Below, one piece after another: positions 1-32,000 of a DNA stretch of 32,000 bases; position 1 is the first letter of the stretch, and each line of letters starts with the position of its first letter. A program made the position numbers and the translations under genes. The notes under the pieces are model-generated. The model worked only from the letters and a program-made list of their open reading frames with translations, was not told the origin of the DNA and made no database searches. The stretch lies in contig OZ245049.1 in NCBI GenBank assembly GCA_965224465.1, forward strand, positions 4,080,001 through 4,112,000. Reading direction: 5' to 3'. Source of the stretch: Flavobacteriaceae bacterium (GTDB lineage Bacteria; Bacteroidota; Bacteroidia; Flavobacteriales; Flavobacteriaceae).

Positions 1-318
1 ATACCAAATAATTTGAGAATAAATAATGCTTTATTTAATGGTTTCTTATTTGATAGGTTATTTAAAGATCAGGATGTTTGTTATCTGAAATCGAAGGTTT
101 TATCGCATAATAAATTCATGATTCTTCTAAGAAAATGCATACCAAAGAGTTTTAAGCTTAGGGTAAAATATTTATACTTTAAACTCTTTAATATTAATAA
201 CTTTGATGTAAATAACACGCAACAATTAAGCAGTCTTTTAGGACAGAATTGTAAAGAAATTTTGAGGTATAAAAATATAAATGGATTAATGTCTTTTTGG
301 ATCACAAATAATAACTAA
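1..318 (+). CDS. 3' end of an unidentified CDS running off the left window edge
   Basis: Frame 1 is open from base 1 to the TAA at 316-318. The listed ORF start at 13 is only an internal TTG. No family motif recognised. Co-oriented with and directly upstream of the polysaccharide genes. Confidence 0.3.
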   Translation: MPNNLRINNALFNGFLFDRLFKDQDVCYLKSKVLSHNKFMILLRKCIPKSFKLRVKYLYFKLFNINNFDVNNTQQLSSLLGQNCKEILRYKNINGLMSFWITNNN

Positions 319-334
319 ACTAGTTTACTTATAA

Positions 335-1276
335 ATGAATAAAAATAAATTTAAAATAGTTATTTTATCAATAAGATTTTCTAATACGTTAAGATCATTA
401 TGTGATAATGATAAATTTGAGATTGTTGGTGTTGCAGAAGGGAAACCTCGAAAAAAAGAAGATATACCTTCTTTAGGTAAAACAATTAAGAGGTTTTTAC
501 TGCCTAATAAAAATCAATTTAAAGAATATAGTGAGAAGAAAAATATACCATACCATTATTATAATTCAAATGTTGAATTTTCAAAATGGTTAGAAGGTAT
601 AGACGCTGATATAATGATTGTTTATTCTTTATCGCAATTAATACCTGAAAGTGTTTTTGGCATACCCAAGTTTGGAACTATTAATTTGCATTTAGCTTTA
701 TTACCAAAATATAGAGGTCCTAATTCTTGGTTTTGGTCTTATTTCAATACCGAAAAAACGAATGGCTTAACTGTTCATTATATTGATGCGGGTGAAGATA
801 CAGGGAATATAATATGCCAATATGAATATCAAGTTAAATTGGGTATGACATCCCAAGAACAAGTTATTTATGTACAACCTTTTTGTATTAATTTATTAAC
901 GGAAGCTATATTTAAAGTATGCAAATCCTTAGACAAAGGCATCGTTCAGAACTCAATAAGTTCTACAAAGCGTGCCCGTAATTTAAAAAGTACAGAACAT
1001 GCTTCTTTGATAGGTTGGGATACCTGGAATATTAAGAGAATATGGCATTTACTTAGAGGGACGGAGCTGTGGTTAAATGCAATACGTCAGCCAAGTGGTG
1101 TGTTTCATGGACACCGGTGGACTATTGGAGAATATCAACTTAGAGAACATAGTTTAAATATAGGAGAAGTTTATAAAGAAAAAAATCAATACTTTGTAGT
1201 TTGTAGTGACGGTGTTATTTTATTATACGTACATTTTAGTTTAATTATATTTATTAAACAATTTGTTAAATATTAA
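335..1276 (+). CDS. Formyltransferase-family protein (Fmt/ArnA-N-like; candidate sugar N-formyltransferase)
   Basis: 313 aa. The motif NLHLALLPKYRGPN matches the HxSLLPxxRG formyltransferase signature with its Asn/His. The downstream IDAGEDTGNII supplies the catalytic Asp region. Located in a polysaccharide locus. Confidence 0.75.
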   Translation: MNKNKFKIVILSIRFSNTLRSLCDNDKFEIVGVAEGKPRKKEDIPSLGKTIKRFLLPNKNQFKEYSEKKNIPYHYYNSNVEFSKWLEGIDADIMIVYSLSQLIPESVFGIPKFGTINLHLALLPKYRGPNSWFWSYFNTEKTNGLTVHYIDAGEDTGNIICQYEYQVKLGMTSQEQVIYVQPFCINLLTEAIFKVCKSLDKGIVQNSISSTKRARNLKSTEHASLIGWDTWNIKRIWHLLRGTELWLNAIRQPSGVFHGHRWTIGEYQLREHSLNIGEVYKEKNQYFVVCSDGVILLYVHFSLIIFIKQFVKY

Positions 1277-1281
1277 TATTA

Positions 1282-2340
1282 GTGATTAGCTGTTATAGAG
1301 TTATAGATAAATCTAAGTTTAGAACTGTAAATGTAAATAGTTTTGATAAGTGTAGCTTCTTTTATCCTTTTTTAAGGCAAGGTATCTTTCAATTGATGAA
1401 AAACTATGAGTTCAAAACTGTAGCATTACCTTTTTATGTTGCGGAAGGTATTTATGATCCATTTTTAAAACTAGGTTTTAAAATTAAACATTACGACATT
1501 GATGCGAATGGTAATATTAATAAAGATATATTTAATGAGAAAATAGATGTTTTTGTTTATGTTCACCTTTTTGGTCTATATAACGAGATTAATATACAGT
1601 TAATATTGAGAAACAAGAATAAATATTCTTTCTTCATGGAAGATTTTGCTCATTCTGTTTATTCTAATAACTTGTCGTTGACTGGCGATGTATGTATATT
1701 TTCCTTTCCTAAGACCATTGGTGTAATTGATGGGGCTTGTATACTATTTAATAAGGTCCCAAATCCAATTGCTAGATATTCAAAATCGGATTTTAATACC
1801 AAACTTATAAATATAGATTTGTATTTTAAGTTACTTGTAATTAGTAATTTTTCAGGGAAGCTTATTTTTGTTCGAAAGGTCTTGTTATTTGCTTGGTCAA
1901 AATTAAAGTTCATGAATTATTATAGTAGATTAATGAATATCTATGCTACATCTTATCCTACTGTTAGTTTTTTTTCCAAATCTATCTTAGATCATACAAA
2001 TTTTAAACGTATTTCGGATTATAGAATTAGTTTTGCGGAAATATATTTAGACAACTTAAACAAAAATATATTATTTGATATCCCGAGAGCATATTATTTA
2101 AAACAAGCTCTTTTTTCTTTTCCTATAAAGGTTAATAAGCGCGATGTTTTTATGAGAGCTTTACAAAAAGAAAATATAGTCACAATTAAACTGTATAATA
2201 ATTGGTGTTTTGGAAAAATAAATAATAGAGAGATAATGGATAATCATGTGCTATTGCCTCTAAACCAAAATTTAAAAAAAGCTGATATACTTAGAGTAAT
2301 ACACTGTGTAAATAAAATATATGAAGAACAAAGTAAATGA
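1282..2340 (+). CDS. Divergent DegT/DnrJ/EryC1-like PLP-fold protein (putative sugar aminotransferase-like)
   Basis: 352 aa with a GTG start. MEDFAHSV...GDVCIFSFPKTIGVIDGACILF resembles the DegT pattern (EDxAH ... GD..xFSFxxxK..xxGxG) with a candidate PLP lysine. The N-terminus is atypical, and the start codon is uncertain. Confidence 0.45.
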   Translation: MISCYRVIDKSKFRTVNVNSFDKCSFFYPFLRQGIFQLMKNYEFKTVALPFYVAEGIYDPFLKLGFKIKHYDIDANGNINKDIFNEKIDVFVYVHLFGLYNEINIQLILRNKNKYSFFMEDFAHSVYSNNLSLTGDVCIFSFPKTIGVIDGACILFNKVPNPIARYSKSDFNTKLINIDLYFKLLVISNFSGKLIFVRKVLLFAWSKLKFMNYYSRLMNIYATSYPTVSFFSKSILDHTNFKRISDYRISFAEIYLDNLNKNILFDIPRAYYLKQALFSFPIKVNKRDVFMRALQKENIVTIKLYNNWCFGKINNREIMDNHVLLPLNQNLKKADILRVIHCVNKIYEEQSK

Positions 2341-3292
2341 TTTAAAAGACAAAGATGAATATCGTGCATTTTGTTCAGATGAAATCAATATGCCTATATT
2401 TAGTAAGGATTGGTGGTTAGATGCTGTTTCTGGCAGAGATAATTGGGATGTTATTTTAGTCAAAAAAAACAATAATATTATTGCTAGTATGCCTTTTATT
2501 AAGACAGTAAGTAAAGGGTTTTCGTTAATTATAATGCCTACTTTAACTCAAACTTTAGGCCCCTATATTAAGTATCCAAATAATCAAAATGAAGCCAAAC
2601 GCTTAAGTTTTGAGAAAGTAATAATGGACGAATTGATAACTAAGTTGCCTGATTTTGATGTGTTTAATCAAAATTTTAATTATTCAATTACAAATTGGTT
2701 ACCTTTTTATTGGAACTCATTTGAACAGACAACGAAGTACACGTATGTGATTAATAACATAAAAGATATAGATGTTGTTGTTGCTAATTTTGATAGGTCT
2801 AAAAAAAAAAATATTAAAAAGGCTGAAAAAACCGTTAAGATTAAGTATGATTTATCTGCAAAGGACTTTTACGATAATCATTCTATGACATTAAAAAAAC
2901 AGGGTGCGGATATAAGTTATTCATTCGAGTTGTTTAATTCTTTGTATAAGTCTAGTTATGAAAATGATTCAGGGAAAATCATATACGCTATCGATGAAAA
3001 GGATTTTATCCATGGCGCATTATTTATTGTTTGGGACGGAAATAGTGCTTATGATTTAATTAGTACAATAGATCCTGACACTAGAAACTGTGGTGCTGCT
3101 AGTTTGTTAATACAGGAGGCTATTCGTTTTGTGGCTGATAAAACTAATAAATTTGATTTTGAAGGAAGTATGATAGAAAATGTAGAAAATTCATTCAGAA
3201 AATTTGGAGCAGTGCAAACCCCTTATTTTTCTATATCTAAAACAAATTCTAAATTAATCCATATAATGAGAATCATAAAAAAAATAATATGA
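2321..3292 (+). CDS. GNAT-fold FemAB-like acyl/aminoacyl-transferase family protein
   Basis: 323 aa. The N-terminal SKDWWLDAV...WDVILVKKNNNIIASMPF and overall layout recall the FemAB/BioF2-like acetyltransferase group common in capsule loci. Overlaps the upstream CDS by 20 nt. Contains an A11 tract at 2801-2811. Confidence 0.55.
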   Translation: MKNKVNDLKDKDEYRAFCSDEINMPIFSKDWWLDAVSGRDNWDVILVKKNNNIIASMPFIKTVSKGFSLIIMPTLTQTLGPYIKYPNNQNEAKRLSFEKVIMDELITKLPDFDVFNQNFNYSITNWLPFYWNSFEQTTKYTYVINNIKDIDVVVANFDRSKKKNIKKAEKTVKIKYDLSAKDFYDNHSMTLKKQGADISYSFELFNSLYKSSYENDSGKIIYAIDEKDFIHGALFIVWDGNSAYDLISTIDPDTRNCGAASLLIQEAIRFVADKTNKFDFEGSMIENVENSFRKFGAVQTPYFSISKTNSKLIHIMRIIKKII

Positions 3293-4635
3293 TTTCTGTA
3301 AGTATACCAAATAACAATATTTCAGAACGAACATATATAATAAACATTATATTCGGTGAGTTTTTAGGTTTAGAGTGTAATATTACTATAGACAAAGATT
3401 TAACGGATTATAAAATAGTATTACCTAATAATTCTTGTGTAATTATAAAAGACAGTTTTTTTTCTTTACATCACGAAACGAGTACTTATTTAAATAAGAA
3501 AAATATCCCTTTAAATGTTTCCCATATTAGTAATGAATTTATAGTAGAAGATAATTTGCCTTTAATATATGGGGCAAATGATATTTCTGTTGTATCCGAT
3601 TTAATTTCTTGTTCTATAGATGTTTTTGCATCTTGTTTTTTTATGCTGACACGTTGGGAAGAATATGTGATTAAATCGAGAGACATTCATCATAGATTTT
3701 CTGCATACAAAAGTCTTGCATTTAAAAATGATTTTTTAAAGAGACCTATCGTAAATGAATATGTAGAACTGCTTTGGAATATGTTATTTCTTCTAGATGC
3801 TTCACTTATTAGAAAAAATCACAAATACAAATGTTATATAACCCATGATGTCGACAGAATCGATACATGGAAAAACCCAATGCATTTAATAAAAACAGTA
3901 GGAGGAGATCTAATAAAGAGAAAGGATTTAATGAAGGCTGGAGAAAACTTTTACCAGTACTTTAAAATAAAACTGAATTTAATAAAGGATCCTTACGATA
4001 CGTTTGATTTTTTAATGGATGAAAGCGAAAAAATAAATACAAAAAGTAATTTTTACTTTATGAGCGGAGGTGAAACTACTTTTGATAATTGGTATAATAT
4101 TGATAAAGTAGGTGTTTTAATTAATACTATAAAAAAAAAGAAACATAGAATAGGCTATCATTCAAGTTATAATACCTATAATAATTTAGAATTATTTATT
4201 CAGGAAAAAGAGCGATTAGAAAAAATTTCGGAATTTCAAATTACAGAAGGAAGACAGCATTATTTACGATTCGAAGTGCCTACAACATGGCAGGTGTGGG
4301 AGGATGCAGGTATGCTAGTAGATAGTACTTGTGGTTATGCTGAGAAAGAAGGATTTCGTTGTGGTACAGCAACTGAATATAGTGTGTTTAATATTATTAC
4401 CCGTAAACAATTAAAATTAAAGGAACGCCCTCTTTTGGTGATGGAAGGGAGTTTTTATACGTACCAACCGGAAATGAATTTAGAAGAGATGCTTCTAAAC
4501 ATTAAATCGATAATTAAACTAGTTAAAAAATATAATTCAAATTTTGTTTTGTTATGGCATAATAGCAGTTTTAATAAAAATAGGTCTAGAAATTTTAAAG
4601 ATGAATATAAATGTATATTGCAGTATCTTCCTTAG
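3289..4635 (+). CDS. Polysaccharide deacetylase-like protein with an N-terminal domain of unknown function
   Basis: 448 aa. The ITHDVDRI motif and C-terminal LLWHNSSF are typical of the carbohydrate-esterase/deacetylase-like fold seen next to FemAB-like genes. 4-nt ATGA overlap with the upstream CDS. Confidence 0.5.
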   Translation: MISVSIPNNNISERTYIINIIFGEFLGLECNITIDKDLTDYKIVLPNNSCVIIKDSFFSLHHETSTYLNKKNIPLNVSHISNEFIVEDNLPLIYGANDISVVSDLISCSIDVFASCFFMLTRWEEYVIKSRDIHHRFSAYKSLAFKNDFLKRPIVNEYVELLWNMLFLLDASLIRKNHKYKCYITHDVDRIDTWKNPMHLIKTVGGDLIKRKDLMKAGENFYQYFKIKLNLIKDPYDTFDFLMDESEKINTKSNFYFMSGGETTFDNWYNIDKVGVLINTIKKKKHRIGYHSSYNTYNNLELFIQEKERLEKISEFQITEGRQHYLRFEVPTTWQVWEDAGMLVDSTCGYAEKEGFRCGTATEYSVFNIITRKQLKLKERPLLVMEGSFYTYQPEMNLEEMLLNIKSIIKLVKKYNSNFVLLWHNSSFNKNRSRNFKDEYKCILQYLP

Positions 4636-5960
4636 TATTAATTATTTCTTTTTTCTTATTTAAGAAAGCGGCAGGAACACTTGCTCTAAATAGGTTAAAT
4701 ATGATTTCTTGGGTGTTTTATTATAATTTAATAATACAATCTTTTTTTGCTGCTGTTTTGGTTATTTCGAATACGGATAATCATTATTTAATAGCCAAGT
4801 TGCAAAATCAAGATTCACGTTTTTATGGATGGGCCGCTGTAATGTATACCATGATCGTTTTACCTTTAGGTATGCTGTTTGTTAATTTTTTATTAAAGAA
4901 ATCGCCAAATAAAGAGTTTGAGAGGTACACTTCATCTCCAATTATACCATTACTGAGTAATAGAGATTCTTTTATTCGTATTCCTTTATTATTGCTTAGT
5001 TTTATATCAATTTGTTCGGTTATTTATACAATGTACTGTTTACCAGAAATCCCAATGATTAAACTATTAAAAGGAGGATCTACAATGGAATTAATGGGGT
5101 TAAGGGTTTCTGCTTCAAGAGAATTTTCAGGAAATCAATATGTTAGGAATATATTAGCAATTACTCTTACTCCTATAATTACTCTTATTTATTTTTCTTA
5201 TTATAAGATGACTAAATTAAAAAAAGATAAATATATATTCTTTTTGATGTTCTTTTTTGCAATAATAATCCTTACCTATAATTTAGCAAAAGGACCTTTT
5301 GTTGCATTTATTCTATCGTTCATGTTTTTAAAAGTCTTAATAGACGGAGAAGTAAAGAAAAAGGTATTGTATGCATTTGGTGTTTCTGTTTTTTTATTAA
5401 TTATTATAGCGTATATTAAAATTTCTCAGACAGTTGATATTATTTCTCTTTTATCTCATTACAATTCAGGAATTATAGGGAGGATAATACTTTCTCAATC
5501 GGCAGGTACTTATTTAATGTTTGATATATTTCCGAATAATTATGATTTTATTGGATTCGATTCTATCTCTTCAGTCATTTCAAGCGCATTTAATTTAGAT
5601 CATTCAGAAAGAGCAGCAAGAATGGTTATGATGCATATTTATCCAAATAACTTAGACCATGTAGGTGTTATGAACTCTCTTTTTATAGCAGAAGCTTGGG
5701 CTAATTTTGGTGTTATTGGAGTTGTTTTAGCTCCTTTTTATGTAGGCATGGTATTGCAAATATTATATTTAACATTCTTAAAACTTAAAAAAACACCTAT
5801 TATTCTAGGCTTGTTTGCTTTTTTAACCTATAAATCTAGTATTACTGGAGGCTTTAATGATTATATATATAATGCAGGTTATCTAATAATTTTTATAATT
5901 TTTATATTCTTGTATTTTTTTGGAAAGAGTTTGAAAGTAATTAATAAAACAACTAAATGA
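4611..5960 (+). CDS. Polytopic membrane protein, O-antigen/capsule repeat-unit polymerase (Wzy)-like
   Basis: 449 aa with about 10 or more hydrophobic segments and a large loop region. It sits between modification enzymes and glycosyltransferases. No sequence-specific motif is possible for the Wzy class. Confidence 0.55.
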   Translation: MYIAVSSLVLIISFFLFKKAAGTLALNRLNMISWVFYYNLIIQSFFAAVLVISNTDNHYLIAKLQNQDSRFYGWAAVMYTMIVLPLGMLFVNFLLKKSPNKEFERYTSSPIIPLLSNRDSFIRIPLLLLSFISICSVIYTMYCLPEIPMIKLLKGGSTMELMGLRVSASREFSGNQYVRNILAITLTPIITLIYFSYYKMTKLKKDKYIFFLMFFFAIIILTYNLAKGPFVAFILSFMFLKVLIDGEVKKKVLYAFGVSVFLLIIIAYIKISQTVDIISLLSHYNSGIIGRIILSQSAGTYLMFDIFPNNYDFIGFDSISSVISSAFNLDHSERAARMVMMHIYPNNLDHVGVMNSLFIAEAWANFGVIGVVLAPFYVGMVLQILYLTFLKLKKTPIILGLFAFLTYKSSITGGFNDYIYNAGYLIIFIIFIFLYFFGKSLKVINKTTK

Positions 5961-7045
5961 ATATAATATTTCACATACCAAATTATATAGATCCTAATTT
6001 ACCTTCAGGATCTCAAATTAGACCAATGAAAATGCTTCAATCTTTTAAGGATTTAGGCTTTAATGTAGATGTTGTTATGGGATATGTAGTTGATAGAAAA
6101 AAACAGATAATAGACATCAAACAAAAAATTAAGAATGGTATTAAATATGAATTCCTCTATAGTGAGAGTTCTACAATGCCAACTGCATTAACAGAAAAAC
6201 ATCATTTACCGGTAGCTCCTTTTTTAGATTTTAATTTTTTTAAATTTTGTAGATCTAATAATATTAAAGTTTCTTTGTTTTATCGAGATATTCATTGGCG
6301 CTTTTCACATTCTAAAAGTAATAGCTCTTTTTTAAAACGTTTTATTGCTCTTCTTTTTTACCGATTTGATTTGTTTATGTATAAGAATACAATAGATGTT
6401 TTATATTTACCTTCTCTTAAAATGTATGATTATATACCTTTAAATTTTAAAAAAGAGATTTATTCTTTACCTCCTGGTATTATTTCTAGACAACAAATTT
6501 CAGATAAACAAGATTCTAAATTACGTTTTATTTATGTTGGAGGAATAGGCGAGTTATATGATGTTAAATTATTCCTAAAAGTCATCAGACAGTTTAGGAA
6601 TATTGAATTTAAATTATGCATAAGAAGTATAGATTGGGGTAAAGTAAAGTTGGAATATGATGAATATATGCACAAAGACTATATTTACCATACTAGTGGT
6701 TCTGGTTTAGACGAGCTTTATAGAGCCAGTGATATTGCTGTCCTTTTTTTAAAACCTAGTGTTTATTGGAGTTTTGTTATGCCTGTTAAATTGTTTGACT
6801 ATATATCATATAAGAAACCTATAATCGCAGTTAAGGGGACTTGCGTAGCTGATTTTGTAGAAAAGAACAATATAGGATGGGTGATTAATTATTCAGAAAA
6901 CGAATTAGAAAATTTAATACAGTTTTTAAATGAAAATCCGATAGAGATAGTCAATAAACGGAATAATATCCAGGGAATTATTAAATCTAATACGTGGATT
7001 GCGAGAGCTGAAGAAGTGGTCTCTCGTTTTTCTTTGAAAGATTAA
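5957..7045 (+). CDS. Glycosyltransferase (GT-B fold, GT4-like)
   Basis: 362 aa. The C-terminal half (FIYVGGIGELYD...PVKLFDYISYKKPIIAVKGTCVADFVEKNNIGWVI) resembles GT-B nucleotide-sugar binding domains. ATGA overlap with the Wzy-like CDS. Confidence 0.6.
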   Translation: MNIIFHIPNYIDPNLPSGSQIRPMKMLQSFKDLGFNVDVVMGYVVDRKKQIIDIKQKIKNGIKYEFLYSESSTMPTALTEKHHLPVAPFLDFNFFKFCRSNNIKVSLFYRDIHWRFSHSKSNSSFLKRFIALLFYRFDLFMYKNTIDVLYLPSLKMYDYIPLNFKKEIYSLPPGIISRQQISDKQDSKLRFIYVGGIGELYDVKLFLKVIRQFRNIEFKLCIRSIDWGKVKLEYDEYMHKDYIYHTSGSGLDELYRASDIAVLFLKPSVYWSFVMPVKLFDYISYKKPIIAVKGTCVADFVEKNNIGWVINYSENELENLIQFLNENPIEIVNKRNNIQGIIKSNTWIARAEEVVSRFSLKD

Positions 7046-7778
7046 CATTGAAGAAATTAAATGTAAATTACTGTGTGTATGATAACAGTAGCAAGACCTC
7101 AGTTTGTAAAACCAGATTCTGTTTCTATAGCTATGATAAAACATAATGTATTTATATAATAAGGTTTTATAGCTGAAATAAATATAGATAGAAGATAATA
7201 TTTAATTAAAAACATGTGCTTTGTATTTTCGTTGAGATAGATATGTCAAAGGAGGTAAATGACATTTCGAGTATTTTATTTTGTTCAAGCGAAGTTTCTG
7301 TAAAAAATTCAAAAAAAGAAGGGTTTTCTTTCTTTAATTATAAGAATTTATGAAGTCATTCAATAAATGGTGTTGTTTTATGAGTATAATTCAGTTAACT
7401 CAACAGTAACATTTCCATAAAAATATCGTTTAGCAACGATGCATAGGTATGAAAATACGAATACTATTGAAGAAAATATCCTTTTTTAAAATAAAGGAAA
7501 AATAAGTTGCACAATCCTTATGCTTATCCATCCAAGAAAAACTATGATCCTAATAGTCCTGTTGGTTATTTCGAGATGATATATCTACTTCAAAACTATG
7601 GATCCGTGATGCCAGGTATTTATGATTTACAAAAAGAGGAGATCTTTTTTCATAAATCCGTTTGGCTTATAGAGATCAAATACAATGGATAGAGTTAGTA
7701 GATTGGTTAATTCTGCTATAAGAGATATTTTAGATACTTTTATAGCTTATGAGTTCTTTAAAAAACAATAATAATTAC

Positions 7779-8879
7779 ATGAAAATATTAATACTATCCG
7801 ACGCAAATAATATCCATACCATTAGATGGGTAAGCTCACTTGCAGATCGTGGGATTGAGATATTACTTTTTAGTTTACCTACTTGTACTGTTGATGCCTA
7901 TGATGTTTTTACGAATGTTATGGTTGTTGGTTGCCAAAAAGGAATGTCTAAGACAGCTGGCATAGTTGTTAAATTAAAATATTTAACAGTACTATCAGTA
8001 TTAAAAAAAGAAATAAAAAAATTTAATCCAGACATTGTACATGCTCATTATGCAACTAGTTATGGATTACTAGGTGCTTTATCTGGTTTTAGTCCATTTG
8101 TTTTGTCGGTATGGGGAAGTGATGTTTTTGAGTTTCCTGTAAAATCTTTTTTGCATAAAAAAATACTTGAATTTAACCTCTCTAGAACGGATAAAATTTT
8201 GTCTACATCCAATGTAATGGCGGTAGAAACCAATAAATATTCTAACAAAAATATAGAGATAACTCCTTTTGGAATAGATTTAAATATATTTAAGAAGAAA
8301 AAGGTAGAAAGGTTATTTTCAGAAAACGCAATAGTTATAGGGACGGTAAAATCACTGGAAAAAATATATGGGATTAGGTACTTAATAAAAGGATTTATTT
8401 TATTAGTTGAAAAGTATCCAGAGTTACCATTAAAACTTTTAATTGTAGGAAGAGGAACTCAAGAGCAAAAACTTAAGAGTATGTGTAAGAAAGCTAATAT
8501 TCTAGATAAAACGATATTTACAGGGCATATTAAACATAAGGAGGTTCCTAGGTACTTAAATATGTTAGATGTATCTGTATCTGTATCTGACAACGAAAGT
8601 TTTGGCGTTGCTGTGATAGAGGCTTCGGCATGCTGTTGCCCCGTTATTGTTTCTAACGTAGGAGGCTTGCCAGAAGTTGTAGCAGATGGTGTTACAGGTA
8701 TTGTTGTTCCAAGACGGGATGAAAAAGGACTGATGTTAGCACTTGAGAAATTAATTTTTGATGCAGGTTTACGAAAAAAAATGGGACTGGCAGGAAGAAA
8801 AAAAGTGGCTTTAGATTACGATTGGGATAAAAATGTAACACAAATGCACACCATTTATAAAAAATTACTTAAAAAATAA
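7779..8879 (+). CDS. Glycosyltransferase family 4
   Basis: MKILILSDANNIHTIRW is a typical GT4 N-terminus. The ESFGVAVIEASACCCPVIVSNVGGLPEVV motif is of EX7E type. The ORF is open from 7749, and the ATG at 7779 is preferred by N-terminal similarity only. Confidence 0.85.
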   Translation: MKILILSDANNIHTIRWVSSLADRGIEILLFSLPTCTVDAYDVFTNVMVVGCQKGMSKTAGIVVKLKYLTVLSVLKKEIKKFNPDIVHAHYATSYGLLGALSGFSPFVLSVWGSDVFEFPVKSFLHKKILEFNLSRTDKILSTSNVMAVETNKYSNKNIEITPFGIDLNIFKKKKVERLFSENAIVIGTVKSLEKIYGIRYLIKGFILLVEKYPELPLKLLIVGRGTQEQKLKSMCKKANILDKTIFTGHIKHKEVPRYLNMLDVSVSVSDNESFGVAVIEASACCCPVIVSNVGGLPEVVADGVTGIVVPRRDEKGLMLALEKLIFDAGLRKKMGLAGRKKVALDYDWDKNVTQMHTIYKKLLKK

Positions 8880-8886
8880 ATGTAAG

Positions 8887-9465
8887 ATGGAAACTAATTA
8901 TTTTGCACATGAAACTGCAATTATAGATGCTGATTGCAGTATAGGAAGGGATACTAAAATTTGGCATTTTTCGCATATAATGAGTAACTGTACTTTAGGA
9001 GAGCGATGTAATATTGGTCAGAATGTAGTTATCTCACCAGAGGTGATTTTGGGCGAGAATGTAAAAGTACAGAATAATGTTTCTATTTATACAGGAGTTA
9101 TTTGTGAAGATGATGTTTTTTTAGGACCTTCAATGGTTTTTACAAATGTTATCAATCCAAGAGCATCTGTGAATAGGAAAAATGAATACCTGCAAACAAT
9201 AGTACGAAAAGGAGCGACTATAGGGGCGAATGCAACAATTGTATGTGGTCACAACATTGGTGAATATGCTTTTATTGGAGCTGGAGCCGTTGTAACAAAG
9301 GAAATTCCTGCTTATGCAATGTATGTAGGTAATCCTGCAAAACAAATAGGTTGGATGAGTGAACATGGTGCTAAATTAATGTTTGATAGTGAAGGTAAAG
9401 CAACATGTTGTGATAGTAATGAAAAGTACGTCTTAAAAGAAGGACGTGTGTATAAAATAAAATAA
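8887..9465 (+). CDS. Left-handed beta-helix N-acetyltransferase, WbpD/WlbB-like (UDP-2-acetamido-3-amino-2,3-dideoxy-glucuronate N-acetyltransferase family)
   Basis: 192 aa with hexapeptide repeats. The N-terminus YFAHETAIID..C.IG..TKIWHFSHIM and VFTNVINPRA are characteristic of WbpD/WlbB homologues. Confidence 0.8.
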   Translation: METNYFAHETAIIDADCSIGRDTKIWHFSHIMSNCTLGERCNIGQNVVISPEVILGENVKVQNNVSIYTGVICEDDVFLGPSMVFTNVINPRASVNRKNEYLQTIVRKGATIGANATIVCGHNIGEYAFIGAGAVVTKEIPAYAMYVGNPAKQIGWMSEHGAKLMFDSEGKATCCDSNEKYVLKEGRVYKIK

Positions 9466-9489
9466 TATAATTTTTTTTAAATAAAAACA

Positions 9490-10461
9490 ATGAAAAATTT
9501 TGCAATAATTGGTGTTGCGGGATATATAGCACCTCGTCATTTAAGAGCTATAAGAGATACGAAAAATAATTTAGTGGCAGCTTATGACTTGTTTGATAGT
9601 GTCGGTGTTATGGATAGTTTCTTTCCAGAAGCCTCTTTTTTTACGCAACAAGAGTTATTTGATAGACACATTTCTAAATTAAAAGGGACAGAAAAGAAGA
9701 TTGATATTGTATCGGTATGTAGCCCTAATTATTTACACGATGCGCATATCCGTTATGGATTAAGAGTTGGTGCAGATGTTATCTCTGAAAAACCATTGGT
9801 TTTAAATCCTTGGAATATAGATGCCTTACAAGAGGTCGAAAATGAGACAGGAGGAAAGTTAAATAACATCCTTCAGTTGCGTTTACACGGATCTATTAAG
9901 GCATTAAAAGAAAAAGTTAAAAATGGACCTAAAAGTAAGATCTATGATGTTGACCTAACATACATTACGTCTCGTGGGAATTGGTATTATACCAGTTGGA
10001 AAGGAGATGTTCGTAAAAGCGGTGGGATCGCTACAAACATAGGAGTTCATTTTTATGATATGTTACAATGGGTATTTGGAGCTGTAAAAAAAAACATAGT
10101 ACATATTGCTTCTCATGATAGAGTTTCTGGATATTTGGAGTTTGAACAAGCTCGAGTACGTTACTTTTTAAGTATTAATGAAAAAACACTCCCTAAGGAT
10201 ATTAGAAACGCAGGTAAAAAAACATACCGTTTATTAGAAATGGACGGAGAGGAAGTAGAATTTTCAAATGGATTTACAGAGCTACATACCAAAAGTTACC
10301 AACATATTCTTGACGGAAAAGGATTCGGTTTAGAGGAGGTAAGGCCCTGTATAGAAATTGTGCATGACATTCGACACGCGAAATCTATAGGTTTAAAAGG
10401 TGATTATCATCCTTTTGCAAAACTAGGTTTAGAAAATCATCCTTTTGGATGGACTAATTAG
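9490..10461 (+). CDS. Gfo/Idh/MocA-family oxidoreductase, WbpB/WlbA-like (UDP-GlcNAcA 3-dehydrogenase family)
   Basis: 323 aa. N-terminal Rossmann motif FAIIGVAGYIAPRHLRAI, then SPNYLH and EKP motifs. Adjacent to the WbpD-like gene as in B-band O-antigen type clusters. Confidence 0.8.
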   Translation: MKNFAIIGVAGYIAPRHLRAIRDTKNNLVAAYDLFDSVGVMDSFFPEASFFTQQELFDRHISKLKGTEKKIDIVSVCSPNYLHDAHIRYGLRVGADVISEKPLVLNPWNIDALQEVENETGGKLNNILQLRLHGSIKALKEKVKNGPKSKIYDVDLTYITSRGNWYYTSWKGDVRKSGGIATNIGVHFYDMLQWVFGAVKKNIVHIASHDRVSGYLEFEQARVRYFLSINEKTLPKDIRNAGKKTYRLLEMDGEEVEFSNGFTELHTKSYQHILDGKGFGLEEVRPCIEIVHDIRHAKSIGLKGDYHPFAKLGLENHPFGWTN

Positions 10462-10470
10462 GAGGTAATT

Positions 10471-11229
10471 ATGAATCAAGAAATTATCGTTAGTATTATA
10501 ACCCCTTCCTATAATTCTTCTGACTTTATTGAAGAAACTATAAAATCAGTTCAAAATCAGACATATCAAAATTGGGAAATGCTTATTATTGATGATTGTT
10601 CTGATGATAATAGTGTGGATGTAATTCGTAAATATTGCGCATTAGATAGTCGTATAAAACTTTTTGTGCTTAAACAAAATTCAGGTGCTGCTGTTGCTAG
10701 AAATAAAGGTTTAGAAAATGTTAAGGGTCGTTTTATCGCTTTTTTGGATAGTGATGATTTATGGATGCCTCATAAATTAGAAACTCAAGTAGATTTCATG
10801 TTAAAAGAAGGATTTGCTATTTCTTTTACGGAATATCAGGTTTGTTCTGAGAACATGAGAGAGTGTTTTTATGATATTGAAGTTCCAATATCTATTGATT
10901 ATATTTCATATCTTAAAAATACTATTATAGGTATGTCTACCTCTATGATAGATCTTGAACGTGTTAAGCCATTTAAGTTTCACAATATAAGAACGCGACA
11001 AGATACGTATTTATGGATATCGCTTCTAAAGCGAGGACATATTGCTTATGGATTACAAGAAAAATTAGTAAAGTATAGAGTTCGTGATAATTCTATTTCT
11101 GCGAATAAAATAAAAGCTGCTAAAAGAGTTTGGTTTTTATATTATAAACTAGAAAATCTCGGGCTTCTTAAGTCAACATATTATTTTATGTGGTATGTTT
11201 TTAATGCATTAAATAAAAGAAGAAAATAG
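10471..11229 (+). CDS. Glycosyltransferase family 2
   Basis: 252 aa. VSIITPSYNSSDFIEETIKSVQNQTY...IIDDCSDD...AFLDSDD gives the classic GT2 DxD and N-terminal signature. Confidence 0.85.
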   Translation: MNQEIIVSIITPSYNSSDFIEETIKSVQNQTYQNWEMLIIDDCSDDNSVDVIRKYCALDSRIKLFVLKQNSGAAVARNKGLENVKGRFIAFLDSDDLWMPHKLETQVDFMLKEGFAISFTEYQVCSENMRECFYDIEVPISIDYISYLKNTIIGMSTSMIDLERVKPFKFHNIRTRQDTYLWISLLKRGHIAYGLQEKLVKYRVRDNSISANKIKAAKRVWFLYYKLENLGLLKSTYYFMWYVFNALNKRRK

Positions 11230-12453
11230 ATGATACCATTTTCACCACCAAGAATAGATCAGTCTGTTATAGACGAAGTAATAGATACCTTAAAGTCGGG
11301 TTGGATTACAACAGGTCCAAAAACAAAAAAGTTTGAACAAAAATTAGCTGAATATTGTGGCAATAAGAAAACACTAGCCGTTTCTTCTGCTACAGCTGGG
11401 CTAGAATTAATGCTGCGTTGGTACGGTGTTGGCGAGGGAGATGAAGTAATACTACCTGCTTATACCTATTGCGCAACTGCAAATGTGGTGACGCATTGTG
11501 GGGCAAAAGTTATTATGGTAGATGTAAATGCGTCTGATTTTAATATTTCTATAGCTGCTATTAAAAAAGCAATAACATCTAAAACAAAGGTAATTATGCC
11601 TGTAGATTTAGGAGGTTACCCTTGTGATTATGATGAGATCTTAGATTTAGTAAATTTAGATAGTATAAAGGCTCAATTTACACCAGATCATGAAAATCAA
11701 AAGAAGTTAAATAGAATTTTAATACTATCGGATGCTGCTCATTCAATAGGAGCAGAGTATAAAGGTAAAAAATCTGGAAGTTTAACAGATATTTCTGTAT
11801 TTAGTTTCCATGCAGTTAAAAATTTAACAACTTCTGAGGGAGGAGCAGTCTCTTTAAATTTACCAGCTCCTTTTGATTGTGAAGAAATTTATAATAAACT
11901 ATGTGTCTCGATTTTACATGGGCAAAATAAAGATGCTTTAGCCAAGACAAAGAAAGGAGCTTGGAGGTACGATGTTGTTGAAGCAGGCTATAAAGCTAAT
12001 ATGACTGATATTTCTGCTTCTATTGGTTTGGTAGAACTTGCACGTTATGAGAATGACATGTTAAAAAAGCGTTTAGATATTTTTACTAAATATGCGTCTG
12101 CTTTTGAAAAATATGATTGGGCAGAGTTGCCTATTTTTAGGTGTAAAGATAAAACATCGTCGTATCACGTGTATTGTTTACGGATAAAAGAAGTTACAGA
12201 AGATCAAAGAGATGCTATCATACAAGAAATTTTTGAACAAGATGTTTCTGTAAATGTGCATTTTCAGCCATTACCATTGCTGTCTTTCTATAAGAATCAA
12301 GGTTATAATATTAAGGATTACCCTGTTTCTTATGATAATTATTCGAGAGAAATAAGTTTACCTGTGTATTATAATTTGTCTGATAAACAAGTTGATATTG
12401 TTATAAATGCAGTCGTTAATGCTGTTCAAAAAGTGATTGATACAAATGATTAG
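11230..12453 (+). CDS. DegT/DnrJ/EryC1/StrS-family sugar aminotransferase (PglE/WcfR/EpsN-like UDP-4-keto-6-deoxy-HexNAc 4-aminotransferase)
   Basis: 407 aa. SGWITTGPKTKKFE, SSATAGLEL, DAAHSIGAEYKGK and FSFHAVKNLTTSEGG (PLP lysine). Followed by a small sugar transferase and the CapD-like dehydratase, the usual trio. Confidence 0.9.
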   Translation: MIPFSPPRIDQSVIDEVIDTLKSGWITTGPKTKKFEQKLAEYCGNKKTLAVSSATAGLELMLRWYGVGEGDEVILPAYTYCATANVVTHCGAKVIMVDVNASDFNISIAAIKKAITSKTKVIMPVDLGGYPCDYDEILDLVNLDSIKAQFTPDHENQKKLNRILILSDAAHSIGAEYKGKKSGSLTDISVFSFHAVKNLTTSEGGAVSLNLPAPFDCEEIYNKLCVSILHGQNKDALAKTKKGAWRYDVVEAGYKANMTDISASIGLVELARYENDMLKKRLDIFTKYASAFEKYDWAELPIFRCKDKTSSYHVYCLRIKEVTEDQRDAIIQEIFEQDVSVNVHFQPLPLLSFYKNQGYNIKDYPVSYDNYSREISLPVYYNLSDKQVDIVINAVVNAVQKVIDTND

Positions 12454-13033
12454 GATTTTAGATATTGTATTTTCATTTATTGGTTTATTGTTATTGTTAC
12501 CTGTTTTTATCATTGTAATTATCGCCATTAAAGTTGATAGTAGAGGAAGTGCATTTTATTTGCAAAGCCGAGTAGGAATAAATGGGATTGATTTTAAACT
12601 TTTTAAATTTAGATCTATGCGTGTTGGCGCGGATAAAAAGGGGTTGATTACTGTAGGGGGTAGAGATAGTAGAATCACAAATATGGGCTATTTTATACGC
12701 AAGTATAAACTAGATGAACTTCCTCAATTATTAAACGTATTGTTTGGTCAAATGAGTTTAGTCGGGCCCCGTCCAGAGGTTCGGAAATATGTTGATTTGT
12801 ATTCAAAAGAACAACTAAAAGTCCTTACTGTAAGACCAGGGATTACGGATTATGCTTCTATTGAGTATATCGATGAAAATATGCTCTTGGGAGCTTCTGA
12901 GGATCCTGAAAAAACATATATTGAGGACATTATGCCAGATAAAATCAGGTATAATATGAGGTATATTAACAATAGATCTATTATTGAATATTTTAAATTG
13001 ATAACATTGACCTTTTTTAAAATTTTGAAGTAG
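12446..13033 (+). CDS. Undecaprenyl-phosphate sugar-phosphate transferase (small bacterial sugar transferase, PglC/WcfS-like initiating enzyme)
   Basis: One N-terminal reentrant hydrophobic helix. KFRSM, DELPQLLNVLFGQMSLVGPRP and RPGITD motifs. The ATG at 12446 overlaps the upstream TAG (ATGATTAG). The ORF track start at 12437 is a TTG. Confidence 0.9.
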   Translation: MIRILDIVFSFIGLLLLLPVFIIVIIAIKVDSRGSAFYLQSRVGINGIDFKLFKFRSMRVGADKKGLITVGGRDSRITNMGYFIRKYKLDELPQLLNVLFGQMSLVGPRPEVRKYVDLYSKEQLKVLTVRPGITDYASIEYIDENMLLGASEDPEKTYIEDIMPDKIRYNMRYINNRSIIEYFKLITLTFFKILK

Positions 13034-13203
13034 TTTCTGTACCATAGATTGTATATGTAATCTACTAATTTTAATTTTTACTACTAGTTTTTTGGTATAA
13101 AATTAAAAAGGGGAATCTCCTTCTCTTTTTACCAACGAACGGAATGATTCTTGCACAGAATGTAAAATATGTTTATTTTTAAGCTGTAAAAAAAAAGAAA
13201 ATT

Positions 13204-15132
13204 ATGATACGAACTTTTTTATTAAGAAATACGAATGTGTATGTTTCTAAATGGATGGTGTGGGCCATAGACTTGGTATTGGTATTGCATTGTTTGTTTT
13301 TTTCCTATTTTATTCGATTTAATTTTACTTTAAATTTTGACAGTCAGTCTTTTGATTTGGTGATTCCTTTTGTACTTCTATTGTCGGGATTAAGCTTTAT
13401 CATTGTTGGCTCCCACAAAGGAGTTATAAGGCATACCGGTGAAAAAGATGCATTCAATGTTTTTTTAGCGGTTAGTTTGTTTACTTGTATAGAGATTGCC
13501 GTTGTTGGACTGAATCGGATTTTTGGAATTGTTGACGGTTTTACCATTCCTATTTCTATCATAGCCATTCATTTTATTTTAAATCTTGTGGTGTTAATTG
13601 CGAGTAGGTTTGTGTTTAAAATGGTGTATCACCGTTTTACTTCAGGAGTTGAAATAGCAACTCGTGTGATGATTTATGGAGCTGGAGACTCAGGAATATT
13701 AACCTGTGAATCTATTTCAAATGATAAATCAAATAAGTACCGAGTGATTGGTTTTATAGATGATGATAAACGAAAAGTAAAAAAGAAGGTACATCGCTTA
13801 AATGTTTACGCGCAGAAGTCTGTCAATTTAGATTTTATAAATAAGCATCAATTACAAGAAATTATTGTATCCATTCAGAATTTGTCAGGAGCTAGATTGA
13901 CGGAAATTGTAGATTATTATTTGCAATTTGGAGTAAAAGTTAAAATTGTACCACCAGTATCGGAATGGTTAGATGGAAGCCTTCAATCAGGGCAAATAAA
14001 ACAAGTAAAGATTGAAGATTTATTAGACAGAACTCCTATAGAATTGAACAATCCAAAGATTGAACAAGAGTTTATGGGGAAAACTATTTTTGTAACAGGA
14101 GGGGCAGGATCTATTGGAAGTGAAATTGTAAGGCAGTTGAGTATATATAGTTGTAAGGAAATTATAGTTATTGATCAGGCAGAGTCACCTTTATACGAAT
14201 TAGAGCAAGAATTAGTACAAAAGAAATGTAAGAATCTTAAAGTTATTGTTGGAGATGTACGAGATGCCTCAAAAATGGATTATTTGTTTGCCCAGTACTT
14301 ACCGCAGTATGTATTTCATGCAGCAGCATATAAACACGTGCCTTTGATGGAGCAAAACCCTTACGAAGCCGTTAAGGTAAATGTAGCAGGGACTCGAAAA
14401 ATTTCTGATCTGTCTTTAAAGTACGGTGTTTCTAAATTTGTGATGATTTCTACGGACAAAGCAGTCAACCCAACAAATATTATGGGAGCCACCAAGCGTA
14501 TTGCAGAAATGTACGTGAGTAGTTTAAATAATATGGGACGCACTAAATTTATAACCACTCGTTTTGGAAATGTACTCGGATCTAATGGTTCTGTGATCCC
14601 ACTATTTAGAAAACAGTTGTTAAATGGAGGGCCACTTACTTTAACTCATAAAGATATTACACGTTTCTTTATGACGATTCCAGAAGCTTGTCAGCTTGTT
14701 TTAGAGGCTGGAGGAATGGGAAAAGGAGGTGAAATCTTTATTTTTGATATGGGGAAATCTGTAAAGATTTTTGATTTGGCAAAAAGAATGATTCATTTAT
14801 CCGGTTTTCAGTACCCAAAGGATATTGATATTGAAATTACAGGACTAAGGCCAGGAGAGAAATTATATGAAGAACTATTGGCAAACGAAGAGAACACATT
14901 GCCTACCCATCACGAAAAAATTATGATAGCCAAAGTATATTGCTCTGAAATAGAGAAGAAGCATTTGGATATTATTGCGCTTTGTGAACTTGGAAAAACG
15001 GCTAATAATGTAGATATAGTACGTACAATGAAAATAATTGTACCTGAATTTATATCTAACAATTCTGAATATGCAGTGTTAGATGTTAAGAAAAAGACAA
15101 AAGGTACTGTAAAGCATTTAAAGATTTCTTAA
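13204..15132 (+). CDS. Membrane-anchored polysaccharide biosynthesis protein CapD/WbpM/PglF-like (UDP-GlcNAc 4,6-dehydratase)
   Basis: 642 aa. Four N-terminal TM segments, TGGAGSIGSE Rossmann motif, YKHVP, STDKAVNPTNIMGATKR and RFGNVLGSNGSV, all typical of the family. Confidence 0.9.
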   Translation: MIRTFLLRNTNVYVSKWMVWAIDLVLVLHCLFFSYFIRFNFTLNFDSQSFDLVIPFVLLLSGLSFIIVGSHKGVIRHTGEKDAFNVFLAVSLFTCIEIAVVGLNRIFGIVDGFTIPISIIAIHFILNLVVLIASRFVFKMVYHRFTSGVEIATRVMIYGAGDSGILTCESISNDKSNKYRVIGFIDDDKRKVKKKVHRLNVYAQKSVNLDFINKHQLQEIIVSIQNLSGARLTEIVDYYLQFGVKVKIVPPVSEWLDGSLQSGQIKQVKIEDLLDRTPIELNNPKIEQEFMGKTIFVTGGAGSIGSEIVRQLSIYSCKEIIVIDQAESPLYELEQELVQKKCKNLKVIVGDVRDASKMDYLFAQYLPQYVFHAAAYKHVPLMEQNPYEAVKVNVAGTRKISDLSLKYGVSKFVMISTDKAVNPTNIMGATKRIAEMYVSSLNNMGRTKFITTRFGNVLGSNGSVIPLFRKQLLNGGPLTLTHKDITRFFMTIPEACQLVLEAGGMGKGGEIFIFDMGKSVKIFDLAKRMIHLSGFQYPKDIDIEITGLRPGEKLYEELLANEENTLPTHHEKIMIAKVYCSEIEKKHLDIIALCELGKTANNVDIVRTMKIIVPEFISNNSEYAVLDVKKKTKGTVKHLKIS

Positions 15133-15215
15133 AGGGACATTTGTTTGCTTAAATGATGGATTAGCGTCTATGTATCATCATCACAACAGATAAAAAACAA
15201 GAGTAGGCAGCATAT

Positions 15216-15256
15216 AAAAAAACCAAGTGATATAATGTATATCACTTGGTTTTTTT
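15216..15256. terminator. Bidirectional intrinsic terminator between convergent genes
   Basis: Perfect 12-bp stem CCAAGTGATATA (15223-15234) / TATATCACTTGG (15238-15249) with a 3-nt loop. Flanked by A7 upstream and T7 downstream. Confidence 0.8.
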
Positions 15257-15284
15257 GTTTTGAGTATAGTACATCAACCCCTTT

Positions 15285-16688
15285 TTAAAACAAGCCTGTT
15301 TTACGCAAAGAAATAAATCCACCAATATTTACAGGGCGATAGGTACCTGTATCAAACGAGCTACCTAGAATAATATCTATAGGTAGTTTTTTTATGTGTG
15401 GTATTTTACATTCCAAATAGCCGGAAAACTGTGTTGGTTTTGGGCTGTATTCACTTCCGAACCATCCAAAATAGGTAGTGTGACTTAGCATGGCTTTGTA
15501 TTCAATACTTTTAATAGTTCCTTTCAGACCTAGATTAAATGCCATAAAACGATTGTCCTTAAATCCTTCGGTGATGCCATTAGTACCTATATCTTTTGTG
15601 GTAAAATAAGGAGATCCGAGGCAGTTTCCAAAATAGGTCCATCCTGATTTGAATACGAAATTATTAAAATAATCATCTTTTCCTCTCGCCATAATTGGTT
15701 TGCCATTTTCATCTCTACCATGCGAAGAACTACCGCTCATGTTTTTGGTATATGTAAACTCTGTCAATAGGTGTGAAACAATAGCCGTTGGTTTTTTGAA
15801 ATCAACAAAGAACCCATAAATACCATCACGCCAATTCTGTAATTCTCTACCAGAGCGATCTTCAAAAGGATGGGAATAATAAAAGCTAATATTTTTACGG
15901 TCTCCTTTATAATCCAATTTCAATAAGTAAGACCCTAAATGGTTTCCTAAGGCATTTAAACGCTCGTTATCTACGGTGTTTGCATCTCCAGACATTCCAG
16001 AAACTACCCTTAAATAATCTTTAAAACTATGCGCCTGTTTTGAGCCGTTGATGCTAGTGCCTCCCCATTGTACATAATGGTTTAAGGCTGCCGTTAAGTT
16101 CCAGTGCTTATTTAGAGCCGCCCTAAAATAAATGCTTTTTTTATGAAGTCTTGTGTGGTCTATAAAACGAGGGTCGTTCATAAGGTAGTCTCCATACTGT
16201 CCTTTAAAAGAGAGCCATTGTTTGAAAACAGGAAAGGGGATGTATTGTGTAAGCTGGATATTGTATCCAGGTAAAGAGCGTGCATTGCCAGACTCCGTAA
16301 TATTTCCATTGGAAGAGGAGAGTCCTTGCCAGAGAATTGGATTGTGTTTTACACCTAGATCTAATTGTAATTTTTTATACCGAATACTACTGTATAGTTG
16401 GTTGATTAAGACGTCGTTTTCTTTAGCGATACTCCCTGTAAATTGAGCGCCATAGGAAAATTGCCAGTTTTTTAGATTGGAATCGTCAAAGTCTTTTGAG
16501 AGTCCAATAATCACCATTCCGTTATTGCTGTTTGGGACTGCACCTTGCTTGTTAGAAACCATCCAAAAGGGCAGTGTTTCTTTGCTAGAAAAGATAGAGC
16601 TAAGTTCTAAAGAGTATTTGTGTTTTTCTTGAGAGAATCCTTTATGTGCTATAAGTACTAGAAGTACAATAATGATATGTTTTTTCAT
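15285..16688 (-). CDS. Outer-membrane beta-barrel protein, capsule-assembly Wzi-like
   Basis: 467 aa with a signal peptide (MKKHIIIVLLVLIAHKGFSQ) and C-terminal Phe. YVQWGG...NALGNHLG...ISFYYSHPFEDRSG parallels the E. coli Wzi segments MQWGG / GNQLAG / FYGQMIGEDESG (recalled from memory, not aligned computationally). Confidence 0.55.
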   Translation of the reverse strand: MKKHIIIVLLVLIAHKGFSQEKHKYSLELSSIFSSKETLPFWMVSNKQGAVPNSNNGMVIIGLSKDFDDSNLKNWQFSYGAQFTGSIAKENDVLINQLYSSIRYKKLQLDLGVKHNPILWQGLSSSNGNITESGNARSLPGYNIQLTQYIPFPVFKQWLSFKGQYGDYLMNDPRFIDHTRLHKKSIYFRAALNKHWNLTAALNHYVQWGGTSINGSKQAHSFKDYLRVVSGMSGDANTVDNERLNALGNHLGSYLLKLDYKGDRKNISFYYSHPFEDRSGRELQNWRDGIYGFFVDFKKPTAIVSHLLTEFTYTKNMSGSSSHGRDENGKPIMARGKDDYFNNFVFKSGWTYFGNCLGSPYFTTKDIGTNGITEGFKDNRFMAFNLGLKGTIKSIEYKAMLSHTTYFGWFGSEYSPKPTQFSGYLECKIPHIKKLPIDIILGSSFDTGTYRPVNIGGFISLRKTGLF

Positions 16689-16977
16689 GTAGTTTTTTTA
16701 AAGGTGTAAAAGTACTGTTTTCTATGTAAACATAAGGAGGAGGTGGTGTTTTTTATCGCGTATGCGTATCTATAGTAAAAAAACCTTTCTATTTAAACAC
16801 AACAATGCCCAGTTGGTCTTTCTGTTCGCCATTTACAAGCCCATACAGTCCAACGTTCTTATTACTTCTTCCAAGTAGCTGGTTATTTTATTATTGAATA
16901 CACAAATAAAATACATATAAATTGAATTTTTCTCAAATTATCGCTAATTCAAAAATAAAATACAAAAAATGCAATAG

Positions 16978-17012
16978 TTTGCTTGTCTAGTCAGAATTTT
17001 AGTATAGATTTG
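16978..17012 (+). promoter_or_regulatory. Candidate Bacteroidota-type promoter (-33 TTTG, -7 TAnnTTTG) for the aromatic operon leader
   Basis: TAGATTTG at 17005-17012 fits the TAnnTTTG -7 consensus and lies 20 nt upstream of the leader ATG. TTTG at 16978-16981 and TTG at 16983-16985 are candidate -33 elements. Confidence 0.4.
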
Positions 17013-17031
17013 TCAATACAAAACAAGAACA

Positions 17032-17112
17032 ATGAATAATTTTAACACTTGGAGTTTCTGTTATTTTTACTTTTATTTGAAAGTAGAGAAGGAGACAGTA
17101 CGTGTTAATTAA
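17032..17112 (+). CDS. Leader peptide, 26 codons, rich in Phe/Tyr/Trp (MNNFNTWSFCYFYFYLKVEKETVRVN)
   Basis: Hand translation of ATG 17032 to TAA 17110-17112. 8 of 26 residues are aromatic, including a consecutive Y-F-Y-F-Y run. Lies between the candidate promoter and a terminator upstream of pheA. Confidence 0.6.
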   Translation: MNNFNTWSFCYFYFYLKVEKETVRVN

Positions 17113-17137
17113 GATATAAACTAACAAATAACAAAAA

Positions 17138-17168
17138 GTCTCAAAATTAATTTGAGGCTTTTTTTTTT
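17138..17168 (+). terminator. Intrinsic terminator inside the 5' leader of the aromatic operon (attenuator terminator)
   Basis: Stem GTCTCAAA (17138-17145) / TTTGAGGC (17151-17158) includes one G-U pair. Loop ATTAA, followed by T10 (17159-17168). It ends 21 nt before the pheA ATG, and there is no upstream + strand gene for it to terminate. Confidence 0.7.
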
Positions 17169-17189
17169 GGAAAAAACAGTAGGTAACTT

Positions 17190-18008
17190 ATGAAAGTAGC
17201 TATTCAAGGAATTAGAGGGTCATTTCACCATATTGTGGCGGAGCAATTTTTTGGAACAAACACCGATTTATTGGAATGCATGACATTTAGTGAAATGCCA
17301 GATTTATTGCATACCAAAGAGGCGAGTTCTGCTATTATGGCTATAGAGAATTCAATAGCAGGGGCTTTATTGCCAAACTATGCTTTAATAGATGAACATA
17401 ACTTGTCCATTTCGGGTGAATATTATTTGCCTATTTTGCACAATTTGATGGTTTTAAACGGGCAGAGAATTGAGGAGATCTCAGAAGTGTATTCTCATCC
17501 TATGGCTTTGTTGCAATGTAGGAAGTTCTTTAAAAGTTACCCACATATTAAGTTGATTGAGGATCAAGACACCGCTGAGGTGGCACGAAGAATCCATAGA
17601 AAAAAGTTAAAAGGGGTAGGCGCTATCGCTAGTGTTAGAGCAGCAGAATACTATGATTTAACAATTTTGGCTAGTGAAATTCAAACCATAAAAAACAATG
17701 CTACTCGTTTTGTGATTTTGAATAATTCAGGGTTGAAAACAAACCCATTAGCGGATAAAGTATCGATTAAATTTATATTGGAACACAAGACAGGGAGTTT
17801 AGGAGAAGTCTTACAAGTTTTTTCTAAGCACAATGTTAGTTTGTCTAAGATTCAATCATTACCCGTTATAGAATCACCTTGGGAATACGCATTTTTTGCG
17901 GATTTGGTTTTTGCAAGTTATCAGGATTATCAGTCAGCTATGCATGAGGTAGCATCAAGAGTATCAGATTTAAAAATATTAGGAGAATATAAAAAAAGTA
18001 AGAGATAA
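17190..18008 (+). CDS. pheA: Prephenate dehydratase
   Basis: 272 aa. PDT domain with the NNATRFVIL (TRF) motif and a C-terminal ACT domain (GSLGEVLQVFSKHNVSLSKIQSLP). Confidence 0.9.
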   Translation: MKVAIQGIRGSFHHIVAEQFFGTNTDLLECMTFSEMPDLLHTKEASSAIMAIENSIAGALLPNYALIDEHNLSISGEYYLPILHNLMVLNGQRIEEISEVYSHPMALLQCRKFFKSYPHIKLIEDQDTAEVARRIHRKKLKGVGAIASVRAAEYYDLTILASEIQTIKNNATRFVILNNSGLKTNPLADKVSIKFILEHKTGSLGEVLQVFSKHNVSLSKIQSLPVIESPWEYAFFADLVFASYQDYQSAMHEVASRVSDLKILGEYKKSKR

Positions 18009-19159
18009 TGCTTATCAATAAAGCACAAAGATTAAACGACGTAAAAGAGTATTACTTTTCTAAAAAATTAAGAGAAGTAGCGGCATTAAAATCCGCAGGA
18101 AAACCAATTATTAATATTGCAATTGGGAGTCCGGATTTGGATCCTCCAATTGAAGTTTTAAATGCACTTACGGGGGCATTGGAAGATGACACGGCACATG
18201 AATATAAAAGTTACCAAGGCATTCCTGAGTTTAGAGAGGCTGTTAGTGGTTTTTATAAAAAACACTATCAAGTAAGCGTAGATTCGACAGGAGAAATTTT
18301 GCCTTTGATGGGGTCTAAAGAAGGGATTTTACATATTTCTATGGCATTTTTAAACCGTGGAGATCAGGTATTGATTCCTAACCCAGGCTATCCTACATAT
18401 ACTTCGGTTACCAATTTGGTAGGCGCAAAACCTGTACTGTATGATTTGATAGCAGCGAATGGTTATTATCCAGATTTTGAGGTTTTAGAACAACAAGATT
18501 TGTCAAAGGTAAAAATAATGTGGGTAAATTATCCACAGATGCCGACAGGAGTAAAAGCAACAAAGGAATTGTTTGAGAAACTTATTTCTTTTGGGAAAAA
18601 GCATCAAATTTTAATAGTGAATGATAACCCATATAGCTTTATTTTAAATGATAATCCATTGAGTATTTTGGCTGTAGAAGGAGCAAAAGAAGTAGCATTG
18701 GAGCTCAATTCTTTAAGTAAAACATTTAATATGGCAGGATGGCGTGTCGGAATGTTGTTAGGAGCAAAAGAGTATATTAAAACGGTATTACAGGTAAAAA
18801 GCAATATGGATTCGGGAATGTTTTACGGCATTCAAAAAGGAGCTATTGCAGCCATGGAGCAGCCAGAAAGATGGTTTAAAAATTTGAATGCTGTTTATGC
18901 TTCTAGAAGAAAAATAGTTTGGGAGATATTAGATGTTTTTAACTGTTCTTATGCGAAGGATACCGCAGGATTGTTTGTTTGGGCAAAATTACCTGAAGAC
19001 ATGGATGCAGAAGTTTTTACAGATGAGTTGTTGTACAACAAAGACGTGTTTGTAACTCCAGGGACTGTATTTGGACCTATAGGAAAAGGGTATATCCGTA
19101 TAGCTCTGTGCGAATCGGAAGGCGATTTAAACGAAGTGTTAAACCGAATAAAACGTTAA
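18008..19159 (+). CDS. Class I/II PLP-dependent aminotransferase (aromatic/aspartate or LL-DAP-aminotransferase-like)
   Basis: 383 aa. NPGYPTY and the NSLSKTFNMAGWRVG PLP-lysine motif. The start overlaps the pheA stop (TAATG). Confidence 0.85.
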   Translation: MLINKAQRLNDVKEYYFSKKLREVAALKSAGKPIINIAIGSPDLDPPIEVLNALTGALEDDTAHEYKSYQGIPEFREAVSGFYKKHYQVSVDSTGEILPLMGSKEGILHISMAFLNRGDQVLIPNPGYPTYTSVTNLVGAKPVLYDLIAANGYYPDFEVLEQQDLSKVKIMWVNYPQMPTGVKATKELFEKLISFGKKHQILIVNDNPYSFILNDNPLSILAVEGAKEVALELNSLSKTFNMAGWRVGMLLGAKEYIKTVLQVKSNMDSGMFYGIQKGAIAAMEQPERWFKNLNAVYASRRKIVWEILDVFNCSYAKDTAGLFVWAKLPEDMDAEVFTDELLYNKDVFVTPGTVFGPIGKGYIRIALCESEGDLNEVLNRIKR

Positions 19160-19162
19160 GAA

Positions 19163-20020
19163 ATGGAAAGAATTGTAGTGATAGGTTTGGGGCTTATAGG
19201 AGGTTCTATGGCATTGGATTTGAAAAAACGTTTGCCAGCGGAAATTACAGGTGTCGATATTTCGGATGCACATGCAGAAAAAGCATTAGATTTAGGTGTT
19301 ATAGATAAGATTGGAAAGATAGAGGATGTTGTAAATGCAACGATTGTAATTGTAGCAGTACCTGTCAATTTAACGGTAAAAGTGGTTTCTGAAGTCCTTG
19401 ACTTGATAGGGGAGAAGACCTTGGTTTTTGATGTGGGATCTGTAAAAGAAACTATTTGTGAGAAATTGAGCTCGCATTTAAGAAGAAAGAACTTTGTAGC
19501 AGCGCATCCGATTGCGGGAACTGAGTTTTCTGGTCCTGAAGCAGCAATTTTAGGATTGTTTGATAAAAAGGTGAATATTTTATGTGAAACAGAAAAATCA
19601 GATTGGAGAATTTTGGACAAAGCATTGAGTTTGTTTAAAGTATTGAACATGCGAATTAAAATGATGGGATCTGCAGAACATGATAGACATATTGCTTACG
19701 TATCGCATTTGTCACATGTAAGTTCGTTTATGTTAGGAAAGACTGTTCTAGAAATTGAACGCAATGAAGAACATATTTTTGATATGGCAGGTAGTGGGTT
19801 TGCCTCTACAGTACGTTTAGCAAAGAGTTTACCTTCTACATGGACACCTATTTTTATGGGGAATAAAGAGAATTTACTTGCTTCTTTGGATGGGTTTATT
19901 AAAAATTTAAACGAGTTTAGAGCGATTATAGAACAGGAGGATTCCAATGAATTATCCAAAATAATGAACGATACTAATTATATTAAAACAGTATTGAGTG
20001 GCATTAAAGAAGATGCCTAA
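19163..20020 (+). CDS. tyrA: Prephenate dehydrogenase
   Basis: 285 aa. IGLGLIGGSMAL Rossmann motif, VAAHPIAGTE and HDRHIAYVSHLSH motifs. Starts 3 nt after the aminotransferase stop. Confidence 0.9.
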   Translation: MERIVVIGLGLIGGSMALDLKKRLPAEITGVDISDAHAEKALDLGVIDKIGKIEDVVNATIVIVAVPVNLTVKVVSEVLDLIGEKTLVFDVGSVKETICEKLSSHLRRKNFVAAHPIAGTEFSGPEAAILGLFDKKVNILCETEKSDWRILDKALSLFKVLNMRIKMMGSAEHDRHIAYVSHLSHVSSFMLGKTVLEIERNEEHIFDMAGSGFASTVRLAKSLPSTWTPIFMGNKENLLASLDGFIKNLNEFRAIIEQEDSNELSKIMNDTNYIKTVLSGIKEDA

Positions 20021-20046
20021 TCATAAATAAATAAAATAAATAAAAT

Positions 20047-20100
20047 AATTCCAAATATAGTTCCAAATGACCGTCAAGAAATAGCGTGTTTTTTGTTTTA
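20047..20100 (+). repeat. Partial, diverged left end of the ~160-bp intergenic element
   Basis: AATTCCAAATATAGTTCCAAATGACCGTCAAGAAATAGCGTGTTTTTTGTTTTA aligns by eye with the element's left TIR, first hairpin and T-rich/GTTTTA segment. Confidence 0.5.
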
Positions 20101-20252
20101 AATGAGTTAAAAAATAGAAAGATAATCATAATTATTGCTTTGTTTTAAATGAGGAGAAAACTAAAAAGAAACTGTTTGTTTTGATTTTTTGAAGATATTA
20201 TTGGAGTGTTATAATAAAAATAGGCGATACCGCTTATTGCAATACAAATAAA

Positions 20253-21326
20253 ATGGAAAACAACAAAGAATGTAGACAGTGGTTAGACGCCATGCAATTG
20301 AATCACCCTTTAGTAATAGCAGGTCCTTGTAGTGCAGAGACCGAAGAGCAAGTGATGGAAACAGCTAAGCTATTACAAAAAACAGATACCAATGTGTTTA
20401 GAGCAGGTATTTGGAAACCAAGAACCCGTCCAGGTCAGTTTGAAGGCGTGGGAGAAAAAGGGTTGAAATGGTTGCAACAAGTAAAAGCAGAAACAGGGAT
20501 GATGGTTACTACTGAGGTAGGAAACGCAGACCACGTGGAAAAGGCTTTAAAACACGGTATCGATATATTGTGGATAGGGGCACGTACCACTGTGAATCCA
20601 TTTGTAGTCCAAGAAATAGCTGATGCCTTAAAAGGAGTGGATATTCCTGTATTGGTAAAAAACCCTGTAAACCCAGATTTAGCTTTATGGTTGGGAGCTG
20701 TAGAGCGTATTCAAACAGCAGGTATTACGCAATTAGGAGTAATTCATAGAGGTTTTTCTACATATAATACGGGACATTATCGCAATAAGCCACAATGGAG
20801 CTTGCCGATAGAATTGAAAAAAGAATTTCCAGATTTACCTTTAATTTTAGATCCTTCTCATATTTGTGGACGTAGAGATACCTTATTGGATGTTTCACAA
20901 ACTGGATTGGATTTGAATTTTGATGGATTTATGATCGAAACTCATATAGATCCAGACAATGCATGGAGTGATGCTGCTCAGCAAATTACACCTGCAAGAT
21001 TGAATGAGATCACCAAAGAACTAAGAATTAGACAAAAAAGCAGTAATGCAGAAGAGTTTCAACGAAAATTAACCATGCACCGTCATGAGTTGGATTTATT
21101 GGATGCAAACCTCGTAGAATTATTATCGGACAGAATGGCTGTGTCAAGTCAGATAGGTGTTTTAAAAAGAAATGAAAATGTTTCAATTTTACAAAGCAAC
21201 CGTTGGGCAGATATTTTAAAGACCATGGTGGAGTCAGGTGAAAAATTAGGGTTGACAAAAGATTTTGTAGAAACTATTTTTAAAGCAATCCATGTAGAGT
21301 CTATTAAAATACAACAAAAGAAATAA
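20253..21326 (+). CDS. Bifunctional 3-deoxy-7-phosphoheptulonate (DAHP) synthase (type I-beta) / chorismate mutase (C-terminal AroQ domain)
   Basis: 357 aa. GPCSAE, RAGIWKPRTRPGQFEGVG and LDPSH motifs. The C-terminal ~90 aa (LDLLDANLVELLSDRMAVSSQIGVLK...IFKAIHVESIKIQ) look like AroQ chorismate mutase. Confidence 0.9.
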   Translation: MENNKECRQWLDAMQLNHPLVIAGPCSAETEEQVMETAKLLQKTDTNVFRAGIWKPRTRPGQFEGVGEKGLKWLQQVKAETGMMVTTEVGNADHVEKALKHGIDILWIGARTTVNPFVVQEIADALKGVDIPVLVKNPVNPDLALWLGAVERIQTAGITQLGVIHRGFSTYNTGHYRNKPQWSLPIELKKEFPDLPLILDPSHICGRRDTLLDVSQTGLDLNFDGFMIETHIDPDNAWSDAAQQITPARLNEITKELRIRQKSSNAEEFQRKLTMHRHELDLLDANLVELLSDRMAVSSQIGVLKRNENVSILQSNRWADILKTMVESGEKLGLTKDFVETIFKAIHVESIKIQQKK

Positions 21327-21426
21327 TAAACAGGGAACTTTAGTCCCAATGATTTGTCTTTGTTTCCTATAAGTGACAGCAGATTCAAAAATAACTTGAG
21401 ACAAGATTCACCTTATTGGGTGTATT

Positions 21427-21471
21427 AAAAACAAAAACGACTATTGCTTCTGCAGGGTCGTTTTTGTTTTT
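21427..21471 (+). terminator. Intrinsic terminator after the DAHP synthase-CM gene
   Basis: Perfect 15-nt inverted repeat AAAAACAAAAACGAC (21427-21441) / GTCGTTTTTGTTTTT (21457-21471) with a 15-nt loop. The GC core CGAC/GTCG is followed by a T-rich tail. Confidence 0.7.
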
Positions 21472-21519
21472 ATATCAGATACATTTCCAAATGACGGTTT
21501 AGAAATAGAATTATTTTTT
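21472..21519 (+). repeat. Partial copy of the intergenic element (tail fragment fused to left-end hairpin)
   Basis: TATATCAG + ATACATTTCCAAATGACGGTTTAGAAATAGAATTATTTTTT matches the element's left TIR, hairpin and T-tract. The internal part is absent. Confidence 0.55.
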
Positions 21520-21705
21520 ACAAGATAAAAATTAAAATAGTTGAGCATAACCTTTGTTATGGGAATCTAATTTTACAAGTTGTGTGTTCTATAGACATGC
21601 TTATTGAAGGGAACTGTTCGAAGTCACCAATCACTAATCCGTTACTAATTATTAAATGTCAAAACAATTATACTATCTTTGCGTTGATAAAAAAACAAAT
21701 GTATA

Positions 21706-22644
21706 GTGGAAGGTATTGTTACAAAATCAACAGGGAGTTGGTATTCAGTGAGGACAGAAGAAGGAGTTCCGTATGATTGCCGTATTCCTGGGCGTTTTCG
21801 AATGAAAGGAATTAAAAGCACCAATCCAGTGGCTGTGGGTGATCGGGTTAGTTTTGACTTAGAGGCTGATAAGAAAACAGGTGTTATTCAGGTGATTCAC
21901 GATCGGACTAATTATATTGTGCGAAAATCCGTGAATTTATCCAAGCAGACACATATTATCGCTGCCAATATTGACATGGCTTTTTTATTAGTAACTATTG
22001 ATAATCCTCCTACATCTACAGGGTTTATCGATCGGTTTTTAGCGACAGCAGAGGCGTATTCTATTCCTGTAATTATAGTGTTTAATAAAATGGATATTTA
22101 TACAGCAGCAAATACAGCTCGCAACGAGGAATTGACAGCAATTTATACAAAAATTGGATATAAATGTATAAATGTGTCTGCGACTACAGGGCATAATATT
22201 GAGATCATTAAAACGATCATGAAAGATAAAGTGAGCATGTTTTCGGGGCATTCAGGAGTCGGGAAATCTACCTTGGTAAACGCAGTTGAAAAAGGACTAA
22301 ATCTAAAAACAGGAGAGGTTTCTAAGCAGCATAAACAAGGAATTCACACCACTACTTTTGCCGAAATGTTTAAGCTTTCTTTTGGAGGGTATATAATTGA
22401 TACGCCTGGGATCAAAGGATTTGGGGTGGTCGCCTTTAAAAAAGAGGAGATTGGGGATTATTTCCCAGAAATTTTCAAAATAAAAGGAGGCTGTAAATTC
22501 AATAATTGTATTCATGTAAACGAGCCACATTGTGTAGTGAAAGATGCGGTTGCAACAGATGAGATTTCTGAATCTCGTTATACAAGTTATTTACAATTAC
22601 TAGATGATGAAGATCAACATTACCGTGTAGATATCTATAATTAA
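21706..22644 (+). CDS. rsgA: Ribosome small-subunit-dependent GTPase A
   Basis: 312 aa with a GTG start. N-terminal OB-like GIVTKSTGSWYSV, circularly permuted GTPase (NKMD ... GHSGVGKST) and a C-terminal zinc knuckle CKFNNCIHVNEPHC. TATCTTTG (21674-21681) upstream fits TAnnTTTG. Confidence 0.9.
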   Translation: MEGIVTKSTGSWYSVRTEEGVPYDCRIPGRFRMKGIKSTNPVAVGDRVSFDLEADKKTGVIQVIHDRTNYIVRKSVNLSKQTHIIAANIDMAFLLVTIDNPPTSTGFIDRFLATAEAYSIPVIIVFNKMDIYTAANTARNEELTAIYTKIGYKCINVSATTGHNIEIIKTIMKDKVSMFSGHSGVGKSTLVNAVEKGLNLKTGEVSKQHKQGIHTTTFAEMFKLSFGGYIIDTPGIKGFGVVAFKKEEIGDYFPEIFKIKGGCKFNNCIHVNEPHCVVKDAVATDEISESRYTSYLQLLDDEDQHYRVDIYN

Positions 22645-22679
22645 TCTCTTTTTTTGTTAAATTATTAGTAGTTAAAAAT

Positions 22680-23132
22680 ATGAAAGCAGTTGTACAACGT
22701 GTTCGTAAAGCATCCGTAACAATCAATGATTCTATTGAAAGTTCGATTGGTAATGGGATTTTAATATTGTTAGGAATCGCTCCGGAGGATAGCCTTGAAG
22801 ACATAGATTGGTTGGTGAAAAAAATAAGCAATATGCGTATTTTTGACGATGCGAATGGAGTGATGAATTTATCGGTGATAGATGTTAAAGGTGAAGTTCT
22901 AGTTGTCAGTCAATTTACACTACAGGCAAGTACAAAAAAAGGAAACCGCCCTTCTTATATAAAAGCAGCAAAACCTGATATAGCGATTCCGTTATACGAA
23001 ACTTTTAAGCAGCATTTGACAACAGCGATGGGTCAAGATGTTAAAAGTGGTGTTTTTGGTGCAGACATGGAAGTGTCTTTAGTGAATAATGGTCCTGTAA
23101 CAATCATCATAGATTCTAAGAATAAAATCTAA
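22680..23132 (+). CDS. dtd: D-aminoacyl-tRNA deacylase
   Basis: 150 aa. MKAVVQRV, VSQFTL, KGNRPS, GVFGADM and NNGPVT motifs. Confidence 0.9.
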   Translation: MKAVVQRVRKASVTINDSIESSIGNGILILLGIAPEDSLEDIDWLVKKISNMRIFDDANGVMNLSVIDVKGEVLVVSQFTLQASTKKGNRPSYIKAAKPDIAIPLYETFKQHLTTAMGQDVKSGVFGADMEVSLVNNGPVTIIIDSKNKI

Positions 23133-23147
23133 TTATTTTCTGTAAAT
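23086..23147 (+). repeat. Direct repeat copy 1 (authentic dtd 3' end plus 15 nt past the stop)
   Basis: CAATCATCATAGATTCTAAGAATAAAATCTAATTATTTTCTGTAAAT (23101-23147) recurs at 23263-23309 with 2 mismatches. Looser similarity extends about 15 nt upstream. Confidence 0.8.
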
Positions 23148-23162
23148 GAATAGGGTTCTATA

Positions 23163-23258
23163 ACACCTGCTTTTTTTTAAAAACAAACCCAGTGCCCACA
23201 ATAATCTACAGCGATTTATACAAGCTATTTGTATCGGTTATTTTGGATTGTAATTGGT
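23163..23258 (+). repeat. Internally diverged or deleted copy of the intergenic element (intact right end 23225-23258)
   Basis: Starts with ACACC and ends with CTATTTGTATCGGTTATTTTGGATTGTAATTGGT, nearly identical to the right ends of the copies at 27.7 and 27.9 kb. The middle is not alignable by eye. Confidence 0.5.
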
Positions 23259-23309
23259 CTAACAATCAGCATAGATTCTAAGAATAAAATCTAATTATTT
23301 TTTGTAAAT
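23250..23309 (+). repeat. Direct repeat copy 2 (pseudo 3' end of dtd: ...TISIDSKNKI*)
   Basis: Offset is exactly 162 nt from copy 1. It carries the last 10 dtd codons with one replacement, the stop codon and 15 nt of downstream sequence. Confidence 0.8.
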
Positions 23310-23324
23310 TGCTGAGGTTCAATA

Positions 23325-23484
23325 ATACCAAATACATCTCCATTGACGGTTTAGATATGGAATTATTTTTTGTTTTAGCTAGGCGAAAAGTCTAAGGATA
23401 CCCTTAGCTATCGTTCTGTTTTTTAACAAGGCTAGAACGTAAAATAAACTATTTATATCGGTCATTTTGGAGTGTAATTGGGAT
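23325..23484 (+). repeat. Intergenic element, full copy A (~160 bp)
   Basis: Left end ATACCAAATACATCTCC and right end GGAGTGTAATTGGGAT. Internal GTTTTAGCTAGGCGAAAA...CTAAGGATACCCTTAG...GCTAGAACGTAAAATAAACTATTTATATCGG aligns with copies B, C and D. Confidence 0.8.
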
Positions 23485-23582
23485 AAGTGGTATAAGACCT
23501 ACACTTTTTTATTGAAATACATTTCCTTGTAAGTGTGTTTTCGAGGTTTATTTGAGTAATTATATATTAATTGTTTGTATTT

Positions 23583-23831
23583 ATGAGAAAATATTATTTG
23601 CTAGTTGTATTACTGTTGGCTGTTTTAAGCGTTAATTCACAATCTTCTTATGCTTTTGATGCCATTCCAATTCCTTTATTGAAAAATGCGAATGCCATCA
23701 TTAGAGATCAAAATATTTCTATTCAGATTGTGGCTTTTGATAAAATGAAAATTAAGATCAAAAAGGCGATTACTATTAAAAATAAGTTAGGAGATAGGTA
23801 TAATTCTGTGCGGGTTCACTATAATCAATGC
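23583..23831 (+). pseudogene. N-terminal fragment of a DUF3857/transglutaminase-like/DUF3858-family secreted protein, truncated by an IS insertion
   Basis: Signal peptide MRKYYLLVVLLLAVLSVNSQ. The reading frame ends at a TGA (23832-23834) formed by the first bases of the IS inverted repeat. Confidence 0.75.
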
Positions 23832-24952
23832 TGAATTCAAGTCACAAACGCAACTTTTAGTTAAATAATAATTGTTCCATTACAAATATAGGGTTTTGAT
23901 ATTTATGTCTCTTCCTAGGTCTGTTATTTAATTTTGTTTCTACCTCTTTGATTCTTTGATCTGTTAGGTTTGTAAAGTCACTTCCTTTGGCAAAATATTG
24001 TCTAATCAAACCATTTAAATTTTCGTTAGATCCTCTTTCCCAAGAGTGATATGGATGCGCAAAAAAGTAATCAATACATAAATTTTCTGCAACCTGCTCA
24101 TGGCCTGCAAATTCTTTTCCATTATCAGCTGTTATAGTATGTAGATAAGGCTTCCAGTCTTCTAATATTTCATTGATAGCTTTAGTGACAACAACTGCTT
24201 CTTTAGAGCTTACTTTTTTCATTTTAAGCATTCCAGAAGCTCTATCATTTACGGTAAGTATGGCTTGATTATGGTTTTTACCTATGATTAAATCGACCTC
24301 TAAATCTCCAAATCGATTTCTTTGTTCAACAACTTCAGGGCGTTGTTCTATACTAATACGATTCTTTATAACCCCTCTAGAATCCTTTGATGAGCCACGT
24401 TTTCTATATCTCCTTCCCTGTCTGCGAAGGTGTGTATGTAAATCACCATCATTCCTCTTGTCTTCCCTAATATGCTGATATATACGCTCAATAGACACCG
24501 TTTCTTTACCTTGTTTTTTTAGGACACCAACTACTTGCTCAGGACTATAATCGTCTCGCAATAACAACTCTATTGCTTGTTGAATATCTTCTGTAAAGCG
24601 TTTTCTTTTAGGCTTTTCTTTATGACGTTTAGCATACTTTTTTTGGGCTAATTCATGCTTGTAAACTCCATTTCTTTTGTCTGAATTACGCTTAATCTCT
24701 TTGCTAATAACAGACTTGTCTTTTCCTATAGCAGCTGCTATCTCAACCTGTTTATAACCTTGTTTTAACATGCAACAAATTGTGTATCTTTGCGCTTGGG
24801 TGATGTGTTTCATACAACTTCTTTTTTCGAGATTTGAGACCGTAAGATACATATCCATCAAGACAAGAAAGGTAGGTTTTCCTACTTTTCTGTTTTGAAA
24901 ATATAACCATCATAGAATCAAATCGAAAAGTTGCGTTTATTAGTTGAATTTA
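23832..24952 (-). mobile_element. IS30-family insertion sequence (1121 bp)
   Basis: 27-nt imperfect terminal inverted repeats, 23832-23858 (TGAATTCAAGTCACAAACGCAACTTTT) and 24926-24952, match at 23 of 27 positions by hand. They enclose a single DDE transposase gene. Confidence 0.85.
23857..24813 (-). CDS. IS30-family DDE transposase
   Basis: N-terminal HTH (MKHITQAQRYTICCMLKQGYKQVEIAAAIGKDKSVISKEIKRN). Catalytic region with GDLEVDLI, TADNGKEF and SWERGSNENLNGLIRQY. The ORF is open to 24861, and the start at the MKHIT Met is preferred. Confidence 0.9.
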   Translation of the reverse strand: MKHITQAQRYTICCMLKQGYKQVEIAAAIGKDKSVISKEIKRNSDKRNGVYKHELAQKKYAKRHKEKPKRKRFTEDIQQAIELLLRDDYSPEQVVGVLKKQGKETVSIERIYQHIREDKRNDGDLHTHLRRQGRRYRKRGSSKDSRGVIKNRISIEQRPEVVEQRNRFGDLEVDLIIGKNHNQAILTVNDRASGMLKMKKVSSKEAVVVTKAINEILEDWKPYLHTITADNGKEFAGHEQVAENLCIDYFFAHPYHSWERGSNENLNGLIRQYFAKGSDFTNLTDQRIKEVETKLNNRPRKRHKYQNPIFVMEQLLFN

Positions 24953-26791
24953 AGTAGTAAAGAGGGGGGATTTAAAGTTATTACGGAAGTACATGAAAGG
25001 GTTAAGATTTATAATAAAGAGGGCTATGATTGGGCGACAAAAAAAATACGATATTATACCTCCTCTTCTTCTGATTCTGAGAAAGTAATATTGAAAGGAG
25101 CTAAAACGTACCGATTGGAAGAAGGTAAAGTCAAGGCGTATAAGTTTAAGAAATCAGATGTTTTTCTTGAGAAAGTAAATAAGTATTGGTCTAAAAAAAT
25201 ATTTACCATGCCTAAGTTGACCGAAGGGTGTGTTGTAGAATGGAAATATAAATTAATCTCACCCTATAAATCAATTGATAAATTGAATTTGCAATATGGA
25301 ATACCTGCAAAAAGAGTACAGTGTAAAATTGAGATTCCAGAGTATTATATCTTTGACCTAAAATCCTTAGGGTTTGAAAGGGTTGAAATGAAAAAATATG
25401 TCAAAGCAGGGTCTATTATCCTTACAAGTAAAAGTAGGTCTGGTGGATGGGGAAAGGTTAAAGTCAATTATTCTTCTCAGAATGTTAAATATGATATTAA
25501 TGTGATGGAGGTGAGTAAGGATTTTATGCCTGCTTTAAAAGAGGAATCTTACGTGAATAATATCAATAACTATAGAACTTCAATTAAATATGAATTGTCC
25601 GCAGTCAGTTGGCCAAACGAACCTATAAAATACTTTTCTAAAAACTGGAGTGATGTAGCAAAAACGATACTGAAAAAGAGTGGTTTTGGTGCAGAAATGA
25701 ATAAGAAATCATATTTTAAAAAAGATCTTGAACTATTAAAAAAGGAGGCTAAAAATCAACAAGAACTTCTGAATAGTATTTTTAGTTTTGTGAAAAGCAA
25801 GGTGAAATGGAATGGATATAATGGTTTATATACGGATAAAGGAGTTAAGTCTGCTTATAAAAACGGGACAGGAAATATTGCTGAGATTAATTTAATTTTA
25901 GTTGCAATGCTTCGCGAAGCTGGGATTGCTGCCAATCCAGTATTAGCGAGTACACGTAGTAATGGTGTGCCAGTGTTTCCAACCATAGACGGTTTTAATT
26001 ACGTGTTAGCTGCTGTTGAAAAAGTAGGGAACGTAATCTTATTAGATGCATCGGAGAAGTATAGTGCCCCAAATATCTTGCCTTCTAGAATTTTGAATTG
26101 GAAGGGGCGTATTGTTAGAGAAGATAAAACATCTGATTGGGTGGCACTTATCCCTGTAAAACATTCAAAAAAAGACTGTATTCTAAGTGTTATTATTAAT
26201 GATGATGATGAGATCAACGGTTTTTTAAGAACTAAATATTCGAATAATGCAGCTTTGAAATACAGAAATAATTACAATGCGTTTTCCGATGAAGAACTCC
26301 TAGAGGAAATAGACGAGAAGAATAAAGAGATCGATGTGTCGTTAGCAAACATAAGATTTAAGGAGGATATTCATAAATCCATAGTTGAAACCGTAAAGTT
26401 TAGTTCTGAGGATTTGTTAGAAGAGGTAAACGGAGAAGTGTTTCTAAAGCCGCTGTTGTTTCTAGGAGAAACAACCAATCCTTTTAAAATGGAAAACAGA
26501 GTGTACCCTATAGATTATGGGACTCCTTGGTCAAATAGTTATAAGATTTCTATTAAAATCCCTGAAAATTATAACGTGGTTTCTGTTCCGGAAAGTATAG
26601 AATTACTACTGAAAGATGGGATGGGACATTTTGTAATGTTTATAAAGGAGCAAAAAGGAGGCCTAAGTGTCAAGGCAAGTTTGTCTATCAATACAGGAAT
26701 GATTCCCGCCTCTGATTATGAATTGTTGAAGGTTTTTTATAAAAAAATGTTAAAAAAGATGAACGAGAAGATTGTTTTTAAGAAAATGTAA
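24953..26791 (+). pseudogene. C-terminal portion of the IS-disrupted DUF3857/transglutaminase-like/DUF3858-family protein
   Basis: GTGNIAEINLILVAMLREAGIAANPVLASTRSNG...FNYVLAAVE...ILLDASE is the transglutaminase-like core with the catalytic Cys position substituted. The frame joins that of 23583-23831 once 23832-24952 is removed. Confidence 0.75.
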
Positions 26792-26847
26792 CTTTTTTTA
26801 GTATATTCGACGCTTATACTAACCTTAACTAATACAAACATAAAAAA

Positions 26848-27495
26848 ATGAAAAAAGTAATTTTTATATTAGCTGTTGTTGGACTTGCATTCACATCTTG
26901 TAAGGATAACGAGAAGAAATCAGAAGCTAAAAAAGAAGCAGAAGTAGAGAAAAAAGTTATTGAGAAAGCAGTAGCTTATAAAGGAGATTATGTTGTAGAC
27001 ATAAGTTCTTCAGAATTAAAATGGAAAGGTTTTAAACCTACGGGATCTCACCATGGATCTTTGAAGATTAAATCGGGAAGTTTTTCTTTGACTGATGGAA
27101 AAGTTGTTTCTGGGGATTTCTTGATGGACATGACAAGTATTGTAGTCTTAGATCTTCCTGCAGATGATCCATACAATGCAAAATTGATGGGGCACTTAAA
27201 ATCGGAAGAATTTTTTGGTGTTGAAGCTTATCCTACCGCACATTTTAAAATAACCAAGGTTGAGAAAAATACTGTTTCTGGAGATTTAACCATCAAAGGA
27301 CACACAGAAAATGTGACGTTTAAAGCGACTACTTCTGAAAATAACGGGGTCGTTACTTTTAAAAGTGAAACATTTAAAATTGATAGAACTGATTTTAAAA
27401 TCAAATACAAGTCAAAAAAGTTTTTTGAGAACTTAAAAGATAAATTTATCAACGATGAAATTGAAATTTCAATTGTTGTAAGTTCAGTAAAATAG
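26848..27495 (+). CDS. YceI-like domain lipoprotein
   Basis: Lipobox LAFTSC. SELKWKGFKPTGSHHGSLKIKSGSF...GHLKSEEFFGVEAYPTAHFKITKVE...GDLTIKGHTENVTF matches the YceI-like polyisoprenoid-binding fold signature. Confidence 0.8.
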   Translation: MKKVIFILAVVGLAFTSCKDNEKKSEAKKEAEVEKKVIEKAVAYKGDYVVDISSSELKWKGFKPTGSHHGSLKIKSGSFSLTDGKVVSGDFLMDMTSIVVLDLPADDPYNAKLMGHLKSEEFFGVEAYPTAHFKITKVEKNTVSGDLTIKGHTENVTFKATTSENNGVVTFKSETFKIDRTDFKIKYKSKKFFENLKDKFINDEIEISIVVSSVK

Positions 27496-27520
27496 ATTTT
27501 TTAAATAAAATATTAAAAAA

Positions 27521-27554
27521 GTCATCTCATTAATTTTGAGGTGACTTTTTTTTT
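27521..27554 (+). terminator. Intrinsic terminator after the YceI-like gene
   Basis: Stem GTCATCTCA (27521-27529) / TGAGGTGAC (27537-27545) has one G-U pair and a 7-nt loop, followed by T9. Confidence 0.75.
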
Positions 27555-27605
27555 GTTTATGAATGATAGTTTGCAGTTGGTAGTGGGCAGTGGGCGGTTG
27601 GCAGA

Positions 27606-27744
27606 GGTGGTTTGAAATGGAATTATTTTTTGTTTTAGCTAGGCGAAAAATGGAAGGATAGCCTTCGCTATCGTTCTATTTTTGAACAACGCTAAAACGT
27701 AAAATAAACTATTTGTATCAGTTATTTTGGATTGTAATTGGTGT
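27606..27744 (+). repeat. Intergenic element copy B (left TIR missing, replaced by a G-rich tract)
   Basis: GGTGGTTTGAAATGGAATTATTTTTTGTTTTAGCTAGGCGAAAAATGGAAGGATAGCCTTCGCT...GGATTGTAATTGGTGT. Nearly identical to copy C, with a 161-nt period. Confidence 0.85.
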
Positions 27745-27745
27745 T

Positions 27746-27904
27746 ACACCAAATACATTTCAAAGTGGTGGTTTGAAATGGAATTATTTTTTGTTTTAGC
27801 TAGGCGAGAAATGGAAGGATAGCCTTCGCTATCGTTCTATTTTTGAACAACGTTAAAACGTAAAATAAACTATTATATCAGTTATTTTGGATTGTAATTG
27901 GTGT
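27746..27904 (+). repeat. Intergenic element copy C (full, 159 bp), head-to-tail with copy B
   Basis: The left TIR ACACCAAATACATTTC and the reverse complement of the right end (ACACCAATTACAATCC) match at 13 of 16 positions. The last base overlaps the stop codon of the minus-strand Lrp/AsnC gene. Confidence 0.85.
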
Positions 27905-28362
27905 TATAGAGGGACTTTAATCTCGTTTTTGGCAGAACTCATTACGATATTGCTTCTTACATTTCCGACCGCTGATAATACTGATAATTTATTTTTTAAA
28001 AACAATTGGTAATGTTGGATGTCTGGAACTACTACTTTTAATAAGTAGTCGTAATTTCCAGCTACATGGTGGCATTCCAAAACTTCATCTAATTTAATAA
28101 TAGCATTTTCGAATTGGTTGATGAGGTTTTTTGAATGTACTTGTAAAGAAACTTGACAATAGACTGTCATTCCGTAGCCCAATTTTAGGTGATCTACCAA
28201 GGCTACATATTTTGTAATAATACCATTTCTTTCAAGTCGTTTAATACGTTCGTAAGTAGGTGTAACCGTGAGTCCTACACGCATGGAAATCTCCTTGGTA
28301 TTTGCTTTGCTGTTTTCTTGCAATAAGTTGACTATTTTTATATCGATAGTATCCAAATCCAT
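27904..28362 (-). CDS. Lrp/AsnC-family transcriptional regulator
   Basis: 152 aa. N-terminal HTH (LDTIDIKIVNLLQENSKANTKEISMRVGLTVTPTYERIKRLERNGII) and a C-terminal RAM/ligand domain. Confidence 0.9.
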   Translation of the reverse strand: MDLDTIDIKIVNLLQENSKANTKEISMRVGLTVTPTYERIKRLERNGIITKYVALVDHLKLGYGMTVYCQVSLQVHSKNLINQFENAIIKLDEVLECHHVAGNYDYLLKVVVPDIQHYQLFLKNKLSVLSAVGNVRSNIVMSSAKNEIKVPL

Positions 28363-28376
28363 TCTTTTAGATTTTT

Positions 28377-28394
28377 ATCCTATAATTATAGGAT
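28377..28394. promoter_or_regulatory. Perfect 18-bp palindrome in the Lrp / PLP-lyase divergent intergenic region (candidate operator)
   Basis: ATCCTATAATTATAGGAT is its own reverse complement and lies 15 nt upstream of the Lrp start codon. A tandem CTATATTA direct repeat follows at 28421-28428 and 28430-28437. Confidence 0.4.
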
Positions 28395-28524
28395 TATTAA
28401 GGTGCTCAAAGATAATAAAACTATATTAACTATATTAGTTAGATTGATTTTCTGTTATCTGTAATAAAACCAGTTTTTAAAATGGAATAATTATATATTT
28501 ACCTTGAATTTAATAAGTTATACC

Positions 28525-29742
28525 ATGGTAGATACAAAAGAAATGGCTTTAAAGCCAGCAAATAAAATTCAAGATATACAGTATTTTGGAGAGTTCGGAG
28601 GGGTAAATCCATCTATTTCAGATTCAGCTACATATACTTTTTTGGCGGCGAAAACAATGCTAGATACCTTTGAAGGGCATGCAGAGGGTTGTTATTTGTA
28701 TTCAAGACATACCAGTCCTAGTAATTTACATTTAGGAGATGCTTTGGCTGCTATGGAATATACGGAAACTGCCAATGTTGCATCTTCAGGAATGGGAGCT
28801 ATTACTTCGGTTATTTTGCAAATCTGTGGTGCAGGAGATCACATTGTTTCAAGTAGAACTATTTATGGTGGAACCTATGCTTTTGCAAAGAATTTTTTAC
28901 CAAAACTAAATATTACTACGTCGTTTGTAGATATTACAAACTTAGAAAAAATAGAAGCTGCGATCAACGAGAATACAAAAATGATCTACTGTGAAGGTAT
29001 AAGCAATCCATTATTAGAAATTGCAGACATTCCTGCATTGGCTAAGATGGCTAAGAAACATGGAATTCCCCTAGTTGTAGACAATACTTTTTCGCCCTTA
29101 ATTATCACTCCTCAAAAAATGGGAGCAGATATTACCATTCATAGTTTGACCAAATTTATTAATGGAACCAATGATACTGTTGGTGGCGTTGTATGTGGAA
29201 CACACGATTTTATCAATGCATTGAAAAGTGTAAACGATGGTGCTGCTATGTTGTTAGGTCCTGTAATGGATAGTTTAAGATCTGCCAGTATTCTTAAAAA
29301 CATGCGTACACTTCACATTCGTATGAAGCAACATAGTTACAATGCTAAATACTTAGCGGAACGTTTTGAGAATGATGGTTTAAAAGTGGTTTACCCTGGA
29401 TTGGAAAGTCATAAAGGACATGAGTTATTCAAGTCTATGTACAATTCTGAGTATGGTTTTGGAGGGATTATGACCGTTGAAGTTGGTGGCTTAGATAAAG
29501 CCAACGAGTTGATGGAACTTATGCAATCAGAAAACTTAGGATATTTAGCAGTGAGTTTAGGTTTCTATAAAACCCTCTTTAGTGCGCCAGGTACGAGTAC
29601 TTCTTCTGAAATCCCTGAAGATGAACAAGTAGAAATGGGATTGTCGGATGGTATTATTCGTTTTTCTATCGGATTGGATAATGATATTGAAAGAACCTAC
29701 CAACAAATGAAAAAATGCATGCAAACACTGAATGTCTTGTAA
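28525..29742 (+). CDS. Cys/Met-metabolism PLP-dependent enzyme (methionine gamma-lyase / O-acylhomoserine sulfhydrylase family)
   Basis: About 405 aa from the ATG at 28525 (the ORF is open from a TTG at 28504). GGVNPSISDSATYTF, SSGMGAI and HSLTKFINGTND (PLP lysine in SxTK) motifs. Confidence 0.8.
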   Translation: MVDTKEMALKPANKIQDIQYFGEFGGVNPSISDSATYTFLAAKTMLDTFEGHAEGCYLYSRHTSPSNLHLGDALAAMEYTETANVASSGMGAITSVILQICGAGDHIVSSRTIYGGTYAFAKNFLPKLNITTSFVDITNLEKIEAAINENTKMIYCEGISNPLLEIADIPALAKMAKKHGIPLVVDNTFSPLIITPQKMGADITIHSLTKFINGTNDTVGGVVCGTHDFINALKSVNDGAAMLLGPVMDSLRSASILKNMRTLHIRMKQHSYNAKYLAERFENDGLKVVYPGLESHKGHELFKSMYNSEYGFGGIMTVEVGGLDKANELMELMQSENLGYLAVSLGFYKTLFSAPGTSTSSEIPEDEQVEMGLSDGIIRFSIGLDNDIERTYQQMKKCMQTLNVL

Positions 29743-29750
29743 ATGGTGTA

Positions 29751-29911
29751 ACCCAAATACCTTTCCAAGTGAGGGTTTGGAAAGGGACTTGTTTTGTTGT
29801 TTTAGCTAGGCGAAAACCGGAAGGATAGCCTTCGCTGTCGTTCTGTTTTTTAACAACACTAGAACGTAAAATAAACTATCTATATCGGTTGTTTTGGAGC
29901 GTAATTTGTGT
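29751..29911 (+). repeat. Intergenic element copy D (full, 161 bp)
   Basis: ACCCAAATACCTTTCC...GTTTTAGCTAGGCGAAAACCGGAAGGATAGCCTTCGCTG...GAGCGTAATTTGTGT. Lies between the lyase stop codon and its terminator. Confidence 0.85.
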
Positions 29912-29912
29912 A

Positions 29913-29967
29913 ACACCAATTACCTTTCCAAGTGACAGTTTAGAAATGGAATTATTTGTTGTTTTGC
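29913..29967 (+). repeat. Truncated next unit of the element (left TIR + hairpin + T-rich segment), head-to-tail with copy D
   Basis: ACACCAATTACCTTTCCAAGTGACAGTTTAGAAATGGAATTATTTGTTGTTTTGC. Separated from copy D by a single A. Confidence 0.75.
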
Positions 29968-29979
29968 ATCCCCAATATT

Positions 29980-30007
29980 ACCACGGCTTTTACGTCGTGG
30001 TTTTTTT
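29980..30007 (+). terminator. Intrinsic terminator of the PLP-lyase transcript
   Basis: Stem ACCACGGC (29980-29987) / GTCGTGGT (29994-30001) has one G-U pair. 6-nt loop TTTTAC. A T7 run at 30001-30007 includes the closing T. Confidence 0.8.
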
Positions 30008-30169
30008 ATACCTATGTTTTATGTGGATGCGTTTAGATATTGATTATATTAAACATTTTAGATGAACTTGTATTAATTTCGTTACAAATAGTGACTATGT
30101 GGCTTATTTTAATTTATTTGCATAGCCTTTTTAAAAACCGTAAACTTACAAAAACTTAAATACAATTAT

Positions 30170-31657
30170 ATGGATCCAAAAATCGTTGAGAATAAAGAGT
30201 TAAATATTTGGGAAGCATTAATTCCTATTGTTTTTTTAGTAGGAATGTTGGCATTTAACGTGTTAGCTGTTTATGGAGATGATGCACTGAATGGGTCTAA
30301 CCAATTTGCCTTGCTTATTGGTGGAGCTGTTGCTGCTATTGTTGGGTTTTTTAATAAAGTTCCTTATCAGAAAATGATGGATGAAGTGGCAGATAACTTG
30401 AGGTCTACTACAGGAGCTATTTTAATTTTACTTTTTGTCGGTGCTTTGGCTGGAACCTGGCTAATTAGCGGGGTGATACCATCTATGATTTATTATGGAT
30501 TAAAAATTTTAAATCCAACGATATTTTTACCTGCAACCGTAATTATATGTGCTATAATTTCTATTGCTACGGGGAGTTCTTGGACTACTTCCGCAACTGT
30601 AGGGATTGCATTGATAGGGATAGGTAAAGCCTTAGGGATTCCTTTGGGGATGGTGGCAGGAGCGGTGCTCTCGGGTGCTTATTTTGGAGATAAAATGTCT
30701 CCTTTGTCCGATACTACAAATTTAGCTCCAGCCATGGCTGGGACAGATTTGTTTACTCATATTAGATATATGGTTTATACAACCGTACCTACTATTGTAG
30801 TGACCTTGATTGTGTTTGTTGTTATAGGACTTAATTTAGATATTACAGGAACTATTAATAACGAAGCTATTTTGGCATCTATTGATGAAGCTTTTAATAT
30901 CAATCCATGGTTGTTTTTGGTTCCTGCAGTAGTGATATTTTTGATTATTAAGAAAACAGAACCATTGGTAGCTCTATTGATAGGAACATTACTAGGAGGT
31001 GTTTTTGCTGTGATTTTTCAACCTGATATTGTATTGAAAGTTGCAGGAGCAGACACGATGACGTTTTCTTCGGCTTATAAAGGAATTATGAATGCCATTA
31101 CCATAGATACCGCTATCGAAACGAGCAATGCTGATTTAAACGATTTATTTGTAGCAGGAGGGATGAGTAAGATGATGAATACGATATGGTTAATTATCTG
31201 TGCCATGGTTTTTGGTGGCGTAATGGAGGCTATAGGTGCTTTGTCCAGAATTAGTAACTCCTTATTAAAAATGGCAGATTCTGTTTTTGGATTGTTTGCG
31301 AGTACAGTTGCCAGTTGTTTGGTGTTAAATGTAACGGCTTCAGATCAATATTTGGCAATTGTTATTCCTGGGAAAATGTTTCAAAAAGCGTATAAAGAAA
31401 AAGGATTGGCGCCAGAAAACCTAAGTAGAGCATTAGAAGATTCTGGTACCGTAACTTCTGTATTAGTGCCGTGGAATACCTGTGGAGCATACCAATCAGG
31501 AGTGTTAGGAGTATCTGTCTTTGACTATGCTTTGTATGCCGTTTTTAATTGGTTGAGTCCATTTATGACCTTGTTGTTTGCCGCATTTCATATTAAAATA
31601 AAAATGTTGGTAGATGATAAGAAAAAAGGAAAGAAACCTGTTCAACCAACGGATTAG
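30170..31657 (+). CDS. NhaC-family Na+/H+ antiporter-type transporter
   Basis: 495 aa with about 11-12 TM segments. GSSWTTSATVGIALIGIG, GAYFGDKMSPLSDTTNLA and GTVTSVLVPWNTCGAY are typical NhaC-family segments. Confidence 0.85.
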   Translation: MDPKIVENKELNIWEALIPIVFLVGMLAFNVLAVYGDDALNGSNQFALLIGGAVAAIVGFFNKVPYQKMMDEVADNLRSTTGAILILLFVGALAGTWLISGVIPSMIYYGLKILNPTIFLPATVIICAIISIATGSSWTTSATVGIALIGIGKALGIPLGMVAGAVLSGAYFGDKMSPLSDTTNLAPAMAGTDLFTHIRYMVYTTVPTIVVTLIVFVVIGLNLDITGTINNEAILASIDEAFNINPWLFLVPAVVIFLIIKKTEPLVALLIGTLLGGVFAVIFQPDIVLKVAGADTMTFSSAYKGIMNAITIDTAIETSNADLNDLFVAGGMSKMMNTIWLIICAMVFGGVMEAIGALSRISNSLLKMADSVFGLFASTVASCLVLNVTASDQYLAIVIPGKMFQKAYKEKGLAPENLSRALEDSGTVTSVLVPWNTCGAYQSGVLGVSVFDYALYAVFNWLSPFMTLLFAAFHIKIKMLVDDKKKGKKPVQPTD

Positions 31658-31849
31658 GTTTTAAATTAAGACATCCCCCATTGAAATATGTTTATAAGAC
31701 AGTTCAAGTACGATTTTTTTAAATTTAGTACGCTTATTTTTTAGTGCTATTTATGAAAAGATGGTTGCATTATTCAATCTCTAATAGTTTTGTCAAGAGT
31801 GGAACGTATACAGTTCATACATCTTGGTCTATAAAAGAAAAATAAAACT

Positions 31850-32000
31850 ATGAATTGTAAAAATTGTAATCAAAAATTAAAGGAAAAAGACTTGTTTTGT
31901 GTAAGCTGTGGAGGGAAAATAGTAACAGCTAGAGTGTCCGTTAAAAAATTATGGATCGAGTTTTCGACAACTGTTTTAGGCTGGGATAATAAGTATTTTT
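31850..32000 (+). CDS. 5' end of a zinc-ribbon protein (possibly DUF3667-like), running off the right window edge
   Basis: Hand translation gives MNCKNCNQKLKEKDLFCVSCGGKIVTARVSVKKLWIEFSTTVLGWDNKYF..., with a CxxC...CxxC pair. TAGTTTTG (31785-31792) upstream fits TAnnTTTG. Confidence 0.45.
   Translation, partial: MNCKNCNQKLKEKDLFCVSCGGKIVTARVSVKKLWIEFSTTVLGWDNKYF

Follow-up and report, generated by a model that had tools for sequence, protein, structure and literature searches.

A probable leader-peptide transcription attenuator before the pheA–aminotransferase–tyrA operon of Flavobacteriaceae

An uncultured marine flavobacterium has roughly 170 nt of ‘intergenic’ DNA before a core biosynthetic operon; what is the function of this DNA? 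The window examined here is a stretch of 32,000 nt, and the segment in question lies directly before pheA, the first gene of an operon for the synthesis of Phe and Tyr. A preliminary description had read it as a leader-peptide transcription attenuator, and that reading is now supported by the conservation of a short ORF and a terminator, by codon constraint, and by covariation of an antiterminator. The element is very probably a classical ribosome-mediated attenuator of the operon pheA–aminotransferase–tyrA–DAHP synthase/chorismate mutase, and most likely it would switch on these genes only when Phe or Tyr is scarce. The mechanism is textbook attenuation and overturns nothing in current understanding; nor is the element undescribed, as it has already been flagged in Flavobacterium psychrophilum (see below). 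What is gained is a mechanistic annotation of the stretch.

Layout of the locus

The features of the locus are collected in Table 1. The nearest gene on the 5' side is Wzi-like (15285–16688) and lies on the minus strand, so the terminator belongs to the operon's own leader, as had been argued from the lack of any plus-strand gene upstream. The other elements first recognized by eye are also present: a TAnnTTTG-type promoter box, a 26-codon ORF with eight aromatic residues, five of them consecutive, and an 8-bp hairpin with a T10 tract that ends 21 nt before pheA. For the -33 element, which we take from the Bacteroidetes -33/-7 promoter consensus, there are two candidates, TTTG (16978–16981) and TTG (16983–16985), the second of them 19 nt 5' of the -7 box. 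The -7 box itself, TAGATTTG, is 19 nt 5' of the leader ATG. Of 78 relatives, 44 have an exact TAnnTTTG, mostly 17–19 nt 5' of the ATG, and the remainder have one-mismatch variants. Transcription is predicted to start near 17018, because the mapped start of the F. psychrophilum homologue is 6 nt after its box (PMC9723704).

The eight aromatic residues of the leader peptide, MNNFNTWSFCYFYFYLKVEKETVRVN, comprise four Phe, three Tyr and one Trp, and the consecutive Y-F-Y-F-Y occupies 17062–17076. The terminator has the 5' arm GUCUCAAA (17138–17145), the loop AUUAA (17146–17150) and the 3' arm UUUGAGGC (17151–17158), with one G-U pair. The 8-bp core stem has an energy of -7.0 kcal/mol, and an A5/U5 extension gives a 13-bp stem of -12.3 kcal/mol. 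In the family alignment, all eight of the core pairs show compensatory changes. The 21 nt at 17169–17189 separate the T-run from the pheA start codon. Downstream, the order of the four operon genes is kept in 75/75 loci that have enough downstream DNA. The 232-nt gap between tyrA and the DAHP synthase gene was searched for a second leader and none was found.

Table 1. Features of the pheA leader and operon in the window (RNA letters are used for pairing strands).
Feature	Position	Strand	Basis or remark
Candidate -33 element, TTTG or TTG	16978..16985	+	inferred from promoter consensus
-7 box, TAGATTTG (TAnnTTTG)	17005..17012	+	sequence and relatives
Leader ORF, 26 codons + TAA, MNNFNTWSFCYFYFYLKVEKETVRVN	17032..17112	+	ATG at 17032, TAA at 17110–17112
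UUAACAC, 5' strand of the long-range helix closing the 1:2 hairpin	17042..17048	+	MFE fold, partner swapping
GUUUC, predicted anti-antiterminator strand, sequesters GAGAC in ribosome-free RNA	17054..17058	+	MFE fold (predicted)
Regulatory codon run F9-C10-Y11-F12-Y13-F14-Y15	17056..17076	+	sequence and relatives
GAGAC box (region 2), antiterminator 5' strand	17092..17096	+	covariation, duplex permutation, folding
GUGUUAA, 3' strand of the 1:2 closing helix	17102..17108	+	folding
Spacer, leader stop codon to terminator	17113..17132	+	includes UAAC (17129–17132) of the UAACA strand (17129–17133)
Intrinsic terminator: A-tract 17133–17137, stem, T10 17159–17168	17133..17168	+	sequence, folding, compensatory changes
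pheA (prephenate dehydratase), first regulated gene	17190..18008	+	ATG at 17190
PLP-dependent aminotransferase	18008..19159	+	gene order conserved
tyrA (prephenate dehydrogenase)	19163..20020	+	gene order conserved
DAHP synthase–chorismate mutase fusion	20253..21326	+	order conserved in 75/75 loci with enough downstream DNA

Conservation and codon pattern

Conservation was counted over Flavobacteriaceae pheA loci with enough upstream DNA, 78 from genomes and 78 from metagenomes. The genome set, which consists of the window and 77 species-representative genomes, spans about 17 named genera with PheA proteins that are 55–91% identical. An alignment of pheA upstream regions had been proposed as a check, and every one of the 78 genome loci has the equivalent F/Y-rich ORF followed by a terminator just 5' of pheA. 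The ORF also occurs in the metagenome loci, of which 74/78 pass the automated test applied to the genomes; for the remaining four the script settled on a different hairpin. Within the window's own clade (five members) identity is 0.84–0.88 in the leader ORF, 0.95–1.0 at 17113–17132 and 0.92–0.94 in the terminator. For comparison, pheA third codon positions have an identity of about 0.60, and the 21-nt spacer before pheA one of about 0.5. Purifying selection acts on the leader in this clade.

The codon pattern of the run was counted per column on a frame-agnostic MAFFT alignment of the 78 genome sequences. At ungapped columns the first codon position is T in 77–78 of them, the second is A or T only, and the third is almost only T or C. 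This strict UUY/UAY periodicity shows a constraint at the level of codons. Positions 10 and 16 are Phe or Tyr in relatives, but Cys and Leu in the window, whose run is shortened by the replacement of two ancestral aromatic codons. Three or four codons 5' of the run there is a near-universally aromatic residue, often Trp, while outside the run the peptide is poorly conserved across genera. Every leader has an in-frame ATG in A-rich context at a similar short distance 5' of the run (typically 8–12 codons), with A at -3 in 81% of the sequences. The box that corresponds to GAGAC lies 6–14 nt 3' of the run in 78/78 leaders, and the leader stop codon is always at or after it.

Alternative helices and the modelled switch

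The pairing of GAGAC with GUCUC (17138–17142) had been named in the preliminary description as the best antiterminator candidate, although an unconvincing one. It turns out to be the correct choice, as judged by covariation and by comparison of cognate with swapped partners. GUCUC lies in the 5' arm of the terminator, and terminator and antiterminator, which share this arm, are mutually exclusive. RNAalifold on the MAFFT alignment recovered the terminator only, so the antiterminator and the 1:2 helix were tested via named structures and by an alignment-free permutation of duplexes. In the latter, cognate box:arm duplexes have a mean of -12.3 kcal/mol vs -8.6 ± 0.3 when the partners are permuted (0 of 10000), and for the seven arm types none of 5040 permutations does better than the true assignment of boxes to arms. 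The unfitted alignment has 80.6% of box:arm cells paired vs 72.5 ± 0.8 in shuffles, and 73 double-change cells vs 18 ± 10 (0 of 500); slid controls give 25–54% paired. GAGAC:GUCUC is thus the local form of the antiterminator of the family, in which box and terminator 5' arm change together over seven types of arm.

The helix that closes the 1:2 hairpin behaves in the same way, with a cognate mean of -10.1 kcal/mol vs -7.0 ± 0.27 once the partners are swapped (0 of 10000), so that all three helices (terminator, antiterminator and 1:2) covary across the family. In the window, the 1:2 hairpin (17042–17108) has a folding energy of -18.6 kcal/mol, and the leader folds better than its shuffles (z = -3.5, 1 of 200). 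In the predicted fold of the stalled state, 17103–17107 pairs instead with UAACA (17129–17133) as an inner antiterminator helix; the last base of that strand, A17133, belongs to the A-tract of the terminator. The antiterminator of the window is the weakest of the family, with 5+5 bp and -6.4 kcal/mol vs -12.3 for the extended terminator, and its z is only -1.9 against a shuffled box region. A long pairing, 17049–17066 with 17126–17144, is predicted when the ribosome is late in the ORF, and was rejected as functional: L001 has two uncompensated mismatches in it.

These parts suggest the following sequence of events. RNA polymerase would start near 17018 and a ribosome would translate the 26-codon leader. 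With charged tRNA-Phe plentiful, and probably tRNA-Tyr too, the ribosome would clear the Phe and Tyr codons and cover or pass the GAGAC box; with no ribosome loaded, the box would be locked in the 1:2 hairpin. In either case GUCUC would be free, the terminator would form, and transcription would stop at T10 to leave a transcript some 150 nt long. Under scarcity of Phe or Tyr, the ribosome would stall on codons 9–15, covering the 5' strand of the hairpin and leaving the box exposed. The freed GAGAC could then pair with the emerging GUCUC, aided by the inner helix, and with the terminator precluded RNA polymerase would enter pheA.

The switch was modelled with a ribosome mask on a transcript cut before the terminator 3' arm, and only box:arm pairs were scored. 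In silico, the probability of box:arm pairing in the window is 0.05 with no ribosome, 0.89 with the ribosome in the run, 0.03 past the run and 0.03 at the stop codon. Over the family the mean is 0.94 while the A-site is in the run, falls to 0.01 by 2–5 codons past it, and is 0.06 once the stop codon is reached (Wilcoxon p = 1.7e-14); the drop past the run is partly built in, as the mask there covers the box. The ribosome-free RNA of many relatives is also predicted to adopt the antiterminator (mean 0.65, vs 0.05 in the window), the 1:2 sequestration of the box being weaker in them, and the limb of the scheme that leads from no translation to termination is therefore not universal. When the full-length leader is folded at equilibrium, the terminator wins for almost any placement of the mask, which means that the switch must be kinetic, as in other attenuators.

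The leader accordingly contains a run of end-product codons, a terminator before the first gene, an antiterminator that is exclusive with it, and a 1:2 pairing over the regulatory codons; in silico, a stall frees the box and passage covers it. From this layout we infer that the leader is translated, that ribosome and RNA polymerase are coupled, and which amino acids are sensed. The mRNAs of Bacteroidota are without Shine-Dalgarno sites, and we know of no demonstration of transcription–translation coupling in this phylum. Conserved leader-peptide attenuators are indirect evidence that ribosomes follow closely behind RNA polymerase in Bacteroidota despite their unusual initiation, and the same switch is found in every Flavobacteriaceae genome examined.

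Known counterparts and rival readings

In the fish pathogen F. psychrophilum, the 5' element of pheA, THC0290_N_0195, has been annotated as a candidate by Guérin et al. (2021, ISME Commun, Table S7 and SI D9; PMC9723704), who suggested that it works by leader-peptide attenuation and remarked that it is conserved in other genera and has no Rfam hit. Its transcription start has been mapped. The 5' segment is expressed separately, at 11.5–12.4 where pheA is at 5.9–7.9, while both are high in other samples, and according to the authors expression of the operon is maximal in minimal nutrient media (PMC9723704). These data are indirect support for a translated leader and for read-through that rises on starvation. 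The element comes from the same family, Flavobacteriaceae, and from the same place before pheA and the aminotransferase gene. Its leader of 27 aa, MNTNNTFYSNNSFYFYWNIGRDCYMVI, is rich in F/Y/W and closely like the Flavobacterium leaders recovered here, e.g. MLNNRFYFSNTYYFFWKEGRDCRMVI, which bridge it and the leader of the window. It shares the design of box and arm (GGGAUUGU:ACAAUCCC, -14.3 kcal/mol, box 10 nt after the run) and likewise has a terminator. The window element thus shares with it the position, a 26–27-aa F/Y-rich ORF, box:arm complementarity and the terminator. The window's clade differs in its box and arm, GAGAC:GUCUC of only 5 bp, and in the terminator stem GUCUCAAA, and its operon includes tyrA, whereas the F. 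psychrophilum transcript is described as pheA-aspC3, and transcription of the DAHP synthase gene there has a start site of its own. The passages of the 2021 paper considered here define no antiterminator and contain no test of covariation; the antiterminator, 1:2 hairpin and switch geometry defined here had apparently not been worked out for that candidate.

The whole window gives no match to Rfam 15 at gathering score, which bears out the earlier remark that no equivalent curated model was known for Flavobacteriia. Phe_leader (RF01859) reaches 23.5 bits (E = 0.15) against a gathering score of 55, with only the terminator stem aligned and 63 model positions skipped; Bacteroid-trp (RF01692) and the Leu/phe leader (RF01743) give no match at E <= 10 in the region 16690–17300. 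Being missing from Rfam, the family is overlooked by genome annotation pipelines; a new model could be built from its three covarying helices. Attenuators in Bacteroidetes/Chlorobi are reportedly mentioned by Vitreschak et al. (2004) and Lopatovskaya et al. (2010). Bacteroidetes are not covered by Naville & Gautheret (2010). For leader-peptide attenuation of operons for aromatic amino acids there is a precedent within the phylum, the predicted Trp leader Bacteroid-trp (Weinberg et al. 2010, PMC2864571), which differs in its Trp codons and in the operon, that of trpE. Leaders with codons for more than one end product of a pathway, interleaved as in the window, include RF01743 of Lactococcus, thrL and ilvL, all of which differ from it in amino acids, taxa and sequences.

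Several leaders of Escherichia coli read more than one amino acid (Thr and Ile in thrL; Ile, Leu and Val in ilvL). The regulatory codons of pheL are for Phe only. The window is unlike pheL in that Phe and Tyr codons are interleaved and the operon also makes Tyr, and in having a Bacteroidetes -33/-7 promoter and a leader ATG in A-rich, not Shine-Dalgarno, context. There is no homology of sequence or structure between the two. The logic and the first regulated enzyme activity are nevertheless shared, as pheL-pheA likewise has a short Phe-rich ORF, alternative 1:2, 2:3 and 3:4 hairpins and a terminator just before pheA (summary in PMC11802643). Corynebacterium glutamicum has a mixed Phe/Tyr leader peptide like that of the window: aroR, before aroF, has Phe-Tyr-Phe and works by ribosome stalling on a DAHP-synthase-containing operon (Neshat et al. 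2014, as cited in PMC11802643). It is actinobacterial and unrelated in sequence, with three regulatory codons vs a run of 5–9.

Which amino acids would such a leader sense? Dual sensing of Phe and Tyr is plausible from the codons. A broader reading, which we consider about equally likely to be right or wrong, is that the family is a dual, possibly triple, sensor of charged tRNA-Phe and tRNA-Tyr, and weakly of tRNA-Trp, that controls the two terminal branches of aromatic biosynthesis together with their shared entry step (DAHP synthase/chorismate mutase); were it true, its universal conservation would imply obligatory transcription–translation coupling in a phylum without Shine-Dalgarno-led initiation. 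It is also possible, if somewhat unlikely, that the same attenuator senses Phe only, the Tyr (and Trp) codons being tolerated and Tyr supply having no effect on read-through. UAY is one mutation from UUY and suits a U/A-rich hairpin strand, Phe codons outnumber Tyr codons across the 78 leaders (467 vs 212, with one leader having a single Tyr), and one run position (alignment columns 64–66) is Phe in 78/78. The Phe-Tyr-Phe leader AroR of C. glutamicum reportedly answers Phe but not Tyr limitation (PMC11802643), and the F. psychrophilum element is labelled ‘phenylalanine biosynthesis’ by Guérin et al. (PMC9723704). Yet at least one Tyr codon is found in 78/78 leaders, usually 2–4, three positions are Tyr in 46–52 of the 78, and second positions in the core are A or T, never C or G, which suggests selection for ‘Phe or Tyr’ and not drift; moreover, tyrA accompanies pheA in the operon in 75/75 loci.

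Readings that dispense with leader-peptide attenuation fare much worse. That the segment is an untranslated RNA element switched by a protein, tRNA or small molecule, with the ORF incidental, is very unlikely: all three covarying helices are indeed features of the RNA, and many relatives are predicted to form the antiterminator without any ribosome, but nothing in RNA structure would explain the three-base periodicity (T / A-or-T / T-or-C) of the frame-agnostic alignment, each leader has its in-frame ATG and a stop codon placed at or 3' of the box, and Rfam gave no T-box or riboswitch match to the conserved fold. Less credible again is a small hydrophobic peptide gene with a constitutive terminator, or a leaky one that does no more than reduce expression of the operon, in either case with no amino-acid-dependent switching. 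Such a view would draw on the strength of the 13-bp extended stem with T10, and on the terminator winning all modelled states at equilibrium. However, a constitutive terminator 21 nt 5' of an essential operon with no other promoter would silence it, box:arm covariation would be pointless without switching, the peptide is poorly conserved beyond its F/Y run, and the F. psychrophilum homologue has condition-dependent read-through (PMC9723704). That an aromatic run and a hairpin came together by chance in AT-rich intergenic DNA can practically be dismissed. The run by itself, in the window alone, is not significant: runs of at least five F/Y/W number 3 in the six-frame translation of the 32%-GC window vs 2.3 ± 1.4 expected, the other two being antisense within long genes, and 8% of simulated 501-nt intergenic sequences contain one. 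But the combination of run, ATG, terminator, position before pheA and conservation is far beyond chance, and the whole layout is kept in some 150 independent loci; this conservation, the purifying selection in the window's clade and the box:arm covariation refute chance. With its interleaved Phe and Tyr codons, the leader-peptide attenuator is a system in which one can ask cleanly if one leader reports two amino acids.

Organization and conservation of the pheA leader

The feature preceding the pheA–aminotransferase–tyrA–DAHP synthase/chorismate mutase operon is real, and its interpretation as a ribosome-mediated attenuator, including the antiterminator that was at first doubted, is supported. 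The promoter box, 26-codon ORF, hairpin with ten T and 21-nt gap between the T-run and the pheA ATG, as set out in the preliminary description, match the sequence exactly. A consensus scan adds an A5/U5 extension that lengthens the terminator stem to 13 bp. Downstream lie genes for prephenate dehydratase, a PLP aminotransferase, prephenate dehydrogenase and a DAHP synthase/chorismate mutase fusion. That no plus-strand gene lies upstream was also correctly noted: the closest gene is Wzi-like, divergent and on the minus strand, so the terminator belongs to the operon's own leader.

Features of the leader and its surroundings in the window
Feature	Position	Strand	Basis or remark
Promoter box TAGATTTG	17005-17012	+	sequence
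Leader ORF, 26 codons, MNNFNTWSFCYFYFYLKVEKETVRVN	ATG 17032, TAA 17110-17112	+	sequence
Long-range closing helix, UUAACAC with GUGUUAA	17042-48 with 17102-08	+	
1:2 hairpin	17042-17108		sequesters the box; pairs GUUUC (17054-58) with it
Antiterminator, box GAGAC with arm GUCUC	17092-96 with 17138-42		plus 17103-07:17129-33
Terminator stem, 8 bp, GUCUCAAA with UUUGAGGC, 5-nt loop	17138-45 with 17151-58	+	sequence
T-run, ten T	17159-68	+	directly 3' of terminator stem
pheA ATG	17190		
Aromatic run YYFFY	3275-3289	-	
Aromatic run FFYFFF	8004-8021	-	
Sugar dehydratase/transferase-like gene	13204-15132	+	
20-bp perfect hairpin, A7 and T7 flanks	15215-15257		between convergent genes
Wzi-like capsule assembly gene	15285-16688	-	
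tyrA to DAHP synthase/chorismate mutase gap, 232 nt	20021-20252		AT-rich
D-Tyr-tRNA(Tyr) deacylase gene	22680-23132	+	Pfam Tyr_Deacylase, E = 6e-59

The suggested alignment of related pheA upstream regions drew on a genome scan (one genome per species) yielding 80 PheA loci, 55–91% identical and all from Flavobacteriaceae/Flavobacteriales (genera include Lutibacter, Flavicella, Wenyingzhuangia, Urechidicola, Ochrovirga, Tenacibaculum, Polaribacter, Zhouia, Robertkochia, Arenibacter, Muriicola, Galbibacter, Gillisia, Flavobacterium, Maribacter, Spongiimicrobium and Ascidiimonas). Two were left out, their contigs ending inside the leader. All 78 loci with sufficient upstream DNA have a short ORF with a run of Phe/Tyr codons and a hairpin/T-run terminator, usually 15–35 nt before pheA. 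Of 80 metagenome loci 78 were analysable; 74 passed an automated ORF and terminator test, while in the remaining four the script chose a different hairpin. Gene order is retained in all 75 loci with sufficient downstream sequence. Within the window's own clade (the window, two MAGs and two metagenome contigs; PheA 90–93% identical), identity to the window is 0.84–0.88 in the leader ORF, 0.95–1.0 at 17113–17132, 0.92–0.94 in the terminator, about 0.60 at pheA third codon positions and about 0.5 in the 21-nt spacer past the terminator. These regional identities show that purifying selection acts on the window's own element.

By itself, the aromatic run is statistically unremarkable in this 32%-GC DNA: the six-frame translation of the window holds three runs of at least five F/Y/W, against 2.3 ± 1.4 expected, and such a run turns up in 8% of simulated intergenic regions. 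The other two, FFYFFF and YYFFY, are antisense to long plus-strand genes, which contain or overlap them; the AT-rich composition produced them by chance, and they were used as an internal control. The leader folds better than shuffled sequences (z = -3.5).

Covarying helices and the predicted switch

Pairing of GAGAC (the box) with GUCUC, the 5' arm of the terminator, was offered with doubt as the antiterminator; it is the right pairing, and the box changes with the arm across relatives. A box complementary to the arm lies 6–14 nt past the end of the run in 78/78 leaders, with combinations that include GAGAC or GAGGC with GUCUC, GGGAC with GUCCC, GGAAC with GUUCC, AGGAUUGU with ACAAUCCU, GGGAUUGU with ACAAUCCC, and AGGGCUU with AAGCCCU. 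The mean energy of cognate duplexes is -12.3 kcal/mol; random exchange of arms between sequences raises it to -8.6 ± 0.3 (0/10000), and of the 5040 ways to permute the seven arm types none scores as well as the real one. In an unfitted alignment, 80.6% of the cells for the six core pairs are paired, against 72.5 ± 0.8 for shuffles, and 73 cells show double changes (18 ± 10 in shuffles; 0/500); slid controls give 25–54% and 3–15, respectively. Compensatory changes occur at all eight terminator pairs in the family alignment. A third, long-range helix joins the first third of the ORF to the segment just past the box, closing a large hairpin around run and box, and is lineage-specific (-10.1 vs -7.0 ± 0.27 kcal/mol; 0/10000). 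In the window, the 1:2 hairpin has -18.6 kcal/mol, the antiterminator -6.4, and the terminator core -7.0, or -12.3 with the A/U extension.

In equilibrium folding of the complete leader the terminator wins at any ribosome position, a common behaviour of attenuators, whose outcome is set kinetically. The transcript was therefore folded as it stands before the terminator 3' arm is made, ending just before that arm, with a 28-nt ribosome mask shifted codon by codon. This folding, suggested as a search for mutually exclusive structures, gave a box:arm pairing probability in the window of 0.05 with no ribosome (family mean 0.65), 0.89 with the A-site on the run (0.94), 0.03 at 2–5 codons past it (0.01) and 0.03 at the stop codon (0.06). 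Across the family, in-run and past-run values differ (Wilcoxon p = 1.7e-14), the past-run fall being partly built into the mask; this fall nonetheless reflects a real, conserved box position just beyond the RNA that a ribosome stalled in the run can cover. Leader stop codons form two classes, one on or adjoining the box, e.g. AGA-UGA-GGC in Lutibacter (homologous pheA loci L003–L016 and similar, from Lutibacter and relatives), the other, including the window, 21–33 nt past the run, where the reading frame crosses the box and enters the 1:2 hairpin's 3' strand. In both, a ribosome clearing the run is predicted to block antiterminator formation. The window copy is a slightly eroded variant (5-bp box, Cys and Leu replacing two aromatic codons, long ORF), and is predicted to be the cleanest three-state switch among the leaders inspected individually.

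Predicted translation of the leader and the amino acids it may sense

In a MAFFT alignment of the 78 sequences, built without regard to reading frame, codon position 1 of the run is T in 77–78/78 wherever the column is ungapped, position 2 is only A or T, and position 3 is nearly only T or C. Such strict three-base periodicity marks selection for UUY (Phe) or UAY (Tyr) and would not arise in a hairpin strand that is simply U-rich. An in-frame ATG stands at a comparable short distance upstream of the run in each leader, typically 8–12 codons; 81% of sequences have A at -3, and the context is of the A-rich, G-poor kind that in Bacteroidetes takes the place of a Shine-Dalgarno site. A TAnnTTTG box or one-mismatch variant lies 5' of the ATG, mostly 17–19 nt away (19 nt in the window).

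Sensing of both Phe and Tyr is slightly favoured. Both codons are present in 78/78 leaders (467 Phe and 212 Tyr in total), Tyr occupies three positions of the run in 46–52/78 sequences each, C or G never occurs at the core second codon positions of the run, and tyrA is always part of the operon (75/75). However, Phe predominates, and at one position of the run it is invariant. Corynebacterium glutamicum AroR, the precedent for a mixed Phe/Tyr leader, reportedly responds to Phe and not Tyr, according to the summary in PMC11802643. Three or four codons 5' of the run the residue is Trp in 43/78 leaders, else often another aromatic (Phe, Tyr); since there is only one such codon, Trp input is at most weak.

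Related elements and the operon surroundings

As the preliminary description had supposed, curated models offer no equivalent: Rfam 15 gave no match at gathering score in the whole window. At E <= 10 the proteobacterial Phe_leader scored 23.5 bits (cut-off 55), via the terminator only, while Bacteroid-trp, Leu/phe leader and T-box were absent among the matches. The element had already been flagged as a candidate: Guérin et al. 2021 (PMC9723704) report for F. psychrophilum a mapped transcription start, a separately expressed 171-nt segment upstream of pheA, a proposal of leader-peptide attenuation, condition-specific read-through that peaks in minimal nutrient media, and conservation in other Flavobacteriaceae genera without an Rfam match. 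In their expression table, the 5' segment stands at 11.5–12.4 where pheA is at 5.9–7.9, while other samples have high values for both; the published sequence has the same box:arm design. The window element comes from an uncultured marine clade close to Lutibacter and belongs to a family that had been flagged as a candidate in Flavobacterium; it most likely works by the textbook mechanism of E. coli pheL-pheA. The present comparison adds the definition of three covarying helices, the universality of the family in the Flavobacteriaceae loci examined, and its absence from Rfam.

Eight homologous pheA loci (L015, L028, L036, L044, L048, L086, L101 and L108) carry an additional 60–180 nt between the attenuator T-tract and the pheA start codon. 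These inserts often start AATGAAA(C/T)G, contain hairpin-forming repeats and have no Rfam match at gathering score; they may represent either a small mobile element or a further regulatory RNA.

The gap before the DAHP synthase gene is far longer than the ~20–70 nt of most relatives (tblastn boundaries), and neither an aromatic leader ORF nor a terminator was found in it. It may contain an internal promoter, because F. psychrophilum has a separate transcription start 5' of this gene. The D-Tyr-tRNA(Tyr) deacylase gene lies directly 3' of rsgA, ~1.3 kb downstream of the operon. On the other side, the 20-bp hairpin between the sugar dehydratase/transferase-like and Wzi-like genes looks like a bidirectional intrinsic terminator.

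Follow-up and report, generated by a model that had tools for sequence, protein, structure and literature searches.

What are the repeats that lie between genes in one stretch of the DNA of a marine Flavobacteriaceae bacterium, and why do they all face the same way? A sequence-only reading of a 32 kb window, the whole stretch of DNA analysed here, had recorded a family of such repeats and offered three identities for it, namely a non-autonomous transposon, a REP/BIME-like element or a dispersed structured RNA. We conclude that the repeats are very probably copies of a non-coding mobile element, a MITE of approximately 158 bp that duplicates a 3 bp TWA target. As an element type this is ordinary; the family itself appears to be undescribed. 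Simple cut-and-paste transposition would not be expected to give a uniform orientation, which calls for an additional explanation.

Copies of the element in the window

When the window was scanned using nhmmer with a profile made from these four longest units, all four were recovered, at 23325–23486, 27598–27747, 27745–27906 and 29749–29914 (E 4e-48 to 3e-52), together with several fragments, which establishes that the family is real. Every copy was on the + strand, in line with the single orientation noted earlier. Five loci are occupied, and no copy was found at E<1 in bases 1–19000. As an independent repeat search also yielded the element as repeat families (D1–D3), and the predicted fold of the copy at 27746–27904 has a z score of −8.4 relative to dinucleotide shuffles, chance is excluded. 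The copies and associated features are as follows:

20046–20212, + strand: degenerate, nearly full-length copy (nhmmer 20048–20187, E 0.001; repeat family D9), 26 nt past the prephenate dehydrogenase stop codon; TAA at 20046–20048, core starting at 20049 (TTCCAAATATAGTTCC...), decayed 3′ end ATTATTGGAGTGTTATAAT at about 20197–20215, and an internal duplication of 47 bp period (20092–20122 and 20139–20169)
21470–21519, + strand: solo 5′ module (nhmmer 5′ part, 21473–21519, E 0.016; repeat family D2; flanks); TTA at 21470–21472, then TATCAGATACATTTCCAAATGACGGTTTAGAAATAGAATTATTTTTT; directly 3′ of the hairpin/T-run behind the DAHP synthase/chorismate mutase gene
23098–23163, + strand: direct repeat, first copy (repeat family D4)
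23164–23259, + strand: derivative copy E1, 96 bp (nhmmer 3′ part, 23220–23262, E 9e-8; flanks), between TAA at 23161–23163 and TAA at 23260–23262
23260–23325, + strand: direct repeat, second copy (repeat family D4)
23326–23483, + strand: full copy, 158 bp (nhmmer E 3e-50; predicted fold −50 kcal/mol), between TAA at 23323–23325 and TAA at 23484–23486; lies between dtd (stop codon 23130–23132) and a weak hairpin/T-run at ~23485–23512
23514–23526, + strand: 12 nt exact match AAATACATTTCC to the inner 5′ terminal repeat (direct reading), possibly a relic of a further copy and too short for significance alone
27606–27743, + strand: copy whose 5′ arm lacks its outermost ~20 nt (nhmmer 27598–27747, model positions 17–166, E 4e-48), the missing end being replaced by a G-rich run of 7 nt period at 27571–27605
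27747–27903, + strand: full copy, 157 bp (nhmmer E 7e-51; predicted fold −56.1 kcal/mol), between TTA at 27744–27746, which it has in common with the preceding copy, and TTA at 27904–27906, which a convergent Lrp/AsnC gene (ORF 27904–28362, − strand) reads as its TAA stop codon
29752–29910, + strand: full copy, 159 bp (nhmmer E 3e-52), between TAA at 29749–29751 and TAA at 29911–29913, starting 9 nt past the stop codon (29740–29742) of a methionine gamma-lyase-like gene
29914–29967, + strand: solo 5′ module (nhmmer 29913–29965, E 8e-7; alignment), with its left TAA in common with the full copy 29752–29910

Several boundaries differ from those first given. The original unit bounds were 1–3 nt too long at each end, because the flanking trinucleotide is the target duplication, and the cores are 23326–23483, 27747–27903 and 29752–29910. 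What was listed as a fragment at 20047 is the degenerate copy that extends to about 20212. The fragment reported at 23163–23258 is indeed a partial copy, but its core is 23164–23259 and it is a derivative, in which the 5′ CACC is followed by ~50 nt of unrelated sequence and then the final ~40 nt of the 3′ arm. This derivative is enclosed by a direct repeat of 65–70 bp that comprises the last 35 nt of dtd and 30 nt downstream, with TAA at its start and end. The two repeats are 87% identical (23098–23167 and 23260–23329 in the repeat search), and the terminal TAA of the second forms the left target duplication of the 23326–23483 copy.

The tandem copies at 27606 and 27747 are 88% identical and are each other's closest relatives. 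Likewise, the full copy 29752–29910 and the module that follows it have the derived bases TACC and GTTGTTTT in common in the alignment. That full copy lies upstream of the terminator of the methionine gamma-lyase-like gene (29980–30001, terminator scan), which is conserved in two related genomes (L006 and L007, see below).

Structure of the element

The core is YACCAAATACATTTCC...GGATTGTAATTGGTR, 157–161 bp long with imperfect terminal inverted repeats, and the entire unit is a single long imperfect palindrome of which these repeats are the outermost 16–18 bp. The 13 of 16 match initially noted between the termini is correct by direct reading, and comparison of CACCAAATACATTTCAAA with CACCAATTACAATCCAAA gives 15/18; the repeat is present in all complete copies. 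Between copies the first bases covary with the last ones (CACC..GGTG, TACC..GGTA, TGC..GCA). A central block, GTTTTAGCTAGGCG, AACGTAAAATAAAC, is unchanged in seven copies, though for the three from other sources (L001, L003 and L005) the invariance was partly forced by the search pattern that retrieved them.

No coding capacity is conserved, in agreement with the earlier reading: the only open reading frames are short and non-conserved, one of 12–14 codons on the + strand and another on the − strand that has 28 codons and is found in 3/6 copies; one copy has neither. Pairwise identity among copies is 71–88% and many are fragmentary, so there is no sign of recent activity. In its size, its terminal inverted repeats (16–18 bp, where a MITE should have at least 10–15 bp) and its lack of a transposase gene, the element has the features of a MITE, as it does in its target duplication of fixed length and in dispersed copies that are present in some genomes and absent from others. 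Prokaryotic MITEs are ~50–800 bp (PMC11602168).

Target site duplication

The same trinucleotide is found on both sides of 6/7 two-ended copies, as a 3 bp TWA direct repeat. It is TAA/TAA in four (E1, 23326–23483, 29752–29910 and L003) and TTA/TTA in two (27747–27903 and L005), and the seventh, L001, has the mismatched flanks CAA/TAA. The flanking trinucleotides are direct rather than inverted, and left and right vary in concert. With background frequencies per position of 0.034 for TAA and 0.037 for TTA, the same TWA on both sides is expected at about 0.0025 per copy.

Each insertion duplicates a 3 bp TWA target (TAA or TTA), the signature of a DDE transposase that makes a 3 bp staggered cut, and an autonomous element located outside the window would have to provide this transposase in trans. 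With TAA or TTA as the target, copies land on or a few bases past stop codons, and in the AT-rich stretches around terminators. Head-to-tail pairs with a common middle TWA could arise by later insertion or by local duplication beside a resident copy, and decay would leave solo 5′ or 3′ modules. Copies between a stop codon and a terminator would be co-transcribed into the 3′ UTR, where the + strand could form a rod-like structure of −40 to −56 kcal/mol. The transposase type, the co-transcription and possible consequences for the mRNA are inferences.

No autonomous element with the ends of the MITE was found, the retrieved loci contain no matching end pair spaced beyond one element length, and the only IS in the window, of the IS30 family, has unrelated ends, as the earlier reading stated. 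IS30-family elements also give 2–3 bp duplications. Derivation of the MITE from this IS30 was rejected, as local alignment of the ends gave scores of 13–17, equal to the shuffle means of 13.6–15.6.

Copies and empty sites in other genomes

The family is not confined to the 10 kb stretch in which it was first seen. Outside the source contig, three full copies were found in two sources, all at unrelated loci:

L001, 6517–6675: full copy, contig of MAG NORP150 (Flavobacteriaceae)
L003, 492–650: full copy, second contig of MAG NORP150
L005, 4033–4193: full copy, JGI metagenome contig Ga0209292_1001256

Searches of plasmid, phage and viral contig sequences returned nothing.

The window was also compared with four genomes that have the same gene order (L006, L007–L009, L088 and L089), L006 and L007–L009 having been retrieved using the MGL protein, which is 90% and 92% identical, respectively, to that of the window. 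In these syntenic relatives all five intergenic sites that are occupied in the window lack a copy, and their intergenic gaps are shorter by about one element length, though this comparison is not base-exact, as the intergenic DNA of the relatives is too diverged. The window has 232 bp between PDH and DAHP synthase, where the relatives L006 and L007 have 55 and 47 bp. At the dtd site L006 has a single TAA and is empty (GTTCAG-TAA-ATCC), and the 29752–29910 site is empty in both L006 and L007. The insertion polymorphism and target duplications sought after the first reading are both present and, together with the copies elsewhere, they favour its non-autonomous transposon option.

Insertion of the MITE accounts for the repeats and for the unusually large intergenic regions of this Lutibacter-like genome, where copies sit just behind several housekeeping genes. 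For annotation, it provides exact boundaries, TWA + YACC...GGTR + TWA, and sites that mark differences between related genomes.

Orientation and folding

The uniform orientation might reflect an action at the RNA level, with the MITE kept or tolerated in one direction because a hairpin in the 3′ UTR stabilises or terminates the transcript or is processed. We regard this explanation as less likely than not; it adds to the MITE explanation and does not replace it. There are precedents, as Correia and ERIC elements form long hairpins in 3′ UTRs that stabilise, terminate or are processed in the upstream mRNA. The + strand is predicted to fold better than the − strand in 7/7 copies, and for the 27746–27904 copy the values are −56.1 and −31.2 kcal/mol, respectively. 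Transitions away from Watson–Crick pairs on the + strand gave G.U in 22 cases versus A.C in 6 (binomial p 0.004), and cell counts in a strand-neutral alignment of arm against arm were 53 versus 10. The orientation of the element is that of the upstream gene at the five window loci as well as at L001 and L005, and in three copies the apical hairpin and T-run scored as terminator-like. The element has a GC skew of +0.15 to +0.27, and this holds for L003 too, although its surrounding locus has a skew of −0.13.

However, several of these observations have other possible sources. The G.U excess may descend from one master copy, so that individual cases do not count as separate events. The window is also strongly G-rich on its + strand (GC skew 0.19, GC3 skew 0.33), and mutational bias acts in that direction too. 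Orientation at the five window loci does not amount to five independent observations, because they have one replication direction, and the 27606/27747 pair runs antisense to the Lrp gene that converges on it. With seven copies covariation was not significant: 91% of alignment cells are paired, but the three double-change pairs were matched by 77/500 shuffles, and the covariation measures observed were reached by 63–114 of 500 shuffles. The asymmetry of the + strand fold, the G.U excess and the match to gene direction hint at selection at the RNA level, which is not proven.

A stronger version, which we consider unlikely, is that the element is a mobile RNA module retained only in sense behind genes, its rod-like transcript acting as a 3′-UTR stabiliser, terminator, processing site or protein-binding RNA. 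If this were true, the G.U asymmetry surviving in the oppositely skewed L003 would be due to selection on the RNA. In a variant of this explanation, the orientation may come from a strand-specific mechanism of transposition, which would be atypical for elements with terminal inverted repeats and target duplications. Should the sense orientation and G.U-rich fold be confirmed genome-wide, the family would be a convenient system for studying whether MITEs are filtered by their effect on mRNA 3′ ends in Flavobacteriaceae.

Other possible origins of the repeats

It is highly improbable that the repeats are dispersed genes for structured non-coding RNAs, or cis-regulatory RNAs, that have been kept by vertical descent and are not mobile insertions. 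The stable, strand-asymmetric fold and the invariant central block would suit such RNAs, but the copies have 3 bp direct repeats at their flanks, the syntenic sites are empty in four relatives, and tandem, truncated and decayed copies exist. The target duplications and empty sites largely refute this explanation. Flavo-1, HEARO and the self-cleaving ribozymes are Rfam families, and a search of the whole window against Rfam 15 at gathering thresholds gave no match, hence no described family there. At E values up to 10, the region 19900–30100 gave only weak matches to unrelated families, all far below gathering scores; two of these overlap element fragments (21486–21563 and 29934–30005).

It is similarly very unlikely that the repeats are REP/BIME-like sequences mobilised by an IS200-like RAYT, or a palindromic element of the IS200/IS605 type that moves as single-stranded DNA, with replication-strand bias producing the single orientation. 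All window copies do lie on the G-rich, probably leading, strand, and in a palindromic element G.T pairs on one strand would suit a single-stranded intermediate. Against this, the element has terminal inverted repeats of 16–18 bp together with a 3 bp direct duplication, which is TAA in some copies and TTA in others, and the window ORFs include no RAYT or TnpA gene. To our knowledge, REP units are 20–40 nt, lack target duplications and are associated with RAYT genes, and IS200/IS605 elements have no inverted repeats at their termini, do not duplicate their target and integrate 3′ of a defined tetra- or pentanucleotide. The REP/BIME option of the sequence-only reading was accordingly discarded for a unit of ~158 bp with a 3 bp duplication and no RAYT among the window ORFs, as was an IS200/IS605-type identity for an element in which inverted termini and target duplications occur together.

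Local segmental or tandem duplication in the 10 kb stretch alone, with no transposition, is already refuted as a full explanation and is the least probable of all: it fits the tandem pairs, which are mutual closest relatives (27606/27747) or have common derived bases (29752 and 29914), and 65–70 bp of dtd is duplicated beside E1, but copies occur at unrelated loci in two other sources, every locus has its own TWA duplication, and the window loci are no more alike (82–83%) than copies from different genomes (up to 88%).

Comparison with known elements

Tens of thousands of Bacteroidota MITEs have been catalogued in automated surveys (PMC11602168), so one further family is unsurprising. The 3 bp TWA duplication, which could lead to the partner transposase, is a hallmark of PIF/Harbinger elements, and the target of bacterial IS5 is ANT (PMC4482050). 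The MITE has exactly the duplication of Tourist-type PIF/Harbinger MITEs, which are relatives of the bacterial IS5 family. However, PIF/Harbinger elements are eukaryotic, and as neither an IS5-like transposase nor a matching terminal repeat was found here, it is the duplication that suggests the link.

Correia elements of Neisseria (CREE/NEMIS) are non-coding units of ~100–160 bp that are bounded by terminal inverted repeats and duplicate a short, AT-only target. They are found near genes and are transcribed along with them, and the resulting mRNA can contain long hairpins; promoter activity, IHF sites and processing by RNase III have been documented for them. The present element resembles them in size, terminal inverted repeats, AT-only duplication, lack of coding capacity and predicted hairpin. 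However, Correia elements have a 2 bp TA duplication and 26 bp repeats, whereas here the duplication is 3 bp TWA and the repeats 16–18 bp, and the two share no sequence similarity and occur in different phyla. ERIC/IRU sequences of Enterobacteria, imperfect palindromes of ~127 bp in transcribed intergenic regions, have reported orientation-dependent effects on flanking mRNA, and a comparable strand asymmetry of predicted folding is seen here, although the present element is of unrelated sequence and has another size and another target duplication. REP/BIME sequences are similarly intergenic, palindromic and downstream of genes.

BOX elements of Streptococcus pneumoniae, for which we know of no clear terminal inverted repeats or target duplications, are intergenic and foldable and have a modular build, in which 5′, central and 3′ modules can likewise be found singly or in partial combinations. 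Their sequences are unrelated to that of the MITE, which resembles them in its solo 5′ and 3′ modules.

The ~158 bp repeated element in the window is a MITE. It is small, contains no conserved ORF, ends in terminal inverted repeats, is flanked by a fixed-length target duplication and occurs in dispersed copies with empty sites in relatives, features that together define a MITE. Thus, the first option of the sequence-only reading, a non-autonomous transposon, was the right one. The family is a previously uncharacterised one from a small marine Flavobacteriaceae lineage; automated surveys already record Bacteroidota MITEs in very large numbers (PMC11602168).

Copies of the element in the window

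A repeat search of the window reproduced the families of the sequence-only reading (as D1–D3), and the four long copies were all recovered by an nhmmer profile made from them, with E values of about 3e-48 to 3e-52, so the repeat family is real. The same profile also matched 29913–29965, 23220–23262, 21473–21519 and 20048–20187. Every match in the window was on the + strand, as described before, and the supposed fragment at 20047 is actually a decayed copy of nearly full length.

Copies of the element and the insertion sequence in the window
20048–20187, +, decayed copy of nearly full length
21473–21519, +, solo 5′ module (a lone 5′ end)
23164–23259, +, E1, a 96 bp derivative copy
23326–23483, +, long copy
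23826–24957, −, IS30-family insertion sequence
27606, +, start of a 5′-truncated long copy
27747–27903, +, long copy
29752–29910, +, long copy
29914, +, start of a solo 5′ module

The window has a G+C content of 32%, and the genes adjoining the copies are housekeeping genes, for prephenate dehydrogenase (PDH), DAHP synthase/chorismate mutase, RsgA, D-aminoacyl-tRNA deacylase (dtd), a YceI-like protein, Lrp/AsnC, a methionine gamma-lyase-like enzyme (MGL) and NhaC. Bases 1–19000, a long series of tightly spaced + strand genes previously named the polysaccharide locus, gave no profile match and are free of copies, as had been stated, despite intergenic gaps of 704 bp (7046–7748) and 502 bp (16689–17189).

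Boundaries and target site duplication

When the ends of all copies were aligned and three bases read on each side, the flanks were TAA/TAA for E1, 23326–23483, 29752–29910 and L003, TTA/TTA for 27747–27903 and L005, and CAA/TAA for L001 (L001, L003 and L005 are loci outside the window, described below). The trinucleotides are direct rather than inverted repeats, as an inverted pair would read TAA with TTA, and the left and right flanks change together between TAA and TTA. Given per-position frequencies of 0.034 for TAA and 0.037 for TTA across the window, the same TWA (TAA or TTA) on both sides is expected at approximately 0.25% per copy. TAA, TTA and TAA also precede the solo 5′ ends at 20049, 21473 and 29914, respectively, and in the tandem pairs 27606|27747 and 29752|29914 the middle trinucleotide is common to both members. 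With these direct repeats set aside as a 3 bp target site duplication, the element proper is YACCAAATACATTTCC...GGATTGTAATTGGTR, 157–161 bp, and its terminal inverted repeats match at 13/16 to 15/18 positions.

Copies sit on TAA stop codons or 0–30 nt from them (27904–27906, 29740–29751 and 20018–20048), and copy 27747 has the stop codon of the convergent Lrp gene as its right-hand TTA. Given a TWA target and an AT-rich genome, stop codons are natural landing sites. The native sequence immediately preceding the MGL insertion site (29734–29748, GTCTTGTAAATGGTG) agrees with the 3′ terminal repeat at 12/15 positions, which may reflect a transposase preference for targets resembling its own ends, or chance in AT-rich DNA; the equivalent position in the related locus L006 (about 11215–11232) reads TGTAATT.

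E1 is bracketed by a 65–70 bp direct repeat (23098–23167 and 23260–23329; family D4, 87% identity) consisting of the final 35 nt of dtd and downstream sequence, and both copies of the repeat begin and end with TAA. The transposon ends may have attacked two TAA sites separated by ~68 bp, which would leave dtd intact and produce an abnormally long duplication. Alternatively, an old tandem duplication of flank plus element may have been followed by decay of E1.

Empty sites in related loci

The MGL protein most closely related to that of the window, P0001, is 100% identical and encoded on a 5.24-Mb contig; the next are MAG and metagenome proteins at 90–94%, followed by Lutibacter at ~84%. The profile found no copy in the syntenic loci L006 (MGL identity 90%), L007–L009 (92%), L088 and L089, and in the relatives the spaces between genes are smaller by roughly the length of one or two elements: 55 and 47 bp versus 232 bp in the window between PDH and DAHP synthase, 134 and 127 bp versus 438 bp between dtd and DUF3857, and 213 and 214 bp versus 427 bp between MGL and NhaC. 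At dtd, L006 reads GTTCAG-TAA-ATCC and the window GGTTCAA-TAA-[element]-TAA-GTGG. The element pair at MGL lies between the MGL stop codon and a terminator (29980–30001) that is kept in the relatives. A − strand profile match in L006 and L089 (about 18376–18455) was not significant (E 0.07–0.2) and may be what remains of the 3′ arm.

In L007, the YceI–Lrp intergenic region, which in the window holds a MITE pair, contains a 49 bp unit repeated 4.1 times in tandem (9171–9369, 91% matches), so repeats seem to accumulate in this convergent gap. L006 (3647–3864) and L089 (3629–3846) carry an insertion of ~180–220 bp between rsgA and dtd that bears no relation to the MITE; in the window and L007, which lack it, these genes are 35–37 bp apart.

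Distribution and age

Species-representative genomes and metagenomes were each scanned with a pattern of two anchors from the conserved core, TTAGCTAGGCG N30-60 ACGTAAAATA. Only three true copies were returned, two from different contigs of NORP150, a Flavobacteriaceae MAG (L001 and L003), and one on a JGI metagenome contig (L005, Ga0209292_1001256) from the metagenome that also yielded L009. All three are in unrelated loci with their own TWA repeats, so the family is not confined to the 10 kb stretch of the window. As the pattern is strict, more distant relatives would escape it. Matches in L002, a Phycisphaerae MAG, and L004, on reading probably coding sequence, were due to chance. A full copy had no match in plasmids and phages in a distant-mode BLAST search, and the two-anchor pattern had none in viral contigs. 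Two terminal-repeat patterns had 16 and 62 viral matches, all attributable to chance as none fits the element profile.

Pairwise identities among copies are 71–88%, and copies within a genome are no closer than those between genomes (23325 is 88% identical to L001 and 83% to 27746). We conclude that the family is old; the copies in the window are heavily decayed.

Orientation and a possible role of the transcript

Each unit is a single long imperfect palindrome. The + strand RNA of 27746–27904 is predicted to fold into a rod (−56.1 kcal/mol, z −8.4), whereas the − strand reaches only −31.2 kcal/mol, and the + strand is the better predicted folder in 7/7 copies. Local hairpins are also possible in the 5′ and 3′ arms, and the minimum-energy fold of 29751–29911 favours the 5′ hairpin.

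The element is oriented like the upstream gene at 5/5 window loci and in L001 and L005. Departures from Watson–Crick pairing are G.U on the + strand 22 times versus A.C six times (p 0.004), and an arm-against-arm comparison made without strand choice gave 53 versus 10 cells. The elements have a GC skew of +0.15 to +0.27, and this holds in L003 despite a skew of −0.13 for the locus. Selection on the transcript is reported for Correia and ERIC elements, and the orientation and asymmetry seen here fit the same pattern, though they are not proof of it. Covariation of the rod was not significant with seven copies, and a single master copy may have passed on the G.U asymmetry. The window + strand is strongly G-rich in its own right, all five window loci are replicated in one direction, and the convergent Lrp gene has the 27606/27747 pair in antisense orientation. 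An RNA-level role is possible but rather doubtful. A sigma-70 promoter scan, which does not cover Bacteroidota-type promoters, found no enrichment (46 found, 45 expected), and on reading TAnnTTTG is matched exactly only in the 27606/27747 pair.

Other candidate identities

Rfam returned nothing relevant at gathering thresholds or at E values up to 10, so the element matches no Rfam family. Two small ORFs, MELFFVLARRK(V/I) on the + strand (e.g. 23359–23397; 5/6 copies) and a 28 aa ORF on the − strand (MTDINSLFYVLALLKNRTIAKGILRLFA; e.g. 23385–23471; 3/6 copies), are not conserved. As one copy has neither and substitutions are non-conservative, they are probably not genes, in keeping with the lack of coding capacity noted earlier. 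An attC site or integron cassette was rejected on reading, as the genes on either side are housekeeping genes that keep their order in relatives and the ends do not include RYYYAAC/GTTRRRY cores. None of REP/BIME (an earlier suggestion), an IS200/IS605-type element and a purely local duplication agrees with the features tested.

IS30-family elements also make duplications of 2–3 bp. Comparison of the ends confirmed that those of the IS30 in the window are unrelated to those of the MITE, and it was rejected as a partner. A 3 bp TWA duplication is the hallmark of PIF/Harbinger elements (PMC4482050), relatives of the bacterial IS5 family.

IS30 and other repeats

The IS30-family insertion sequence encodes a 334 aa transposase (NF033563, E 1e-87), has terminal repeats of ~25 bp (AATTCAA.T.A.AAACGCAACTTTT) and lies within a DUF3857 gene, which it disrupts. 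At this position relatives encode two DUF3857 proteins (637 and 666–667 aa) and the window an 87 aa stub and one 615 aa ORF, indicating that the insertion accompanies loss or rearrangement of ~2 kb.

In place of the 5′ end of copy 27606 is a G-rich run with a 7 nt period (27571–27605; GCAGTTG GTAGTGG GCAGTGG GCGGTTG GCAG). A similar motif is inverted within E1 (23187–23199, − strand), and comparable repeats (AGTCACT) are found in L007 (2715–2773). These runs may represent a second short repeat family of this genome and its relatives.

Follow-up and report, generated by a model that had tools for sequence, protein, structure and literature searches.

A dispersed ~160-bp inverted-repeat element of a marine Flavobacteriaceae clade, very probably a non-autonomous transposon with TWA target duplications

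The window, namely the whole stretch of 32,000 nucleotides analysed here (1-32000), displays a GC content of 27-35%, a GC skew of +0.12 to +0.25 throughout, and nearly all of its genes on the + strand; the positive skew and the plus-strand genes together identify it as leading strand. The flagged unit (29752-29910) lies between the gene of a Cys/Met-metabolism PLP enzyme (methionine gamma-lyase type) and the intrinsic terminator of that gene. Using nhmmer, eight repeats of the unit are detected, all on the + strand and all within 20046-29965: four full copies (among them copy B, truncated at its 5' end), one rearranged copy, two fragments, and one degenerate copy. They are given below together with the substructures of copy D, the flagged unit.

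20046..20189, + strand: degenerate copy, older or from a sister subfamily (nhmmer E=1.7e-8, model positions 11-155)
21470..21519, + strand: solo 5' module (terminal repeat and hairpin 1), 3' of a terminator (nhmmer E=1.1e-6)
23164..23259, + strand: rearranged copy A0 (nhmmer E=4.5e-8, model positions 131-181), TAA at 23161-23163 and 23260-23262
23326..23483, + strand: copy A, 158 bp, TAA at 23323-23325 and 23484-23486
27603..27743, + strand: copy B, 5'-truncated (nhmmer E=5e-44, model positions 31-176)
27747..27903, + strand: copy C, 157 bp, TTA at 27744-27746 and 27904-27906
29749..29751, no strand: left target-site duplication TAA of copy D, read from the sequence
29752..29910, + strand: copy D, 159 bp (nhmmer E=1.9e-49)
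29760..29785, + strand: hairpin 1 of copy D, CCTTTCCAA / TTGGAAAGG, 9 bp
29799..29865, + strand: central domain of copy D, an enclosing stem and two overlapping hairpins
29799-29806 with 29858-29865, + strand: enclosing stem of copy D, GTTTTAGC with ACTAGAAC
29820-29833, + strand: hairpin 2 of copy D as first described, GAAGG-ATAG-CCTTC
29824-29839, + strand: alternative hairpin of copy D, GATAGC-CTTC-GCTGTC, followed by a T-run
29911..29913, no strand: right target-site duplication TAA of copy D, doubling as the 3-bp spacer to fragment E, read from the sequence
29914..29960, + strand: fragment E, 5' terminal repeat and hairpin-1 module only (nhmmer E=6.8e-11, model positions 11-65)
29980..30008, + strand: intrinsic terminator of the upstream Cys/Met-metabolism PLP-enzyme gene (methionine gamma-lyase type), a terminator-like site at 29980-30001 plus a T-run

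Copies of the element are recognised with nhmmer E-values of about 1e-44 to 1e-56, the per-column identity among copies A to D is 85%, and the 15-mer GTTTTAGCTAGGCGA occurs four times against 0.58 expected. Copies B and C are arranged head-to-tail with one TTA common to both, and fragment E adjoins copy D via a common TAA. The 5' terminal repeat of copy D has lost one base (C-CC vs CACC). Copy A0 starts with CACC, continues with 54 nt of unrelated sequence, and ends with the 3' tail module. The 5' end of copy B is replaced by about five heptamer repeats (GTTGGTA GTGGGCA GTGGGCG GTTGGCA GAGGTGG, 27569-27603), of which GTGGGCACTGGG is also present, inverted, inside A0 (23188-23199, - strand); heptamers of the CAACAAG/CAACCAG type form about four tandem units of ~51 nt, on the opposite strand, in the YceI-AsnC spacer of a related locus (L104, 9100-9378).

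The host sequence around A0 and A is itself duplicated. Segments 23098-23167 and 23260-23329 share 87% identity at a spacing of 162 bp and cover the 3' end of dtd (D-aminoacyl-tRNA deacylase; 32 bp with the stop codon) and ~35 nt downstream. Both start with TAA and end with TAA followed by the first bases of the element (CACC or TACC). The dtd reading frame runs to its end in the first duplicate, after which comes A0; copy A follows the second. Judged from the sequence, this looks like a tandem duplication of the host segment plus the element via TAA repeats, with a later internal replacement in A0.

Element copies are 157-165 bp long and have stops in all six frames, the longest open stretch being 47 codons. 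No match was returned when their translated frames were searched against Pfam and NCBIfam, and a 34-codon minus-strand frame, considered as a possible transposase remnant, was discarded, having no Pfam or NCBIfam match. Full copies start with (T/C)ACCAAWTACA and end with TGTAATTGGT(A/G), forming a terminal inverted repeat of 11-12 bp. This repeat (TACCAATTACA / TGTAATTGGTA) is perfect across 11 bp and extends imperfectly inwards, over 19 nt with 84% complementarity in copy C and over 26 nt with 81% in L018, one of the copies from related genomes described below. The element also matches its own reverse complement (E ~1e-12 in nhmmer). One half of the element is an inverted repeat of the other, which allows either strand to form a single long hairpin.

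Of 12 insertions, 10 are bordered on both sides by the same 3 bp in direct orientation, either TAA or TTA. The flanks are TAA/TAA for A, D, L018, L009, L014 (orthologous to L001), and both the outer and the inner element of L021, and TTA/TTA for C, L015, and L006; the exceptions are L011, with an imperfect pair (AAA/TTA), and the decayed copy L020, with none. Among the duplicated insertions, TAA never faces TTA across one element. The flanks are thus not a mere extension of the inverted repeat, which would place TAA opposite TTA. At L021 (3883-4205, - strand), an inner copy interrupts an outer one at the latter's GGCGA/AAA/ATC position, and the junction reads ...TAGGCGA|TAA|inner copy|TAA|TTCTAAGG... 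Only by taking out the inner copy together with one TAA is the canonical length of the outer element restored. In the head-to-tail pairs B-C and D-E, a single TWA is common to both elements, so that each junction consists of an end, 3 bp, and an end. Such sharing would result if the trinucleotide beside the first copy had been the target of the second.

The source genome carries further copies. Outside the window, at least two more are present on the same 5.24-Mb contig (5,241,564 bp), as found by a protein-database search with the translation of the element's one long open frame. Two publicly annotated hypothetical proteins of 46-47 aa, P0121 and P0122, turn out to be minus-strand translations of element copies, hence spurious ORFs, and it is their location on the source contig that reveals the additional copies. 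The copy behind P0121 is divergent in sequence past the tail, and the one behind P0122 lacks the entire central stem-loop domain, a loss that fits a deletion between the two T-runs.

Beyond the source genome, true copies were found only in the Flavobacteriaceae MAGs NORP129 and NORP150 (North Pond), ten of them on nine contigs. The genome scan used an exact 17-mer and one genome per species, and its other 12 matches were due to chance. The same holds for all 79 loci retrieved from metagenomes with the 3' terminal repeat, as judged by nhmmer, and for the matches in three scans of viral contigs. One copy of NORP129 (L001, 4587-4616) has a 23-nt insertion in its tail, TACTTGTGCCCAACTTGATTGGG, with a small hairpin of its own (CCCAA-CTTGA-TTGGG), which is lacking in its NORP150 orthologue L014.

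The closest relatives of the PLP enzyme upstream of copy D share 90-94% identity in metagenomes and ~84% in Lutibacter. Four syntenic loci at 90-92% protein identity, L103 (North Pond) and L104-L106, were compared with the window; they display the same gene order, from prephenate dehydrogenase through the Na+/H+ antiporter. All four have the terminator ACCACGGCTTTTA(A)GTCGTGGTTTTTT ~27 nt past the stop codon of the PLP-enzyme gene. Between this stop codon and the conserved terminator (29980-30008), the window carries the insertions D and E. Likewise, downstream of dtd, L103 reads gttcagTAAatcc, with a single TAA, at the site where the window has ttcaaTAA[A]TAAgtgg, [A] standing for copy A. No clear copy of the element was seen in loci L103-L106. 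The sites of A and of D/E are unoccupied in close relatives, and the YceI-AsnC spacer, which holds B and C in the window, has wholly different content in them. The insertions are recent events that separate the source genome from relatives at 90-92% protein identity, one of which has placed a ~160-nt hairpin-forming insert in the 3' UTR of a methionine gamma-lyase-type gene of Cys/Met metabolism. Since it lies between the stop codon and the terminator of this gene, copy D is probably co-transcribed with it as a 3'-UTR hairpin.

Head-to-tail pairs such as B-C and D-E, and the 162-bp tandem duplication that includes the dtd end and adjoins copy A, would also be produced by a locally duplicated satellite, spread by recombination only and without any transposon. 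Yet two other genomes carry copies dispersed over separate contigs, every copy with a 3-bp direct repeat of its own, one copy is nested in another, and the empty sites are clean; a satellite origin is accordingly the least probable of the readings weighed here. What was found is an element of small size without a credible ORF, with terminal inverted repeats, a flanking duplication, and dispersed copies that differ in presence and absence between genomes. Because it is non-coding, ends in terminal inverted repeats, duplicates TWA, has inserted into its own kind, and is missing from the corresponding sites of relatives, the unit at 29752-29910 is very probably a non-autonomous DNA transposon (MITE) of ~160 bp, proper to a small marine Flavobacteriaceae clade near Lutibacter. 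As a feature type, the flagged ~160-base stretch seems ordinary; the MITE family itself seems undescribed.

The unit had drawn attention for another reason. From four copies compared by hand, the earlier note had described two hairpins and a long-range enclosing stem preserved by compensatory base changes, and had read them as signs of a structured RNA or ssDNA. The stems themselves are confirmed by reading. Hairpin 1 pairs CATTTCAAA (27756-27764) with TTTGAAATG (27772-27780) in copy C and CCTTTCCAA (29760-29768) with TTGGAAAGG (29777-29785) in copy D. Hairpin 2 is GAAGG-ATAG-CCTTC at 27814-27827 and CTAAGG-ATAC-CCTTAG at 23392-23407 in copy A. In the enclosing stem, an invariant GTTTTAGC faces GCTAAAAC in B, GTTAAAAC in C, GCTAGAAC in A, and ACTAGAAC in D, the substitutions giving three G.U wobbles and one C.A mismatch, just as had been described. 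The matched substitutions between the hairpins 1 of C and D are also correct (A>C twice, T>G twice), but the one-base insertion reported in the 5' arm is absent; the true change in length is that the 3' arm of B and C is one base shorter than in the family consensus.

Structurally, these stems are parts of a larger fold. The whole element is a quasi-palindrome, of which a continuous end-to-end hairpin is the minimum-energy fold in 9 of 13 copies. In L015, L011, and L001, the ends are still paired in this fold and the interior is branched; copy D, alone of the 13, prefers the local hairpin 1. The RNAalifold consensus is one hairpin of 53 pairs, with 94.1% of cells paired. The enclosing stem corresponds to helix 4 of this long hairpin (97% paired) and, together with hairpin 2, forms its tip; pair 7 of the stem (G-C) is unpaired in 9 of the 13 copies. 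Hairpin 1 is a local alternative: its 5' arm coincides with the inward portion of the 5' terminal repeat and can pair either with the 3' terminal repeat or with the adjacent TTAGAAATG. Hairpin 2 overlaps and competes with a better conserved hairpin, GATAGC-CTTM-GCTATC. When followed by GTTCT(A/G)TTTT, the form GATAGC-CTTC-GCT(A/G)TC scores as terminator-like on the + strand, at 27657-27682, 27818-27843, and 29824-29849. The region totals 12 intrinsic-terminator-like sites against 1.4 expected, mostly owing to the MITE copies. Folded as single strands, both strands of the element do better than their own shuffles (z from -1.8 to -8.9 for the + strand), and the + strand exceeds the - strand in stability by 2-24 kcal/mol in every one of the 13 copies, via G.U pairs. 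This difference is weak evidence, because most of the G.U wobbles are shared by descent.

Whether the base changes compensate each other beyond the four window copies was assessed with 13 full copies and 16 hairpin-1 modules, and with 500 shuffles as control. The power for covariation is low with only 13-16 closely related copies, and related sequences beat shuffles even without structural constraint. Taken together, the three helices of the earlier note have 85.6% of their cells paired, a value reached by 1 of 500 shuffles, and a covariation score reached by none of 500; pairs changed on both sides amount to 3 of 23, versus 1.3 in shuffles (37 of 500 reach this number). The covariation check that had been called for thus yields, at 13-16 copies, two values that shuffles rarely or never attain (cells paired, 1/500; score, 0/500), but no measure of double-sided change clearly above them. 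For hairpin 1 alone, in 16 copies, 81.7% of cells are paired (9/500), and there are two double-change pairs (32/500) with a covariation score that 28 of 500 shuffles reach. Its unpaired cells number 26 of 142, changes that break a pair being as common as compensated ones; pair 7 is a C.A mismatch in the family consensus, as in 14 of the 16 copies, and fragment E combines the 5' arm of copy D (CCTTTCCAA) with an uncompensated 3' arm. The long hairpin, with 94.1% of cells paired (179/500) and three double-change pairs versus 3.0 in shuffles (351/500), is at the shuffle mean by every measure. The exchange events are few: a U-A to G-C change common to B, C, and D, and one each in L006, D, and a degenerate copy. 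The compensatory changes are therefore real in the four window copies, but they are not general across the 13 full copies or the 16 modules.

These results bear on the proposal that the element functions, originally or secondarily, as a structured RNA, for instance as a small RNA, a weak terminator, an RNase III target, or a stabiliser of 3' UTRs, and that selection acts on + strand transcripts to keep both hairpins and the enclosing stem. Several observations are in line with it: hairpin 1 reaches a perfect 9 bp in C and D via different sequences, hairpin 2 shows one G-C to U-A and one A-U to U-G exchange, the three helices outdo shuffles in covariation score and cells paired, the + strand is the more stable one in every copy, copy D is located inside a transcription unit upstream of its terminator, and GATAGC-CTTC-GCTATC with its T-run resembles a terminator. 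Against this, double-change pairs are few and the best-paired structure behaves as shuffles do, hairpin 1 is broken as often as it is compensated, with fragment E left uncompensated, and the copy behind P0122 dispenses with the whole central domain. Positions relative to terminators vary, the B/C pair and the copy at 21470 being 3' of terminators, and the orientation relative to genes is mixed, L018 and L021 being antisense. Rfam returned no match at gathering thresholds, and even with E relaxed to 10 the elements remained without one; a PsrR1 match (E=0.39) was set aside, as it covers a host terminator only. A selected RNA is on balance unlikely, and for copies within transcripts, such as D, the support for such a role is no more than anecdotal. 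We infer that the stems and the few paired changes are by-products of the way a MITE is built, from inverted repeats, rather than features of a demonstrably selected RNA. The stems that had been taken for structured RNA or ssDNA do exist, but have this simpler cause.

Orientation also speaks to the ssDNA part of the earlier proposal. Relative to flanking genes, L001, L011, L015, and L020 are in sense and L018 and L021 in antisense orientation; relative to local GC skew, three of the MAG loci run with it and six against. Mixed orientation argues against both an obligate + strand transcript and a strand-specific transposition of ssDNA, and is as expected for insertion of double-stranded DNA. With no measure of double-sided change clearly above shuffles and orientation mixed, the outcome comes close to the one that the earlier note had named as refuting its proposal. 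A rule of orientation linked to replication or transcription, as suggested by the all-plus copies of the window, was rejected, since the MAG loci do not fit it; the all-plus arrangement represents some five independent events and chance can explain it. Movement as ssDNA would make the element a palindrome-associated derivative of IS200/IS605 or a REP/BIME-like unit, with a tyrosine (HUH) transposase acting on its hairpins. The strong hairpin potential, the location of all window copies on the leading (+) strand, and the G.T-rich mismatches favouring one strand would all suit such a mechanism. Nevertheless, target duplication and terminal inverted repeats are both present in the element, the orientation to GC skew in the MAG loci is mixed, similar subterminal hairpins in direct orientation at both ends are missing, and there is no tnpA, tnpB, or RAYT gene nearby. 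IS200/IS605 and REP elements are not known to make target duplications or to have terminal inverted repeats. This possibility is hence very improbable.

As a MITE, the element would be mobilised in trans by a DDE transposase binding both of its ends; it has inserted at TWA, with duplication of the three bases, in intergenic DNA, beside other copies, and inside another copy. The stems and their paired changes would then follow from the inverted-repeat architecture and from both ends having to serve one enzyme. The 3-bp TWA duplication points to a candidate enzyme of the IS5 family (IS1031 group) or of PIF/Harbinger-like type, and the tandem junctions (end, 3 bp, end) would also suit an end-joining family such as IS30. 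Neither an IS-sized pair of MITE terminal repeats nor a mobilising transposase with matching ends was found in the window or in 13 related loci. The only transposase of the window belongs to an IS30-family element located 370 bp from copy A; it was rejected as the driver of the MITE, its terminal repeats AATTCAAGTCACAAACGCAAC being unlike the MITE ends.

This IS30-family IS of ~1117 bp (23834-24950) encodes its transposase at 23857-24861 on the - strand (NF033563, 290.7 bits) and is bounded by terminal repeats of 25 nt that are 88% complementary. On one side it is flanked by the first 87 codons of a DUF3857 gene (23571-23834), on the other by a second gene of this type, DUF3857/transglutaminase (24944-26791). 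At this site, both paralogues are intact in L103 and L104 (637 and 666-667 aa), indicating that the IS of the window is associated with a deletion of ~1.9 kb.

A further variant, also improbable, is that the MITE family has been co-opted for a role at the RNA level, or that it represents, in bacteria, what Tourist elements are in eukaryotes, with an as yet undescribed PIF/Harbinger-like transposase of Flavobacteriaceae as its driver. Under co-option, transcripts might be stabilised at the 3' UTR, cut by RNase III, or terminated by way of the long hairpin or of the GATAGC/GCTATC hairpin plus T-run, and copies such as D might be evolving a stronger local hairpin 1. The reading as a MITE explains a cluster of repeats otherwise open to over-interpretation as RNA genes; public annotation already carries two spurious ORFs inside its copies. 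A TWA-duplicating MITE of Flavobacteriaceae would modestly enlarge the list of known bacterial mobile elements and also provides a handle for finding its transposase.

Several known systems can be compared with this family. Members of the IS30 family make duplications of 2-3 bp, insert beside their own inverted repeats, and form tandem dimers in which the abutted ends are spaced by the length of the duplication. The B-C and D-E junctions are alike in this respect, but the ends of the IS30-family element near copy A (AATTCAAGTCACAAACGCAAC) are unlike those of the MITE. PIF/Harbinger elements prefer TWA and are related to the IS5 family, and the IS1031 group of the latter makes 3-bp duplications. 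With Tourist, PIF/Harbinger, and the IS1031 group, the MITE shares a 3-bp duplication of the TWA form, the duplication being the basis of the link, and its terminal bases, (T/C)ACC, differ from the GAG or GG ends of the IS5 and IS1031 groups. The 3-bp target duplication of PIF/Harbinger elements has been documented (PMC2213677). MITEs are described as abundant in Flavobacteriales, and those with terminal repeats and duplications of 2-10 bp as numerous in Flavobacterium and relatives (PMC11602168); the main text of this catalogue of Bacteroidota/Flavobacteriales MITEs does not include Lutibacter (PMC11602168). Close parallels in build are the Correia elements of Neisseria, ERIC/IRU of Enterobacteria, and RUP of Streptococcus pneumoniae. 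As with the present MITE, they are non-coding, multi-copy units of ~100-170 bp, quasi-palindromic between terminal inverted repeats, which form a long hairpin when transcribed; they are mostly intergenic, often in 3' UTRs, and occur in truncated and nested variants. In contrast, they share no sequence similarity with the MITE, whose host is a member of the Flavobacteriaceae, and the duplication is TWA (3 bp) here versus TA in Correia and RUP. Correia elements are known to be processed by RNase III, to have promoter activity, and to bind IHF.
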